DNA from: SAR324 cluster bacterium
Lineage (GTDB): Bacteria; SAR324; NAC60-12
Assembly (NCBI GenBank): GCA_015232315.1
Contig: JADFZZ010000006.1
Location: forward strand, 94,600 to 158,599
Reading direction: 5' to 3'
Length of the DNA stretch: 64,000 nucleotides
The notes beneath the pieces were generated by a model that was not told where the DNA came from, did no database searches, and saw only the letters and a list, made by a program, of their open reading frames with translations. The position numbers and the translations under genes were made by a program. Within the stretch, counting starts at the first letter, position 1. Every line of letters begins with the position of its first letter. This document shows, in pieces, positions 1 to 64,000 of the stretch.

Positions 1-481
1 TGTAAGTTTTTATTTCAATTTTGCTTTGAGGATGGTTGGAAATGGCGCCAATGACTGAAAAAAATATGGCAAAAATGGGTACTAATGATAACAGTGAGAC
101 AAAAGTTAAAGACTGTGCCGTTTCAAGCAATCGTTTTTTCCAGATGTTTTGTATTAGAATTCTGAAAAACCGATAGATAGTGACACTCTTTTTATAAGTA
201 AAAGTGTGGGTTACTAGAAATTTATTGAGGGTTTTCGAACTGAGTCTGAAATGATTTAAAATTCTAGGGAATTCTGTCATGGGTATTTTTACATCCTGTT
301 CTTTTTGTTTGATTCGTGTATAAGCCAGCAAGGTATTGCAAAAGATTGGCCTTGATTCTGTGCTTTTGTAAATGAGTTCGAATCAATGCGGAATTTATCG
401 ATATTGATCGAAAGGGTTGCTCTTCTTCGGAATAGTTTTTCTGTCCAAATTTGAATCACCTCTGTTTCTTAAAGGGATAGT

Positions 482-2251
482 ATGAGCCAAGATAAAACAA
501 ATATAACAAGTACCAATCCTGATTCAGGAAAAAATACTAACAAAACTAAAAGTCCATCCAATCCAGAGACTAAAGTGGTACAGGAACCAATGGCACCATT
601 GTATCCTAAAAGCTATCCATCAATTAATCCTGCGACCGGGGAACTCAATAGTGATGTGGAATGTACGCCTTTAGATGCTTTTCCCAAAATTTTTAATGAT
701 GCCAGAAAAGCTCAGGAAATTTGGGCTGAAATGAGCTTTGACCAGCGCAAGGAACACATTTTGCGGATGCGTGATTATTTGATTGAAAACGCTGAGGCTA
801 TTTCGCGTGTGATTGCTAAAGATACTGGAAAAACCCTTTCGGATGGTTTTCAGACAGAAGTTTTACCATCAATTTTTGCGACAGATTGGTATGCAAAAAA
901 GACCCATAGATTTCTCAAAAAAGAACGGGTTGCTCCCTCAAACGTTCTTTTTGCTAACAAACAAAGTTACATTTTAAGAATGCCTTTGGGTGTGGTGGGA
1001 ATTATTACACCATGGAATTATCCTTTTGCTATTCCCTGGAGCGAAATTGTCATGGCGTTGATGGCTGGTAATGGGGTTGTGTTTAAAACATCAGAAGACA
1101 CTCCGCTGGTTGGTCAAGAAATTCAGAAAGTGATTGATGCGGGACAACTGCCCAAAGGCTTGTGCCGATTTGTGATGGGAGAAGGATCACAAGTTTCAAA
1201 AGCGATGTTTGAAAATGGGGTGAATAAAATATTCTTTACTGGAAGTGTCCGGGTGGGAAAACTGTTGATGAAACAAGGTTCTGAGTATCTGGTTCCCGTG
1301 TCTCTTGAACTCGGTGGAAATGACGCTGCAATTATTCTGGAAGATGCTAATCTTGAACGAGCCGCTAATGGTGTTGTATGGGCTGGATTTCAGAATAGCG
1401 GACAAACGTGTGCAGGTGTGGAACGGGTTTATGTTCAAGAATCCATTTATGAAGAATTTATGAAATTGGTTCGAGAAAAAACTATCCAGCTTCGTCAAGG
1501 TGCTGATACCGGCAAATTTGATATTGATGTCGGTTCCATGACAACAGTAAGACAACTAGAGACGGTTCGACGCCATGTTGATGACGCATTGAAAAAAGGA
1601 GCGGTTATTACAGCTCAAACCAAAGTAAAAACTACAAAAGGAAACTTCTATCCTGCTACGGTATTGGAAAATGTTAATCACACCATGGCTGTCATGATGG
1701 AGGAAACATTTGGTCCGTTGATCGCGTGTATGAAATTCAAATCGGATGACGAAGCTATCTCACTGGCCAATGATTCCGATCTTGGCTTGACTTCAAGTGT
1801 CTGGACTATGGACTCTGAACGAGGACAGTTTATTGCCAAAAAACTGGAAACAGGAATTACAACAATAAATGACCACGTCTTTACGCATGGTCTACCCGAA
1901 TTGCCTTGGTTAGGTTGGAAAAACAGTGGTATTGGCTCAACACATTCTCACCTTGGATTAGAAGAAATGACCAAACCCAAGGTGGTTAATTATGATCTTG
2001 CTCCAAATCTGAATTCAAATCTATGGTGGTTTCCACATCGAAAAATTACGTTTGATGCCTTGATCGATACACCAAAACTGATTTTTGGAAGTTTGCAGGA
2101 ACGTGCAGATTCGTTGTCGAAGATCATGCCAAAACTGATCAGAGATCCTCTTGTAAAAGAAAAGTTGTTTTTTGTTCTCAAGCGAACAGGACTTCGAGTG
2201 AGAAAAACTATTTCAGAAATAAATGAAATGCCTTCAGATGACGACAATTAG
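482..2251 (+). CDS. Aldehyde dehydrogenase family protein (NAD(P)-dependent), with unusual N- and C-terminal extensions
   Basis: ALDH hallmark motifs: ELGGND (glutamate active-site region) and GQTCAGVERVYV (catalytic Cys). Length of 589 aa exceeds the typical ~480 aa. The first ~50 aa are S/T/N/P/K-rich low complexity and there is a ~100-aa C-terminal tail. Confidence 0.85.
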   Translation: MSQDKTNITSTNPDSGKNTNKTKSPSNPETKVVQEPMAPLYPKSYPSINPATGELNSDVECTPLDAFPKIFNDARKAQEIWAEMSFDQRKEHILRMRDYLIENAEAISRVIAKDTGKTLSDGFQTEVLPSIFATDWYAKKTHRFLKKERVAPSNVLFANKQSYILRMPLGVVGIITPWNYPFAIPWSEIVMALMAGNGVVFKTSEDTPLVGQEIQKVIDAGQLPKGLCRFVMGEGSQVSKAMFENGVNKIFFTGSVRVGKLLMKQGSEYLVPVSLELGGNDAAIILEDANLERAANGVVWAGFQNSGQTCAGVERVYVQESIYEEFMKLVREKTIQLRQGADTGKFDIDVGSMTTVRQLETVRRHVDDALKKGAVITAQTKVKTTKGNFYPATVLENVNHTMAVMMEETFGPLIACMKFKSDDEAISLANDSDLGLTSSVWTMDSERGQFIAKKLETGITTINDHVFTHGLPELPWLGWKNSGIGSTHSHLGLEEMTKPKVVNYDLAPNLNSNLWWFPHRKITFDALIDTPKLIFGSLQERADSLSKIMPKLIRDPLVKEKLFFVLKRTGLRVRKTISEINEMPSDDDN

Positions 2252-2261
2252 GGAGCAACTC

Positions 2262-2990
2262 TTATTTTGAAACAGGAACCAAAATTTTTTGGTAGCTTAA
2301 CCGGGTTCCTGTTACCATTTCTACTATTCCAAGATCAATTCGAACAGAATCGCCATTTTCAATCGCAGACAATGTGAGAGGGATTAGTGCTTCTGTTTCC
2401 TGTTTTCCTTTAAGCCAATAATAAGCAACAGGGATATTCAGGGGTGTCTGATTTTTCCACACATGGAAGGAAACTTTAAAAAAGCGCGAAACAATATCAG
2501 GGTTTACAACCTTATATATGAGTTCACCATTCAAATTATTGACTTCCGGGTGAAGTGATGACGGTTTAAAAGTGAACCGAGAAACAAAAATATCTTTTTC
2601 ACCGGGTATTCTGTACCTGGAGTAAATTCTTTCCAGAGCACCTTTCCAGATTTTCTTGACATAATCGGTTTCACTAAGATGCATGCGTTTCATCAAAACA
2701 GGAACATCATTTTCAGAGCCGAACATTCCCAAAAAAAATGCTAGACGCCAGCGAATATTTTCGTCAAGAGTTTCGTTGTCGACCTTTTGCCGGATTACTC
2801 CTAATGAGAATTCAGGAAACAATAAAAATGCATCCATTGCACGAATTCTTGTCGCAAGTGAATAATCACCAAGTTCAGTCAGCCATTGATTTCTAAGATT
2901 GTTCTGAACCATCTCTTCAATCATACTCGCGGAGATATGACTGGAAAATAAAACAAATATAATAATAAGAAAATTGCGTTTTAATATCAT
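2262..2990 (-). CDS. Hypothetical secreted protein
   Basis: 242-aa ORF with N-terminal signal-peptide-like segment MILKRNFLIIIFVLFSSHISAS. No recognisable catalytic motif. Convergent with the upstream ALDH gene. Confidence 0.45.
   Translation of the reverse strand: MILKRNFLIIIFVLFSSHISASMIEEMVQNNLRNQWLTELGDYSLATRIRAMDAFLLFPEFSLGVIRQKVDNETLDENIRWRLAFFLGMFGSENDVPVLMKRMHLSETDYVKKIWKGALERIYSRYRIPGEKDIFVSRFTFKPSSLHPEVNNLNGELIYKVVNPDIVSRFFKVSFHVWKNQTPLNIPVAYYWLKGKQETEALIPLTLSAIENGDSVRIDLGIVEMVTGTRLSYQKILVPVSK
2271..2313. terminator. Inverted repeat between convergent genes (possible bidirectional terminator)
   Basis: AACAGGAACC (2271-2280) and its reverse complement GGTTCCTGTT (~2304-2313) form a 10-bp stem with a ~23-nt loop just past the ALDH stop. 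It overlaps the last codons of the convergent 2262..2990 ORF. Confidence 0.2.
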
Positions 2991-3013
2991 CGATCTTTTA
3001 TCAGGGAAATTGT

Positions 3014-3430
3014 ATGGAACATATTCAATATGAAATAAACGCCTTTGTCAGCGCAGAGGAATTTATAAAATTGCTTCATGCGTCAACGTTAGCATCACGA
3101 AGGCCTGTTGATGATCAAGGTTGTATCGAAAGTATGTTGAAACACGCAAATTTAATTGTTTCAGCAAGGTCAGGTTGCCAACTGGTAGGGATCGCAAGAT
3201 CGGTCACCGATTTTAGCTACTGTTGTTATCTTTCTGATTTAGCCGTAGATCATTCTTGTCAAAAACAAGGAATTGGCAAACAATTGATTTACTGGACTCA
3301 AAAACAACTTGGGCCTAAATGCAAGATCATTTTGCTCTCAGCTCCCGGAGCCGTGAACTATTATCCTCATATTGGTTTCTTCAAACATGAGCAGGCATGG
3401 ATCTTACCTCCTGAGGTGGAACTGAAATAA
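3014..3430 (+). CDS. GNAT family N-acetyltransferase
   Basis: 138 aa. Contains the acetyl-CoA binding motif QKQGIGKQLI (Q/R-x-x-G-x-G/A) typical of the GNAT fold. Confidence 0.7.
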   Translation: MEHIQYEINAFVSAEEFIKLLHASTLASRRPVDDQGCIESMLKHANLIVSARSGCQLVGIARSVTDFSYCCYLSDLAVDHSCQKQGIGKQLIYWTQKQLGPKCKIILLSAPGAVNYYPHIGFFKHEQAWILPPEVELK

Positions 3431-3515
3431 ATCATTAAAATCAAATGCTTTATCCTGTTTAGCAAGGTTGTGCTAATTTAAAAATAATTCCTGAAATATT
3501 TTCAAGGATTGTTCC

Positions 3516-4763
3516 ATGCACCAGCAAATATTCTCTTCTCAAATATCCAGATTGCCAGTTTGGGCAATATTTCAGCGATTTTTTTTAAATCACCCTTCTG
3601 AATTATTGGTTCATGCTATTGCAACTCTTGGTCTTATGGCCAGAATTTCCTGGAAAGAGCAGGGTTTTCAGCACGAAGAAATCCAGTATATGGCTAGTCA
3701 ACTGGCTGAAATTCTAAATATTAGCCAGGAAGAAGTTAATTCATTGATACTTGAACTCAAAGCAATTCAATGGCGAACTTCTTTTGCTGAAAAGCAACTT
3801 TTTGAGCAATTTTTCAGGTTTGAGTGTGATCGTTCTACCAGAAATGCCTTGTTGAGATCATTGCTGGGAATGGCTGGTTGTGACAAAGCTCTGACGGAGC
3901 GTGAATGTGCCATCATCTTGAGAACAGTGCAATCCATTGGACTTTCCCTGACGGAGTATAAAATGGCTGTTTTGCCATATACGTCTGTTCTTGTATCGGC
4001 TCAGGCTGGATTGAATAAATATATTTTAAATGCAGCAGGTAATGAAAATGTACAAATATATTGCCAGAATAAAATCGTGACTCAGGAGTTGGAAAATATA
4101 TCTCTGGCAGAATTGACCTTTAGAAGTAATAAGAAAATATCTGTTGGTACTTTGATTCAGATTAGTCTTTTTTCCTATATATCCATTATATCTTATGTGT
4201 CACGTGCAAAGAAAGAAGATGGTCAGTGGGTGATCAGCCTTGATTTGGATCTTAATCCTGTGGAGTGTGGGTATTTGGATAATCTGCTCCACATGGGGTC
4301 AATCAATCAGCCTGAAATCAGCCTGAAAACGACATTTGCATCTTGCCAACAATTGCCTGAACAACTGCTGGGATACTTATGGAATAGTATGCCTGATTCC
4401 AGAGCAGATATGGCTATGTCTTTGAAGAAAATGATTGAATCCCGGAAAGTGCTACCCAATTTGATTTTCAGTGATATTCAGGCTTGGCATGCTGATTTAC
4501 TGAAAACACAGATGGAAAAACGAAATATTTTGTTTGGCAATCCGGATTGGGATGTGATTGGACAACAACTGGATCAGGAATTTTCTGAGCCATTGTCAGT
4601 GATTATAAAGCTTCAATTACTGAGTCTGATCCGATGGATATTGCCCAAGGGATTATGGAAAAAAAAGGTGTTTTCGACATCGGAAATGGCAGTTATCAAA
4701 CCTATGATGGAACAATTAGGATTATCCCCTGAAAAATGGAGTTTAGAGAGGGCTGCAATATGA
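3516..4763 (+). CDS. Hypothetical protein (N-terminal region weakly TerB/DjlA-N-like), first gene of an SBP-cyclase operon
   Basis: 415-aa ORF without hallmark catalytic motifs. Its stop overlaps the start of the downstream solute-binding protein gene (ATGA at 4760-4763), indicating translational coupling. Confidence 0.45.
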   Translation: MHQQIFSSQISRLPVWAIFQRFFLNHPSELLVHAIATLGLMARISWKEQGFQHEEIQYMASQLAEILNISQEEVNSLILELKAIQWRTSFAEKQLFEQFFRFECDRSTRNALLRSLLGMAGCDKALTERECAIILRTVQSIGLSLTEYKMAVLPYTSVLVSAQAGLNKYILNAAGNENVQIYCQNKIVTQELENISLAELTFRSNKKISVGTLIQISLFSYISIISYVSRAKKEDGQWVISLDLDLNPVECGYLDNLLHMGSINQPEISLKTTFASCQQLPEQLLGYLWNSMPDSRADMAMSLKKMIESRKVLPNLIFSDIQAWHADLLKTQMEKRNILFGNPDWDVIGQQLDQEFSEPLSVIIKLQLLSLIRWILPKGLWKKKVFSTSEMAVIKPMMEQLGLSPEKWSLERAAI

Positions 4764-6343
4764 GGTGTGGGTTCTCAGATGCTATTTTCAGGAAAATATT
4801 GCAATCGGGATTTCTGGTTTTTACAATCATGATCATGGGTCTGATTCCTGATCTCTGGGGGATAACTCCACAGTATGGTGGAACATTTATTTACCGGGCG
4901 CCAGATAAGGTTCAAATACTTGATCCGCCTAGAATTGAAGACAATGTCAGTTATAATATTTCAGGCAATATCTATGAGGGTTTAGTACGATATCAGGGTG
5001 AGTCTGCGATTATTGAACCTTCCTTGGCCACACGTTGGGAAGTCTCAAAAGATGGATTGTATTGGACGTTTTTTTTGAGACATGAAGTAGTTTTTCATGA
5101 CAATACAAAGCTTAACGCAAATGCTGTCTTATTTTCATTCATGAGACAGATGGATGAGCATCATCCGTATTATCGAGATGATTTTCTTTATAAAGATGTC
5201 ATTTTCAGCCATGTAAAATCCCTTAGCGTTCTGGATGAATACACCATACAGTTTGAACTTTCCAAACCGTTCAGTCCATTTTTGCATCTACTGACTATGC
5301 CTCCAGCAAGGATCGTATCTCCCGATGCTGTCATGAAAAATCCAGATGAGTTTGGACTGCATCCTGTGGGAACGGGTCCTTTTTATGTCAAGGAATGGAC
5401 TGAGCGTGATTTGGTGCTTGAACCATTCGGTGCGCATTGGGAGGGGCGTCCTTATCTGGATCGGGTCATCATTCAACCTGCAAAATATTTGAAGACGATG
5501 CTTCTAAGTATGAGGCAAGGTAATCTTCACCTTTCAGAAGGGGTTACCAGTCGTGAACTATTATGGGTTCGTGGTGATTCTGAAATAAAAATGAAAAAAA
5601 CCGCGGCCAATTCGATCAAATTTATAGTTTTCCACACCCAAAAACCTCCATTAAACGACATTAGAATCCGTCGAGCTCTTCAAGATGTTTTGAACCGCAA
5701 AGGTTTGGTGAGTTGGTTATGGCAAGATAATGCGCTGCCGACCAATTCACCTGTTCCCCCAAGCAACTGGGCCTACAAAGCGGTTGATATTCCTGTGCAG
5801 AATCTTGAAAAAGCTAAAGAGTTGCTGAATGAAGTCATAACAGAACCGTTATCACTGAAAGTGGTTATGTTGCAAACCCGTGATACAGCATGGGAACGTT
5901 TTTTTGAGAGTTTTTCAGCGGCATGTTCACAGGTGAATGTTCAATTGAATGTGAAGACGTTAAAAGGAAAAGACTATCTTCAGGCAATGAAAACCGGCGA
6001 TTATGATCTAATCTGGATGGGATGGTCTGGAGATCATGCGGATCCTGACAATTTTGTCTATCCCTTGCTTCATTCCATTAATGCGTATCCGGGAAGTTTT
6101 TCAAATTTATCTTATTACAGTAATCCCGTTATGGATGAATTGATTGAAAATGCTCAACGGGAAACCGTCATGGAAAAACGTCAACAGCTATATTATAAAA
6201 TTCAGGAAATACTGGTTGAAGAAATTCCATGGATTCCGATACTTGTTCCACAGAATATTTATCTGTATCACCATTCTGTTCAGGATGTCAGTGTTACTGT
6301 GACCGGGAGGGTAAAGCTCGAAAAAATCTGGATTGAGAAATAA
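4760..6343 (+). CDS. ABC-type substrate-binding protein, family 5 (DppA/OppA/NikA-like), orphan (no permease/ATPase genes adjacent)
   Basis: Signal peptide after the M at 4760 (MRCGFSDAIFRKILQSGFLVFTIMIMGLIP). Family-5 SBP-like segments (GTGPFYVKEW, WSGDHADPDNF). Start placed at 4760 because of ATGA coupling with the upstream ORF. Confidence 0.75.
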   Translation: MRCGFSDAIFRKILQSGFLVFTIMIMGLIPDLWGITPQYGGTFIYRAPDKVQILDPPRIEDNVSYNISGNIYEGLVRYQGESAIIEPSLATRWEVSKDGLYWTFFLRHEVVFHDNTKLNANAVLFSFMRQMDEHHPYYRDDFLYKDVIFSHVKSLSVLDEYTIQFELSKPFSPFLHLLTMPPARIVSPDAVMKNPDEFGLHPVGTGPFYVKEWTERDLVLEPFGAHWEGRPYLDRVIIQPAKYLKTMLLSMRQGNLHLSEGVTSRELLWVRGDSEIKMKKTAANSIKFIVFHTQKPPLNDIRIRRALQDVLNRKGLVSWLWQDNALPTNSPVPPSNWAYKAVDIPVQNLEKAKELLNEVITEPLSLKVVMLQTRDTAWERFFESFSAACSQVNVQLNVKTLKGKDYLQAMKTGDYDLIWMGWSGDHADPDNFVYPLLHSINAYPGSFSNLSYYSNPVMDELIENAQRETVMEKRQQLYYKIQEILVEEIPWIPILVPQNIYLYHHSVQDVSVTVTGRVKLEKIWIEK

Positions 6344-6345
6344 TC

Positions 6346-8310
6346 ATGCGTTGGTCCATCAAATATAAAATCATTATCCTTGCTGTTGCGGTATCGTTGT
6401 TGGCGGCATTCGTGGTGACATGGGTGAGCATTCGTCAGGTCACGTTGCAGGTCAACAAACAGTTGAATGAAACAGGCCAGGGCCTTCTTGAAAGCGTGCA
6501 GAATCATATTCGACAGGATCTGGAAAAAGCAGAAAGATTTGCAGATTTATTAGCGACTCATCATCAACTACGTGAATATCTTTTGCATCATGATGCGGAA
6601 ACACTGGTTTCATGGTTGAACAAACAATCTGAAATGGAGATATATGCGTTGCTTGAAATATTTGATCGGGAGGGGAACCGTGTTGCGGTTAACCGATGGC
6701 TGAACAAGGACAGTGATGAATTGACGCCCTATTTGACCGATCAGAAAGACCCTGTTTTACAAGCAGCTCTGAAGTATCAAATATCTGCTGAAATCAAACA
6801 ATTGACACAAGGTTTGTCCATTCGGGTGACAGTTCCGATTGTGGATATTATCACGATTAAGGTTCTGGGGGTTTGTGTGGTGAGTTTCCCCATGAATTAT
6901 GACTGGATAGATCGAATCAGGGCTGAATCTCCCTATCATTTGGCTTTGATTGCCAACAGCCAGTCTAAATTAGCAACCAGCGTGATCACTCCAGAAGGTC
7001 GACGTATGGAAGAACTACCTGTTGAAATTTCCCAAAATATATCGGGCGATTTACCGGGGCAAATTGAACAAATATCATTGTTTGATCATTCCTATATGGT
7101 TCTGTTTGCGCCGATTTATGATCCGCGTTCCATTGCCCAGGGACAAATGATTGCCTTGATGCAGAGAGATTTGATCGAATCCACAACGGAACAGATTCTG
7201 AATGTACTGGTTTTTGTGGCATTGGCCACTGTTTTGGGGTGTGTGATCCTTGGAACTTTTGTTGCATACGGCATGACCAAACCTTTGCAACGTTTGATGG
7301 AAGCCATGCACCGGATTGCTGAAGGGGATCTGGACCAGACCATTAAAGTGAGTTCCAGAGATGAGATTGGTGAGCTAACACAGGCCGCTCAATGGATGCA
7401 GGATGAATTGAGAACCATCCAGGATCTTGTGGACAAGATGTTACAAACATTTCAATTGTTTGTGCCAACTCAGTTTCTAAGACATATCGCACATGATGGC
7501 ATCGAAAATGTGAAGTTGGGAAATGCCCAACAGGAAACAGTCTCTGTCCTGTTTTCAGATATCCGTGGTTTTACGACAATTTCAGAATCCATGTCTCCAC
7601 AGCAGTTGCTGGATTTTCTCAATCTTTTGTTTCGGCAGGTCGGAAAAGCCATTGAACAATATGGTTTTATTGACAAGTTTATTGGAGACGCGGTGATGGC
7701 TGTTTTTGAAGGGGAAGCAGAAGATTACAGCGGAGCGCAAAATGCGGTGACTACCGCGTTGATTATGCAAACAGCGTTGCAGAAATTCAGAAATGAAAAT
7801 CATTCACCCGTAGAAATCGGGATTGGAATTAACACTGGACCTGTGGTGATTGGAACGGTTGGAACCTCAAGCAGGATGGATTCAACTGTGCTGGGAGATA
7901 CCGTCAATCTGGCATCCCGCATGGAAGGGTTGACCAAAAATTATGGAGGGTCGTTGCTGATTTCGGAAAATACATTCAAACAGCTTCCAAACACCCACTG
8001 TTTTCAGATTCGAGCTGTTGACAAGGTTAGAGTGAAAGGTAAAAAAGAACCGATTACTGTGTATGAAGTATTTGATAATGATTCTCCTCCAGTTCTTGAA
8101 AAAAAACTGGGTATTCAGAATTTTCTCGAACAGGGACAAGCATTGTATTACTCTCGGCAGTGGCAAGAAGCTCTCGATTTATTTCAGAAATGTTTCAACC
8201 TTTTCCCGGAAGATGTAGTGAGCCAAATGTATTTGGATCGTTGCCGGGAATTTTTCCATCATCCCCCTCCCGGAGATTGGGATGGTGTCATTAGTATGAA
8301 AACAAAATGA
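6346..8310 (+). CDS. Membrane sensor class-III adenylate/guanylate cyclase with periplasmic sensor domain, HAMP domain and C-terminal TPR-like region
   Basis: N-terminal TM, a ~270-aa periplasmic region and a second TM (LNVLVFVALATVLGCVILGTFVAY). HAMP-like segment (RIAEGDLDQTIKVSSRDEIGELTQAAQWMQDEL). Class III cyclase motifs FSDIRGFTTISE and GDAVMAVF. Starts 3 nt after the SBP stop. Confidence 0.8.
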   Translation: MRWSIKYKIIILAVAVSLLAAFVVTWVSIRQVTLQVNKQLNETGQGLLESVQNHIRQDLEKAERFADLLATHHQLREYLLHHDAETLVSWLNKQSEMEIYALLEIFDREGNRVAVNRWLNKDSDELTPYLTDQKDPVLQAALKYQISAEIKQLTQGLSIRVTVPIVDIITIKVLGVCVVSFPMNYDWIDRIRAESPYHLALIANSQSKLATSVITPEGRRMEELPVEISQNISGDLPGQIEQISLFDHSYMVLFAPIYDPRSIAQGQMIALMQRDLIESTTEQILNVLVFVALATVLGCVILGTFVAYGMTKPLQRLMEAMHRIAEGDLDQTIKVSSRDEIGELTQAAQWMQDELRTIQDLVDKMLQTFQLFVPTQFLRHIAHDGIENVKLGNAQQETVSVLFSDIRGFTTISESMSPQQLLDFLNLLFRQVGKAIEQYGFIDKFIGDAVMAVFEGEAEDYSGAQNAVTTALIMQTALQKFRNENHSPVEIGIGINTGPVVIGTVGTSSRMDSTVLGDTVNLASRMEGLTKNYGGSLLISENTFKQLPNTHCFQIRAVDKVRVKGKKEPITVYEVFDNDSPPVLEKKLGIQNFLEQGQALYYSRQWQEALDLFQKCFNLFPEDVVSQMYLDRCREFFHHPPPGDWDGVISMKTK

Positions 8311-11300
8311 CTACAATTTATCGTTTTGTGTGGATATTAGGGATATGGAGCGTTCTTCATGGCATGATTCCCGGATTGATTTGGGCGGAAGAAGAAGGCT
8401 CAGCTAAGGGTAAACTGGCTGAACTTGAATGGCACACAATCGAAACCAGACACTTTTTCGTCCATTATCATGATGATATCGAAGAACTGGCACGCCTTTG
8501 CACTGTGTATGCTGAAGAATCTCATGAAATTCTCGCCCCCTTGCTGGATTGGGAACCCCAGCAAAAAACACACATGATTATTACCGATATTCTGGATAAT
8601 CAGGATGGCAACGCACGCAATCTCCCTTATCCCATTTTACGAATTTATCCTTATCCGCCAACAATCAACAGTGCCATTGCTGAATATGAGAGCAGTGATT
8701 GGCTGCGTATCCTGATTTTACATGAATATGTCCACATTCTGAATCTGGACACAGTGGCGGGATATTCCAAAGTAGTGAGAGACTGGTTTGGTCGACCGGG
8801 GATTGCGTTCAATCCTTTAGCGGCAACGGGGTTTCTCCATCTGAACAGTCCAAATAACTTTGCTCCTCCCTGGTTGACAGAAGGATTGGCTGTATATCTT
8901 GAAACAGAACTGACTCACTCAGGACGGGGGATTAGTCCTAAGTCAGAAATGCTGTTCAGGATGGGAACGAAATTGAATGATTTGATCAGCCTGGACCAAC
9001 TTGATTTTTATCGTTTGGGATTTCCAGGACAACATGCGTCCAGATATATTTATGGAGCCTATTTCCTTGATTATCTGATCAGTGAAAGATCTCCTGAATA
9101 TGTTGGGAAACTCAATCATCTTCTGGCTGAATGGCCTCCATACATGGGAATACATATGCTGGAAGATGAATCAGGAGCCTATCTGGTAGCGGCTTATGAA
9201 CGTTTTCTGGAATACACCAGGACAGAGCATGAGAAACGGTTGGCGATTCTTGAAACTCAGTCTTTGACCCAGTTTCAGGGAATCCAGACGCATGGTTTTT
9301 TACAACGAAATTTTGCGCTGTCTCCAGATGAACGAAAAATGGCCTTTGTCCTGATTGATGTCAAAGGACAGAAACATTTAAAACTGTGGCGGGAATATCC
9401 ATTGACCGGGGGTTATTTCAGGGAACTGGCTCCGGCAGCAACTCAGGATGACCGATGGATTTATACGACATCTCAGGGAATTCCTGTTGAAGAATTTGAA
9501 ACTTTAACCAATCAGGATGCACTTTCACTCAGTTGGCATCCTTCTGAAAAATATTTATTTTATACCGCCCTGTCTCCAGAAGGAATATATTCATTTCAGG
9601 AGCTTTTCGTTTATGACTTTAAAACCGCAAAAACACATCAACTGACCACAAATGCCAGAATTGGGGATGTGGATGTGTCACCTGACGGCAAATTTCTGAT
9701 TGGTGTTGAAAGCGGGAAAGGGCATCAAAATCTGGTTCTGTATGAATTGACGGAAATCCCTGATTCTGGTGATAAACCACCATTTAAGGCAATGCGTCTG
9801 GATGTCTTGACCAAGCATCAATATTCTCGTGTGAGTCAACCCAAATGGGATCATCAGGGAAAAAGACTGGTGTATTCCCTGTCTGATCGCAAAGGGGATA
9901 CTTTTCTGCCCATTATTGACATGGAATCCCGTCAGGAAATCAAGATTATCTCTCAGGGACACCTCCAATCTAATCCAGTCTGGGAACCTGGGGACAATGC
10001 CATTCTGTTTAGTTCTGATCACACTGGAGTCAGCAATATCTATCGTTACAGTCTGGAGTCAGAGGTCATGCTACCCATCACTCATGTTCTTGGTGGAGCG
10101 TTGGAACCTGTGATTTCAAGGCGAAAGGAAAGACTTTATTTTCAGAATTTTTATGGAGAAGGACTGGAACTGGCGTTTATTGAATGGAAAGCGGGGCAAA
10201 CACGTTCAGAACCTTTGCCACAAATCACGCCTGTCTGGAAGCACCAACCGGAATTGGCTGTGGTGCGGGATGGTTCTGTCACCCAATCTGTGACAGAACC
10301 ACAGGAGCCTTATTCTCCGTGGCAGAGCATGTTTCCGCAGTTCTGGTTTATTTATGCTGAAGATGCTCCGGGAGGTTACGCCTGGGGTTTGATCACAGCC
10401 GGGGTTGATGCGCTGGAAGAACAAGGGTATTACGGTGCGGTAACGTATGGAGAGGGGCAACCTTATTACCGGTTTTCCTATTATACAGACCACTGGTATC
10501 CAAATCTGAGTTTTTCATCTTCATTGCTTCCGCAACGATATTCCAAAATTCCTAATTTGAGACAGGGGTGGGAATTGCTGCAGGAACATGTTGTAGGTAT
10601 TTCCTTCAAGCTGGATGACTGGTCTTTGGGGTTTAATTACCTCAATACCACAGAAACTCCATATGAAGACAGCGGGTTTCTGACTGAAGCCAATAAACGC
10701 GCTACCGAAAAATTGGCTACAGCACAAAATCCTTACCGAAGTGTCGGAGATTATTTCAAGCGTCGGACCTTTACCGGCAATCATCAAGGATTCAATTTGT
10801 TTTCCTCCTATTCTACAGTGTCTCATTTTCCCACGTCAATCAGTGAGGAATCCGGAAGCTATTTTTCGGTTGGTTATACGCATTATCCCACGTCTTTAGG
10901 TGATAATCCTGAAATAAAAACATTGGCCGGGGAAGATTTTGATGCGGCGGTACTGTACATGGAAAATACAGATCCGGGATTCAGCTACGATCAGCTCACA
11001 CCTAGACGGGCAGAAACCCTTGCCAGTCTCCTCCATGCAAAAGAACAACTGGTGTCTAATGAGTATCAATTGCTGACAACCAGTTATGGCCACTTTTTTT
11101 CATCGCCCTGGCCCAGGAATGTGTTCCATTGGAATTTGAATGGGGGGGTTGGATTGAATGGAAGCGAGCTATCTGCGGAATTCATGACCAGAGTCAACAT
11201 TCCAGTTCGTGGTTACAAATATGATCTGGAAACCGCTCGTCAATATATCAGCCAGACCATAGAATGGCGTATGCCGTTAGGGAGTGTTTTCAGAGGAATA

Positions 11301-11606
11301 GGTTTGATCCCTTTTTATTCGGAACAGGTGCATACCGCATTGTTTTATGATTATGCGGTATTTAGTGGGGGGTATACCGCCACAGACATTTATATTGGGG
11401 ATGAATCATTTTTATTACGTGATGACCAGGGGGTGGCCACCCGTCGTGGGACTGGTTTTGAGCTTAAGCTGAGGAGCAAATATGGTTATCGTTTTCCTGT
11501 AGACCTGATTGTCAGGTATTCCTATGCTCCTGATATCAACAATATCGCGGGTATCGACGGCAAGAAGGGCTATCTGCTTGAACTGGATTATGAAACATCG
11601 TTTTAA
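8307..11606 (+). CDS. Large outer-membrane protein: signal peptide, HExxH metallopeptidase-like region, TolB-like beta-propeller repeats, C-terminal beta-barrel
   Basis: ATGA overlap with the cyclase stop (8307-8310). Signal peptide MTTIYRFVWILGIWSVLHG. HEYVH (HExxH) at about residue 140. Repeated propeller-like blades (DVSPDGKFLIGVESGKG, WDHQGKRLVYSLSDRKGD, WEPGDNAILFSSDHTGVSNIYRY). Alternating amphipathic C-terminal strands ending in ...LELDYETSF, an OM beta-barrel terminal Phe signature. Confidence 0.55.
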   Translation: MTTIYRFVWILGIWSVLHGMIPGLIWAEEEGSAKGKLAELEWHTIETRHFFVHYHDDIEELARLCTVYAEESHEILAPLLDWEPQQKTHMIITDILDNQDGNARNLPYPILRIYPYPPTINSAIAEYESSDWLRILILHEYVHILNLDTVAGYSKVVRDWFGRPGIAFNPLAATGFLHLNSPNNFAPPWLTEGLAVYLETELTHSGRGISPKSEMLFRMGTKLNDLISLDQLDFYRLGFPGQHASRYIYGAYFLDYLISERSPEYVGKLNHLLAEWPPYMGIHMLEDESGAYLVAAYERFLEYTRTEHEKRLAILETQSLTQFQGIQTHGFLQRNFALSPDERKMAFVLIDVKGQKHLKLWREYPLTGGYFRELAPAATQDDRWIYTTSQGIPVEEFETLTNQDALSLSWHPSEKYLFYTALSPEGIYSFQELFVYDFKTAKTHQLTTNARIGDVDVSPDGKFLIGVESGKGHQNLVLYELTEIPDSGDKPPFKAMRLDVLTKHQYSRVSQPKWDHQGKRLVYSLSDRKGDTFLPIIDMESRQEIKIISQGHLQSNPVWEPGDNAILFSSDHTGVSNIYRYSLESEVMLPITHVLGGALEPVISRRKERLYFQNFYGEGLELAFIEWKAGQTRSEPLPQITPVWKHQPELAVVRDGSVTQSVTEPQEPYSPWQSMFPQFWFIYAEDAPGGYAWGLITAGVDALEEQGYYGAVTYGEGQPYYRFSYYTDHWYPNLSFSSSLLPQRYSKIPNLRQGWELLQEHVVGISFKLDDWSLGFNYLNTTETPYEDSGFLTEANKRATEKLATAQNPYRSVGDYFKRRTFTGNHQGFNLFSSYSTVSHFPTSISEESGSYFSVGYTHYPTSLGDNPEIKTLAGEDFDAAVLYMENTDPGFSYDQLTPRRAETLASLLHAKEQLVSNEYQLLTTSYGHFFSSPWPRNVFHWNLNGGVGLNGSELSAEFMTRVNIPVRGYKYDLETARQYISQTIEWRMPLGSVFRGIGLIPFYSEQVHTALFYDYAVFSGGYTATDIYIGDESFLLRDDQGVATRRGTGFELKLRSKYGYRFPVDLIVRYSYAPDINNIAGIDGKKGYLLELDYETSF

Positions 11607-11686
11607 TACAGGCTTCAGTTTTGTAAATACTTGTATTATTGTCCATCCCTTTCATGTGTTTTGTTAATTTCTTTAGAGAAAGTAAT

Positions 11687-12376
11687 ATGAAACGATTAAC
11701 TATTCTGGAATGGATCTCATATCTGTCTCTGGCTGGATGCGGGATCTGGATTTTTGTGGCGCCCATTGAATCGGAAATGGGATTTATTCAGAAAATAATG
11801 TATTTGCATTTGCCTTCAGTTCTGGTCACATATCTGGCTTTTTTTGTGGCCTTTGCCTGCAGTATTGCTTATTTGTGGAAACGGGACATTGTTTATGATC
11901 AGGTAGCCCGGTCTTCCGCGGAAGTCGGATTAATTTTTTGCGGGTTGGTTCTGGTAACAGGATCCATCTGGGGAAAACCAACATGGGGCACTTACTGGGT
12001 ATGGGACGCCAGGCTGACCACAACACTCATTCTGTTTATGATTTTTTCAGGTTATTTCCTGCTACGGATGTTTGCGACAGACCACGAACAGCAAGCAAGA
12101 CTTGCTGCAATTCTGGCGATTGTGGGATTTCTTGATATTCCTATCGTTCACCAGTCTGTCAAATGGTGGCGAACATTGCATCAGCCCACGACCTTGTTTA
12201 AAACAGAAAATGGTCAGGCTGCGGCATCTATTCCCAATGAACTGCTGATGCCACTCATGGCCTCGATGCTGGCGGCGTTAGTGTTTTACGTATTTCTGTT
12301 TTTAATGCGGTATGAGGTGGAAAAACGCCATCATGAACTTCAGGAAAAAATTGCGGATCAGCATTTTCATTCATAA
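11687..12376 (+). CDS. ccmC: Cytochrome c-type biogenesis heme exporter protein CcmC
   Basis: Tryptophan-rich WWD motif WGKPTWGTYWVWDARLTTTLILF. Multi-TM protein of ~230 aa. Start moved to the internal ATG at 11687 (MKRLTILEW...) preceded by a weak RBS. The ORF track's 11639 start adds an unlikely N-terminus. Confidence 0.8.
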   Translation: MKRLTILEWISYLSLAGCGIWIFVAPIESEMGFIQKIMYLHLPSVLVTYLAFFVAFACSIAYLWKRDIVYDQVARSSAEVGLIFCGLVLVTGSIWGKPTWGTYWVWDARLTTTLILFMIFSGYFLLRMFATDHEQQARLAAILAIVGFLDIPIVHQSVKWWRTLHQPTTLFKTENGQAAASIPNELLMPLMASMLAALVFYVFLFLMRYEVEKRHHELQEKIADQHFHS

Positions 12377-12396
12377 ACTATTGCCAAGGTGTTTTT

Positions 12397-12546
12397 ATGC
12401 CAATGAATCTCGATTATGTCCTTGCTTCATACGGAATTACATGTGGAGTTTTTTTGATTTACATCGTTGTGATGAAATTAAAATTACGTGAATATAACAA
12501 ACAGATGGGGGCGCACCCTGAATCAGAAAATGGAGACAAATTATGA
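12397..12546 (+). CDS. ccmD: Small single-TM protein, probable heme exporter protein CcmD (49 aa; absent from the ORF track because it is under 60 aa)
   Basis: ORF ATG at 12397, TGA at 12544-12546, translating MPMNLDYVLASYGITCGVFLIYIVVMKLKLREYNKQMGAHPESENGDKL. One hydrophobic helix followed by basic residues. It lies between ccmC and ccmE and overlaps the ccmE start codon (ATGA), the canonical position and size for ccmD. Confidence 0.5.
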   Translation: MPMNLDYVLASYGITCGVFLIYIVVMKLKLREYNKQMGAHPESENGDKL

Positions 12547-12977
12547 AAACAAAATATAAATTTTTAATTGGCGGACTAGTTGTATTCGGCGCGATTGTGG
12601 CACTGTCCATTGTTGGGCTTCAGGAAATGACGGTCTTTTTTTATACACCTCAGGAAATTCTGGCCGCGCCAGATGATTTTCAGGAAAAAACAATTCGAAT
12701 TGGTGCCATGGTGGAGAAGGGATCTATCGATTGGGATGCTGGAAAAATTAAACTGGCATTCAGAATGACAGAAGACTCTCAACATTATATTCCTGTAGTA
12801 TATCATGGGGTCAAACCTGATATGTTCAAAGAAGGACAGGGGGTTGTGGTGCAGGGGCAACTTGAGGGAGATACTTTTTATGCGGATGAATTACTGGTGA
12901 AACATAGCGAAGATTATAAACTCGAAGCGGGTGACCATAAAAATAAACAAGAAATGTACAAATCTTTGATGCAGTAA
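12543..12977 (+). CDS. ccmE: Cytochrome c-type biogenesis protein CcmE (periplasmic heme chaperone)
   Basis: N-terminal TM anchor then an OB-fold region with the conserved FRMTED-like and LVKHSEDY (heme-binding His) segments. 144 aa, typical CcmE size. Confidence 0.85.
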   Translation: MKTKYKFLIGGLVVFGAIVALSIVGLQEMTVFFYTPQEILAAPDDFQEKTIRIGAMVEKGSIDWDAGKIKLAFRMTEDSQHYIPVVYHGVKPDMFKEGQGVVVQGQLEGDTFYADELLVKHSEDYKLEAGDHKNKQEMYKSLMQ

Positions 12978-12992
12978 CCCCGGTCTCTTCTC

Positions 12993-15209
12993 ATGTCTGC
13001 CATTATCCGGGAAATCAAACAGCGTCTTGGGGATTTGCTGGAAACAGATCCCCGAATCCGCAATCGGCTGTTAGCAACAGTTGTTCTGTTGTTTTTGATC
13101 ATTTTTCTTGTTTTTTTTGATATCCAACAGGGATTTTCAGAATGGGAAAATATCAATTCCAAATTGAGCATTTTTGTAGCTCTCAACATCAATCTGGTGT
13201 TGTTGGTTCTGGTATTTTATCTCATTCTCAAAAACATTCTGAAACTGGCCTATGAACGTCACAAGCATGCTATTGGCGTTAATTTAAAAACAAAACTGAT
13301 CATTTCATTTCTCCTCCTCTCATTTCCAGCAACAATTTTCCATTTGTTCGCCAGTGGTTTTATCGCCTCAACACTGGAAAACTGGCTCACTGGTCAGCAT
13401 AAATCCGTCATACATAATGCTCAGAAAGTTGCGGATGCTTATCATCGAAATCTGAAAAACATCATGGATTTACAAGGGTGGGTGGTTGAAGCGAACCTTC
13501 AGCGTCATCCTGAACTTCTGGAATATCCCTCTTCACTGGATCATATTCTTACCAAGGAAATGGGGGAAGGGATTATTCTTTATAATCAGAATCATGAAAT
13601 GATGTATCAGGCATTGCGCAATACAGATTCCCAGAAATACTGGAAACCTTTGTCATCGACAGAATGGGAACAAATTGATATAGCGCCGGTTGCCTGGCTG
13701 GTAGAAGAATTGGAGGATCGGTTTATTTATCGTCATTTAAGAAATATGAAAGTCAGGGAACAGCGTTGGATACTGGAAATATTTCTGCCGGCCACCAAAA
13801 GTGTGACATTGGCCATCAATGAAATTGCTGAACAGGAACAGAATTCCAAGGTGATTTTTGAGTCGGAACAATTGGTCAAACAATACTATGTCATCATCTT
13901 TCTGTTCATGACCTTGTTTATCATTTTTGTGGCAATCTGGCTTGCTTTCTATCTGGCGCGGGGGTTTGTGAATCCCATTGAAAAACTTGCGATCGCGACC
14001 CAGCAGGTTGCTGAGGGGGCGTTGGGATATCAGGTCGAGAAATCAACCATGATGCTTGATCGTGATTTTGAGTTATTGATTGATTCGTTCAACTCCATGA
14101 GTAATCAATTGCTCGAAAATCAGTTGGCGTTAGCTCAGACCACGGAAAATCTTAGAAAAAGCCATATAATTCTTGAAGAACACACACGGTTTGTGGAACT
14201 GGTGCTGGAAAATATAAAAACCGGAGTGATGTCTGTTGATATGGAAGGAAGGGTTAATGGGTTGAACCGGGCGGCATTGTCGTTGCTGGAAGTTAAAATG
14301 AAAGATTATCACAATATCCATTATAGGGATTTATTATCCACGGATGCTCTGGAACCTCTGGATGAAATGTTCCACCAGATTCAGCAACAAACAGATTTCA
14401 CCATATCAAGAAATTTGAGTATGACCAAAAGCGGAGTGCCGGTTCATGTTTCTATGACCGCGTTGATTTTAAAAAATCCGGAAGGTAATACCGAAGGGAT
14501 GATTGCTGTGTTTGAAAATATTACGGAAATACAACGCTTGCAGCGGGCACGAGCATGGCGTGAAGTCGCACGCAGAATTGCTCATGAAATCAAAAATCCT
14601 TTAACCCCCATTCAGCTTTCTGCAGAAAGAATCCGGCATAAATACAGCCGATTGATTGAGGATGGAGATACGCTGGATAAATCAACGAAAACTATTATTC
14701 GGGAAGTAGAACAGCTTAAAAAAATGGTCAGTGAGTTTTCAAAATTCGCACGATTGCCTGAATCTAATCCTCAACAAGACAATCTCAATGACATTATTGA
14801 GGAAACAGTCCAATTGTATCATGCGATTCCACCGGAAATTGTTTTAAAAACCAGACTTTCACCCAAGCTTCCCAGATTTTCCGTGGACCGTGAACAGATC
14901 AAACGTGTGTTTATTAATCTCATTGACAATGCGATTGCCGCTATTGATAAGAGTGGTGAAATTCTGATACAGACAGAATATGATGCTGTGTTTAAAATCG
15001 TTCGCATTGATGTGATTGACTCTGGTCCCGGAATTGATCCTGCCATCCTTAATCGTTTATTTGAACCCTATGCGACCACAAAAAAACATGGGACAGGTTT
15101 GGGGTTAACCATTGCGAGTCAAATTATCTCGGATCATCAGGGATTTATTCGCCACAAAAAACCGAAAAATGGAGGAGCCTGCTTTTCAATTGAACTACCT
15201 GCTGTGTAA
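12993..15209 (+). CDS. NtrY-like sensor histidine kinase (multi-TM N-terminus, HAMP, PAS, HisKA, HATPase_c)
   Basis: H-box HEIKNPLTPIQLSAE, N/G boxes DNAIAAI, DSGPGI and GTGLGLTI. Four N-terminal TM segments and ~740 aa length match the NtrY architecture. No response regulator gene is adjacent. Confidence 0.8.
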   Translation: MSAIIREIKQRLGDLLETDPRIRNRLLATVVLLFLIIFLVFFDIQQGFSEWENINSKLSIFVALNINLVLLVLVFYLILKNILKLAYERHKHAIGVNLKTKLIISFLLLSFPATIFHLFASGFIASTLENWLTGQHKSVIHNAQKVADAYHRNLKNIMDLQGWVVEANLQRHPELLEYPSSLDHILTKEMGEGIILYNQNHEMMYQALRNTDSQKYWKPLSSTEWEQIDIAPVAWLVEELEDRFIYRHLRNMKVREQRWILEIFLPATKSVTLAINEIAEQEQNSKVIFESEQLVKQYYVIIFLFMTLFIIFVAIWLAFYLARGFVNPIEKLAIATQQVAEGALGYQVEKSTMMLDRDFELLIDSFNSMSNQLLENQLALAQTTENLRKSHIILEEHTRFVELVLENIKTGVMSVDMEGRVNGLNRAALSLLEVKMKDYHNIHYRDLLSTDALEPLDEMFHQIQQQTDFTISRNLSMTKSGVPVHVSMTALILKNPEGNTEGMIAVFENITEIQRLQRARAWREVARRIAHEIKNPLTPIQLSAERIRHKYSRLIEDGDTLDKSTKTIIREVEQLKKMVSEFSKFARLPESNPQQDNLNDIIEETVQLYHAIPPEIVLKTRLSPKLPRFSVDREQIKRVFINLIDNAIAAIDKSGEILIQTEYDAVFKIVRIDVIDSGPGIDPAILNRLFEPYATTKKHGTGLGLTIASQIISDHQGFIRHKKPKNGGACFSIELPAV

Positions 15210-16782
15210 GAACCTTGTGCGCCTGATCTTGCTGATAACAGTTGGAAGCTCAATTATATTTTTGTTTGCTGGTAATTCAGCCGGTGCTGATTCAAACTCC
15301 AGAGTCCTTGAAATTGTCGTAACGTCAGACTTACATGGAAATCTGGGGGATGAAACAAATTCATTTTCTCCTGCCGGAATCACGACTCTAGTACCTTTGA
15401 TTCACTCCCTCAGACAAAATAATCCGAATTTAATCCTGCTGGATGCAGGTGATACATTAAATGGTGACAGGCTATCCTATTACATGGATAAGGTGATGGC
15501 TCATCCCGTTCCTCCATGGCCAATCATCCAGCTTATGAACGCTCTTGAGTATGATGCGGTTGTTCCTGGAAATCATGATTTCGATTGGCCTGCTTCCGTT
15601 TTTGTCCGTTCCATCCAAATGTCTCAATTTCCCTGGATTTCAGCCAATATCAAGAATCATTCAATAGAAAACCTGTTTTTAGCCCAATATCGGATTATTC
15701 AACGACAAGGACTAAGGATCGGTATTCTTGGTTTGACAACGCCAGGAGTCCCCTTATGGGTTGATACCTCCAATTTAGGAACATTGGTGGTTGACGACAT
15801 GGTTTCAGCGGCCCGGCATTGGAGTCAGGTTTTAAAACCGCAGGTAGATATTTTGATAGGTTTGTTTCATAGCGGCGAAGAAGCTGATTATGATTATCAG
15901 GAAAGCTTGCTAAAACAGATTCCAATGCCAAATGCATCAGGAATAATCGCGGATTCTATCTCTGATTTTGATCTGATCATTGCAGGACATACGCATAAAA
16001 TATTCCCTCGAACTCAAAAATCGATGCCCGGTTCTTTCATTATGCCGTTGATACTTCCGGGAAGTCATGGCGAAGGACTCATGGATATTCAACTGCACCT
16101 GAAATTCATAAATGGAAGATGGAATGTGACTCAAACAATGGCTGAATTTAAAAGGCCTCTTAAAAAATCTCTCACAGACCAAAGTAATAAAACTCTTGCG
16201 TATCTTGACCCATGGATGAAGGGGGTTAATCAATATTTTGATGCAAAGACTGCAATCCAATTTGTAAAGGATCCTGCAAAAATAGAACTGGAATCCTGTG
16301 GTCGTCAGTTATCGTATGACGCATTGGTTTATTTTGAAGGGAATGGAGATGCCGCGGTGCTTTCAAATTGGAAATGGAACAGGATGCCAAAAAAAATTGC
16401 AGGAATCTACCTTTCCAGAAAACATTTGTTTGATTGGATGCCATACTTTAATAAGATTGTGAGAGCTTCAATTAGTGGGAGTCAACTTACAATGCTGAAA
16501 CGATTGGAGCGGAAAAAGCAAAAACGTCCTGGAAGGCAGATTTATGTTGTTCCAGACCTGGATCAAAAAAAATTGGTTGCTGACCAGTTTTATTCCATAT
16601 GGTTCACCAATTATCACTGGAATGGCGGATCAGGAATTACACTGGAAAGCTTGATTGAACCGGAACAGAAGCGCAATTTGAGTCAGCAGATTCTTCAGGA
16701 ATATATCTTTTATTATCTCCGGAAATTTCCAGAACAATTACCAGAGATTTGTAAAGGTTTTTTGAAATCTGTTGGGGATTAA
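15169..16782 (+). CDS. Secreted bifunctional metallophosphatase / 5'-nucleotidase family protein
   Basis: Calcineurin-like motifs DLHGN, DAGDTLNGD, GNHDFD and GHTHK. Signal-peptide-like LILLITVGSSIIFLFAGNSAGA. Start is uncertain: the ATG at 15169 overlaps the kinase by 41 nt, and a GTG at 15217 is an alternative. Confidence 0.55.
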   Translation: MEEPAFQLNYLLCKNLVRLILLITVGSSIIFLFAGNSAGADSNSRVLEIVVTSDLHGNLGDETNSFSPAGITTLVPLIHSLRQNNPNLILLDAGDTLNGDRLSYYMDKVMAHPVPPWPIIQLMNALEYDAVVPGNHDFDWPASVFVRSIQMSQFPWISANIKNHSIENLFLAQYRIIQRQGLRIGILGLTTPGVPLWVDTSNLGTLVVDDMVSAARHWSQVLKPQVDILIGLFHSGEEADYDYQESLLKQIPMPNASGIIADSISDFDLIIAGHTHKIFPRTQKSMPGSFIMPLILPGSHGEGLMDIQLHLKFINGRWNVTQTMAEFKRPLKKSLTDQSNKTLAYLDPWMKGVNQYFDAKTAIQFVKDPAKIELESCGRQLSYDALVYFEGNGDAAVLSNWKWNRMPKKIAGIYLSRKHLFDWMPYFNKIVRASISGSQLTMLKRLERKKQKRPGRQIYVVPDLDQKKLVADQFYSIWFTNYHWNGGSGITLESLIEPEQKRNLSQQILQEYIFYYLRKFPEQLPEICKGFLKSVGD

Positions 16783-17870
16783 GGATGTGTTTGTTGTTTG
16801 ACAAAGTTATGAAGCCATGTTTTAGAACACAGGTTGGGATCCTGACTCCATTGATAGAATAATTCCTTTAGCGCTGTCCATTGGCTCAAAGCTGGATGAT
16901 TTGAGAGAAGTTGGAAAATATCATGGATCGTTCCGGGAATGGCATCCAGAAAATAAAATTTCCCTTTTTGCGACGGAAGAAAACCATACGTGCCAAGGGA
17001 ACGTAACCGTCGAATCAATACAAAATTATAAAGAGTCTCTGTAAATTCAGCGTGAGACGGTTTCATCGTAGACGGAAGTTCATCCAGATATGTTTCAATT
17101 AATAGTTGTCGGAGCGGTTCGTTCAATCGAGCTTTGGAGGCATAAAGCATGGTGGCAACATCATAATGAATTGCACCGGGGCATCCAGATTGATAATCAA
17201 TAAAACAGGGGTGATTCTTTTTCCACATGATATTTCTGGACTGGAAATCCCGATATACAAAGGATTGGCGTTCAATCTTGTCCAGTTGTAAAGCCAGTTG
17301 CTCCAGTTCCTGTTGAATCATGCCTGATTTGGGGTAATTGCTGGCAAACAGATTCCAGAAATATTGCTCAAAATACCTCAAGTCTGTCATAAAAGTATTG
17401 TAATCCAGGATTTTATCCATATAGCAAAATTGATAATCAAGCCCTTGATGACCCTGCAATTGAAGCTTCGGAAGCCAGTGTATGACCTGATGGTAATAAT
17501 TCTGGATCAGTTTGGCATCCTGTGGATTGTCGGGATCAAGTGGTTGAAGCATATCCGCCAGAGTGATGTCACCCAGATCTTCAAGCAGATAACAGCCATG
17601 ATTTAGATCCGTTTGATAAATATCTGGTACAGGAATGCCATATTGGGCAAAGTGACGCGATAACAGAATAAAAGCTTCATTTTCCAAACGATGTGAGTTG
17701 GTCACACCGACAAAAGAAAAACCATCAGGACGAAAGAAACGATAAATCTCTCTATCTGAACCATCTCCCTTCAGTGGCTTGGGATCGGATATTTGGGAGC
17801 CAAAATGTTGTTTTGCCAAGTTTGTTAAAGATTGTAGCATTATTCGGTTCTCAGCAAGTAATGTAGTCAA
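16779..17870 (-). CDS. Aminoglycoside-phosphotransferase-fold (APH/choline-kinase family) kinase, possibly an AmgK-like sugar kinase
   Basis: Brenner-type catalytic motif region HYDVATMLY and DYQSGCPG within a 363-aa protein. Fold assignment only; substrate not inferable. Confidence 0.55.
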   Translation of the reverse strand: MTTLLAENRIMLQSLTNLAKQHFGSQISDPKPLKGDGSDREIYRFFRPDGFSFVGVTNSHRLENEAFILLSRHFAQYGIPVPDIYQTDLNHGCYLLEDLGDITLADMLQPLDPDNPQDAKLIQNYYHQVIHWLPKLQLQGHQGLDYQFCYMDKILDYNTFMTDLRYFEQYFWNLFASNYPKSGMIQQELEQLALQLDKIERQSFVYRDFQSRNIMWKKNHPCFIDYQSGCPGAIHYDVATMLYASKARLNEPLRQLLIETYLDELPSTMKPSHAEFTETLYNFVLIRRLRSLGTYGFLPSQKGKFYFLDAIPGTIHDIFQLLSNHPALSQWTALKELFYQWSQDPNLCSKTWLHNFVKQQTHP

Positions 17871-17951
17871 ATATTTTATAATTGTGTTTCTCTGATGTGC
17901 GGTTTTTCCAGACTACTAACCAGAAATTCTTTTGCAAGGCCGCATGATTCC

Positions 17952-20738
17952 ATGAGGGCTGTAATTAGTTTTTTTGTTATCATTTTCTGGTTGTTGCCGC
18001 TACAAAATTTATTTGCCCAGAATAATGACTGGCCTCATTATAAAATTGAGGTTCACTATCACGATGAATCCAGGGTGTTGCAAGGAAAATGTTCAATCAC
18101 CTTTAACCCTCAGATTTATTCTGGACGTGAATTGATAGTGAGTTTGCCTATGAACCGTTTTGCTTCGATTGATCACCGGGGCACACGTAAAATTTTGGAA
18201 ACTCCTGTTTTTGCATTAGATTCTTACAGCAGACTGAAAGATGATCCTTTGTTTCCCTATGGGTTCCAAAAAGGATTTACCAAGATTGACTCTCTTACAG
18301 ATACCAACAACCGGCCAATTCCATTTTCCATCGAGAATAACCCGGATCTGCCTGTTGGATACAGCACGGAACATGGACTATTACGAGTTTCTCTTGAAGA
18401 GGCAATTCCTGAAAATACGCTTGTTTTTGAATTTACTACCAAATTGCCGGTACGGTTTCAGGACGGACTTGTCTTTAAGGAATTGATGGTAGTTGAATGG
18501 CACCCAGTTTTGCTGTCCTACAAGCATGGAACATGGATAAAGGATATGATGGAACCATCTCCTGGAATCTATGAAGTCATGTGGACTGCTGATACTACAG
18601 GACTTTTAATCACTTCGGCTGGAGATCTGGAATACGGCCAAGCCAGGCAACATGTCAAACTTGAACAAGTCCAGCCGCTCAAATATTTTCCACTGATTTT
18701 CTCACCGAATTATTCTCGATTGAATACTGGACATCCGGTAATCGAGTCCTATTATTTTTCAGAAGATCTACGTCGTGCCCAATTACTACAGATCTGGGGG
18801 GAAGAATTTCTTGATTATATGGCCTCTGAATTTGATTTGAAGCAACCGTGGGACAAAATCAGAATAGTGGAGGTGAGAGGCAATTATGAAGATATCAGGG
18901 TTGTCAATAATCTCATATTGGTCACGATTCCTCATTACAAACGCAGCACCTTTATGGACAGGCGAGTATTGGGCTTTTTTTCGCGTGGTATGGCAGAATT
19001 ATGGTTTGGTGAGAAGGTTTGGGCCAATGAGGATACGCAATTATGGTTGCATATGGGACTGCCAGCCTTTTTCAGTCTGAAATTTTTTGAATATAAATAT
19101 GGGCTTGACGCTAGAATTTTTGATTTTTTTGACTGGCTGAATCCTCACTATCGGGAGCACTTTTTTGAAAGCATGGTGCGCGGAGTGAATCCGGCTTTGG
19201 AAGTACCGATTATGTCTAAAATTTCAAAGTTATCCGACTATCGGGTCTATCTGAAATTTGCGACTTATAAGACAGCATTGGTATTTTCCATGTTACAGTA
19301 TCTGACCGGAAATGCTGCTTTCAGGAAAGGACTTCGTCATTTTTTTGAAAATAATCAGTATCAGGTGGTGACCTTAAAGGATATTCATCAATCTATGGAG
19401 CAAATGTATCCTGAACCGCTGGATTGGTTTTTTTTGCAATGGTTCTATACCACAGATACAATGGATTACGGGATTCGTGAATTCACGTATGATGAATTGC
19501 CAGCGGGAGGATATGAAGTCAGGGTTGTTATTGAAAAAAAAGACAAAGGACAGATGCCGGTTGATGTTGTTATTGAAACCGAAGATGAGCAGGTGATCCA
19601 TAAACGCGCATTGGGAAATCAGGATATTGAGATGATCCGATTTATTACCGTCTCTCCTCCTGTATCCATATCTTTGGATCCTGATGAAATATTATTGGAG
19701 ACTGATAGACAAAACAACCAATCATTTCATTATTTCAGAGTCCGTTTTGCGTTTGACTGGCAGAAAAACAGGGAAATTCTGATCACGTTGGTTCCTAGAG
19801 GAAGCAGTAATGCATTTGATGGCAACCATATTGGTTTGGAAACCAGACATGTTATTGGTGATTATATCTATAATGTGACACCTGGCTATGGAACAAAAAA
19901 CGAACAGCTTACCTATCAATCCTCTGTTGAACGAAGGAATTTGTTGGGAATTAAGGGGTTTGTCGCCAATGTTAATCTTTCCCGGATTGGAGGTATTTTA
20001 TCGAAAGGAGTGGGACTCCTTTATAGTTCGCCTCAACATCAGGAAAAATACTCTTACAATTATGCCGTCAATCTGGCCCAGCAAGCAGCTTTTAAAGCCA
20101 GAAAAACGTCGTCAGGTATCTCTTCAGATATCATTGAAACAGGGGATACCAGCAATATTTCCATATCACATACCAGCAACATTGGATTTGGAAATATATA
20201 TTATCTGGAATTCAATCTGGGATTCGAAAAACCAGTTCTCGCATTGGGGTCTGATTTTGACTACACACTTTGGACTGCTAAAATCCAGCATGCGATCAAA
20301 ACAGGTTTTCGTAAAAGAATTGACTGGGAATGGATAGGGGGAACGACCCAAGGAACCAGTCCATTACAGAAACATCACCAACTTGGCAGTCCAACGGTAT
20401 TGAGAGGTTATCCCCAAAGGACAATCCTGCGGGATGAAAATTTGCTGGCAATGCGGTGTGATTTTTCATTTCCGGTTATTTCTTCACAGTGGTGGGGGGA
20501 TATCTCATCACTTGGAGTTTTAGGAGGTATTTTTTATGATATGGGTAAAGTTTGGGGTAATGATGTGAATCCTGCGGATGTACCACTTCGTCAGGATGTT
20601 GGTGTTGGTCTGGTATGGAACATCAATGCCGTTTCATTGGCAGAAGCCCCCTTGAAAATTGAAGTTGCCTACCCTCTCAATGATCCGGAATTTACCAAGC
20701 CACAGCTTATTCTATTTGAAGTATTAAGCATTTTTTAA
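17952..20738 (+). CDS. Large outer-membrane protein with N-terminal gluzincin/M1-peptidase-like domain (zinc motif degenerate) and C-terminal beta-barrel
   Basis: Start set at the internal ATG at 17952, giving signal peptide MRAVISFFVIIFWLLPLQNLFAQ. The segment GMAELWFGEKVWANEDTQLWLHMGL resembles the M1 HExxH-x18-E region but lacks the two His. C-terminal ~350 aa are alternating beta-strand-like and end in ...FEVLSIF. Confidence 0.5.
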   Translation: MRAVISFFVIIFWLLPLQNLFAQNNDWPHYKIEVHYHDESRVLQGKCSITFNPQIYSGRELIVSLPMNRFASIDHRGTRKILETPVFALDSYSRLKDDPLFPYGFQKGFTKIDSLTDTNNRPIPFSIENNPDLPVGYSTEHGLLRVSLEEAIPENTLVFEFTTKLPVRFQDGLVFKELMVVEWHPVLLSYKHGTWIKDMMEPSPGIYEVMWTADTTGLLITSAGDLEYGQARQHVKLEQVQPLKYFPLIFSPNYSRLNTGHPVIESYYFSEDLRRAQLLQIWGEEFLDYMASEFDLKQPWDKIRIVEVRGNYEDIRVVNNLILVTIPHYKRSTFMDRRVLGFFSRGMAELWFGEKVWANEDTQLWLHMGLPAFFSLKFFEYKYGLDARIFDFFDWLNPHYREHFFESMVRGVNPALEVPIMSKISKLSDYRVYLKFATYKTALVFSMLQYLTGNAAFRKGLRHFFENNQYQVVTLKDIHQSMEQMYPEPLDWFFLQWFYTTDTMDYGIREFTYDELPAGGYEVRVVIEKKDKGQMPVDVVIETEDEQVIHKRALGNQDIEMIRFITVSPPVSISLDPDEILLETDRQNNQSFHYFRVRFAFDWQKNREILITLVPRGSSNAFDGNHIGLETRHVIGDYIYNVTPGYGTKNEQLTYQSSVERRNLLGIKGFVANVNLSRIGGILSKGVGLLYSSPQHQEKYSYNYAVNLAQQAAFKARKTSSGISSDIIETGDTSNISISHTSNIGFGNIYYLEFNLGFEKPVLALGSDFDYTLWTAKIQHAIKTGFRKRIDWEWIGGTTQGTSPLQKHHQLGSPTVLRGYPQRTILRDENLLAMRCDFSFPVISSQWWGDISSLGVLGGIFYDMGKVWGNDVNPADVPLRQDVGVGLVWNINAVSLAEAPLKIEVAYPLNDPEFTKPQLILFEVLSIF

Positions 20739-21088
20739 GGTTCTATCCTGAGTGTCGTTTGTGTTTCCTGATGCCCAAGAATAACGAATCCAGAATCTAT
20801 TTTCAAAATCCTGTAGGATTTTGCTTCTTCTCCTGTTTTCAGAATATATTTTAGGTCGTTAATCTGAATATAAGCGTGTGCAATGCCATCAATTCTTCCA
20901 ATCGCCAGAAGTTTTGGTTCTGACTGATTTGCTACAGATTTTGCTGAATCTGAAGGTTTTGGTGCACTTGCGGGAACAGGCTTAGTCGGTTGAATCAGGC
21001 TGGAAAAAGGATCCCTTTCCTGAGCCGATGTTGATGATGGGAACATTAATAAAAAAAGGATCAGCGTAGTTGGAATGAAGGGTATCAT
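20735..21088 (-). CDS. PilP/GspC-like small periplasmic pilus/secretion assembly protein
   Basis: 117 aa with signal peptide, an early RDPF motif (common in PilP), a Pro/Ala/Ser-rich linker and a C-terminal beta-rich domain. Directly downstream of the PilO-like gene. Confidence 0.4.
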   Translation of the reverse strand: MIPFIPTTLILFLLMFPSSTSAQERDPFSSLIQPTKPVPASAPKPSDSAKSVANQSEPKLLAIGRIDGIAHAYIQINDLKYILKTGEEAKSYRILKIDSGFVILGHQETQTTLRIEP

Positions 21089-21098
21089 GGTTCAAGGA

Positions 21099-21707
21099 TT
21101 ATTGAAGGTTGATCGCATTCGGCGATTGAGTTTGGGATAAGGCATAACGATGATAGACACTCAGGGAAATGTTGATTTTTAAATCTGGTGTGACTGTTTT
21201 TGAAACCTGATTCTCAATGTGAAGTTTTCGGATGTTGATCAGGATAGGAAGTTCCTGAATTTTTTTAATAAACTGGATCAATTGACGGTATTGGCCGGTT
21301 AGTTCCAGAACAATGCTAAGTTCAGCATAATGTTCAAACGGTTTTTCAGGGGGGATAACCTGCCGTAACAGTTTGATTTGGCTTTCTTTGACTACTTTAA
21401 AAAGATGCTGATTTAATTCAGCAATATTCCATTCCAGCGGGAGCGCTCTGTCGATAAGTTGCATTTGCTCCTGAATCCTTTGTTTTTCAGCCTCAAAATG
21501 TGTTTGATGCCGCTCATATTGTTGTAGTTCATTCAGAGCCTGAACAGATTCCGTGAGTTTTTTTTCCAATCGGGTTTTGTCGTTTAATGCGGGTCTGAGT
21601 TTCAGATTATAAAACATCATCATGCATAATATAATGCCCAGAATGATTAGAAGCAGTTTTTTTTGTTCATGATTCCAATTGCCTGGAATTGATAAAATAG
21701 TATTCAT
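21099..21707 (-). CDS. PilO/GspM-like bitopic inner-membrane assembly protein
   Basis: Topology: short cytoplasmic N-terminus, single TM (LLLIILGIILCMMMFY), coiled-coil segment, periplasmic domain. 202 aa. Matches PilO/GspM organisation. Confidence 0.5.
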   Translation of the reverse strand: MNTILSIPGNWNHEQKKLLLIILGIILCMMMFYNLKLRPALNDKTRLEKKLTESVQALNELQQYERHQTHFEAEKQRIQEQMQLIDRALPLEWNIAELNQHLFKVVKESQIKLLRQVIPPEKPFEHYAELSIVLELTGQYRQLIQFIKKIQELPILINIRKLHIENQVSKTVTPDLKINISLSVYHRYALSQTQSPNAINLQ

Positions 21708-21722
21708 CAGGATTGTTCAGTT

Positions 21723-23651
21723 ATGTCAGTATTGATATTAGTTCAGCTTATTACATTTATGGGGATATTCTTTCTGGCTCGCCTGGTTTTCCTTATATAT
21801 TACTGGGAATTTTTTGACAAATATTCTTTCAATGAATTGTTGTGGAGTTTTATTCATGGCGTCAGGTTTGATCTGGTTGTGATCCTTAAGTTATCACTCG
21901 TACTGCTAATACCAGTGTTGTTGAGCTATGGAAAGATTCAACGTATATTTCTCAGAATTCTCCCCTATTATCTTTGGGGATGCATGTTCTTTTTTCTATT
22001 ATTGCATGTATCGGATCTGACATATTATCGTACAATCGGAAGACGACTTTCTTTTGAGTTTTTCACAATTGGGGGAGACATCCTGCCTGTTGCTAAGTTA
22101 GCGTTTACGTCATTTTTTTGGGAGTCCGCAGGGGGTGTGCTGGTTACAGTTCTGTTTACATGGGGCTGGTTTCGGTTATGGAGAGCAATCTCTCAGAATA
22201 GAAATTCTGGTTTGAAACCCTCCCTTGTGAACTGGGGGCAACGGTTGGTTTTACTTGTTGTTCTGGCTATCGGGGCTAGAGGTGGGCTACAGAGCAAACC
22301 GTTATCCCAATCAATGGCCTTTCAAAATGAACCACTGCCGCTTGGACATCTGACATTGAGTGCTCCATTCACGGTGATGGAGCAAATGACCATGGACAGG
22401 ATCCATAAATTAGCATGGTTATCAGAGGATGACTCTTTGAAAATTGCCAGGAATCTGGTGAAAAATCACAAAACCAATGAGATTTTTCTGGACAAGGAAC
22501 ATGCGTTTTATCGGATATCCCAACAGGAACATACCACCGGACAAAAGCCATTGAATGTGGTCGTAATTATGCTGGAAAGCTGGACTGCACGGTACATGGC
22601 GTCTTTTGGGGGACCTGTTGCATCGACTCCAAATTTTGATAGTTTGTGTAAAAAAGGCCAGGTCTTTGATCAATTTTATGCCAATGGATCGCGTTCCATT
22701 ATTGGTATTGCCTCAGTTCTGGCCTCTATTCCGGGATTCACGGACGCTCAGGTTATCATGGGGGCGTTCACACAAAATACCATGACTTCGTTTCCACAAA
22801 TTCTGGAACAAAATGGCTATCAAACGCTCTTCCTTCATGGTGGGTTTGAAGGAAGCCTGGGAATTCATGATTTTGCGAGAAAACTTGGTTATGATAAGGT
22901 AATCGCTAAAGAAAATTTTGAAAATCCTGACAACAAATGGGATGGTTTATGGGGGATCTGGGATCATTTTCAATTTGAGAGATTCAAACAGGAACTGGAT
23001 TCGTTACAGGAACCATTTCATGGGGCAATTTTTACATCATCGTCCCACCAGCCCTTTCATCTTCCTGATCCTGAATTTTCTGTTTTTGATTCTTCAGTTC
23101 CAGATTATGAATGGTTAAATGCCCTGCACTATTCAGATTGGGCTCTAGGACAGTTTTTTGAACAAGCCAAGTCTTCATCGTGGTTTAAGAATACGGTGTT
23201 TGTTATTACAGCGGATCACACCATCTGGGCACATCGTGGAAAGGCGGTCGAAAATGCTCACATACCGTTGTTGATATATTCACCCTCAGAAGTCATTGCT
23301 CCGGGAATAAATCATACCATAGGTTCCCAAGTGGATATATTGCCATCCATGATAGATTTGCTAGGCCTTTCGACGGCTCATTCGTCTATGGGGAAAAGCC
23401 TGTTTTCAGAAACCAGTGAGTCCTTTGCCTTGTTTAATTCTGTCATCTATTTGTGGATCACACCAGATTATGCACTCAGCTTTGTGGATAACAAGTTAGC
23501 ATCCATCTATAATAATCATACAAAAGTTTTGCAGGAAAAAATCAATTTTACAAAACTGCCTTCGGACATTCAGTCTGAAATCCGCACATACCTAGGCTAT
23601 ACCCAGACAGCGCATAATACGCTCATTACCAATTCTATTGCGCCCTGGTAG
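21723..23651 (+). CDS. Membrane-anchored alkaline-phosphatase/sulfatase-superfamily transferase (LtaS/OpgB/EptA-like)
   Basis: Five N-terminal TM helices followed by a sulfatase-like domain (VVIMLESWTARYMASFGG, ITADHT). Architecture matches phosphoglycerol / phosphoethanolamine transferases. Confidence 0.7.
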   Translation: MSVLILVQLITFMGIFFLARLVFLIYYWEFFDKYSFNELLWSFIHGVRFDLVVILKLSLVLLIPVLLSYGKIQRIFLRILPYYLWGCMFFFLLLHVSDLTYYRTIGRRLSFEFFTIGGDILPVAKLAFTSFFWESAGGVLVTVLFTWGWFRLWRAISQNRNSGLKPSLVNWGQRLVLLVVLAIGARGGLQSKPLSQSMAFQNEPLPLGHLTLSAPFTVMEQMTMDRIHKLAWLSEDDSLKIARNLVKNHKTNEIFLDKEHAFYRISQQEHTTGQKPLNVVVIMLESWTARYMASFGGPVASTPNFDSLCKKGQVFDQFYANGSRSIIGIASVLASIPGFTDAQVIMGAFTQNTMTSFPQILEQNGYQTLFLHGGFEGSLGIHDFARKLGYDKVIAKENFENPDNKWDGLWGIWDHFQFERFKQELDSLQEPFHGAIFTSSSHQPFHLPDPEFSVFDSSVPDYEWLNALHYSDWALGQFFEQAKSSSWFKNTVFVITADHTIWAHRGKAVENAHIPLLIYSPSEVIAPGINHTIGSQVDILPSMIDLLGLSTAHSSMGKSLFSETSESFALFNSVIYLWITPDYALSFVDNKLASIYNNHTKVLQEKINFTKLPSDIQSEIRTYLGYTQTAHNTLITNSIAPW

Positions 23652-23655
23652 GTTG

Positions 23656-24897
23656 TTATTGAAAAATTGTATGTTTCAATTCGATATTCAAAACAAATTC
23701 TGTGACTTCTCTCTGATAAAGTTCGACTTTTTGTTGTAATTTAAAATGAACGTTTTGGATGAGTGAATTACTTTTCAATGAGACAAGCACTTGCGGAATT
23801 AATTCCGGATCAATCGTGAAGAGTGCCACCTCTACTTTGCCATCCTGATAATCCAGCGATTTAACCCAGACACCTTGAATGGGCGAAATGATTTGATCCA
23901 GAACAGAGTGCGCCAGCGAAGAATAGGTCTTTAAATGTTGATAAAGCGCATTGACCTGAAGAAAATGGTTTTGCTGTGCGGTATAATCATTGAGAAGTTG
24001 GAGTTGAATTCGACGTTCATCCGTTTTAAGCATGGCCTGCGTCAATTCGGTTTTGATATGATCTATGGAATTGCGAGTGTATTGATGCCAAATAAGAATT
24101 CCTGAAATTAATAGGGAGGGGACTGCAATTAACAGGGATTTTTGATATTTTGCGAGATTCTGTGATTTCTGTACATTCCAGGAAAAAGGATGTCGGGTTG
24201 AGGTTTGGGAAAATTGCCCTTGGGAAATTAAATTTTCAATGGTCAGAGTATTTGTCGCCTCATCTTGATTAACAGAGATCGTTAGACAGGTTAGTTGTTG
24301 AGTCTCCAACTGTTTCATATCTGCGAGCAGCAGTAATGCCTGTTGCCGGTCAGTTGCATGGATATTTACCCATTGCTGAATTTTTCCTCGTTGGGTTTGG
24401 ATAAACGTGTATTTAGCGGCTGTTTCGAGAAGAATATGATGGTTAGGATATTGCTGTAATTCTGGAATGCACAAATAAGTGAGTGGTATTGATTCAATAG
24501 GGGTTCGAGACAGTTTTTGCAGAACTTTAATCAATGCTTGTGTTGCGAAGGACATCATCGAACAGAATAACGCACCGAATTGTGTGCCATCTTCTAAAAA
24601 ACAGAAACCCACAGAAGAATCCAGTATATGAGGGGTTTGGAACCGATTCCTGATATATTGGGTAATTTCTTCGTTGTTTAAGGATGTGAATAACTGTTCA
24701 TGGGAATTCATCACCCAGGGATATTCAAGCAATAGAATAATTTTTGAATATTTTTTTTGAGGGAATAGTTCGGCAATGGATTGGGGTGAATTATCGGATG
24801 GATACGTGGTAGAAAATATTTGTTTTCCATTTGATAGCCCCCACACTTGGTGGGGCCCCAGGATCAGATAAAAAATATCTTTTGAGAATAACCGCAT
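23656..24897 (-). CDS. GspL-like or PilM-PilN fusion-like assembly protein (cytoplasmic actin-like domain, TM, periplasmic domain)
   Basis: ~250-aa cytoplasmic N-domain, single TM (LLIAVPSLLISGILIW) near residue 255, then coiled coil plus ~130-aa periplasmic domain. Sits between the prepilin peptidase and PilO/PilP-like genes. Confidence 0.45.
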   Translation of the reverse strand: MRLFSKDIFYLILGPHQVWGLSNGKQIFSTTYPSDNSPQSIAELFPQKKYSKIILLLEYPWVMNSHEQLFTSLNNEEITQYIRNRFQTPHILDSSVGFCFLEDGTQFGALFCSMMSFATQALIKVLQKLSRTPIESIPLTYLCIPELQQYPNHHILLETAAKYTFIQTQRGKIQQWVNIHATDRQQALLLLADMKQLETQQLTCLTISVNQDEATNTLTIENLISQGQFSQTSTRHPFSWNVQKSQNLAKYQKSLLIAVPSLLISGILIWHQYTRNSIDHIKTELTQAMLKTDERRIQLQLLNDYTAQQNHFLQVNALYQHLKTYSSLAHSVLDQIISPIQGVWVKSLDYQDGKVEVALFTIDPELIPQVLVSLKSNSLIQNVHFKLQQKVELYQREVTEFVLNIELKHTIFQ

Positions 24898-24925
24898 CAG
24901 TATTCGGCGTTAATATAAATCACAA

Positions 24926-25705
24926 TTATTCAAAAATGAAAGGCTTCATGATATTGGTCAATGGATGATCAATATGTTGAATCAAATAGACCAAACTGCC
25001 TCCCAGACATAAAAAAGGAGCAAAAGGGATTTGAGTGCTTCCAACGGGCTGTTTTTTGATGATCAACACACCCACACCTATTATTAAGCCACTGATTGCC
25101 GCCAGTAAAACCACCAGACTTAATCCTTGCCAACCCGTCCATAGTGCAACCAGTCCCAGCACAGCCGCGTCTCCATCGCCCAATCCTGGCCGGCGCCTCA
25201 GGGTTTCATAAAAAAAACCAATAAAATAAAAAGCTCCCGCAGCCACTAGCATGCCTGTCAGAAAAGATAAAAGCTGATTGGTTTCAAACAGAATAATCCA
25301 GGTGACACGCAGACAAATTCCTCCTACAATGATCCGTGGTTCTATGGTCATTGTATTCCAGTCGATGACGGCAATGATGATCAGCAGATATAGCAACAGC
25401 AATTCATTAATTATTGACAGAGAATAGCCACGCCAGAGAAACAACCCAATAGTTCCCATGAACGTCAGACATTCAATCAGCAATGGTTGAAGGGGGAGTG
25501 GATTGTCGCAGGATTGGCATTTTTTTCCAGCAAGCCAGTATCCTGCCAGTGGAATATTCAACAAAACCGGGAGTTGGTTCTGGCAGGAGTTGCATGTGCC
25601 GAGAGAAAATAAGGGGAGATCATCAGGCATACGTTGAATACACCGGTTCAGAATAATGCTGCTGAAACCTCCCAGAATGATAATGCCTAAAAACTCAAGG
25701 ATCAT
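24926..25705 (-). CDS. pilD: Prepilin peptidase (A24 family, PilD/GspO-like)
   Basis: N-terminal tetracysteine zinc motif CNSC...CQSC, multi-TM body with conserved Asp-containing segments (AVIDW, GLGDGDAAVLG). 259 aa. Confidence 0.7.
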   Translation of the reverse strand: MILEFLGIIILGGFSSIILNRCIQRMPDDLPLFSLGTCNSCQNQLPVLLNIPLAGYWLAGKKCQSCDNPLPLQPLLIECLTFMGTIGLFLWRGYSLSIINELLLLYLLIIIAVIDWNTMTIEPRIIVGGICLRVTWIILFETNQLLSFLTGMLVAAGAFYFIGFFYETLRRRPGLGDGDAAVLGLVALWTGWQGLSLVVLLAAISGLIIGVGVLIIKKQPVGSTQIPFAPFLCLGGSLVYLIQHIDHPLTNIMKPFIFE

Positions 25706-25707
25706 GT

Positions 25708-26706
25708 TTATTTTACAGGAGAAATTTCGCCTGTATTACCATCAATATGATAATGACGAGTTTTTGAAGCTGATTTTATTTTTATCAATATGCTTCCTTC
25801 TCCAATGTCATCTGCTTTTGCATCATCCGGAACGGCCCAGATTGTGACGTTTCCATCAAATTCCTGGTCTTGGTATCGTGGAGAGTTTATTTCAATAGGA
25901 AAACGGACAAAACCACTTGCATCCAGTTCCACACTTTCCGGGAACTGGATATTGGGGTAATTGCTTCGTAGATAGAGTTTTCCAGTTCTTCCCAGATTTT
26001 GACCTGTTTGCACGTTGCCAAGCTGGATAGACAAGCGGATTGTTGATTGCTGTGTTTTTGTGAAATCAACGTCATAGGAATCGGCTGTGATGAATAATTT
26101 ATAGGGAATATCTTCAATTTTTTTAGATAGATCATCAGTGCTGGAAATGGAAACCACTCTTTTTCCAGGAACAAGTTCTATGGAGGAGTTTTTGTTATCC
26201 ACAGAGATCAGCCCTTCTGTCAGCGCAATAGAGGAGGCTGTTTCATTGGTTGAAACTCTAAGAGATGTTCCTTTAACTCCAATTGTTGCAGTGGGTGTTT
26301 TGATGGAAGTTTGCTGCCGACTTTTTTGCATTTTCCCCCAAAAGGATCCCATTTTCATAAAAAAATTGTAGCGAAAAGAACGTTGTTCAGTTTCTTGTTC
26401 TTTTCCTGTTTCAATCATGAACTGGGTGTTTTCAAAAAGTCTAATTTCAGAACCATCTCTGAACAGGACTGTCACTCGTCCGCCCTGACCCGTTATGATG
26501 GTATCATCCTGATAAAGCAAGAGCCCTTCTCGGCCCATTGTGCGTTTATTCATTTTTGAAATTTGCACCTCCACTTTTCCATTAACCTTGGTCAAGGTCG
26601 CGACAGCCGTGGGATTTTGAGCGAAAAGAGTGTTTGTCATCAATGTGACGGTAATCACTACAACCGAAAGAATTAGTTTTGTTGGATATCGCATATATTT
26701 TTTCAT
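25708..26706 (-). CDS. Secreted FecR-domain-like protein
   Basis: Signal peptide (LILSVVVITVTLMTNTLFAQ). Beta-rich region with FecR-like pattern (GKVEVQ...LYQDDTIITGQGGRVTVLFRDGSEIRLFENTQF). Weak assignment. Confidence 0.4.
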   Translation of the reverse strand: MKKYMRYPTKLILSVVVITVTLMTNTLFAQNPTAVATLTKVNGKVEVQISKMNKRTMGREGLLLYQDDTIITGQGGRVTVLFRDGSEIRLFENTQFMIETGKEQETEQRSFRYNFFMKMGSFWGKMQKSRQQTSIKTPTATIGVKGTSLRVSTNETASSIALTEGLISVDNKNSSIELVPGKRVVSISSTDDLSKKIEDIPYKLFITADSYDVDFTKTQQSTIRLSIQLGNVQTGQNLGRTGKLYLRSNYPNIQFPESVELDASGFVRFPIEINSPRYQDQEFDGNVTIWAVPDDAKADDIGEGSILIKIKSASKTRHYHIDGNTGEISPVK

Positions 26707-26718
26707 AAGTCCTCTTGG

Positions 26719-27492
26719 TTAATGGCCACGTTGTCTTTTTGTAAATTCTAAGAGTGGAGGAACAACTGAATCAGCATTCAATAATCCGTTCATATAATCA
26801 ATTTTTGGTAAAATCAAATATCTTCCATGGGGCATCGACCGCCCGGCTTCACGAACCGACAAAAATATTGGTTCTGATGTGCTGGTAAACAACATCGCAT
26901 GGGTTGTCATTGCGGGTAGATGCGATTCAACACCTTGCCATTGCGCACTTGTCTCCAAGGAATTGATGTAGGCCTGACTAGAACCGCAAATAATTTTCTG
27001 CTGAATATCTTCTGCAAGATTCCATTCCTGATGATTATTCAAATAATTTTTGATCAATCCTTCACGGATCAGTTGGATGTTTGCTGTTAATGAAGAATTT
27101 TCTCCAGTATTGGCATAAGGATGCATTCCAAAAATTGAAAGAGAACGTAAATGCTGTGTATGATAGGCTGCCATCATGAATCCTACCTGTGCGCCTATTC
27201 CAAAACCTAAAAAATGAAAGCTGTCAATTCCGAGTTCGGCTTTGATGGCCAACACATGCTCAATTCTGGATTCAATTTTATAAAACTCAGGTTCTTCCGG
27301 TGAATCACTATTTCCTTGTCCCAATGGGTCAATCAAGACCAGTCGGAAGTGATCTCCCAAAAGATCCACATAATAAGATTTATACCAGCAGTCCAGAGTT
27401 AGGAATGCTGGTGCATGCAGAATCAGGAATGGGCCTTTATCTCCTTCAACTTCATAGTAAATACGCTGTTTTTGACTTACAACAATAGGCAT
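26719..27492 (-). CDS. Alpha/beta-hydrolase-fold protein (nucleophile elbow atypical)
   Basis: HGxP-like start (ILHAPAFLTLD) and an elbow-like FHFLGFGIGAQVG in which the usual Ser is replaced by Gly. Fold-level call only; may be non-catalytic or use a different nucleophile. Confidence 0.5.
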   Translation of the reverse strand: MPIVVSQKQRIYYEVEGDKGPFLILHAPAFLTLDCWYKSYYVDLLGDHFRLVLIDPLGQGNSDSPEEPEFYKIESRIEHVLAIKAELGIDSFHFLGFGIGAQVGFMMAAYHTQHLRSLSIFGMHPYANTGENSSLTANIQLIREGLIKNYLNNHQEWNLAEDIQQKIICGSSQAYINSLETSAQWQGVESHLPAMTTHAMLFTSTSEPIFLSVREAGRSMPHGRYLILPKIDYMNGLLNADSVVPPLLEFTKRQRGH

Positions 27493-27540
27493 AATTCTCG
27501 TTTAAATGGACATGCGAAGTAAAATTAGGGTTCAAATAAA

Positions 27541-28305
27541 TCAATGGGTTTGAGCAGAACCTGGATGATTGATCATACTGGCAGCATATCCCGCTCCAAA
27601 TCCATTGTCGATATTAACAACCATGACTCCGGGAGCACAACTGTTCAGCATGGCTAATAATGCGGCAATTCCTCCAGTGCCAGTGCCATATCCAATAGAG
27701 GTTGGAACGGCAATCACTGGACATGAAACCAATCCCCCCACAACACTGGGTAAGGCTCCATCCATTCCAGCAACCACAATAATTACCTTTGCCTGATTTA
27801 TAAAATGCATCTGGTCAATCAGGCGATGAATTCCTGCGACACCAACATCAGCGATGATCTCAGTTTTATTTCCCATGATTCGGGCCGTTTCAAGAGCCTC
27901 TTCAGCTACTGGTAAATCAGAAGTTCCGGCTGTTAAAATCAGAATATTTCCGTGGTTAGATTCATGACGACCTTGTATCAGCGATAATGTTTGGGCAACA
28001 GAATTATAGTGTCCTGAAATATTCTGCTTTTTGAGATTCTCCCATTTTTCAGGGGCTAACCGGGTGACAAGCACTTTCATATGAACAGCGCAATGGGCCT
28101 TCAAAATTTTCGTAAGTTGATCGACAGTTTTGTCTTTGGCATAAATCACTTCGGGAAAACCTTTCCGCAGTTCACGCCCATGGTCCAGTTTTGCAAATCC
28201 CAGGTTTTGGTAGCTCATAGACTGGACCTTGTCTAACGCGTCAACAGGCTCGATTTGCTGGTGTTTTATGGCTTCAAAAAGTTCTAGCCAGGATGTTTGC
28301 TTCAT
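27541..28305 (-). CDS. LarB-like / PurE-fold (AIR carboxylase-like) protein
   Basis: C-terminal PurE-like segment ILILTAGTSDLPVAEEALETARIMGNKTEIIADVGVAGIHRL and glycine-rich GYGTGTGGIAALLAMLNSCAPGVMVVNIDNGFGAG, with an ~100-aa N-terminal extension as in LarB proteins. No larA/larC/larE are nearby. Confidence 0.55.
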   Translation of the reverse strand: MKQTSWLELFEAIKHQQIEPVDALDKVQSMSYQNLGFAKLDHGRELRKGFPEVIYAKDKTVDQLTKILKAHCAVHMKVLVTRLAPEKWENLKKQNISGHYNSVAQTLSLIQGRHESNHGNILILTAGTSDLPVAEEALETARIMGNKTEIIADVGVAGIHRLIDQMHFINQAKVIIVVAGMDGALPSVVGGLVSCPVIAVPTSIGYGTGTGGIAALLAMLNSCAPGVMVVNIDNGFGAGYAASMINHPGSAQTH

Positions 28306-28308
28306 ACC

Positions 28309-29310
28309 TTAAATTGTTTGAGAAATTTCATGTTCCATTTCAGCAATAAACTCCAAATCTTCAGGTTTCGGATGGTGTCGCCAACGTCGATGAAACCAGG
28401 CCCATTGAGATGGATTTTTTTTGATTAAAGATTCCATGTGCTGATTTAATTTATAAGTTAATTGATAAATATTGGATTTTTGTGGAGAACGGATCACCGG
28501 GATACGGCCATAACGTTCAAAATGCAGATGAAAGGTCCCATCAGGTTGCCGTAAAATGGTGTAACTCACTATCACAGAACCATATCTGAGTGCGAGGGAC
28601 GAGACACTGATCGGTGTTTGCGCAGGTCGTCCAAAAAAAGGAATAAACATGCTGGGAACATTGGTGTCCTGATCAATGGCAACCAGAAAAATTTCTTTGT
28701 TTTTAAAACATTCCAGAATGGATTTGATGGTATTGTCAGCCCCCCGTGGAATCAATTGGATATTTTGCCTTCCTCTTGATTGCTGGAGTTTTGTGTTGAT
28801 CCGTTCATCCGGATAATTGGTAGTGGCCGCTTTGGCGGGGTATCCCTTCTGGATCAGATAGGGAACAATCAACTCCCAGTTGCCCATATGCATGGCAAGC
28901 AATACAACCCCCTGTTGTTCTGCATAGGCCTGATCCAGAACTTCAGGATTATCCACATGAATGTATTGATCAACTTTGTGAATCAATTGTTCAATAGCAA
29001 AAAACTCCAGCATGCCCTGCCCAAAATGCATAAAGCAATCTTTGGTGCATTGTCGGATCTGTTCGCTCGAGAGTTCCGGGAAAACCAGAGAAAGTTGTTT
29101 CTCAGCAATTCCACGATCTTTTTTGAGCAGAATGAAAGCCAACAAACCAATTATTTTCCCGGCTTTCTGGAGTGTTTTCAGTGAATATGTATTTCCGATT
29201 TTTTCAAAAAAACAAAAAAAGGCGAATTCAATATTTCTGCGGAACCGCAAAGTCCATTTGGGACGCTTCTTTTTGAACTGTTCATAGGAAACAGGGTTTG
29301 TTTCTGTCAT
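28309..29310 (-). CDS. Lipid A biosynthesis lauroyl/myristoyl acyltransferase family (LpxL/HtrB-like)
   Basis: 333 aa with N-terminal membrane anchor and the LpxL-family HMGNWE (HX4E-like) catalytic motif in LLAMHMGNWELIVP. Confidence 0.65.
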   Translation of the reverse strand: MTETNPVSYEQFKKKRPKWTLRFRRNIEFAFFCFFEKIGNTYSLKTLQKAGKIIGLLAFILLKKDRGIAEKQLSLVFPELSSEQIRQCTKDCFMHFGQGMLEFFAIEQLIHKVDQYIHVDNPEVLDQAYAEQQGVVLLAMHMGNWELIVPYLIQKGYPAKAATTNYPDERINTKLQQSRGRQNIQLIPRGADNTIKSILECFKNKEIFLVAIDQDTNVPSMFIPFFGRPAQTPISVSSLALRYGSVIVSYTILRQPDGTFHLHFERYGRIPVIRSPQKSNIYQLTYKLNQHMESLIKKNPSQWAWFHRRWRHHPKPEDLEFIAEMEHEISQTI

Positions 29311-29317
29311 TGCAATA

Positions 29318-30700
29318 TCAGACCTTCAGTGTTTGAAGAATAAACGCTTTGATGGCGGATGCTTTCGCTGGCAATACACTAACCCTGGATTCCTTGTCAG
29401 TTAATTCTGCTAAAGATTCAGGCAGTTCAGGATTTTTTCCGATAGCTTGTGTGACAGCATCTCCAAATTTTGCAGGATGTGCTGTTGCCAGACAAATGAC
29501 AGGTCCTGATAACTGTATTTTTTTAGCGGCACAAATGCCTACGGCTGTGTGTGGGTCAACCAAATATTGATGGATTGAATATTCCTGTTTGATGGTTTCC
29601 AATGTTTCTATCTGACTGGCTCGTTCAGCAGTCATTTCATTGTTTGCTTTTTTGAGCCATGAGTCATCCAGCGTTAGTTTTCCAGTATCATGAAATGTGT
29701 TCATCCATGAATTCAATTGTTTGGAAGAGTTATTGCCCAGGTAATACAAGAATCTTTCAAAGTTGCTGGATATTTGAATATCCATAGAGGGACTCCAGGT
29801 TGGAACAACTGTGTCCGTATGATATTTTCCGGTGGTGAAAAGACGGTATAAAATATCATTCTGATTGGTTGCGACAATCAGTTTGTCAATGGGGAGGCCC
29901 ATTTTTTTTGCATAAAATCCTGCAAGAACATCACCAAAATTTCCTGTGGGGACAGAAAAATTAACAGGATCTCCGACGCGAGGCACTACTCGAAAATAAG
30001 CATAAAAATAATAAACAATTTGAGCCAGGATCCTGGCCCAGTTGATGGAATTGACCGCACCAAGATGATACGTTTGTTTGAAATCCTGATCATTGAACAA
30101 TGTTTTAACAATGTTTTGTGCGTCATCGAAAGTGCCTTCAACAGCAATATTGTGAATATTTTTATCCAGGACAGTTGTCATCTGTTTTTCCTGAATCAGA
30201 CTCACTCTTCCTTGGGGATGAAGCATGAAGACTTCAATATTTTTTTTACCTCTTAAGCCGTAAATGGCCGCACTGCCAGTGTCGCCAGAGGTCGCACCAA
30301 GGACCGTCAGTTGATGGGCTCGTTTTTCCAGAAAATATTCAAACAGGTTGCCTAAAAATTGTAAGGCAACGTCTTTGAACGCAAAGGTGGGGCCATGAAA
30401 CAATTCCAGAATCCATAGTGAGCCTGACTGCCGAACGGGTGTGATCTCAGCGTGGCGGAAAGACTGATAACTTTTCTGGATCATGAGCTTGAGTGTTGCT
30501 GAATCAATTTCATCTTCGATAAACATGCCAAGAATTTTGTGGCTTAATTCGGCAAAAGAAAGTGACTTGAGTGCTTGGAGTTGATCAACAAATGGAATTT
30601 CAGATGGAATGATAAGTCCACCATCATCCGCCAGACCTGTCATTACGGCATCTTCAAAAGATAAATTCTTTACCTGACCACGAGTGCTTAGATATTTCAT
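29318..30700 (-). CDS. thrC: Threonine synthase (long form)
   Basis: PLP-lysine motif FHGPTFAFKDVALQFLGN characteristic of ThrC. 460 aa. Confidence 0.85.
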   Translation of the reverse strand: MKYLSTRGQVKNLSFEDAVMTGLADDGGLIIPSEIPFVDQLQALKSLSFAELSHKILGMFIEDEIDSATLKLMIQKSYQSFRHAEITPVRQSGSLWILELFHGPTFAFKDVALQFLGNLFEYFLEKRAHQLTVLGATSGDTGSAAIYGLRGKKNIEVFMLHPQGRVSLIQEKQMTTVLDKNIHNIAVEGTFDDAQNIVKTLFNDQDFKQTYHLGAVNSINWARILAQIVYYFYAYFRVVPRVGDPVNFSVPTGNFGDVLAGFYAKKMGLPIDKLIVATNQNDILYRLFTTGKYHTDTVVPTWSPSMDIQISSNFERFLYYLGNNSSKQLNSWMNTFHDTGKLTLDDSWLKKANNEMTAERASQIETLETIKQEYSIHQYLVDPHTAVGICAAKKIQLSGPVICLATAHPAKFGDAVTQAIGKNPELPESLAELTDKESRVSVLPAKASAIKAFILQTLKV

Positions 30701-30876
30701 TTGCTCCTTTTATCAAAAAGATGATCAATGAATCAAAACGGTTTGTTGTTAACCAGAGCGTTGGGAAAAGTCCAGTTCAACCCTGATATTCATGGGAGAA
30801 GGTACGTAAATAGCCTTGAAACATCTCTGAGGATACCTATGATTTATCAAAATATTGACGTATTATCGGAGATTAC

Positions 30877-31434
30877 ATGCAATTTAGTTCATTAATATTA
30901 AAACTCTTTTTGCTGATTATCGGAGTAGTCGGTGCTGTCAGTGGCACCTATGCGGCATTTCCTGTAATGCCAGAAATTCAGGCCTACCACAGTTGGGGAA
31001 CTCGAAACAGCAATTACAGTTCAATCGCGGCTGGAATATCGCTTTTTTTATCAACAAATTATGCTTCGGCAGACCGAACACTCCATATTCTGAAAATTAC
31101 AGTTCCTGCTGACGTAGCGGATGTGAATATGAGGGTTGGCGGCTGGTTTATGGATTCTGAAGGCAATGGCGTTGAACTTGGAATACATGACCAATGGCAC
31201 AAATCGGGTGAAACACGTGGTGCATCTCTTTCTCTCAGGCACATTCGCTGGGACAAAACCCATATAGGTGCATCACCCCTGGGAAAAACAACGGCAAACA
31301 TGATTCATCTGGGATGGAGTTCAGGAAAGACAGTCATGAGTTTTCTGTTTGGAATTGATTTTGTCTCAATCAATACGCCCAACGATTCGTTTGCGGAAGC
31401 TCAATTTATGGCAGGAGCCCGAACCGCCTTTTGA
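30877..31434 (+). CDS. Small secreted protein, possible 8-strand outer-membrane beta-barrel
   Basis: Signal peptide (LILKLFLLIIGVVGAVSGTYAA), alternating hydrophobic pattern, C-terminal ...ARTAF ending in Phe. Weak. Confidence 0.35.
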   Translation: MQFSSLILKLFLLIIGVVGAVSGTYAAFPVMPEIQAYHSWGTRNSNYSSIAAGISLFLSTNYASADRTLHILKITVPADVADVNMRVGGWFMDSEGNGVELGIHDQWHKSGETRGASLSLRHIRWDKTHIGASPLGKTTANMIHLGWSSGKTVMSFLFGIDFVSINTPNDSFAEAQFMAGARTAF

Positions 31435-33858
31435 TCACGGAATAAACGGTACAAAGGATTTGAGTCTCGCTTGTTCATCTTTACTCAAAATATGATCTGA
31501 TCGTAAAACATCAATTATTTTTTCATGCTCTCTGTGTCCCATTACATCCACTCCATCATATCCAAGCATCACTCGTATTAATCGTCGGTAAATATTTTTA
31601 GGGGTTTCAAGCATTCTTTGCGTGAACCGGATGAAGGGTTCGGCGTTTCTTGGAATATCAAAAGATTGATTTGAATCATCAAAATGATATTTTTGTCCAT
31701 GAGAATCAAAATATCCATAGGGCATGAATTTCATTTGTAAAAAGTTCATGATAAGATCTCTGGCATCCTGACTGCTAAGAACTTCCTCGAGATAATCCTG
31801 TTCTGATTCTGTGGAGTTAGGATCAAATGCTGATTCCAAGCGTTCCATATAGTCAACCACAACATGGGGTTGTTCAAGAACTTTCAATAACGCCAGCGAG
31901 CGTTCTGAGCCTATCTTGGAGCATGCATCTTTAAGCCGACGCATCACATCGGAGATAAAGGGTTCAAAGCTTGCGCCTGTTGTTTTCTTTGTTAATTCAA
32001 CAATTGATGGTGAGGCGAAAGCGTCTTGGACAACGGCGGTCTGTGCGGCCGCGACCTGTTTTTGTGAGGATTCAAATGCTGCGGCGAGTTTAGTTTTTTC
32101 CTGTAACTCATTCAATCGGAGACTTATCTGATCCTGGATTTGTGACATTTGCGTGTGTAATTCTTCACAAAACATTTTTTCTTTTTTTGAATTATCCAAC
32201 AAAACATTATCAATAAACCAATCAAGATCAGAGGCCATGTTGCTAATTTTTTTAAGCAAAGGATCTGGTGCAGTGGAGTGTTCTTTCAAAATTTGGCTGA
32301 CAGATTCAATAAATAGAGATGGTGTGCTGGTTGATTTATAGCATGCCAGGACTTTCTGATAGACAATAAAAATAGTTTTGATGGCTTCAGTCATCAAGGA
32401 AAAGCTACTGGTAACATTTCCGAGTGCGATGCAGGCAGAAGTGAGTTCTGCCTGATCTTCGTAAGCTTCTCGAAGTAATTTTCTGCTGGTGGTGGGTGAC
32501 AGGGACATGATATTGTCCAGATTTTTGATGGTACCAATAATTTTTTCATCATAATGGTTAATATCTTCACCTGCCTGCTCCAGAATTTTCAAATCATTGA
32601 GGAGTCCATTCTCAATATTTTTCTGGAACAGACCTGCCTGACAAATCACTTGTTGCAATTTTTGAATGTGTTCTTTTCTTGAATCAAAAACATTCAGACT
32701 TTTTCTGAGCAGTCCATGGATGACTGTAAGTGCCTTATTTAAAAAATCGGGTAACAATTGAGACGTCGTGGAAAGTTGATACACTTTTCCGAAAGATATG
32801 GACAAATTGTGAAGCAGTAACGCCATTTTCCTTAAATCATTGTCCATCGAAGAGAGTGTTAAAACAAAAAATTGCAAAAGTTTCATCTCTCTAGTAACTT
32901 GTCGTAAAAATTGCTCGACAACCGATTCTGGTTCTTTTGAACGGGCTTGGGATAATTCAACCAGAATATCTGAACGTTCACGAAGAAATCTCACGGACTC
33001 CAGTGGAATATAATATTCACGGAAACGGATCCATAGTTCTTCCAAGGTTTCTTTTTTGAGATGAATGCTATGCCGCAGTAAAGAATTAGATGATTCTGAT
33101 TCATAGGTGCTGATTTTTAATTCAAGCTTGCCAAGAGTCATAAAAACATCAGAAACATTGGTTGGTACAATTTCTTGTGCAGATTGTTGTTTTAATACTC
33201 CTGAAAAATATTGTTGCTGTATCCTGGTCAGAGTTTGAACTTCCTTGAAGTATTTCTGGATATTTTGCAAATCGTTCAATGAAAATGTGTAATTACTTTT
33301 GCTCCATTGGGTTTGCTTCATGAGTTGACTGCAAAGCTGTTGAATGCTGTTACATAAACCCAGTATGGTCGTCTTTTGGGCAATCGTGATGCTCACAGGA
33401 AGTGAAAGATAGGTAAACAGGTTTTTTCGCTCAAGATTATCTTTTATGATCTGGGCTTCCTGACCCGATTGTTTAATTTTTTGTAAAATACTGATTCCTT
33501 CTGGAAAAACATGGCTGATTCCGTATTCGACATGAAAATTAATGCTGTATATCAGATTTTCGATATTTTTTATCAACGATAAAAAAAAATCTGATTGAAG
33601 CTCAAAATGTCGTGGAGTTCGACATTTTTCGTTGATTTCATTCATGAGTTTATTGATCTGATCCAATGCCATTGCAATGTGTGTCTGGTCATCTTGATGC
33701 AAGACACACAAAGTTGGTTCCAGAATGTTTTTTACAAAGTTATTGATTTCAAGAACTTGATGTTGCGCTTGTTGAATGGGAAAGATTGTCTGTTTATTTT
33801 CTCTGATAACAGACTGCATATTTTTTAAACGATTCAAGACTTCAAAATTATCAGACAC
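31435..33858 (-). CDS. Large (807 aa) all-alpha-helical hypothetical protein, no signal peptide
   Basis: Long uninterrupted ORF rich in L/Q/K/E/S with coiled-coil/helical-repeat character. No recognisable enzymatic motif. Its stop abuts (1 nt) the convergent small barrel gene. Confidence 0.5.
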   Translation of the reverse strand: MSDNFEVLNRLKNMQSVIRENKQTIFPIQQAQHQVLEINNFVKNILEPTLCVLHQDDQTHIAMALDQINKLMNEINEKCRTPRHFELQSDFFLSLIKNIENLIYSINFHVEYGISHVFPEGISILQKIKQSGQEAQIIKDNLERKNLFTYLSLPVSITIAQKTTILGLCNSIQQLCSQLMKQTQWSKSNYTFSLNDLQNIQKYFKEVQTLTRIQQQYFSGVLKQQSAQEIVPTNVSDVFMTLGKLELKISTYESESSNSLLRHSIHLKKETLEELWIRFREYYIPLESVRFLRERSDILVELSQARSKEPESVVEQFLRQVTREMKLLQFFVLTLSSMDNDLRKMALLLHNLSISFGKVYQLSTTSQLLPDFLNKALTVIHGLLRKSLNVFDSRKEHIQKLQQVICQAGLFQKNIENGLLNDLKILEQAGEDINHYDEKIIGTIKNLDNIMSLSPTTSRKLLREAYEDQAELTSACIALGNVTSSFSLMTEAIKTIFIVYQKVLACYKSTSTPSLFIESVSQILKEHSTAPDPLLKKISNMASDLDWFIDNVLLDNSKKEKMFCEELHTQMSQIQDQISLRLNELQEKTKLAAAFESSQKQVAAAQTAVVQDAFASPSIVELTKKTTGASFEPFISDVMRRLKDACSKIGSERSLALLKVLEQPHVVVDYMERLESAFDPNSTESEQDYLEEVLSSQDARDLIMNFLQMKFMPYGYFDSHGQKYHFDDSNQSFDIPRNAEPFIRFTQRMLETPKNIYRRLIRVMLGYDGVDVMGHREHEKIIDVLRSDHILSKDEQARLKSFVPFIP

Positions 33859-33916
33859 AATCCCTCTTTTTATATATTTTGATCAATCCAGCCTTTAAGA
33901 GCATGGAGACTATTGT

Positions 33917-35869
33917 ATGAAGACCTTATTAGATAATCTGACAACTCCCCAGGAAATTCAACAATTTACTATTGATGAACTGGAACAGTTGGCTTACGAA
34001 TGTCGACAACGTATCGTGGAAGTTACCAGTAAACAAGGCGGACATCTGGCATCATCCCTAGGCGCACTTGAAATTACGGTTGCCTTGTTCAAATTGTTTG
34101 ATTTTAGATTCGACCGTGTTGTCTGGGATGTTGGACATCAAGCCTATGCACATAAATTATTAACAGGCAGGCATAAAAATTTTGATAGCCTTACTCAAAA
34201 AGGAGGTATCAAAAAATTTCTATCTTCTCAAGAAAGTCCTTATGATCATTTTGGAGCCGGGCATGCTTCCACCTCGATTTCAGCCGCCTTAGGCATGGCG
34301 ATTGGTCGGGATCTGAAAAACGAAAAACATCATGTAATCGCAATAATCGGGGATGGTTCATTAACTGGCGGATTAGCCTTTGAAGCCTTGAATCATAACG
34401 GCTATCTCGGAAAAAACCTCATCATTATTATCAATGACAATGGTATCAGTATTGACCCAAATGTTGGAGCGCTTTCCAAAGTGATTACCAATCTGACCTC
34501 ATCACATCCTTATAATAATTTTCGTAACACCGTTTGGGAGTTTACAGGCAAGATTCCCTTTTCAGGAATTGTTCGGGGAGGATTGCATAAGTTTATAGCC
34601 TCATTAAAAACATTTTTAACGCCAGGTACTTTATTTGAACAATTGGGGTGGCGGTATTTTGGTCCGGTTGATGGACATAACCTGCATGATCTGCTTGAAA
34701 TACTGTCCAGGGCTAAAGAATTGGAAGGTCCGATTGTGATTCATGTGCTCACAAAAAAAGGAAAAGGGTATCTGTTTTCTGAACAGGATGCGTATAAGTA
34801 TCATGGTGTGACTCCGTTTGTACCTGAGAGTGGAGAGTTTATAAAGAAAGCCACTGCGAATACCAGTGAAAAAAGCTATACGGAAATATTTGCTCAAAAA
34901 CTGGATGAGATCATGGCGGAAGATGAACTGGTTGTTGCAATCAGTGCCGCAATGATGAGCGGGACTGGTATTAGAGGTCTCCAGGAAAAATATCCTGACC
35001 GAATTTTGGATGTCGGCATTGCTGAAGGTCATGCCGTGACCTCTGCCGCAGGAATGGCTACAAAGGGCATCAAACCTTTTGTGACGATTTATTCAACTTT
35101 TTTGCAACGGGCCTTTGATCATATCATTCATGATGTAGCCCTTCAGCAGTTACCTGTCAAATTCATGCTTGATCGCGCAGGACTGGTAGGCGCGGATGGT
35201 CCGACTCATCATGGGGTGTATGATTTGACATATTTACGCATGATGCCTTCCATGGTGATTATGGTTCCCAAAAATGGTGCTGAACTGCGTTTGATGATCG
35301 ATTTTGCTTATCATTATTCACAGGGACCGATCGCATTGAGATACCCTAGAGGTAGTTCTGATGAACTGGATGAAAGTCTATGCGCCCCCATTGAACTGGG
35401 ATGTTCGGAAATCATTAAGCAGGGATCCGATATTGCAATTTTTGCAGCGGGTACAATGGTTCAGAATGCCATAGATGTTGCTCAACTTTTGGAGGAACAA
35501 GGATATATGGCCGCAGTCATCAACATCCGTTTTGTGAAACCTCTGGATGTGAATATGGTCAAAAAATTTGCCTCAGAAACAAAACTGGTTGTGAGCCTGG
35601 AAGAAAATTCTGCAATTGGTGGGATGGGAAGCGCGATTCTGGAATGTTTGTCAGAAAACAATATATTGGTTGATTCTCTGGTTTTAGGCGTGCCAGACAA
35701 TTTTATCAGTCAGGGAACACAATCTCAGCAAAGAGAAGAGTGTGGCCTTGATGTTGCGAATATTTTGTCATCAATTCTTGGTAAAATCGAGCACTCGGCA
35801 AAATTTGAAAAGAAAAAGACCAAACCTCTAAAAAAAACTATGATTGTTCATGATCCGATTTTGAATTGA
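33917..35869 (+). CDS. dxs: 1-deoxy-D-xylulose-5-phosphate synthase
   Basis: TPP-binding GDG motif region [37 protein letters not shown] and the transketolase-like C-terminus. 650 aa. Confidence 0.9.
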
Positions 35870-37524
35870 GAAACAGATGATATCAGCGCACTTGTGTTTT
35901 CCTGTAATCCCTGAACAGAAAGATCTTGTGCTTCAACAATGGCTTTAATGTCTTTAGTAGAGCTTGCGTTAGTGGAGGACAATTTTCTCAATAAAGTGAT
36001 TTCATTGAAGGTTTCATGCACCAGTGTGCTTTGTTCTTTGGCCGCTTGGGTGATTTGAGCCACACTTTCAGTGGACGCATGTACCAGTTCACTCACTTCA
36101 TTGAGTATGCTTTGGACATTTTTGACAGCCTCATCGCCATCATGCACCCTGTCGACACTTTCTGTAATTAATCCCTGAATATTTACAGTGGCGTTGGTTG
36201 AACGTTCAGCCAGTTCTCTCACATGCTGAGCCACAACAGCAAATCCCTTTCCATGTTCGCCTGCCTTGGCCGCTTCAATAGCCGCATTCAATGATAACAG
36301 ATTTGTCTGTTTGGCGATGCCACGGATATCACCAAGAATCCCACCGATTTTTTTAGTACTGTCATTGATTCTGTGCATGCTCTCAACCATGTTATTCATG
36401 CTCTCAACACCAGTTCCCACAAGATCTTCCATTTCTCTGGAGCGCCGAGAAGTCACCGCCGCGTTTTCAGCAATTGCTGCACTGGCAATATCTAGTTGTG
36501 TAATTTGCTGGTTGACACGTTCTGTACTTTGATCCGAACTATCAAGGCTTGCTGCAATTTCCTGTGTGGAGACAAGCATACGGTTGGATGACTGGACAAG
36601 GTCTGTGGTTGATCGGTTAACCATGGATGTAATTTCAGCAATGGCTCTGACAATATCATATACCTGACGAAGAAATCGATTCAGATAGACGCTGATATTT
36701 CCTATTTCATCCCGTGTTTCGACATAAAGCCTTCTGGTCAGGTCTCCCTCACCTGAGGATATTCCGGATAAAGCCCGGGAAAGTTGTTGAACAGGAATAA
36801 TCAACATTTTGAGTGTTTCATACAGACAATAGGAGAATACGGACATCAACATGGCAAATGCGCAAAAAAGACGCATGAAAATCAATTGGGCAGAATTATC
36901 TGAAATGCTGACAAGATATGCGGCATCAATCATGTAAAGAATGGAGAATCCTAACGGTAGAATCGTGTTTAAAACCATTCGTTTCGTTAACGAACCATAG
37001 TTGATTTCTGTATACTGCCGAACCATTTTTTCAACATTGACGTACCCTAAAAGAATCATGAAGTATGTAAGCGTTACCATATGAGCCGGAACAGAGAAGG
37101 CTATTTCAATGGTGAGCAGACCTCTGAGTTGTAAGAGTCCTACCATTGTGATAATGCCCATAACCAGGAATATGCTCACCGTTTTTACAACTTTTGAAGG
37201 AACTTGATAAATGTTTTCAGGAGTCAACTTACGGAACACCGCAAAATACAGAACAATATTCATAAGTAAAATCATGGTGGGGCCTGAAAAAAACCATGCG
37301 CTCCACAAAGATTGGGTATCAGGACCAAAAAAATCACCACGTAAAAAGGCGGCCAGAATTTTTTGTGAGAGCGCAAAACTGGAAAGCGTTCCAAACACCG
37401 GCATCACATACACGGTACCAATAAAAAATTTCCATTGGATCGCAGATGCCAGTTCGTATTTTCTTCTCGAAAAAAACCAGGCACCCATGGCCAGGGTTAA
37501 AAATAGAATGATTAAATGCTTCAT
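35848..37524 (-). CDS. Methyl-accepting chemotaxis protein (two TM helices, HAMP, MCP signalling domain)
   Basis: Highly conserved MCP signalling core [34 protein letters not shown]. Convergent with dxs and overlaps it by ~22 nt. Confidence 0.85.
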
Positions 37525-37792
37525 AGCAGGACTCCTGTTTCCTGGAGATAGTTAGTCAATTTACTGTTGTGTGATGTTCTTCAAATCGCATACCAAATTC
37601 TATCAATTCCCACAACTGATTTGCCAGAATAAAATCAGAATTATTGTTTATTTCATGAAAATGCTCTGAATCAGTATCATCCCAATAAATGCGCTTGAAA
37701 TGTTATTCTCTTATCTTTATGGTGCGCCAAGCCAAAGCTGACTGCTGGTTAGCTTGGGGTTTGGGCTGATACTTACTTGACGTTCCTTCATG

Positions 37793-37819
37793 CGATTTTC
37801 CTTGCCTGAAGGGAAATCG
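37793..37819. other. Strong hairpin inside a 400-nt intergenic region (candidate structured-RNA element)
   Basis: cgattttcctt / gcctg / aagggaaatcg forms an 11-bp stem with one mismatch and a 5-nt loop. No T-run follows on either strand, so it is not a canonical intrinsic terminator. Confidence 0.25.
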
Positions 37820-37926
37820 ACAGAGTAAACAGCTTGCATTTCCTGGCCGGGGCAGACGCAGGTCAATTTAACCAGATTTCTCCGAAGCTCCATTATTTTT
37901 TTAATTCTTAGCAAGGGAATATCGCT

Positions 37927-38250
37927 ATGTCGAACGATTTATTGGCAAAATTGGGAGAAAAAGTACAAAACGCTGTTGCAACCATTGAACAATTGAAATC
38001 AGAAATTGATGAATTGCGAGAGCGAAATAGTCAATTAGAAGCAGAAAAAGAAGAATGGGATAATAAGTTATCCGCTTTACTGGATCAGTTCGACAATCTG
38101 GATACTGACGAAGAAGAGTACGAAGAAGACGAAGAGGAAGAGTACGAAGAAGATGAAGATGACGAGGAATACGAGGGGGAAGAGGACGAGGAGGAGATCC
38201 TGGAAGAAGAGGATTCCGCAGAAGACACATATACCGAACGCTCAGCCTGA
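37927..38250 (+). CDS. zapB: ZapB-like coiled-coil cell-division protein with a poly-acidic C-terminal tail
   Basis: The N-terminal 60 aa (LAKLGEKVQNAVATIEQLKSEIDELRERNSQLEAEKEEWDNKLSALL) follow the same heptad pattern as E. coli ZapB ([29 protein letters not shown]...W...LQALL). C-terminal 45 aa are almost entirely D/E/Y (EEYEEDEEEEYEEDEDDEEYEGEEDEEE). Confidence 0.5.
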   Translation: MSNDLLAKLGEKVQNAVATIEQLKSEIDELRERNSQLEAEKEEWDNKLSALLDQFDNLDTDEEEYEEDEEEEYEEDEDDEEYEGEEDEEEILEEEDSAEDTYTERSA

Positions 38251-38302
38251 GAAATGCTATAAAAAAATTACTTTCTCTGGATTGATGTAAGGAAAAATAG
38301 AG

Positions 38303-39916
38303 GTGCTCTATCGGTGTGGTCAAATTTTAACTCTTTGGATGGCCTTGTGGACAATTACCTGCGTTTATTCAGGAGTTGTTTATAGTGCCTCGGAAAAACC
38401 TGGAGTTGGGGTATTATCGGTTCAAGCGGTATATCCCTCAAATGGTTTTGAATGGCTGGGAGACTTTATCCAGGAAGAATTGACCCATCAACTGCTTCTC
38501 AATGAAAAATATGCGGTGATGCATACCTCCGTTATGCATCAGTGGCATCATAGCTTATTTTTTTCATCTGCCTCCTCAGTATCATTTGATAGTCTTCAAA
38601 AAATGGGGCTCCAATTTTTAATGGAGCTCTCATTTCAAAAAGTGATGAATCACGTGGCACTCACGTGGCACTTATATTTTTTTGAAAACAATCAATTTAT
38701 CGTTCAAACCCACCAAAGTTTTCAAAAATTTGCTGATCCAGACACTTTTATCCAGAGTTTAGTCAGCAGTTTGGTCTTATATCATCCTGCATTTTCTACT
38801 TTACGTTTTTTCCCTCAGAACACACAATGGTCAGGTATTGAAGCCTATTATCAATGGCGGCAGATTATGCCTGAATCTCCTCAGGACCCTGAATGGCTGT
38901 CATCCGAAAACCAATTGAAATCATTTCAGGTAACTTATCCGTTTCTGACACGATTGGTTCAATATGATCTGGCTAAACATTATATTATTGAGAGTCAATT
39001 TTCAGATAATTCATCATCGATAGTTCAGGCCTTACAAGCAATTCAGGAAGCTGTGAAATCGGATCCTAAAAATGATCAGTACCGACTTTTACTGAGCTTG
39101 ATTTACTGGTATCAGGATCAAAAACACCTGGCCAAGGCCGAGTCTGTCATTGCAAATGCGTCAAATCCCTTGAATGGTATTGCCTGGATATTATATGGTA
39201 TGACAATAGGAAAGCATCTTTTGGATGGGGAACAATTCATTCGTAAGGGGTTGATATACTACCCGTTTTTAAAAGATGAAACAACGCCATTTTCGGTGTA
39301 CTATCGTTTGTATACTACCTTAAAACCATGGTTTTTTGAAAAAACCGTCAACGATTCCTCGATTAAGAAAAATCCTTATGAATTGGGAGTTGAGGCGTTC
39401 AACAATCAGCAGTGGGAACAGGCTCAAAACTATTTCGAAGAGTCGCTGAAAACAGAAAACTCACTGGATGTACAATTATATTTGGCCAAGATCAAAATCG
39501 AACGTAATCTTTATCATGAGGCCTTATCTCAATTGACAGATCTGCAAAAAAGTAATCCTCAACATGATCTCATTATTTATTATTTAGGATACATTCAGGA
39601 ACAATTAGGCTATTTCAAGGAAGCTGAGACGCTGTACCGTCAGGCTCTTGAAATAGCACGAGACAATCCTCAGATTTTGTTTCGTCTAGGGACTGTTTTG
39701 ATCAAGGTTGGTAAACTGGATGACGCACAGAATATAATGGAAGGCGTTAGTAAAAAATATCCGGATTATCCAAAAATCTGGTGGAATTTGGGGATTTTAT
39801 ATATGCAAAAAAAAGCATTTTCTAAAGCACAGGTTGCATTGGAAGAATCTCTCAGACGTGATCCTGACAATAAAAAAATTCAAAATTTACTCAACAAAGC
39901 AAAACAATCTCAATGA
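38303..39916 (+). CDS. TPR-repeat protein
   Basis: C-terminal half contains multiple 34-aa TPR-like repeats (e.g. AWILYGMTIGKHL..., YYLGYIQEQLGYFKEAETLYRQALEIARDNPQILFRLGTVLIKVGKLDDAQ). Confidence 0.6.
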   Translation: MLYRCGQILTLWMALWTITCVYSGVVYSASEKPGVGVLSVQAVYPSNGFEWLGDFIQEELTHQLLLNEKYAVMHTSVMHQWHHSLFFSSASSVSFDSLQKMGLQFLMELSFQKVMNHVALTWHLYFFENNQFIVQTHQSFQKFADPDTFIQSLVSSLVLYHPAFSTLRFFPQNTQWSGIEAYYQWRQIMPESPQDPEWLSSENQLKSFQVTYPFLTRLVQYDLAKHYIIESQFSDNSSSIVQALQAIQEAVKSDPKNDQYRLLLSLIYWYQDQKHLAKAESVIANASNPLNGIAWILYGMTIGKHLLDGEQFIRKGLIYYPFLKDETTPFSVYYRLYTTLKPWFFEKTVNDSSIKKNPYELGVEAFNNQQWEQAQNYFEESLKTENSLDVQLYLAKIKIERNLYHEALSQLTDLQKSNPQHDLIIYYLGYIQEQLGYFKEAETLYRQALEIARDNPQILFRLGTVLIKVGKLDDAQNIMEGVSKKYPDYPKIWWNLGILYMQKKAFSKAQVALEESLRRDPDNKKIQNLLNKAKQSQ

Positions 39917-40843
39917 GTGTATATGGTTCAACCTGTATCAGCATCTAAAAAAATCCAAAAACCAAGGTGGCTGAAAGTTCCATTTCCAGGAGGTCCCCGT
40001 TATGCCTGGATCAAAGATAAAGTAGTCTCTCTTGAGTTGAGTACTGTTTGTGAAGAAGCACGTTGTCCCAATATTGGTGAATGCTGGAACGGTGGTACTG
40101 CAACCTTTATGCTGATGGGCGACACTTGCACAAGAGGGTGCAGGTTTTGCTCAGTACATTCTGCAAAGGAACCCGCTCCTCTTGACGAAAAAGAACCTCA
40201 GAAACTGGCTGAAACCTTGGGACAAATGAAATTAACGTATGTTGTTCTTACAACCGTGGACCGTGATGATTTGCCGGATCAGGGGGCTGGACATATTGCG
40301 GGCTGTATTCGTGCGGTCAAAATTAAAAATCCTGAGTTGCTGATTGAAATTCTGATTCCGGATTTTAGGGGTGAGATGCCACTGGTTCAAAAAGTTTTGC
40401 AGGCCAAACCGTCAGTACTTGCTCATAATATTGAAACTGTGGAGCGGTTGACCCAGAAAGTCCGTGATCGAAGGGCCGGATATCATCAATCGCTGGAAGT
40501 ACTGGGATATATAAAAAAAATGAATCCAGAGCAACTGACAAAATCATCAATCATGCTGGGACTTGGGGAAACCCGAGATGAAGTGATTCAGACCATGCGG
40601 GATTTGAGAGATCAAAACGTTAACTTTCTGACTATTGGCCAATATCTTCAGCCATCCACCAAACATCTTGATGTTGAGCATTATGTGAGTCCTGAAGAAT
40701 TTGGGAATCTGGAAAACCTGGGGCTCGAAATGGGGTTTGAATATGTCGCATCCGGGCCGCTGGTCAGAAGTTCCTATAAAGCAGCAGAATATTTTATTGC
40801 ACGTAAATTGAAAAACTCTTCATCAGGCAATTATGCTACTTGA
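39917..40843 (+). CDS. lipA: Lipoyl synthase
   Basis: Auxiliary cluster motif [12 protein letters not shown] and radical-SAM motif CTRGCRFC. 308 aa. Confidence 0.9.
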
Positions 40844-42119
40844 TGCACCTCTTACACTTCCACATTTGTCCGGTATTGGCGGCCATGTTTGTCTGCCGGG
40901 ATCAAAAAGCATGTCAAACCGGGCCTTGTTATTAAGTGCTTTGGCTCGTGGAGAGACAATTGTTGAAAATATTCTGGATAGCGATGATGTCCGGTATATG
41001 GTTCAGGCTCTGGAAACATTGGGGCTTCAATTAACCAATAACTGGGACCAGCATTGGATAAAAATTCAGGGCTGCGCTGGAATTTGGCCAGTCAAGGGAA
41101 CCGAGTTGTTTTTAGGAAATGCTGGAACGGCGATTCGTCCTTTGACGGTGGCTGTCGCATTGGGGGATGGACGTTTTGTTCTGGATGGTGTTCCCAGAAT
41201 GAGAGAGCGACCGATTCAGGATTTACTGGACGCAATGAATACTTTGGGCATGCAGGTCAGAAGCCTTCACGAGACAGGCTGTCCTCCAGTTGAGGTGATT
41301 GCCAGCGGGATTCCCGGGGGAGTAACAGAATTGAGTGGTGCGATCAGCAGTCAATTTCTGACAGCGCTTCTCATGGTTGCTCCTTATGCCAAAAAAGATG
41401 TGACCATTAAAATTAAAGACAAGCTGGTTTCAGTTCCCTATGTTGTTATGACTCTTGAAATGATGAAACACTTTGGTGTGAAGGTTGAGCATAAAAATTT
41501 TGAACAGTTTTATATTCAGCACGGTCAGGTTTATCAATCACCAGGACATTTTTATGTCGAAGGTGACGCCTCCTCAGCGTCTTATTTTTTGGCTGGGGCC
41601 GCGATTACTGGAAAAACTGTAACAGTGGAAGGCTGTGGCAAGATGAGTCTTCAGGGAGATGTCAATTTTGCGGATGTTCTTGCTCAAATGGGGGCAACGG
41701 TAGAATGGACTCCGCATTCTGTGACGGTAACAGGAAATGGATTGCAAGGTGTAGATATTGATATGAATACCATGCCTGATGCCGCCATGACGTTAGCTGT
41801 TGCGGCGTTATTTGCCAATGGGCCGACACGAATCAGGAATATCTATAACTGGCGATTGAAAGAAACAGAACGCTTGCATGCTGTTTCAACAGAATTGCGA
41901 AAATTGGGTGCTGACATTGAGGAAGGTGTTGATTATCTGGTGATTGAACCGCCGCCACAAATAAAAAGTACGTCAATTGAGACTTATGATGACCACCGGA
42001 TGGCAATGGCGTTCTCTTTGGCAGCCTGTGGTGAAGGGCAAATCACTATTAATCAACCGGATTGTGTTTCAAAAACTTTTCCTGATTATTTTGATGTATT
42101 GCTATCACTTCAGTGCTGA
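40833..42119 (+). CDS. aroA: 3-phosphoshikimate 1-carboxyvinyltransferase (EPSP synthase)
   Basis: [15 protein letters not shown]-terminal signature and the conserved [13 protein letters not shown] loop. 428 aa. Overlaps the lipA end by 11 nt. Confidence 0.9.
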
Positions 42120-42121
42120 TG

Positions 42122-43207
42122 TCAATTGATGGTCAAGACTCCGTAATCGCCTGCGGCAGTAGTGCTTGAATACTTTTTAACCACGCCATTTGTCAAACTG
42201 TCAACACCGCTGTCTGTTCTTTTAGGATCATGGTGGCATAAAAGAACCATCCCAACACCTGCCATTTTACACAGAGAAACTGCATACTCATCACATCCAT
42301 GTCCCCAGCCTGTATACATTGATTTGTACTCATCAATTTTATACTGACAGTCAAGCATCAAACAATCTGCTCCTTTGACGTGTTGCAATAAGCTTTGGGA
42401 AACACTTTCTTGTAATTCATGATCTGTCAGAAATACAAATTTTTGTCCTCCCGGCATTTCCAACGCATAACTGATAGTAGTGTCAGGATGAAAAGTAGTA
42501 TGCATGAATACTTTGACACATTCCTTGAGCGGAACAGTGACTTTGCTACGCATTTCATTTTTATAATGAATTCTGGAAATGTTGACTGTGGCATTGGGAT
42601 GTTCTGTTTTATTCAGATAACTGACTTTTGAGATCCAGCCAATACCAAGAACATCTTTATGCAGAAGGCCGACCTGGGTGGTTGGCTGAGCAACGTTTTG
42701 AAATTGAAAATGATAACCGATTTGCTGAAATGGGATAGGAAAAAAAGGTTTACGAAAGGCTCCATTAGCCACGGCTTCTTGAGGTCCAATGAGTTTGTCC
42801 TTAGGACCGAACATATATAAACATGTCTGTTCAATAAAAGGAAAGCCTGTGAAGGGAAGGCCTACAATGTGATCCCAGTGATAATGGGTAAATCCCACCA
42901 TTACCGCATGATCAACGCTTCTAAAAATGTTGCTGATAAAAGGACCTGCCGCTTCTCCGGCTGGTTGCATGCCGCCACCGGCATCCAAGAAAAATTTGAG
43001 ATCGGGATGAAAATACTTACTCTTGATTTCAAGACAGGTGGTGTTACCACCATAATGCATTTTGTTTGGTGCACAAACATCTTTAGAGCCTCTGGTGCCC
43101 CATGTGACCACACCGATAGCATCTGAGCAAGGTTGCTGTACATACTGAATGGCAGATTGCTGACGTCTGACTAAATCTGGATCCAGATAATATTTTTTTG
43201 TAGACAT
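42122..43207 (-). CDS. MBL-fold metallo-hydrolase
   Basis: HxHxDH motif (FTHYHWDHIVGL) of the metallo-beta-lactamase superfamily. 361 aa. Confidence 0.65.
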   Translation of the reverse strand: MSTKKYYLDPDLVRRQQSAIQYVQQPCSDAIGVVTWGTRGSKDVCAPNKMHYGGNTTCLEIKSKYFHPDLKFFLDAGGGMQPAGEAAGPFISNIFRSVDHAVMVGFTHYHWDHIVGLPFTGFPFIEQTCLYMFGPKDKLIGPQEAVANGAFRKPFFPIPFQQIGYHFQFQNVAQPTTQVGLLHKDVLGIGWISKVSYLNKTEHPNATVNISRIHYKNEMRSKVTVPLKECVKVFMHTTFHPDTTISYALEMPGGQKFVFLTDHELQESVSQSLLQHVKGADCLMLDCQYKIDEYKSMYTGWGHGCDEYAVSLCKMAGVGMVLLCHHDPKRTDSGVDSLTNGVVKKYSSTTAAGDYGVLTIN

Positions 43208-43311
43208 CCATCCCTTTGTGACAAATCAAAGTCGGTGAATATAACCTGAATTTCAAGAATTATTGCTTTATAACTTGTTCAATATAGATGCGCAACCAAA
43301 AATTCATGGAG

Positions 43312-44334
43312 TCATGTATTTTGGAAAGGAAGAAAGCGGGTAAGACTGACCGCTGTATTAATCATGGTCTGAAGTAATTTTCCTCCAACTGGCCCTAATA
43401 AAATCATGGTTTTAAGAAAATCGCATATGATTGAATTTTTATATCCAGCAGGAAGTTCCTGCAGAAATACCAATTTTTTTTGTGCATCATGATTCAGTTT
43501 GTTGATCAAATCGTAGCTGATATCCAAAATGACCGTTTTTTGAATAATGGTATAATCAATTTTTTCATGATGGACCCAGTTCCGCATTACTCCTTCACGG
43601 TGTGCCCAATCCAGAAGTTGCTTTTCTTCTTTATATCGCATCAATGATTTGCTGTTTGTTTGAGAAGCATTTGCATTGTGTCTTCGATATCGAAAGACGG
43701 GTGTAGCCGTCGCACAGATACGATATCCATGGAATAATACACGAAACCAGTACTCCCAATCCTGTACTTGTCCGTATGCAGGATTAAAGCCTCCTATCAC
43801 ATCAACCATTTTTTTTCTAAAAAAAACACTGGGGCAATTAATGTAAGCTCCTGTTAATAATTTGGAAAATTCAAATTCAGGAGAATGATAAATTTCTTGT
43901 TGGCGAAAATATTTATTTTGTTTATAGAGTTCAACAGGCGAATTTACAGGTTCCGATTTTTCGTTGATTGTGATGGCTGGACAATGAGCAAGGGCTGCGT
44001 CTGGATATTTAAGGATGAGACTTCTCATTGTTTCCAGATATGTGGGTTCATATTCATCATCAAAGTGCAGAAGTGTGAAAAATGGTGTTTTGACCAAATC
44101 CACGGATCTGTTCCAGTTTGAGGTAATTCCTGCATTGGCGTATTCAAAGATCTCAAGATGAGGCAATACAATTTCAGAATGACGAACTAGATCTACAGAA
44201 TTATCCTTAGAACCATCGTCCACCACATATATTAAAAAATTTTGATATGTTTGCTGGCTCAGACTTTTAAGTGCACGAAGTATATAATGTGCACCATTAT
44301 AATTAGGAATCAATACAGTGATGTCTGGTTGCAT
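43312..44334 (-). CDS. Glycosyltransferase family 2
   Basis: N-terminal GT-A signature VLIPNYNGAHYIL...YVVDDGSKD (DxD-containing). Confidence 0.7.
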   Translation of the reverse strand: MQPDITVLIPNYNGAHYILRALKSLSQQTYQNFLIYVVDDGSKDNSVDLVRHSEIVLPHLEIFEYANAGITSNWNRSVDLVKTPFFTLLHFDDEYEPTYLETMRSLILKYPDAALAHCPAITINEKSEPVNSPVELYKQNKYFRQQEIYHSPEFEFSKLLTGAYINCPSVFFRKKMVDVIGGFNPAYGQVQDWEYWFRVLFHGYRICATATPVFRYRRHNANASQTNSKSLMRYKEEKQLLDWAHREGVMRNWVHHEKIDYTIIQKTVILDISYDLINKLNHDAQKKLVFLQELPAGYKNSIICDFLKTMILLGPVGGKLLQTMINTAVSLTRFLPFQNT

Positions 44335-44396
44335 GAGGCGATTATAGCAGGAATGAATGGAAAATCTTGAGTCAGGAGAGCAGATACTGACATGCT

Positions 44397-45299
44397 CTAT
44401 TGGGCATTTTGTACGGATTCAAGCGGATAATACTGGTCCAGAATCAAATCATGATTGCGATTCCATACTGTGACTCTCACGGCTTTGTATTTTGGAGAAT
44501 AAGTATATTCCTTGAAAAAACGTTTGAACCGGCGGATGGAATATGAAGTAGCCTCTGTTTCCTTAAAGGGAATATCCATTTTTAGTTGAGTCTGGTTCAC
44601 CAATAGCACACGGATATAACCAGACTGTATATCATCAGTCAGATTGTAGAGGTGGAGTTGAATTGCCATCTTGGTTTTTTCAGGGTCGATTTCGAATTGG
44701 AACTGATCAATCTTAACTTCAAAAGCATCTTTGGTTCCAATATTGATTGCACTGACACTGGCTTGAGGGGTTTGTAAGGAAGGCCCTTCACTATCTTCCT
44801 GTTGTTGGTATTGCATCAACTGTTTTTTGAGAGATTCAATCTGTTGCAGATAAAGCGTTTTTTGTGTTTGTAGTTCTTTGATAAAACCTTCTTTTTTTTG
44901 AAGCTGTTCCTGGACTTCCGTGATTTTGGCAACAAAGACATTCTCTTTGCTTTGAGATTCAGAATTCAATGGTTGTTTTTCCGCAATCATTGCCTTCAAT
45001 TTTTGTAATTCAGTGTCATAATGGCTTTCAAGCTGACTTAGTGATTCCTGCAATTTTTCGGACTTTTGTTTTTCATCGTAATTAAGTTGCTGTACTTCCT
45101 GTATTTTAGCGTTATAGGCAAAGTACTGGTAGGTTGAAAAACAAGCCATGATCACAAAAATCAGGCCGATCAGCAAAAAAATTGATTTCAAATGATTGCT
45201 GTTCAATTGCCAGTTCTTTTTTGATCCAATGATATAGATTGATGTTTCCAGTTGTCCCATATCCGCTTCAGGATGAAATAATAAAAAGTCACTGTTCAA
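44397..45299 (-). CDS. Hypothetical bitopic membrane protein with long coiled coil and C-terminal beta-rich domain
   Basis: TM segment IFLLIGLIFVIMACF, ~130-aa Q/E/K-rich coiled coil, ~100-aa C-terminal domain. No motif recognised. Confidence 0.4.
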   Translation of the reverse strand: MNSDFLLFHPEADMGQLETSIYIIGSKKNWQLNSNHLKSIFLLIGLIFVIMACFSTYQYFAYNAKIQEVQQLNYDEKQKSEKLQESLSQLESHYDTELQKLKAMIAEKQPLNSESQSKENVFVAKITEVQEQLQKKEGFIKELQTQKTLYLQQIESLKKQLMQYQQQEDSEGPSLQTPQASVSAINIGTKDAFEVKIDQFQFEIDPEKTKMAIQLHLYNLTDDIQSGYIRVLLVNQTQLKMDIPFKETEATSYSIRRFKRFFKEYTYSPKYKAVRVTVWNRNHDLILDQYYPLESVQNAQ

Positions 45300-45309
45300 T
45301 CAGACTTGT

Positions 45310-46461
45310 CTATGGCAAGTCCATGTTCTCCGCCAGACGATAAATTTGTCCACCGACAGAGTCAAGAATTCCGGTGAGTTCTAATTCAACTAGTATGCCT
45401 AACAATCGATCAATCGGAATTTTTGACGCAATATGAATGGAATCGATGGTTTCGACCCCATGATGAATGGTTTCAAGAGCCAACCATTGTTCAGCAGAAT
45501 AATTACTTTTGTCCAGCAATTGTTTGTTTTTTTGTGCAAAGTCAAAAGAGGTTTGGTCTGATTTATTGCCGCACAGTTGGAGTTCTTCAAGAATTTCTGA
45601 GCCTGATACCACCAGTTTTGCCGCAGATGATGCGATTAATTGATTGGGCCCGGCACTGGTGGGCGAATCTACAGGTCCTGGAAGCGCAAAAACCTCCCGA
45701 TTCTGGTTCAGAGCAAACCCGGCAGTGATTCGGGCACCGCTTTTAATTTTTGATTCAGTGATTGTGGTCCCCAGAGAAAGTCCGCTGATAATTCTGTTGC
45801 GAATAGGAAAATTACGGGCAAGAGGTTTCAATGCCAGGGGAAATTCAGAGATCAATGCACCTTGTTTAGTGATTTCATGGGCCAGTGGAATATTTTCAGG
45901 CGGATAGATATGTTGTAGACCTCCAGCCAGAACAGCGATTGTTTTTAGCCCCAATTCCAGGGCGGTCTCATGGGCAACCGTATCAATTCCCCGTGCGAGA
46001 CCACTCACCACAACCGTGTCTGGACGAATTTGGGCAATTTCCTCAATCAGCCGTTTGGTGTGGCGTTTGCCATAAACAGTACAGGTTCGCGAACCTACGA
46101 ATGCGAGGCAAGGGGCTTGGGGCGATGGCAGAGAGCCTTTGCAGTACAGCACAAGTGGGGGCGATGCGATTTCTTTCAAAAGTTTAGGATAATTTTCAGA
46201 TTCATAGCATATCAATTTGAGGTCAGAATCTGATTCAAATAACCGTTTTTCAATCAGAAAACTTCTTGTATTTTGAGCTTGGGTAATGGCCAGGGCCAAA
46301 CTGTGAGGGATACCTGACTTTTGTTGAATTTGTTCTGCAGGCGAATGAATCAGCTCTGATACTGAAGAGTATTGGGATAGTAATCGGTTGAGGGTTTTTA
46401 TTCCGAGTCCTGAAACCAGATTGAGTGCAAGCCAGTCTAATTCAAGCATTTTAAAAACCAT
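45310..46461 (-). CDS. dprA: DNA-processing protein DprA (Smf)
   Basis: Rossmann-like DprA core with VVSGLARGIDTVAHETAL and the C-terminal winged-helix-like tail. 383 aa. Confidence 0.8.
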   Translation of the reverse strand: MVFKMLELDWLALNLVSGLGIKTLNRLLSQYSSVSELIHSPAEQIQQKSGIPHSLALAITQAQNTRSFLIEKRLFESDSDLKLICYESENYPKLLKEIASPPLVLYCKGSLPSPQAPCLAFVGSRTCTVYGKRHTKRLIEEIAQIRPDTVVVSGLARGIDTVAHETALELGLKTIAVLAGGLQHIYPPENIPLAHEITKQGALISEFPLALKPLARNFPIRNRIISGLSLGTTITESKIKSGARITAGFALNQNREVFALPGPVDSPTSAGPNQLIASSAAKLVVSGSEILEELQLCGNKSDQTSFDFAQKNKQLLDKSNYSAEQWLALETIHHGVETIDSIHIASKIPIDRLLGILVELELTGILDSVGGQIYRLAENMDLP

Positions 46462-46906
46462 TTTTCATATTGCGGGCAATTTCTATTTTTGCCTCATCTT
46501 TTTTGAGACTTTCACGTTTGTCATGAAGTTTTTTACCTTTGACCAGCGCAATTTCAACCTTTACCAGCCCATGTTTGAAATACATCTTCAGAGGGATCAG
46601 CGTGAGTCCTTTTTCGCGGGATTGACCATAAAGTTTACGAATTTCCTGTTTGCGAAGCAGCAATTTTCTGGCTTGAAGGGGATCATGGTTATTGCGGTTT
46701 CCAAAATCGTAGTGATTGATATGTGCGTTGATAAGAAAGACTTCCATTGCAGGACTTACCGCACAATAACTTTCTGAAATATTGGCCTTGCCCAGGCGAA
46801 GGCTTTTTACCTCTGTTCCTCGCAGTTCAATGCCGGTTTCAAATGTCTGAACGATTTCATATTCAAAATGTGCCTTGCGGTTAGTTACAATGATTTTGAT
46901 ATTCAT
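46451..46906 (-). CDS. smpB: SsrA-binding protein SmpB
   Basis: IVTNRKAHFEYEIVQTFETGIELRGTEVKSLRLGKANISESYC aligns closely with the conserved SmpB N-terminus. 151 aa. Confidence 0.85.
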   Translation of the reverse strand: MNIKIIVTNRKAHFEYEIVQTFETGIELRGTEVKSLRLGKANISESYCAVSPAMEVFLINAHINHYDFGNRNNHDPLQARKLLLRKQEIRKLYGQSREKGLTLIPLKMYFKHGLVKVEIALVKGKKLHDKRESLKKDEAKIEIARNMKNGF

Positions 46907-47232
46907 GGCACCCTTTTCAATAAAGTCTGGATATATTCTCCCAAATATATTGAGGCAACTTCATCCACATCAAAAAAATGAACTCCGATTTCATTACAAT
47001 CATTATTTTTCTGAAACCAGCGAATCTCACTTTCAAGAACCAGATCTGTAGAAAAACAAATATTCAGGCGATCTCCAGGCTGGCAGGGTTCATTCCAGTC
47101 CAGACAAGCGCCACCAAGGGAAATATTTCTAATTGTCACCCGGTGGTTGTTCCCTGATGCTGTTTTTACAAGGAATTCCTGGTTAATGATAAATCTTTGC
47201 TGATTGCGCTGATGGATGTTTTTCGATGTCAT
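46903..47232 (-). CDS. PilZ-domain protein (c-di-GMP receptor-type)
   Basis: RxxxR motif (RNQQR) and D/NxSxGG motif (RNISLGGA) with the expected spacing. 109 aa. 4-nt overlap with smpB. Confidence 0.65.
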   Translation of the reverse strand: MTSKNIHQRNQQRFIINQEFLVKTASGNNHRVTIRNISLGGACLDWNEPCQPGDRLNICFSTDLVLESEIRWFQKNNDCNEIGVHFFDVDEVASIYLGEYIQTLLKRVP

Positions 47233-47250
47233 TGGATTATATGAAATGGT

Positions 47251-49545
47251 TTATGATTGTCTGCGAAGATCATATTTCTTGCGTGTTTCCTGGTTAGACA
47301 ACACTTCATACGCATTTTTAATCTGTAGTGTCATCTGCTCTGCCTGCTGTTTTACCCATTCAAAATCCGAACTTTGATGACGATCAGGATGATACTCTTT
47401 CAGTTTTTTATAGAAAGCTTTTTTAATGTCATCTGCACTGGCAGATTTTGGAACTCCGAGAATTTCATAGTAATCAGGTTTAATGCTTTCTGAATTCTTT
47501 TCCATTTTCGGGGGAGGATCTTCTTTTTTTTGTTCCTGCTGTTGTTTTTCAAATTTAAAACTCCGGAGAGTCTGCAAAATAAACAAAGTTTGTGAGGTGA
47601 GTTGATTATAATTTGCGTTGGGAGATGACGCTTTTTTTTGAATAATGCGTAATTCAGCCTCGAAATCCAGGAACTGTGTGCCATATTTTTGATGAATGTC
47701 CGCTTTTTGTGCCAGTTTAAGAAATTCCATGGTTTTGGACCAAGTCTCCTCATAGTGTTTAGGATTACCAAGGGGTTTTTGTGAGGTCGCTTGTTGTTGT
47801 TTAATTTTTGTATGCAATGGCGGTTTGAGTTTGGGTTCATCGTCATCCGGCTCCATTTTGAACCGGTGTATCCACAAATGTCGGGATCGATAGGCAAATA
47901 TTCCTGCTCCTGCAAGGATTGAAAGTGCCACCATAGTGGTCAAAATATCCCATGCAAGATTTTGCTGGTCATGGGTTTCCACCTCATCAAGCAATGAAAG
48001 AGCCTGAGGGTGTTCAGGTGCGAGTTTCAGCGCATCATTGAGCAAATTTTTTGCCACAGTCCAGTTGCTGGAACGCATCCACTTTTGAGCACTCTGGATT
48101 TTCAGTTCAATTTGTGATTCTTTTTCAATGAACTCAATTTGTTGCCTGGCCTCACTGTAAAACTTACTTTGTTCCGGTACCTGTTGAAATAATTGAATTG
48201 CCTGCTGGGAATCGGCGTTCTTCATGGCTGTTTGAGCCTGTTCCATTAAAATCTGATCCTGATGCTCTTTAATTCGTTGAAGTGCGTCCATCGCTTCAGG
48301 ATGTTGAGGGGATAGAACCAGAATATCATCAACCCAACGTTGGGCTTCCTGCCATTGTCCTGCGATTTCAGCCGCATTGAGGCTGTCCAGTAAGGATGAT
48401 AATTGGTTGTTGGTCAAGGTTGTTGCGGGAATAGGCAGAATGTCAGGAAGTTCATCCAGATGGTTACGGTATCTCCGGGCTGTTTCATTGGCGCCCGCTA
48501 ATTGAAGTTTCCGAATATAATCTTTGGGATCTTCATGTGTGACTGTGGAAGATACCACCATTTTTTGCTCAGGTGTAACGGTCACAATATATTTTCCTGT
48601 TGGACTCACAGCCAGAGCATTGGCGTGCGCCAAAGCCAGTTTATTCAAAATCTGCCCATCTTTTTTGATAATATAAGCAGAAAATTCATTGGATTTATTC
48701 CTGGTTGTGATCACCATGATTTTATCGTCATAAACAGGATACAGTCCCAAAGCCTGCTCATCTTTCAGATTGGCTGAAATCTGATGGATTTTAATTCTAC
48801 TTTTCACATGTCCCCATACAAGATTGTTTTCACTATCGAGGGACAGCAGAATATTTGGGCGCACAAAGTAAGCGCCAACGACAGGAAAATGATGATAATC
48901 AATTTCTGCCAGTTTGTCTGATTGATAGGGGGCGTAGGTTAGAATTCGGTTGTTATGGGGAAAGAACACGGCCAATAGTTGTTGTTCCGGAGAATAAGCA
49001 AATCCGGAAGCTGGCATTTCACTTTTTAAAATTACACGTGATTGCGGTGTGTTTGTCTGGAGTTCATGAAAATTCAAGTCATCAATCCACCTCAGTGATT
49101 TATCAGGAAAATTGAAAGACGGGCGGGCTATGTGGGATCCCTGATACTCAAAAACTTGATGACTAACTGGATCAACAGGCTGGGAAGAAACAGAAATCGC
49201 ATCGATGTTCCATATCTGGATCTTGTTTTGATGAGCCAATACCAGTTGCTGTAGATAGGGAGCAAAAGTTAAAAACTGAAAATTTTCACCACGGGATTTG
49301 AAATGAGAAATTTCTTTAGCGGTTTGGCGATCATAAAGATATATTTCGGTCTTGCCATTGATGACCAGTCCTGCGGCTATAAGCGACTCATCATAGCTGA
49401 TCGCAAGCGAAGCAGAAGCAGGTAATTTGATCTCCTGAACTGTCTGGAGAAAAGTTGTCGGGGTTTCCGCTGTTGTGGACATGGCCGATAACAAGCAAAG
49501 TCCAATAGCGGTAATCCATGAGAACACATATTTATTGAGAGACAT
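47251..49545 (-). CDS. Membrane-anchored protein with N-terminal beta-propeller-like region, TPR repeats and a C-terminal J domain (DnaJ-like co-chaperone)
   Basis: C-terminal J domain DYYEILGVPKSASADDIKKAFYKKLKEYHPDRH (HPD tripeptide present). Signal/anchor at N-terminus, a TM near residue 545 (ILTTMVALSILAGAGIFAY) and TPR-like helices between. Start set at the internal Met (MSLNKYVF...) to avoid overlap with the UXS gene. Confidence 0.6.
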   Translation of the reverse strand: MSLNKYVFSWITAIGLCLLSAMSTTAETPTTFLQTVQEIKLPASASLAISYDESLIAAGLVINGKTEIYLYDRQTAKEISHFKSRGENFQFLTFAPYLQQLVLAHQNKIQIWNIDAISVSSQPVDPVSHQVFEYQGSHIARPSFNFPDKSLRWIDDLNFHELQTNTPQSRVILKSEMPASGFAYSPEQQLLAVFFPHNNRILTYAPYQSDKLAEIDYHHFPVVGAYFVRPNILLSLDSENNLVWGHVKSRIKIHQISANLKDEQALGLYPVYDDKIMVITTRNKSNEFSAYIIKKDGQILNKLALAHANALAVSPTGKYIVTVTPEQKMVVSSTVTHEDPKDYIRKLQLAGANETARRYRNHLDELPDILPIPATTLTNNQLSSLLDSLNAAEIAGQWQEAQRWVDDILVLSPQHPEAMDALQRIKEHQDQILMEQAQTAMKNADSQQAIQLFQQVPEQSKFYSEARQQIEFIEKESQIELKIQSAQKWMRSSNWTVAKNLLNDALKLAPEHPQALSLLDEVETHDQQNLAWDILTTMVALSILAGAGIFAYRSRHLWIHRFKMEPDDDEPKLKPPLHTKIKQQQATSQKPLGNPKHYEETWSKTMEFLKLAQKADIHQKYGTQFLDFEAELRIIQKKASSPNANYNQLTSQTLFILQTLRSFKFEKQQQEQKKEDPPPKMEKNSESIKPDYYEILGVPKSASADDIKKAFYKKLKEYHPDRHQSSDFEWVKQQAEQMTLQIKNAYEVLSNQETRKKYDLRRQS

Positions 49546-49555
49546 AAGGCCATTG

Positions 49556-50494
49556 TTATGTACTGCTGAGAATGCGATCAAAATAAGCAATGGTGTGTTT
49601 CAAGCCCTCATCCAGAGAAACTATTGGTTCCCAGCCAAGTTCTTTTTTTGCGAGGGAAATATCAGGTTTCCTTCGCGTCGGGTCATCCTGACGCCGGTCA
49701 ATTTGTTCAATCACAGATTTTGAATTGGTCAAGTTGATGACTTTTCGGGCCAATTCCATCATAGTGAATTCTCCAGGATTACCGATATTGACAGGTCCAG
49801 TAAAATTGTCCTTGTTCATCATGCGCATGATAACTTCTACCAGATCAGAAACATATGAAAAAGATCGAGTTTGTTCACCATCACCGTGAAGCACCAAAGG
49901 TTGCCCTTTCAAGGCGGCAACAATAAAATTACTGACGACCCTGCCATCTTCAAGATGCATACGTGGACCATAAGTGTTAAAAATACGGACAATTTTTGTA
50001 TCCACATGATTTTGTCGATGATAATCCATCATAAGAGTTTCTGCGACTCTCTTCCCTTCGTCATAACAACTCCTGATTCCAATGGGATTGACAGACCCCC
50101 AGTAGTTTTCAGTTTGGGGATGGATTTCTGGATCTCCATAAATTTCTGATGTGGATGCTTGAAGTATCCTGGCTTTTACCCGTTTAGCGAGTCCAAGCAT
50201 ATTGATTGCACCCATGATGCTGGTTTTAATCGTTTTGACGGGATTGTATTGGTAATGTACGGGTGACGCCGGGCATGCAAAATTAAAGATCCAGTCAACT
50301 TCCAACAGAATTGGTTCAACCACATCATGACGAATCAGTTCAAATTGGGGGTTGTCGAGCAAGTGAGCGATGTTTCGTTTTTGTCCTGTGTAAAAATTAT
50401 CCAGGCAAATCACTTCATGCCCATCGTCAATTAAGCGGTCACATAAAAATGATCCGATAAATCCCGCACCACCAGTGACTAATACGCGTTTCAT
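49556..50494 (-). CDS. UDP-glucuronate decarboxylase (UDP-xylose synthase), SDR family
   Basis: N-terminal [45 protein letters not shown], typical of UXS/ArnA-C enzymes. Catalytic YxxxK present (YDEGKR). Confidence 0.85.
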
Positions 50495-50766
50495 AGTAAA
50501 CCTTGAAAAATAGTTGAAAGATTAATCCGTTAATTCATTTACTGAGCCAACTCGTGTTGTAATTGCTATTTGCCAAGGAGGATCTTGAATAAATACAGAT
50601 TAATGCTTGAAGTTGTTTCATTTTCAATAATGAAAAAACGGAAATATTCCGGAAGGTCAGACGACCTTGTCGATCTGTTGATGAAATGATTTTGGGAAAA
50701 GCAATGATCCATAGGCAAAAAAATCCACCATGCAGAGCTGTTTGCGATAGTTCATAGGCCTGATAA

Positions 50767-51939
50767 TCAATTCTTCCGGAGTTCATCCAGGTTAAACCAG
50801 ACGGTGTCCAGATCTTTATGAACCCGGTATACCCATGATTCTCCCCAGTAAAGATAACAACTGGTTTCTGCTTTGAGCAAATGCCACATGGCTTCTTCCA
50901 TCTGATACTGTCGATGGGGATCTTGGAGTTTATCACCAAGGACCTCTTTGAGGTAATATAAAGTCGCGCTAGTGTCATGAATTCGTCTTAACGCGTCTTT
51001 TTGTGCTTCAGATCCAGTCCATTGGACAAAACCAATTCCACTATGTTCTCCAGTATTCCATGAGCCAGAATGAACACGCACTTCTCCCCACCAACCATGC
51101 TGATTGATGTATTCATGAATAAAAATCGGTTTGGCTGGTGCCGTTCCCAGACGCACATTGTTTAGAAACTCAAGGTAAAAAGAATTCCAGAAATTGGCGG
51201 AATTGGCTGCGTTTCTGAACCATTCTCCATTTTCTCCATCAGTGCAAGTTACCACCAACGACGGGAAATCACACCATTGGGTTCGTTCCTGGAGTTCATG
51301 GGCAAACCATTCATAATTCATCCCTGATTCCTGAGCCTTAGACAAATCACGATCCCGGACAACAACGATAATTTCATCCTGTCCATAACGGGCAATATGG
51401 GGACGATATCGTAATTCTTCCCATTTCATTGGATGAAGGGGTTCAACATGTTCGCAGTCCACCAGGACATATTGGTAGCCAAAATGTTTGAGCAACGGGA
51501 TCATTTCCATACAAAAGCCCATTTCAGGGGGCCAAAATCCGGGGAAATAATTTCGGAAAAAAATATGTTTGGCCAGCCCGATCCATCTCAACAGATGCTC
51601 TTCACGGTCTTTGGAAGGAATAAGCGGAAGTACAGGGTGATAATAGGCATTTCCTAAAATTTGAATAATTTTTTCATTTTGAAGAAACCACAGAAGATCA
51701 CCACATTTGATGGTGTTATACACAAGATCTTGAAATTGCCGATTCGCTAAAGTTTCCAACAAGGTACCGGACATTGCCAGATGCACACGGGCAACATCCT
51801 CGAAGGCCCATAAGGTCCTTGGGATACGATCCAGCGCATACAAAATATCTTTTGCTTCCCATGGCTGGTTTTCCCATAAATCTTCCAAGTTTCTAGTTGG
51901 TTGATGTAAATTAAGAACTAGTCCATGATAATGTTCCAT
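50767..51939 (-). CDS. Glycoside hydrolase family 57 protein
   Basis: GH57 conserved regions: HGLVLNLHQP (region I), FWPPEMGF (region III, nucleophile Glu), TCTDGENGEW (region IV, acid/base Asp). Confidence 0.7.
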   Translation of the reverse strand: MEHYHGLVLNLHQPTRNLEDLWENQPWEAKDILYALDRIPRTLWAFEDVARVHLAMSGTLLETLANRQFQDLVYNTIKCGDLLWFLQNEKIIQILGNAYYHPVLPLIPSKDREEHLLRWIGLAKHIFFRNYFPGFWPPEMGFCMEMIPLLKHFGYQYVLVDCEHVEPLHPMKWEELRYRPHIARYGQDEIIVVVRDRDLSKAQESGMNYEWFAHELQERTQWCDFPSLVVTCTDGENGEWFRNAANSANFWNSFYLEFLNNVRLGTAPAKPIFIHEYINQHGWWGEVRVHSGSWNTGEHSGIGFVQWTGSEAQKDALRRIHDTSATLYYLKEVLGDKLQDPHRQYQMEEAMWHLLKAETSCYLYWGESWVYRVHKDLDTVWFNLDELRKN

Positions 51940-52083
51940 AAAAGACCTTCCTTTTTACCTGGCGAAATGTTAATCATCCCAATGATTTGAAAAGCATCTA
52001 ACTCTGACAATCACTATTTTTCAAACCAAAAATTTATAGTGCTGTTTATTAATTCACATAGTCTGAATGATTTGTGAGGTTTT

Positions 52084-53556
52084 ATGTATATTGTCATGAT
52101 TGCGTCTGAATGTGCTCCTGTTGCTAAAATTGGGGGTTTAGGTGATGTTGTGTATGGATTAAGCCGCGAAATGGAATTGCGAGGCAATACAGTCGAAATT
52201 ATCCTGCCAAAATATGATTGCATACAATATGAACATATTGGGGAGATGAAAATTGATCACCAGGATCTTTGGGTTCCCTGGTATGATGGGGCCATACATT
52301 GTACAGTATGGAGTGGATATGTTCATGGTCGGAAATGTTATTTTATTGAACCTCATTCTTCGGACCATTTTTTTGATCGGGGTGCTTTTTATGGCTTTGC
52401 GGATGAGGCGATGAGATTTGCGTTTTTCAGCAAAGCATCCTTGGAGTTTCTCTTGAAATCAAATAAACGTCCTGACATCATTCATTGTCATGATTGGCAG
52501 ACAGGATTGGTACCTGTCATGCTATTTGAAATCTATAAATATCATGGTTTGTCTAATCAAAGAGTTTGTTACACAATTCATAATTTCAAGCACCAGGGAA
52601 TAGTCGGTTCTGAAATTTTACGGGCGACAGGTTTGAACCATGAAGCCTATTATTATGATTATGAGCGCCTCAGAGATAATTTTAATGCCAATGCAATCAA
52701 TTTTATGAAGGGGGGAATTGTCTATTCCAATTTTATTACCACCGTATCTCCTCAGCATGCATGGGAATCTCAGTATACGGATCAGGGACACGGAATGGGC
52801 CACACTATTCATGTGCATCGTCACAAATTTGGCGGGATTCTAAACGGATTGGATTATGAAGTCTGGAATCCTGAAAGTGATCCGCATATTCCATTTCATT
52901 ACTCAATGAACGATGTGGAACTAAAATATAAAAACAAGGAGGCATTGCGCCGAAGAATGATGCTGAAAGATGGTTACAAGCCGATTGTGGCGTATGTCGG
53001 TCGTCTGGATACTCAGAAGGGGGTTCATCTTATCAGGCATGGTGCCTTTTATTCCTTATGGAAAGGGGTTCAGTTTGTATTGCTGGGCGTGAGTCCTGAG
53101 TTGGGCATCAATGATCACTTCTGGCATCTCAAAACATATTTGAACGACAATCCCGACTGTCATTTTGAAATAGGGTTTGATGAGCAGTTGGCTCATTTGA
53201 TATATGCGGGAGCTGATATGATCATTGTGCCCAGCATTTATGAACCCTGTGGCCTGACACAGATGATCGCACTGCGTTATGGCACGGTTCCTATTGTGCG
53301 AGCCGTTGGTGGATTGGTGGATACTGTGTTTGACAGGGATTATTCCTATAAGCAACCTGCGGAACGTAACGGCTATTTGTTTGAACATCCTGATTTTGAA
53401 GGGTTGGAATCAGCCCTGAACCGGGCTATTGGATTGTGGTATTCCTGCCCGGAAGACTTCAGATATCTGATGCAGAATGGGATGCGTTATGATTATTCAT
53501 GGAATCATTCAGGTCAGCATTACCAGAATATTTATAATTATATATGTCACAAATAA
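52084..53556 (+). CDS. glgA: Glycogen (starch) synthase, GT5
   Basis: N-terminal ADP-glucose-binding motif SECAPVAKIGGLGDVVYGL (KxGGL) and the GT-B C-terminal domain. 490 aa. Confidence 0.9.
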   Translation: MYIVMIASECAPVAKIGGLGDVVYGLSREMELRGNTVEIILPKYDCIQYEHIGEMKIDHQDLWVPWYDGAIHCTVWSGYVHGRKCYFIEPHSSDHFFDRGAFYGFADEAMRFAFFSKASLEFLLKSNKRPDIIHCHDWQTGLVPVMLFEIYKYHGLSNQRVCYTIHNFKHQGIVGSEILRATGLNHEAYYYDYERLRDNFNANAINFMKGGIVYSNFITTVSPQHAWESQYTDQGHGMGHTIHVHRHKFGGILNGLDYEVWNPESDPHIPFHYSMNDVELKYKNKEALRRRMMLKDGYKPIVAYVGRLDTQKGVHLIRHGAFYSLWKGVQFVLLGVSPELGINDHFWHLKTYLNDNPDCHFEIGFDEQLAHLIYAGADMIIVPSIYEPCGLTQMIALRYGTVPIVRAVGGLVDTVFDRDYSYKQPAERNGYLFEHPDFEGLESALNRAIGLWYSCPEDFRYLMQNGMRYDYSWNHSGQHYQNIYNYICHK

Positions 53557-53573
53557 TCGTAGAGGAGGAAACC

Positions 53574-55037
53574 ATGGCAGCTATTGAAGAATATGTAAAT
53601 AACCTTCCTAATATATCAGGACAGGAATCATTGGTGGAAGCATCAATCCAGCAAAGTAGAGGCAAAAAGCTGTTTGTGGACAAGGCCGGGATGAATTTTG
53701 AGCATTTAAAAAGTGTATTTGCGGTAGCGCTTCATATGCAACAGCCTTTAATTCCTGCTGGAGGGAACGATCTCAAGACCGCTGAAATTATCAGTAACCT
53801 TAAATATATGATGGACAATCAGCATCTTGGCGATAATCATAATGCCCCTGTTTTTCAATGGTGCTACAAACGAATGGGCGAAATAATTCCACAACTGATT
53901 TCAGAAGGAAAAAAACCAAGAGTCATGCTTGAATATACAGGCGTCCTCTTTCATGGACTGAGGAATATGGGTGCGCATGATGTGATTGATGCCTTGAAAA
54001 CAATTACATGTCGGCCTGAATATCAGGACTGTGTGGAATGGTTGGGATGCCCATGGGGACATGCCGTGGCTCCTTCGACTCCTGTCCAGGATTTTCGTCT
54101 GCATGTAAAAGCCTGGCAGCATCATTTTGCCGCCATTTTTGGTTTTGAAGCATTGGAACGGGTAAGAGGGTTTTCTCCTTCGGAAATGGCTCTGCCCAAT
54201 CATCCTGATGTGGCCTATGAATTTGTGAAAACGCTCAAGGATTGTGGGTATCAATGGGTTCTGGTTCAGGAGCATACTGTAGAAATGGCAGAAAATGGAG
54301 GGGGTATTCAACAGAAACATCTTCCACATCAACTTGTTTGTAAAAATTCAAAAGGTGATTCTGCCAGTATCATCGCCATCATCAAAACACAGGGGAGTGA
54401 CACCAAACTGGTTGCGCAAATGCAACCTTATTATGAGGCAAAAAGCCTGAATCAATGGCAGTTGTGCGGCAAATCAATTCCTCCACTGGTTACTCAGATT
54501 GCGGATGGTGAAAATGGGGGGGTGATGATGAATGAGTTTCCATCAAAGTATATTGAGGTGATCCGGGAATGTTCCCATTCACAGGTTCCGGCAATGAACG
54601 TGAGTGAATATCTGGAATATTTATTCGGGATGGGGATTAAAGAACAGGACTTACCCAAAATCCAACCGGTGATGCAACATCATATCTGGGCACGTTTTAC
54701 CCCTGGTAATGGTGCCGACCGCCTAAGAGAGGTGATTGAAGCATTGAAAAAAGAGGACCAGCGGTTTCATATGGATGGTGGAAGCTGGACCAATAATATT
54801 TCATGGGTACATGGATATGACAATGTGTTGGGGCCTATGGAGCAGGTGAGTTCTCTCTTTTTTGAAAAAGTATTGAAAACTTCAGTTTCCACCAATTCTC
54901 ATGCCTATCGAAATGCCCTGTTTCATTTGTTGTCCTCGCAAACCAGTTGTTATCGATATTGGGGACAGGGACTATGGACAGACTATGGACAGGAAATTTG
55001 CAGAAGGGCTATTGAGATCCTGAATCATGATTTCTGA
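53574..55037 (+). CDS. GH57-family-like protein (second copy, divergent)
   Basis: GH57-like regions FSPSEMAL and VTQIADGENGGVMMNEF. Start set at ATG 53574, which has a strong AGGAGG RBS 7 nt upstream. The ORF track's start at 53544 lacks an RBS. Confidence 0.5.
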   Translation: MAAIEEYVNNLPNISGQESLVEASIQQSRGKKLFVDKAGMNFEHLKSVFAVALHMQQPLIPAGGNDLKTAEIISNLKYMMDNQHLGDNHNAPVFQWCYKRMGEIIPQLISEGKKPRVMLEYTGVLFHGLRNMGAHDVIDALKTITCRPEYQDCVEWLGCPWGHAVAPSTPVQDFRLHVKAWQHHFAAIFGFEALERVRGFSPSEMALPNHPDVAYEFVKTLKDCGYQWVLVQEHTVEMAENGGGIQQKHLPHQLVCKNSKGDSASIIAIIKTQGSDTKLVAQMQPYYEAKSLNQWQLCGKSIPPLVTQIADGENGGVMMNEFPSKYIEVIRECSHSQVPAMNVSEYLEYLFGMGIKEQDLPKIQPVMQHHIWARFTPGNGADRLREVIEALKKEDQRFHMDGGSWTNNISWVHGYDNVLGPMEQVSSLFFEKVLKTSVSTNSHAYRNALFHLLSSQTSCYRYWGQGLWTDYGQEICRRAIEILNHDF

Positions 55038-55927
55038 AAGGCTGTGACAGGAAGTTTTTTTTCAAAAATAACGCAATTCCCTTTTTCGTTCCATCGCAGA
55101 GAGTCTGTCATGGAACGGACTAAATAAAGCCCTTTTCCAGAACTGGCCAGTAGAATTGTCGGATCTGTGAGGTCTGGTAATTTTGAGGTGTTAAATCCGT
55201 TGCCTTCATCTTCAATCTCAAATACAAATCGATCGCTCATTAAAAGATATCGAATCAAGACCTTTTTGTTTGCGTACTCTGGTAGCAGTTCCCGTTCTTT
55301 TTTTAAGCGGTTATATTCATCCCAGTTGTCTTCTTTGACTTGAGATGACAATCCGAAATTTCCATGCATGATCGCATTCGTAATGCATTCCGTCAGACAT
55401 AACACCAAATTGAAATCATGCATCTTGTAGCATTTGATCAAGGGCTCAATCCTGGCTTCAAAGTATGCAATAATGCGATAAGCCAGATTCATTTGACTGG
55501 GAATTTCCATTTGAGTCTGATCCTGGATCAAATAATTAATGGCATTATGAACCAGTTTTTTTCCATTGATTTTATCGGAAACTTTTTCAAGGGAATCAGC
55601 GAGAGCTTTGATTTTGAAAGGTTTGAGAATAAAATCTTCAGCACCCAGTTTAAGGGCTTCTATGGAAAGGTTGATGTCCCCGTGACCTGTGATGAACATG
55701 ACTGATAAATCAGCATAGTCCTGTCGGAGTTTTTTGATAAACTCAATACCACTCATGACAGGCATTTTAATATCTGTAAGTACCAGCTCTACTGTATCCG
55801 TTTGAAGATACTTAAGTCCTTCCATAGCATTTCCTGCCTGAATTACATGATGATGATAACGATCAGTCAATGCTGTTGCCAGCATTTGACGAAAGCTGTC
55901 TTCATCATCAACAAGCAGAATCTTCAT
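55025..55927 (-). CDS. Response-regulator receiver domain fused to an RsbW/SpoIIAB-like HATPase (anti-sigma-factor-type serine kinase)
   Basis: REC motifs (MKILLVDDE..., DIKMPVMSGIEF) followed by a GHKL-type segment (ECITNAIMHGNFG, DEGNGF). 300 aa. Confidence 0.65.
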   Translation of the reverse strand: MKILLVDDEDSFRQMLATALTDRYHHHVIQAGNAMEGLKYLQTDTVELVLTDIKMPVMSGIEFIKKLRQDYADLSVMFITGHGDINLSIEALKLGAEDFILKPFKIKALADSLEKVSDKINGKKLVHNAINYLIQDQTQMEIPSQMNLAYRIIAYFEARIEPLIKCYKMHDFNLVLCLTECITNAIMHGNFGLSSQVKEDNWDEYNRLKKERELLPEYANKKVLIRYLLMSDRFVFEIEDEGNGFNTSKLPDLTDPTILLASSGKGLYLVRSMTDSLRWNEKGNCVIFEKKLPVTAFQKS

Positions 55928-56307
55928 TCTTCACCTCTTGTGAAGATCAGTCCGTTATCCAGTGTGTCGAAGATACTCAAGATTTTATCAAGGCCCAGCA
56001 TATTGAGAATCCGGGATGTTTTATTATTAAGCTGGCAAAGTGCATATTTTTTGTTGGAATCCTTGGTTTTTTTAAACGCAAAAACAAGAACAGCGATTCC
56101 ATTAGAATCAATGTTTGTCATTTCCTCACAATCCAGCAATATGCTTTTGATTGTAGAATCCTGAAGAATTTTGATTAAATATCCTTTAAATTCATCACCT
56201 TTTTCCAGAGCCAGATGCCCTTTGATTTTGACTACACAACAGTCATTATTCATATAATGTGAAACTTCAAATTCCATAAAACCTCCTGAGTATGAATAAG
56301 AATACAT
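55924..56307 (-). CDS. STAS-domain anti-sigma-factor antagonist (SpoIIAA/RsbV-like)
   Basis: 127 aa STAS-like (VVKIKGHLALEKGDEFKGYL...LLDCEEMTNIDSNGIAVLV). Stop overlaps the start of the downstream REC-RsbW gene (ATGA on the minus strand). Confidence 0.65.
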   Translation of the reverse strand: MYSYSYSGGFMEFEVSHYMNNDCCVVKIKGHLALEKGDEFKGYLIKILQDSTIKSILLDCEEMTNIDSNGIAVLVFAFKKTKDSNKKYALCQLNNKTSRILNMLGLDKILSIFDTLDNGLIFTRGEE

Positions 56308-56667
56308 CTAGACTACAGAAAAATGAAAGCATCAGTCAAAATAATTCTCTCATGATCAATAAACTTTAGTTGATGGCTGAGAAAAAACATTGTTTTTCCG
56401 TTGGAAATGACAACTCTCCGCAGGTTTATAATTAACTTGTGAACCTAAAATATGTTGAGTAAGTTCTGGTTTCAAGGGGTTTAATAAAATAACGTATTAA
56501 CATATTGTAATTGTTTATTATTAAAAATGTTAAATGTTTTTTTTGAGGAGTCTCTGGTGAAGGAGTATCACAAAATAAATGAATAAAAAATTGTAAGTGA
56601 TATGCAATAAAGAGGGGGGCCTGATGCTAGAGGCACTCAATCCTATAATTTTCTAAAAAGGAACGCA

Positions 56668-58011
56668 ATGAAAGGGCGATGGTTGTTAGCGGGGGTTATT
56701 TTATTGAGTCAGGTTTTTGTCTTAGCGGCTCAGGAAAAACTGGATGATGGTTTATATGCTAAAATGGAAACAGGCAAAGGCCTGATTTTGATAAGATTGT
56801 TCTATGAAAAAGCACCCATGACCGTTGCTAACTTTATCGGCTTGGCTGAAGGTAAAAAAGCATGGATTGATCCCATCAATGGCGAATCCAAAAATACAAA
56901 ATTTTATGATGGTCTTACATTTCATCGTGTCGTGAAGGATTTTGTGATTCAGGGGGGGGATCCTTTAGGCAATGGAAGTGGTGGTCCAGGGTATCAGTTT
57001 GGGGATGAGTTCAATGAGGATCTCAAACACGACAAGCCGGGAATTCTATCAATGGCTAATGCCGGACCTGGTACAAATGGAAGTCAGTTTTTCATCACAC
57101 ACAAGGCGACGCCATGGCTGGACAACCGACATTCTGTTTTTGGTGAGGTTGTACAGGGAATGGATGTGGTGCTGAAGATTGAACAAGGTGATTTGATTAA
57201 ATCGGTGACGATTCTCAGGGAAGGAAGCAAGGCCAAGGCCTTTGATATAGCGGAAATTGATAAAAAGGCACAAAAAGACGCAGAAAAACAGGCGGAAGCC
57301 AACAAAAAAACACTTCCCTCTTTTTCCGGTGTGATTGACCCGCAAAGAGTTCCATCCGCAGAACAGACCGAGGTGGATGAAGTGGCGCTGGACATGCTTG
57401 TGATTACCTATAAAGGTGCTAAAACACCTAAGCCACATATATATTATGATAAAGCCGGGGCCTTGGACGTCTCAAAAAAATTAGTTCAACTGGCTCGGCA
57501 AAAAAATGGAGATTTCCGTGATCTTATCCAGAAATTTTCGGACTTACCCCAACAAACTACGGTTCCTGTATTGAAAAAGTCCGACCCTCAATTGCCCGCG
57601 TTTCTGCATACTGCGTTTCGATTGAAAGAAGGACAGGTGAGTGATCCCATTGATAGTCCAATGGGGTATTTGCTTTTTAAAAGAATTCCGTTGGAATATG
57701 CAAATGCCAGTCATATCCTGATTTCTTATCAAGGTGCTGTGGGTTCAAAACAGAAACGTACCAAGGATGAAGCTATGGAGCGGGCTCGCCAGGTTCTAAA
57801 AGATGCGTTGGCAAAAAAAGATTTTGCGGAACTTGCCAAAACTTATTCTGATGGCCCAACAGCGCCGAATGGTGGTCAATTGGGAAAATTCGCAAGAGGT
57901 ATGATGGTTCCTTCCTTTGAGGATGAAGTGTTTCGAACAAAATCAGGTGATGTCAGCGCCAATATTGTAGAAACTCCTTTTGGTTACCACATTATAAAAA
58001 GAGAGGAATGA
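56668..58011 (+). CDS. Secreted dual PPIase: cyclophilin domain, degenerate parvulin-like domain, C-terminal parvulin domain
   Basis: Signal peptide (WLLAGVILLSQVFVLAAQ). Cyclophilin core FHRVVKDFVIQGGDPLGNGSGGPGYQFGDEF...SMANAGPGTNGSQFFIT. C-terminal parvulin SHILISYQGA...GGQLGKFARGMMVPSFEDEVF...PFGYHIIKRE. Confidence 0.8.
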   Translation: MKGRWLLAGVILLSQVFVLAAQEKLDDGLYAKMETGKGLILIRLFYEKAPMTVANFIGLAEGKKAWIDPINGESKNTKFYDGLTFHRVVKDFVIQGGDPLGNGSGGPGYQFGDEFNEDLKHDKPGILSMANAGPGTNGSQFFITHKATPWLDNRHSVFGEVVQGMDVVLKIEQGDLIKSVTILREGSKAKAFDIAEIDKKAQKDAEKQAEANKKTLPSFSGVIDPQRVPSAEQTEVDEVALDMLVITYKGAKTPKPHIYYDKAGALDVSKKLVQLARQKNGDFRDLIQKFSDLPQQTTVPVLKKSDPQLPAFLHTAFRLKEGQVSDPIDSPMGYLLFKRIPLEYANASHILISYQGAVGSKQKRTKDEAMERARQVLKDALAKKDFAELAKTYSDGPTAPNGGQLGKFARGMMVPSFEDEVFRTKSGDVSANIVETPFGYHIIKREE

Positions 58012-61000
58012 AGTCTCTCTATCGGCGTATTGCTATTCTATTAGTACTTTTGTGCTGGGGGACTTCAGGATTAGGCAGTCCCGCGGAAAAAGGATTGTAT
58101 GCCGAAATCAATACACCGCAAGGAACGATCTGGATTGAATTATTTTTTGAAACAGCCCCTGTTTGGGTTGCCAATTTTGTCGGGCTGATCAATGAGACTC
58201 CTTCATGGAAGCTTCATTTTCCAAAGTCTGCGGGAAAATACTCAGAATCTATCCAGTTTGATCGGGTAATTCCCGGCTTGTTTGCTCAGGCGGGAAGTTC
58301 CTGGAATCTTGGCTATGTGATCTCTCCTGGAACTCAGGAACCTTTGTATCAGGAAAGTGCTGGCATGTTGTCCATGATCAACCGTGGCTCTTATGTGGAT
58401 CCCGGGCAATTCATAATCACTCATCAAGTCATTCCCAGATACGATGGAATCCATCCATTTTTTGGAAAAGTCATCGAGGGCCTGGATATCATTATAAAAA
58501 TGAGGCAGGGAATGCCTGTCACAGGGATAAGGATTGTGCCTGTGGGCGACAGGGCGGGTTCTTTTGATCCAGAACAATATGGACAACATATTTTTTATCA
58601 AACGGCTCTCATTCAATCCGGGATAGATTCGGCTTATTTTGAAAAGCCGGTTGATCCAGCTAAGATTCCTTCTCCCAATCAGCAAGTGGTTGATAATGTT
58701 TCGCTGGAATTGCTGGTCGTTGGATATCAGTCTGATGCGAATTCCCCTCCGTTGAATCTTTCACGGGACCAGGCACAACACCTGGCAACTCAATTGACTG
58801 ATGCCGGCCGACGAAAAGAAGTAGATTTTCAGGAATTGATTCTCAGGCATTCAACCTTACCTCAGCATAATATAATTCCTTCTCTTCAGTATTCAGATTC
58901 TCTTCCTAGTTTTTTGTATGATGCGTTTTCATTGAGACTTGGTCAGGTGAGTGCCCCGGTTGATTCTCCACTTGGATTTGTAATTTATAAAAGGGTATCT
59001 CCAGTAAATTTTGAGATAAATCAAATTTTGATCACTCATCGTCAAAGTGACCCGGTGCAATCCAGGAGTCGCATGGAAGCCTTGGAATTGGCTGGTCAGA
59101 TATTGGAAGAAATCCAATCGACACAATATTACAAAATAAACAACGATGTTTTTTCTATTCTCCAGTCGGTAGAAATTCCCAGAGAATATTTAGCCCGCTT
59201 AAAAAGTCTGAATGGACGGAATTTTCGTAAAAAACATAAATTTTTATGTGCGGTTCGCCAGGCAATGTATCCAATATCTACAAAAGAATATTCAATTATT
59301 AAAAGTTTTTTAACGTCATTTCCTCAAGTAAAGGTGAGCGCAGAAAAATTGAAAGAATTGTCGGAAATGGATATCTCATCCCAGACCCTTGAGGCATTGA
59401 TCATTAACAATGATCGTGTCTATTTAGATCAGAACCAGTTTTTTTGTGGACTTGCCGAAACGTTGGAGACACTGGAAAATGAACATTTCAGTATGCAGAT
59501 TCTGGGTTATTCAGATTTTGGTGTTAAGTTCAAAATCACCCCAAGCACTCTTGAAAAAATTAAAAATAATAGTGGTTTTTATCAGCTCTTGGTGAATCTT
59601 GAAACAATGAGAGGTCAACAGTTTTTATCAGAAAACACACTGTTAGATGCAATTGAAAAACAGGTTGGAAATGAGATTAAAAACCGCTTTTCGATTATCG
59701 TATTACAACATGTGGAGCGAAAATTTGAGTTAACGGAAGATTCCATTGAACAGATTCAGGAATCTCATGATTTTGCAGGATTTCTTCAAAAATTGCGTTT
59801 TTTAGATAAAAAGGATTTTCAGAATAAGTATGATTTTGATGCTTCTTTAAGAACTGCTTTAGGACAGAACTCTGCGGATCGTTATAAGAAACTGATCTAC
59901 AAACATGTTAAAAAAGTCTTTTCAATGTCGAGTACAATCATGTCCGCATTGGATGAATCTCTGTTCCCTGGTGATGTGGCTGTGGCGTTGAGTGCTCTTC
60001 AAGCACACAAATATTCCACAAAAAATGAATTATGGGCGACTATTCAAAAGATACTTGGAACTAATCCTTTATGGATGTATCAAAGTTTTTTTGAAACTTA
60101 TATTGAGCATAAAATCTTTTTAAGAAGTACAGATCTTTCCAGAATGCAAAAAGGGCTTTCCTCAAAGCAGATAACAGAAAAATTATCTGGGGTTCTGAAT
60201 CAGTTTTATAAAGGGCGCTATGCCTTTATAGGCGCGATAGAGAGAAGAATTGGAAAAGATGCGACAAATCGCTATAAAACGTTGCTGCTTAAAAAGGCCC
60301 AAACTAAAAATGGGTATAAGTTGACATCCACGATGCTTCAGGAAATTCTGAATAATCAGGATTTCGATACTATCATTGGGAAACTTCAACCAATTATGGA
60401 TATGGAGTTCGATGGAGATATTGCCTTTGAACAAACTATTTCTCAGTATCTTGATGCGGAATCGCTGCAAAACTACAGACCTTTGTTGAAGGAATATACT
60501 GAATCCTACTTCAAACTTTCAGATGGTTTGTTCAGTGATATTAAAAAAATACCTGATAAAGAACAGTTTTTCAAAAAACTGGCGGCAATCATCAATCAGG
60601 AGTACACCTCTAAAACTGCGTTAGTTTCAACGGTTCAGGCATCATTAGGACCATACTTGTTTTTGTGGTATAAAAATGTTTTTGATGAATCTGTTCAAAC
60701 CATTTACAGAATAAATTCTGATGTGATTGAACAAATTGCGAAGGATGGTGATTTTGACAGGATTCTTCAGGGGGTGAAAAAAGTGGAAGGTATTCCTTTT
60801 GCGACTTTGGCTTTATTTAAGGATGCTCTGGTAAATATGATAGGGGTTGAAGCGACTGAACGATATATAGACCTCTTGGCTCAACAAGCATCAATACCCG
60901 TTCCATTGATTCTTTCTTCCACATCAATGCGTAGCATCCAGAAAGAAGGGGATACCGATGTTTTGTTAAACAAATTGAAGTTGTTGATGGATCAAACATT

Positions 61001-61286
61001 TAAAAGTTCGACGGAATTGGCTGAAACTCTGACTGAAACTCTGGGGCATAGTATGGCAACATGCTATTCCTCATTAGTGCGGGATTATTCTCATTATGGC
61101 TTTGCTGAACTTGCTCAAAAATACTCAGAAGCTTTATCATCAGTTCAGGGAGGTCAATTGGGAATGATATCACAAGGTATGTTGATGCCTGAAATGGAAA
61201 ATGAAATTTTGCGTCTGGAATCGGAGGAAATAAGTGATATTATTGAATCAAACACAGGGTTTCATATCATTAAAAGACTTCGATAA
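58008..61286 (+). CDS. Large secreted paralogue: degenerate cyclophilin-like domain, parvulin-like domain, about six ~100-aa helical repeats, C-terminal parvulin domain
   Basis: ATGA overlap with the upstream gene. Cyclophilin-like region with QAGS in place of QGGD (FDRVIPGLFAQAGSSWNLGYV). Internal repeats carrying G-x4-RY-x2-LL and DFD-x2-L-x2-L motifs (e.g. ALGQNSADRYKKLIYKHV, RIGKDATNRYKTLLLKKA, MIGVEATERYIDLLAQQA). C-terminal parvulin GGQLGMISQGMLMPEMENEIL...TGFHIIKRL. Confidence 0.6.
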   Translation: MKSLYRRIAILLVLLCWGTSGLGSPAEKGLYAEINTPQGTIWIELFFETAPVWVANFVGLINETPSWKLHFPKSAGKYSESIQFDRVIPGLFAQAGSSWNLGYVISPGTQEPLYQESAGMLSMINRGSYVDPGQFIITHQVIPRYDGIHPFFGKVIEGLDIIIKMRQGMPVTGIRIVPVGDRAGSFDPEQYGQHIFYQTALIQSGIDSAYFEKPVDPAKIPSPNQQVVDNVSLELLVVGYQSDANSPPLNLSRDQAQHLATQLTDAGRRKEVDFQELILRHSTLPQHNIIPSLQYSDSLPSFLYDAFSLRLGQVSAPVDSPLGFVIYKRVSPVNFEINQILITHRQSDPVQSRSRMEALELAGQILEEIQSTQYYKINNDVFSILQSVEIPREYLARLKSLNGRNFRKKHKFLCAVRQAMYPISTKEYSIIKSFLTSFPQVKVSAEKLKELSEMDISSQTLEALIINNDRVYLDQNQFFCGLAETLETLENEHFSMQILGYSDFGVKFKITPSTLEKIKNNSGFYQLLVNLETMRGQQFLSENTLLDAIEKQVGNEIKNRFSIIVLQHVERKFELTEDSIEQIQESHDFAGFLQKLRFLDKKDFQNKYDFDASLRTALGQNSADRYKKLIYKHVKKVFSMSSTIMSALDESLFPGDVAVALSALQAHKYSTKNELWATIQKILGTNPLWMYQSFFETYIEHKIFLRSTDLSRMQKGLSSKQITEKLSGVLNQFYKGRYAFIGAIERRIGKDATNRYKTLLLKKAQTKNGYKLTSTMLQEILNNQDFDTIIGKLQPIMDMEFDGDIAFEQTISQYLDAESLQNYRPLLKEYTESYFKLSDGLFSDIKKIPDKEQFFKKLAAIINQEYTSKTALVSTVQASLGPYLFLWYKNVFDESVQTIYRINSDVIEQIAKDGDFDRILQGVKKVEGIPFATLALFKDALVNMIGVEATERYIDLLAQQASIPVPLILSSTSMRSIQKEGDTDVLLNKLKLLMDQTFKSSTELAETLTETLGHSMATCYSSLVRDYSHYGFAELAQKYSEALSSVQGGQLGMISQGMLMPEMENEILRLESEEISDIIESNTGFHIIKRLR

Positions 61287-61303
61287 TTAAGCATAAAGGC
61301 CTT

Positions 61304-62038
61304 ATGACACGAACTCCAGATACCGCCGCAATTGTAGTGATAGGGAACGAAATACTTTCCGGGAAGGTAAAAGACAGCAATTCCTATTATCTATGTCAGG
61401 AATTACGATTTCTGGGTGTGGATGTGCATAGAATCCTGACAGTACCGGATGAGATTGATTTAGTAGGGAAACTTGTCAAGGAGTATGCACAACAATTCAC
61501 GTGGGTGTTTACCAGTGGTGGAATTGGCCCAACTCATGATGACATCACCATTGAGTCGATTGCGAAAGCGTTTGGGGTGGCAACAGAAGAGTCGCCACGT
61601 TTGGCTCAACTGATCAGAGATTATTACAAAGATCAATGCACCCCGGCTCATTTGCGGATGGCAAAGATCCCTAAAGGGGCACAGTTGCTGGAATATGAAA
61701 CGCTTTCTGCTCCTCAACTCCAGTTTCATAATATAATTATTTTTCCAGGTATTCCTGAGTTATTGCGAGAGCGTTTCAATGGGATCAAGGAAATGTTTCG
61801 TCAAGATCCAATTTTTTTACGTGAAATCTTCATGAAAATTGATGAAAGCCTGATTTCAGAATTATTGGATAAAACCATGATGAATTATCCTGCATTGTTG
61901 TTAGGGTCTTATCCCACGTTATGGCGTAAGGATTACACCTTGAAATTGACTCTTGAATCAAGGGAAAAATCATATTTACAGGAAGCTTTTGATTATCTCA
62001 TGGACCATCTTCCTAAAGATAAAATGGTTCAATTTTAG
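61304..62038 (+). CDS. CinA-N-terminal-like / molybdopterin-binding (MoCF_biosynth) domain protein
   Basis: AAIVVIGNEILSGKVKDSNSYYLCQELRFLGVDV...FTSGGIGPTHDDIT matches the MogA/MoaB/CinA-N fold signature (GGxGxxxxD). Confidence 0.55.
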   Translation: MTRTPDTAAIVVIGNEILSGKVKDSNSYYLCQELRFLGVDVHRILTVPDEIDLVGKLVKEYAQQFTWVFTSGGIGPTHDDITIESIAKAFGVATEESPRLAQLIRDYYKDQCTPAHLRMAKIPKGAQLLEYETLSAPQLQFHNIIIFPGIPELLRERFNGIKEMFRQDPIFLREIFMKIDESLISELLDKTMMNYPALLLGSYPTLWRKDYTLKLTLESREKSYLQEAFDYLMDHLPKDKMVQF

Positions 62039-62063
62039 AATAACCTTTACTGGCGGGTAAGCT

Positions 62064-63707
62064 ATGACTCCCAAACAATTGGCTGAACATTTTCGTCGTC
62101 GTCTGCCTCTGATTCATGTTGTCCTGGATGGATGGGGAATTGGGGAACAGAATGAAACCAACGCAATGTATCATGCAAAAATCCCTGTAATGAATAATCT
62201 GATGAAACAGTTTCCCAACACACAATTATTTGCACATGGCAAGTATGTAGGTTTGCCAAGCGAAACAGATCTTGGTGGGTCAGAAGTCGGACATCTGACT
62301 ATGGGGGCTGGAATGGTTTTGGAACAAGGTCCCTCTTTGATTCAGAATATGATTGAATCAGGTGAATTCAACAATAGTCCAGTTCTGAATAAAATGATCC
62401 AGAACTGCTTATCTCACCAGACACCGCTACATCTCCTGGGATTGTTATCGGATGGCAATATTCATAGCCACATAAGTCATTTTATCGCCATTATCAAACA
62501 TGCCTTCAATAGTGGTGTCAAACAACTTTATGTCCATGCTCTGCTGGATGGCCGAGATGTCGCTATTCAGTCAGCTACGGATTATACGCAGGTTCTGGAG
62601 CAATTGTTTCATGAACTTAAATCCCAGAGACCTGAAGTGGATTATGCGTTTGCCAGTGGGGGCGGCAGGGAAGCCGTCACAATGGATAGAGATGAAAACT
62701 GGAAAAGCGTTGAAGCTGGTTGGAATCTGCATATTCGAGGGAAGAGTGACCATTATTTTGAGTCAATGGATCAGGCGATTTCTTTTTTTAGAGAGCAGGA
62801 CCCTAACATAATAGATCAGGCCTTGCCCGGTTTTGTGATCACTCGGAATGGAAAACCAATAGGTCCGATTCAAGATAATCATTCATTAATTTTTGTGAAT
62901 TTTCGGGCGGATCGGGCGATTGAGTTTACAAGAGCTGTTGTTGATGATGATTTTAAGCATTTTGATCGTTCACCTCGTCCCAAAATAGAATTTGCTGGCA
63001 TGATGATTTATGACCAGGACACTCAAACTCCAGAAAATTTTATTGTTGGATCTGTGTCAGTTGAATCTCCATTTGGAAAAAGAATCCTTGAACACAATAA
63101 AATGCAGTTCAGATTGACTGAAACTCAAAAATTTCCTCATGTTACTTTTTTCTTTAATGGTGGCTATCGTGAACCGTTAGACAGAAAAAAAGAGACATAC
63201 CACTTGATTGAATCTGATAAAATTCCTTCGTTTGATCTAAAACCTCAAATGAAGGCCATGGAAATTGCGGATCAGGCTGTAAAGTATATACTGTCAGATC
63301 AATATGACTATGGATTGATTAATTTTGCCAATGCCGACATGGTCGGGCATTCAGGTAATTTGGAAGCCGCTATCAAGGCGGTTGAATTAGTTGATATTCA
63401 ACTGTCAAAAATTATAAAAGCCATTGAACAAAAAAATGGTTTGCTTGTCGTTACCGCAGATCATGGAAATGCGGATCAGATGAAATCATTCAATAAAAAG
63501 AAACAGTGCTGGGAACCAAACACCAAACATTCACTCAATCCAGTACCATTCATTATTTATGATCCGCTGTATGATAGCAGTTATAAACTGAAACCCCTAA
63601 ACCATGAAACCCAATTGAATTTGAGTAATATAGCCGCAACAAATTTTATTCTTATGGGAGAAGAACATCCATCGGATATCAATGAGTCTTTATTTGATTT
63701 CAGTTGA
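62064..63707 (+). CDS. gpmI: 2,3-bisphosphoglycerate-independent phosphoglycerate mutase
   Basis: VLDGWGIG, HLLGLLSDGNIHSH, ALLDGRDV and ADHGNAD motifs of iPGM. 547 aa. Confidence 0.9.
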   Translation: MTPKQLAEHFRRRLPLIHVVLDGWGIGEQNETNAMYHAKIPVMNNLMKQFPNTQLFAHGKYVGLPSETDLGGSEVGHLTMGAGMVLEQGPSLIQNMIESGEFNNSPVLNKMIQNCLSHQTPLHLLGLLSDGNIHSHISHFIAIIKHAFNSGVKQLYVHALLDGRDVAIQSATDYTQVLEQLFHELKSQRPEVDYAFASGGGREAVTMDRDENWKSVEAGWNLHIRGKSDHYFESMDQAISFFREQDPNIIDQALPGFVITRNGKPIGPIQDNHSLIFVNFRADRAIEFTRAVVDDDFKHFDRSPRPKIEFAGMMIYDQDTQTPENFIVGSVSVESPFGKRILEHNKMQFRLTETQKFPHVTFFFNGGYREPLDRKKETYHLIESDKIPSFDLKPQMKAMEIADQAVKYILSDQYDYGLINFANADMVGHSGNLEAAIKAVELVDIQLSKIIKAIEQKNGLLVVTADHGNADQMKSFNKKKQCWEPNTKHSLNPVPFIIYDPLYDSSYKLKPLNHETQLNLSNIAATNFILMGEEHPSDINESLFDFS

Positions 63708-63736
63708 TTTTGATAAACCTGATTGAAAGTTGATTT

Positions 63737-64000
63737 ATGAAAAATATTGTATGCATTGGTGCCGGGTACGTTGGTGGTCCCACCATGGCTGTGATTGCGG
63801 AACATTGTTCAGCATATAAAATCACAGTAGTAGACATCAATCAGAATCGAATTGATCGTTGGAATTCGCCTAATCTTCCAATTTATGAACCTGGTTTGCA
63901 GGAAGTTGTAGAAAAACAACGTGGTAAAAATCTGTTTTTCAGTACGGATGTTGCCGGGGCATTGACCGAGGCGGATATTGTATTTGTTGCCACGAATACT
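63737..64000 (+). CDS. UDP-glucose/GDP-mannose dehydrogenase family protein (probable UDP-glucose 6-dehydrogenase), 5' part only; continues beyond the window
   Basis: N-terminal NAD-binding Rossmann motif [21 protein letters not shown]...[18 protein letters not shown]. Truncated by the window end. Confidence 0.7.

Follow-up and report, generated by a model that had tools for sequence, protein, structure and literature searches.

Two overlapping genes in a 64-kb stretch of DNA (the window, taken from a metagenome-assembled genome of the SAR324 cluster) encode peptidylprolyl isomerase (PPIase) proteins in which a cyclophilin is followed by two parvulin domains, and the second of these genes (gene 2) is a fast-evolving, lineage-specific tandem paralogue of the first (gene 1), in which the last parvulin is split by an array of ten repeated units. 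The interpretation that on balance we favour is that gene 1 represents the ancestral foldase and that gene 2 would have arisen by its duplication, received an inserted module and diverged under selection into a putative partner of weak or no catalytic activity.

Domain architecture of the gene pair

The features of the two genes, other than the repeat array, are as follows.

56668..58011, + strand: gene 1 ORF (447 aa), a putative secreted cyclophilin + parvulin + parvulin PPIase
56668..56730, + strand: signal-peptide-like N-terminus of gene 1 (aa 1-21), MKGRWLLAGVILLSQVFVLAA, read from the sequence
56758..57195, + strand: gene 1 cyclophilin (aa 31-176), Pfam Pro_isomerase E=9.6e-46, catalytic signature intact
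57355..57687, + strand: gene 1 middle parvulin-like domain (aa ~230-340), second Rotamase / Rotamase_2 stretch
57700..58005, + strand: gene 1 C-terminal parvulin (aa 345-446), Pfam Rotamase at aa 349-446, profile positions 1-96 of 97
58008..58011, + strand: ATGA in which the stop of gene 1 overlaps the start of gene 2, AGAGAGGAATGAAG, with GAGG 4-5 nt upstream
58008..61286, + strand: gene 2 ORF (1092 aa), diverged tandem paralogue of gene 1 with the nested repeat array
58008..58076, + strand: signal-peptide-like N-terminus of gene 2 (aa 1-23), MKSLYRRIAILLVLLCWGTSGLG, read from the sequence
58101..58511, + strand: gene 2 degenerate cyclophilin (aa 32-168), Pfam Pro_isomerase E=1.3e-16
58689..58997, + strand: gene 2 middle parvulin-like domain (aa ~228-330), 42% identity (E=3e-25) in tblastn with gene 1 Parv1
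59007..59120, + strand: N-terminal piece of the split parvulin (β1 + α1, aa 334-371), from alignment to the gene 1 family
61098..61283, + strand: C-terminal piece of the split parvulin (α2-α3-β2-α4-β3-β4, aa 1031-1092), ending in GFHIIKR

Both ORFs and their ATGA overlap, as claimed in the original prediction, are borne out, with a GAGG shortly before the overlap, and the two genes probably constitute a co-translated tandem pair of putative secreted cyclophilin-parvulin-parvulin proteins. The signal peptides that had been proposed for both are consistent with N-termini that read as Sec-signal-like, and in the alignment of gene 1 orthologues hydrophobic N-termini are conserved. The cyclophilin of gene 1 (PF00160, 156.4 bits vs a cutoff of 21.7) is closest among solved structures to 1W74 (E=5e-45), and across its family the cyclophilin motifs FHRV, QGGDP, SMANAG, GSQFFIT and WLD..H show little or no variation. 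In the middle parvulin, both catalytic His positions are without His in the aligned sequences of gene 1, gene 2 and all orthologues. The C-terminal parvulin of gene 1 (PF00639, 118 bits vs a cutoff of 21.7; E=3.7e-34 for the protein) is canonical (viz. SHILI ... SDGP ... GGxLG ... FGYHIIK), and it is the only canonical parvulin of the pair. Pfam and the alignment hence agree with the composition originally described for gene 1, i.e. an intact cyclophilin core, a degenerate middle parvulin and a C-terminal parvulin with GYHIIK.

The presence of two PPIase families in one protein had also been considered rare, but this is not the case in the clade of gene 1, where all of the 120 best homologues (~436-506 aa in length) share the architecture, each with PF00160 and PF00639. 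The named organisms among these 120 are SAR324 or 'Deltaproteobacteria' MAGs, and the family, which is large and uniform, is annotated just as 'peptidylprolyl isomerase'. One of its members, the orthologue from 'Deltaproteobacteria bacterium TL4' (hereafter TL4), is 63% identical to gene 1. A contig profile search with the gene 1 family found cyclophilin relatives from Flavobacteriia, Spirochaetes and others; however, as its patterns were cyclophilin-only, these matches are uninformative on the distribution of the cyclophilin-parvulin fusion. No paper was found in the literature by the exact phrase cyclophilin-parvulin fusion, and the literature searched offered nothing relevant on SAR324 PPIases. 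The nearest described dual-family proteins are the FKBP-cyclophilin chimeras (FCBP/CFBP), which likewise combine two PPIase families and a flexible linker in one polypeptide of unicellular hosts; however, the partner of the cyclophilin is here a parvulin, present twice, rather than an FKBP, and with no FKBP Pfam match in gene 1 or gene 2 the pair does not belong to them. The review of dual-family PPIases explicitly omits parvulins (PMC6316441).

Gene 2 repeats the architecture of gene 1 as a degenerate copy, a reading in which Pfam and alignment agree with the original prediction: aa 27-368 of gene 2 correspond to aa 26-379 of gene 1 with 34% identity, and aa 1032-1090 correspond to aa 386-445 with 47% identity. 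Its cyclophilin scores 61.7 bits with PF00160 (cutoff 21.7), and the nearest solved structure is 2MVZ (E=1.9e-15). QGGD is here QAGS, and the C-terminal GFHIIK is kept; the pocket differs from that of the family by F60L, M61F, A101I, A103R, F113I, W121R and L122Y and by a 5-aa loop deletion, whereas the polar catalytic R55, Q63, N102, Q111 and H126 are kept (all of these positions, viz. R55 F60 M61 Q63 A101 N102 A103 Q111 F113 W121 L122 H126, follow what we take to be the CypA numbering). The description of this cyclophilin as inactivated is too strong, in that the Arg, Gln, Asn, Gln and His are retained and the domain may still be active.

A repeat array nested inside the last parvulin

The middle parvulin-like domain of gene 2 gives a weak Pfam Rotamase_2 match and is modelled by AF2 at pLDDT 84-94. 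In the last parvulin, the Pfam Rotamase match (PF00639, 72 bits vs a cutoff of 21.7) covers aa 1032-1090, which correspond to profile positions 36-95 of 97 only, and the missing first part is found upstream, where AF2 predicts a strand (334-343) and a helix (355-371). The C-terminal piece is modelled at pLDDT 73-87 in the canonical parvulin element order, and both halves are confidently modelled. The array had been placed before the terminal parvulin; as indicated by the alignment and by Pfam, it is instead nested inside this domain, between α1 and α2. This parvulin is also degenerate, with the first catalytic His replaced by Gln (NQILITH) and Asp by Glu, and due to its interruption by 663 aa it is not a contiguous two-His parvulin. 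The array and its units are listed below.

59121..61094, + strand: array of ten ~65-aa units (aa 372-1029), from autocorrelation and HMMs
59121..59318, + strand: unit 1 (aa 372-437), HMM match aa 375-433, 7e-14
59319..59519, + strand: unit 2 (aa 438-504), HMM match aa 442-501, 5e-10
59520..59714, + strand: unit 3 (aa 505-569), HMM match aa 508-569, 3e-15
59715..59909, + strand: unit 4 (aa 570-634), HMM match aa 573-634, 5e-17; in the AF2 unit model
59910..60107, + strand: unit 5 (aa 635-700), HMM match aa 638-697, 7e-12; in the AF2 unit model
60108..60305, + strand: unit 6 (aa 701-766), HMM match aa 705-764, 8e-16; in the AF2 unit model
60306..60500, + strand: unit 7 (aa 767-831), HMM match aa 770-830, 1e-14
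60501..60695, + strand: unit 8 (aa 832-896), HMM match aa 835-890, 1e-9; second half the most degenerate
60696..60896, + strand: unit 9 (aa 897-963), HMM match aa 900-961, 4e-12
60897..61094, + strand: unit 10 (aa 964-1029), HMM match aa 968-1027, 4e-14

The repeats, whose significance was a point on which the original prediction could have fallen, are statistically real, as the autocorrelation of gene 2 peaks at lag 65 (z=7.9), at lags 130 and 132 (z=5.5 each) and at lag 197 (z=10.8), and the maximum z in 300 shuffles is 4.6. A seed HMM built from six foreign units, with gene 2 excluded, matches gene 2 at 10 positions (188.7 bits, E=4.3e-58), and the iterated HMM recognises 10 units (1e-9 to 5e-17). 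Instead of about six repeats of ~100 aa, as was first suggested, the insert therefore consists of ten units of ~65-67 aa. The two motifs that had been noted are genuine parts of the unit, G-x4-RY-x2-LL being its α3-α4 junction (IGxxxxxxYKxLILKHA) and DFD-x2-L its α1-α2 loop. The units of gene 2 are mutually 7-31% identical, a divergence too large for BLASTP, whose self-comparison of gene 2 shows no internal repeats, and due to this autocorrelation and HMMs are needed for their detection. Repetition at the DNA level was not found in the array, nor were terminal repeats. A three-unit super-repeat, for which the lag-197 peak and the three units of TL4 made a candidate, was not significant under unit-level permutation (p=0.18), and the correspondence of units between gene 2 and TL4 showed an inconsistent cyclic order; an initial MAFFT alignment of three-unit blocks that overlapped was set aside, as identity had staggered it. 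The full-length AF2 model of gene 2 is poor across the insert (pLDDT mostly <60). For units 4-6 modelled separately, pLDDT is 89.1 and pTM 0.69, and the ~65-aa unit is confidently predicted to fold as β-α-α-β-α-α.

The ~65-residue unit in other proteins

Foldseek with the unit model gave no PDB match and did not retrieve 7ZOL, and no model in Pfam or NCBIfam reaches its cutoff for the ~65-aa unit, in accordance with the earlier view that the repeat family is undescribed. The only likeness is a weak local one of the α1-α2 region to positions 23-50 of DUF2795 (PF11387), at 16.7-25.7 bits vs a cutoff of 25, which one carrier protein alone touches. With 16.7 bits for the unit consensus and no match in the insert of gene 2, membership of the unit in DUF2795 is rejected.

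Word-indexed searches with the whole of gene 2 or its insert recovered just a 96% identical copy, and an exhaustive HMMER search was needed to find relatives. By this HMM search the repeat is not specific to gene 2: a minimum of 27 further protein clusters contain the unit, as does one sequence deposited in the PDB. Its hosts include parvulin, SecA (SecA_DEAD), Hsp70, σ70 region 2, FMN_bind, LptA-like and Cas7.4 proteins as well as S8 and trypsin-like proteases, and the carriers seen are from SAR324, Desulfobacterota and cyanobacteria. A 683-aa relative in TL4 has three units at the insertion site of gene 2. Units are also carried by LptA/OstA-like envelope proteins of the SAR324 lineage, and six-unit arrays stand at matching positions in the orthologous LptA-like proteins of TL4 and SAR324. 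The deposited sequence is that of Desulfonema magnum Cas7-11 (PDB 7ZOL), whose chain residues ~1034-1270 match the unit profile (E=3e-29) and contain at least three tandem units by sequence. As in gene 2, the units in this protein (7ZOL/7ZOQ) form, by sequence, an insertion that is particular to a lineage and lies within a host domain (Cas7.4), although they have a different host protein and are found in another compartment of the cell. In the paper describing it, the 'tail' of insertion-1 is referred to as coiled coils and no repeat family is defined (PMC9935389); on in-frame insertion repeats in Desulfonema, nothing relevant was found in the literature searched.

Probable origin and possible role of gene 2

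The pair is neighboured in the window by a response regulator, a cinA-like gene and iPGM, and the neighbours conserved across the compared loci are cinA-like, iPGM and UDP-glucose dehydrogenase. These neighbouring genes provide no functional link. Among the seven loci compared (L001-L007), a gene 1 orthologue is directly followed by cinA-like in L003, L004 and L005 and by iPGM in L001 and L002, and a gene 2-type paralogue between gene 1 and cinA-like/iPGM is confined to L006, L007 and the window. In TL4 the order is a 446-aa gene 1 orthologue, the 683-aa paralogue, cinA-like and iPGM. A second SAR324 MAG has a 1092-aa copy of gene 2, which is 96% identical with mostly synonymous differences, and dN/dS is 0.154 for the whole of gene 2, 0.150 for aa 369-1031 (containing the array) and 0.127 for aa 1-368 (comparators from the contig ends of L006, viz. 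the gene 1 tail and iPGM, were erratic, probably due to contig-end quality, and were left out). A value of ~0.15 in the insert indicates that it is under purifying selection.

Gene 2 departs from the family at 59/139 conserved columns, which amounts to a loss of 42% of the near-invariant residues. At 28 of the 139 columns the TL4 paralogue departs as well (17.8 expected, p=1.5e-4), and in 5 of these 28 both have the identical derived residue, which speaks for a common history of the two paralogues. However, gene 2 and the TL4 paralogue (P0126) are only ~29% identical, whereas they show 34% and 47% identity, respectively, to gene 1; being closer to gene 1 than to each other, they may also have originated by independent duplications and insertions at one site.

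According to the interpretation that we favour, gene 1 would be a conserved periplasmic foldase of the SAR324 clade, with an active-looking cyclophilin, a His-less parvulin and a canonical parvulin. Its tandem duplication would have occurred in one sub-lineage (viz. the organism of the window, the 96%-identical MAG and TL4), after which an autonomous ~65-residue β-α-α-β-α-α module, presumably one that nests promiscuously in many unrelated proteins of the cytoplasm and envelope, entered the last parvulin at its α1-α2 loop, reaching three copies in TL4 and ten in the organism of the window. Gene 2 would then have diverged fast, with loss of family-invariant residues in both PPIase types, while the whole protein, inclusive of the insert, stayed under purifying selection. 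Probably co-expressed with gene 1 and exported, it would most likely be a partner that binds clients or provides a scaffold, with weak catalysis or none, and in this it would resemble the inactive parvulins of SurA and PpiD; the ten-unit array would extend as a long arm from a loop on the surface of the parvulin. In proteins of the PrsA/PpiD/trigger factor style, inactive parvulin domains act as binding modules, and gene 2 resembles these in combining a PPIase-fold domain with helical non-catalytic modules. However, in those proteins the parvulin lies inside a helical chaperone domain, whereas in gene 2 the helical modules, which by Pfam are unrelated to SurA_N-type domains, lie inside the parvulin.

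A different interpretation, which we regard as unlikely, is that the array is a neutral self-folding passenger, comparable to the in-frame Rickettsia palindromic elements, and that gene 2, as a redundant duplicate, is on its way to losing its function. The nesting of the unit in unrelated and often essential hosts (SecA_DEAD, FMN_bind, σ70 region 2, Hsp70 and Cas7.4), the variation of copy number between orthologous hosts (3 vs 10), the occurrence of two unrelated ~14-kb loci each with two adjacent unit-bearing genes and the loss of family-invariant residues from gene 2 are all in keeping with this. However, the dN/dS of the insert argues against it, and the units, in spite of their low mutual identity, all keep the HMM signature, which points to long-term selection for the fold. 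Further, the array is devoid of DNA-level or terminal repeats, units across genes differ at pS 0.43-0.96 with copies within a genome no closer than those between genomes, and the six-unit LptA-like arrays of TL4 and SAR324 look stably inherited, as their positions match.

It is less probable still that the pair is a dedicated periplasmic OMP chaperone system functionally replacing SurA/PpiD, as was originally proposed. SurA of E. coli, which has a part in bringing OMPs to BAM, is a periplasmic chaperone comprising an N-domain, an inactive parvulin (P1), an active parvulin (P2) and a C-terminal helix. Gene 1 has the same order of parvulins, the first lacking catalytic His and the second canonical; the signal-peptide-like N-termini of both proteins suggest export, a role in envelope protein folding is plausible, and LptA/OstA-like envelope proteins of the lineage share the repeat unit. 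However, the pair lacks the SurA_N/C core, as there is no SurA_N Pfam match in gene 1 or gene 2 and no C-terminal SurA helix; a cyclophilin holds the N-terminal place, and gene 2 adds the nested array and a degenerate second parvulin. The NCBIfam SurA model (PRK10770) scores 44.2 bits with gene 1 and 26.5 bits with gene 2 vs a cutoff of 394, its match covering the active parvulin only, and the model (PRK10788) of PpiD, which has a membrane anchor at its N-terminus and a SurA-like domain, scores 18 bits vs 493. BAM or Lpt genes do not adjoin the pair in the window or the compared loci, and the unit is also found in cytoplasmic SecA, Hsp70, σ70 and Cas7-11. The observation that no surA is seen in the window is upheld by tblastn, which finds no further parvulin or cyclophilin in the 64 kb, and it can be counted in favour of a replacement; however, it will be incorrect to interpret the absence of surA from one 64-kb window as informative on the genome.

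With a similarly low probability, the unit could be a proliferating in-frame 'nesting domain' which has repeatedly colonised surface loops via an undescribed DNA-level or recombination mechanism, the array of gene 2 being the largest expansion seen in a catalytic domain. Recent copying of units at the DNA level was looked for, and neither low-dS pairs nor boundary repeats were found. Chimeric assembly or wrong ORF calling as an explanation of gene 2 can be dismissed, as nothing was found in its favour, the 1092-aa ORF recurs in an independent assembly at 96% identity with mostly synonymous differences and a three-unit version with identical synteny exists in a third genome.

The PPIase pair itself, as a periplasmic foldase with a diverged paralogue, is thus ordinary. 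In relation to the literature searched and the curated families, what is new is, firstly, the widespread cyclophilin-parvulin-parvulin architecture in SAR324, which is among the most abundant bacterial groups of the deep ocean, and secondly, a compact, confidently foldable module of ~65 residues that nests in many unrelated proteins, one of which has a deposited cryo-EM structure. The nested unit also directs attention to the means by which modules of this kind spread. Its definition should allow a cleaner annotation of the 'insertion' regions in Cas7-11, SecA, Hsp70 and others, and as a natural case of a domain tolerated in surface loops it may be useful for protein engineering.

A gene pair with an interrupted parvulin domain

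The locus consists of two adjacent prolyl isomerase genes, viz.

56668..58011, + strand: gene 1, an ORF of 447 aa
58008..61286, + strand: gene 2, an ORF of 1092 aa

As the original prediction had stated, the stop of gene 1 overlaps the start of gene 2 (ATGA). A GAGG lies just 5' of the latter, and both N-termini show a basic and then a hydrophobic stretch, which has the look of a Sec-type signal peptide. In Pfam searches, gene 1 matches Pro_isomerase (aa 31-176, E=1e-45) and contains two parvulin stretches, the canonical one at aa 349-446. Gene 2 matches Pro_isomerase (aa 32-168, E=1e-16), weakly Rotamase_2 (aa 297-328), and Rotamase (aa 1032-1090) over profile positions 36-95 of 97 only. By BLASTP, aa 26-379 of gene 1 correspond to aa 27-368 of gene 2 (34% identity) and aa 386-445 to aa 1032-1090 (47% identity). 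When gene 2 is placed in a multiple alignment of 28 orthologues, its C-terminal parvulin has β1 and α1 at aa 334-371 and the elements from α2 onwards at aa 1031-1092, with ~660 residues separating the two pieces. The repeats thus split the last parvulin domain and, contrary to what had been supposed, do not precede it. In the full-length AlphaFold model the insert is poorly modelled, the cyclophilin, the middle parvulin and both split-parvulin pieces have pLDDT of 73-94, and the element order of these pieces is canonical; the two probably pack together.

BLOSUM autocorrelation of the insert gave z=7.9 at lag 65, z=5.5 at each of lags 130 and 132 and z=10.8 at lag 197, the maximum in 300 shuffles being 4.6. 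An HMM built from six foreign units only matched gene 2 at ten positions (E=4.3e-58), and with the iterated HMM each of the ten units was detected at 1e-9 to 5e-17. The repeats are therefore real, but number ten, each of ~65 aa, and not about six of ~100 aa. The two recurring motifs of the original prediction correspond to two parts of the unit, its α3-α4 junction and its α1-α2 loop. Pairwise identity among the ten units is 7-31%, and no repetition was found in the array at the DNA level. Three-unit blocks, suggested by the lag-197 peak, were not significant in a unit-level permutation test (p=0.18).

The 64-kb window contains no further cyclophilin or parvulin gene. Other ORFs here include one of 947 aa (17895-20738, +) with Peptidase_M1 (aa 304-516, E=1e-12) and, at its C-terminal end, a β-barrel of the Omp85 superfamily (aa 703-937, E=2e-9), an unusual peptidase-Omp85 fusion, which may be one of the "giant OM barrel genes" of the original prediction; one of 779 aa (47251-49590, -) that ends in a DnaJ (J) domain (aa 706-774, E=3e-19) and whose N-terminal part has a weak match of β-propeller type; and two (8307-11606, +, 1099 aa; 31435-33858, -, 807 aa) without a Pfam match at E<=1e-5.

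Origin of gene 2

In other SAR324 genomes the gene next to the gene 1 orthologue on its 3' side is cinA-like (L003, L004, L005) or iPGM (L001, L002), and a 1092-aa gene between gene 1 and the cinA-like gene is present only in the window and in L006, a 96%-identical MAG contig. An exhaustive HMMER search with the insert revealed a 683-aa cyclophilin-parvulin-parvulin protein (P0126) of 'Deltaproteobacteria bacterium TL4', with three units at the gene 2 insertion site, and the TL4 synteny is identical, viz. a 446-aa gene 1 orthologue (63% to gene 1), P0126, cinA-like and iPGM. About 40 nt lie between the two PPIase genes of TL4 (locus L007, 7958-8001), with no ATGA overlap, so that the signal for translational coupling is not kept between the two lineages.

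Because architecture, insertion site and synteny are the same in TL4, the duplication and insertion would most simply be one older event, after which the number of units changed (3 in TL4, 10 in the window). A less simple account, independent events in the two lineages, would fit the raw identities, gene 2 being less similar to P0126 (~29%) than either is to gene 1 (34% and 47%, respectively). In favour of a single event, at 139 alignment columns that are >=90% conserved among gene 1 orthologues, gene 2 departs at 59 and P0126 at 42, and 28 columns are altered in both (17.8 expected, p=1.5e-4), five of them to the same derived residue.

The repeat unit in other proteins

The repeat family had been described as novel, and neither the unit consensus nor the gene 2 insert attains the cutoff of any Pfam or NCBIfam model; for DUF2795 the consensus gives 16.7 bits against a cutoff of 25, which is touched only in one carrier, P0124 (25.7 bits). 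An AlphaFold model of units 4-6, for which 61 aligned rows of units from a wide set of proteins served as input (pLDDT 89.1, pTM 0.69), predicts for each unit a strand, two helices, a short strand and two helices. The nested unit is without a curated family or a recognised fold match. Against PDB sequences its profile has one strong match, residues ~1034-1270 of Desulfonema magnum Cas7-11 (7ZOL/7ZOQ, E=3e-29), where the deposited chain B sequence has at least three tandem units in the Cas7.4 insertion region; other PDB Cas7-11 entries are unmatched at E<=10. The structure paper describes large Cas7.4 "insertion-1" and "insertion-2" subdomains, strikingly different between species, and does not define a repeat family (PMC9935389).

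Among 1.84 billion representatives, 28 proteins are related to the insert at E<=1e-3, with one to 17 units apiece; carriers that have a name come from SAR324 MAGs (of the series to which relatives of the window belong), from TL4, from Desulfobacter and from a cyanobacterium. In a SecA host (P0143) the 290-position SecA_DEAD profile spans 617 residues (aa 10-626), in an FMN_bind/RnfG-like host (P0137) the 77-position FMN_bind profile spans 168 (aa 144-311), and in P0148 a unit adjoins σ70 region 2 at its second half; the domains interrupted in these three are conserved housekeeping ones. Units also occur in an S8 protease, in PG_binding_1 proteins and in LptA/OstA-like proteins. Two loci of ~14 kb each have two unit-bearing genes apiece:

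L088, 12503-12688: unit in Hsp70, inside the HSP70 gene (11432-13711), next to the gene for a unit-bearing TPR protein
L089, 8897-9076: unit in a trypsin-like protease, inside the Trypsin_2 gene (8582-10042), next to the gene for a unit-bearing S8 protease

As judged from these profile matches, the unit is a promiscuous nesting domain. The LptA/OstA-family proteins P0128 (TL4) and P0132/P0153 (SAR324 MAGs HQM11/HQM12), all ~750 aa, agree in the placement of their six units, the first being N-terminal and the other five preceding the LptD_N/LptA domain, and the module has therefore also entered an LPS-transport bridge protein. Across genes and genomes, units share 32-65% protein identity with pS of 0.43-0.96, and this comparison revealed no within-genome excess of similarity. 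The pS values, this lack of excess and the positionally matched LptA-like arrays argue against recent DNA-level transposition. A reading of the unit as a nesting module that proliferates by in-frame insertion is rather improbable.

Selection on gene 2 and the role of the pair

The gene 2 cyclophilin retains the polar catalytic residues, equivalent to R55, Q63, N102, Q111 and H126 of CypA, but seven pocket residues are altered, a 5-aa loop is deleted and the alignment bears out the QGGD to QAGS replacement of the original prediction; the split parvulin has Gln in place of its first His and Glu in place of the SDGP Asp. With the polar residues kept and these others changed, inactivation of gene 2 is plausible only. 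Between the window and L006, gene 2 shows 74.5 synonymous and 44.5 non-synonymous differences (dN/dS 0.154), with values of 0.150 for the insert alone (aa 369-1031) and 0.127 for aa 1-368. In the same 6.3-kb contig, genes in the middle are closer to the window (gene 2, 0.15; cinA-like, 0.10) than the ends (1-722, gene 1 tail; 4775-6255, iPGM), where dN/dS is 0.4-0.55 with local indels, suggesting assembly noise or recombination. The dN/dS of the insert indicates that the array is a selected part of a functional protein. That it is a neutral passenger would fit a unit so promiscuous and a gene 2 in decay; however, we consider this unlikely, as it accords poorly with a dN/dS of 0.15 and a fold signature kept over the long term.

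Both PPIases and chaperone modules of the inactive-parvulin type are well known. The 120 best matches of gene 1 are all ~436-506 aa long and 52-60% identical, with PF00160 and PF00639 in every one; the few with a name come from SAR324 or 'Deltaproteobacteria' MAGs, and their annotation is peptidylprolyl isomerase and no more. The supposedly rare fusion of two PPIase families is thus common in SAR324. In the literature searched, the only dual-family PPIases are FKBP-cyclophilin chimeras (PMC6316441), and neither a paper on a cyclophilin-parvulin fusion nor a description of this cyclophilin-parvulin-parvulin family was found. Family alignment shows the signatures kept in the cyclophilin and the last parvulin, the middle parvulin lacking both catalytic histidines. 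This inactive-then-active order resembles P1-P2 of SurA; however, the pair lacks a SurA_N-like domain, and its scores with the equivalog models of SurA and PpiD are far under cutoff. Functional replacement of SurA/PpiD by the pair is accordingly rather improbable. Gene 2 as an assembly artefact is ruled out, since it occurs in two independent assemblies and the three-unit form in a third genome.

The locus thus pairs a conserved, exported-looking tri-domain PPIase with a co-oriented, overlapping, diverged paralogue, whose ten-unit array is under purifying selection. We lean, by a little, towards gene 2 being a periplasmic partner of gene 1 that is weakly catalytic or non-catalytic; it would serve a binding or scaffold role, and the array would form an extended arm.
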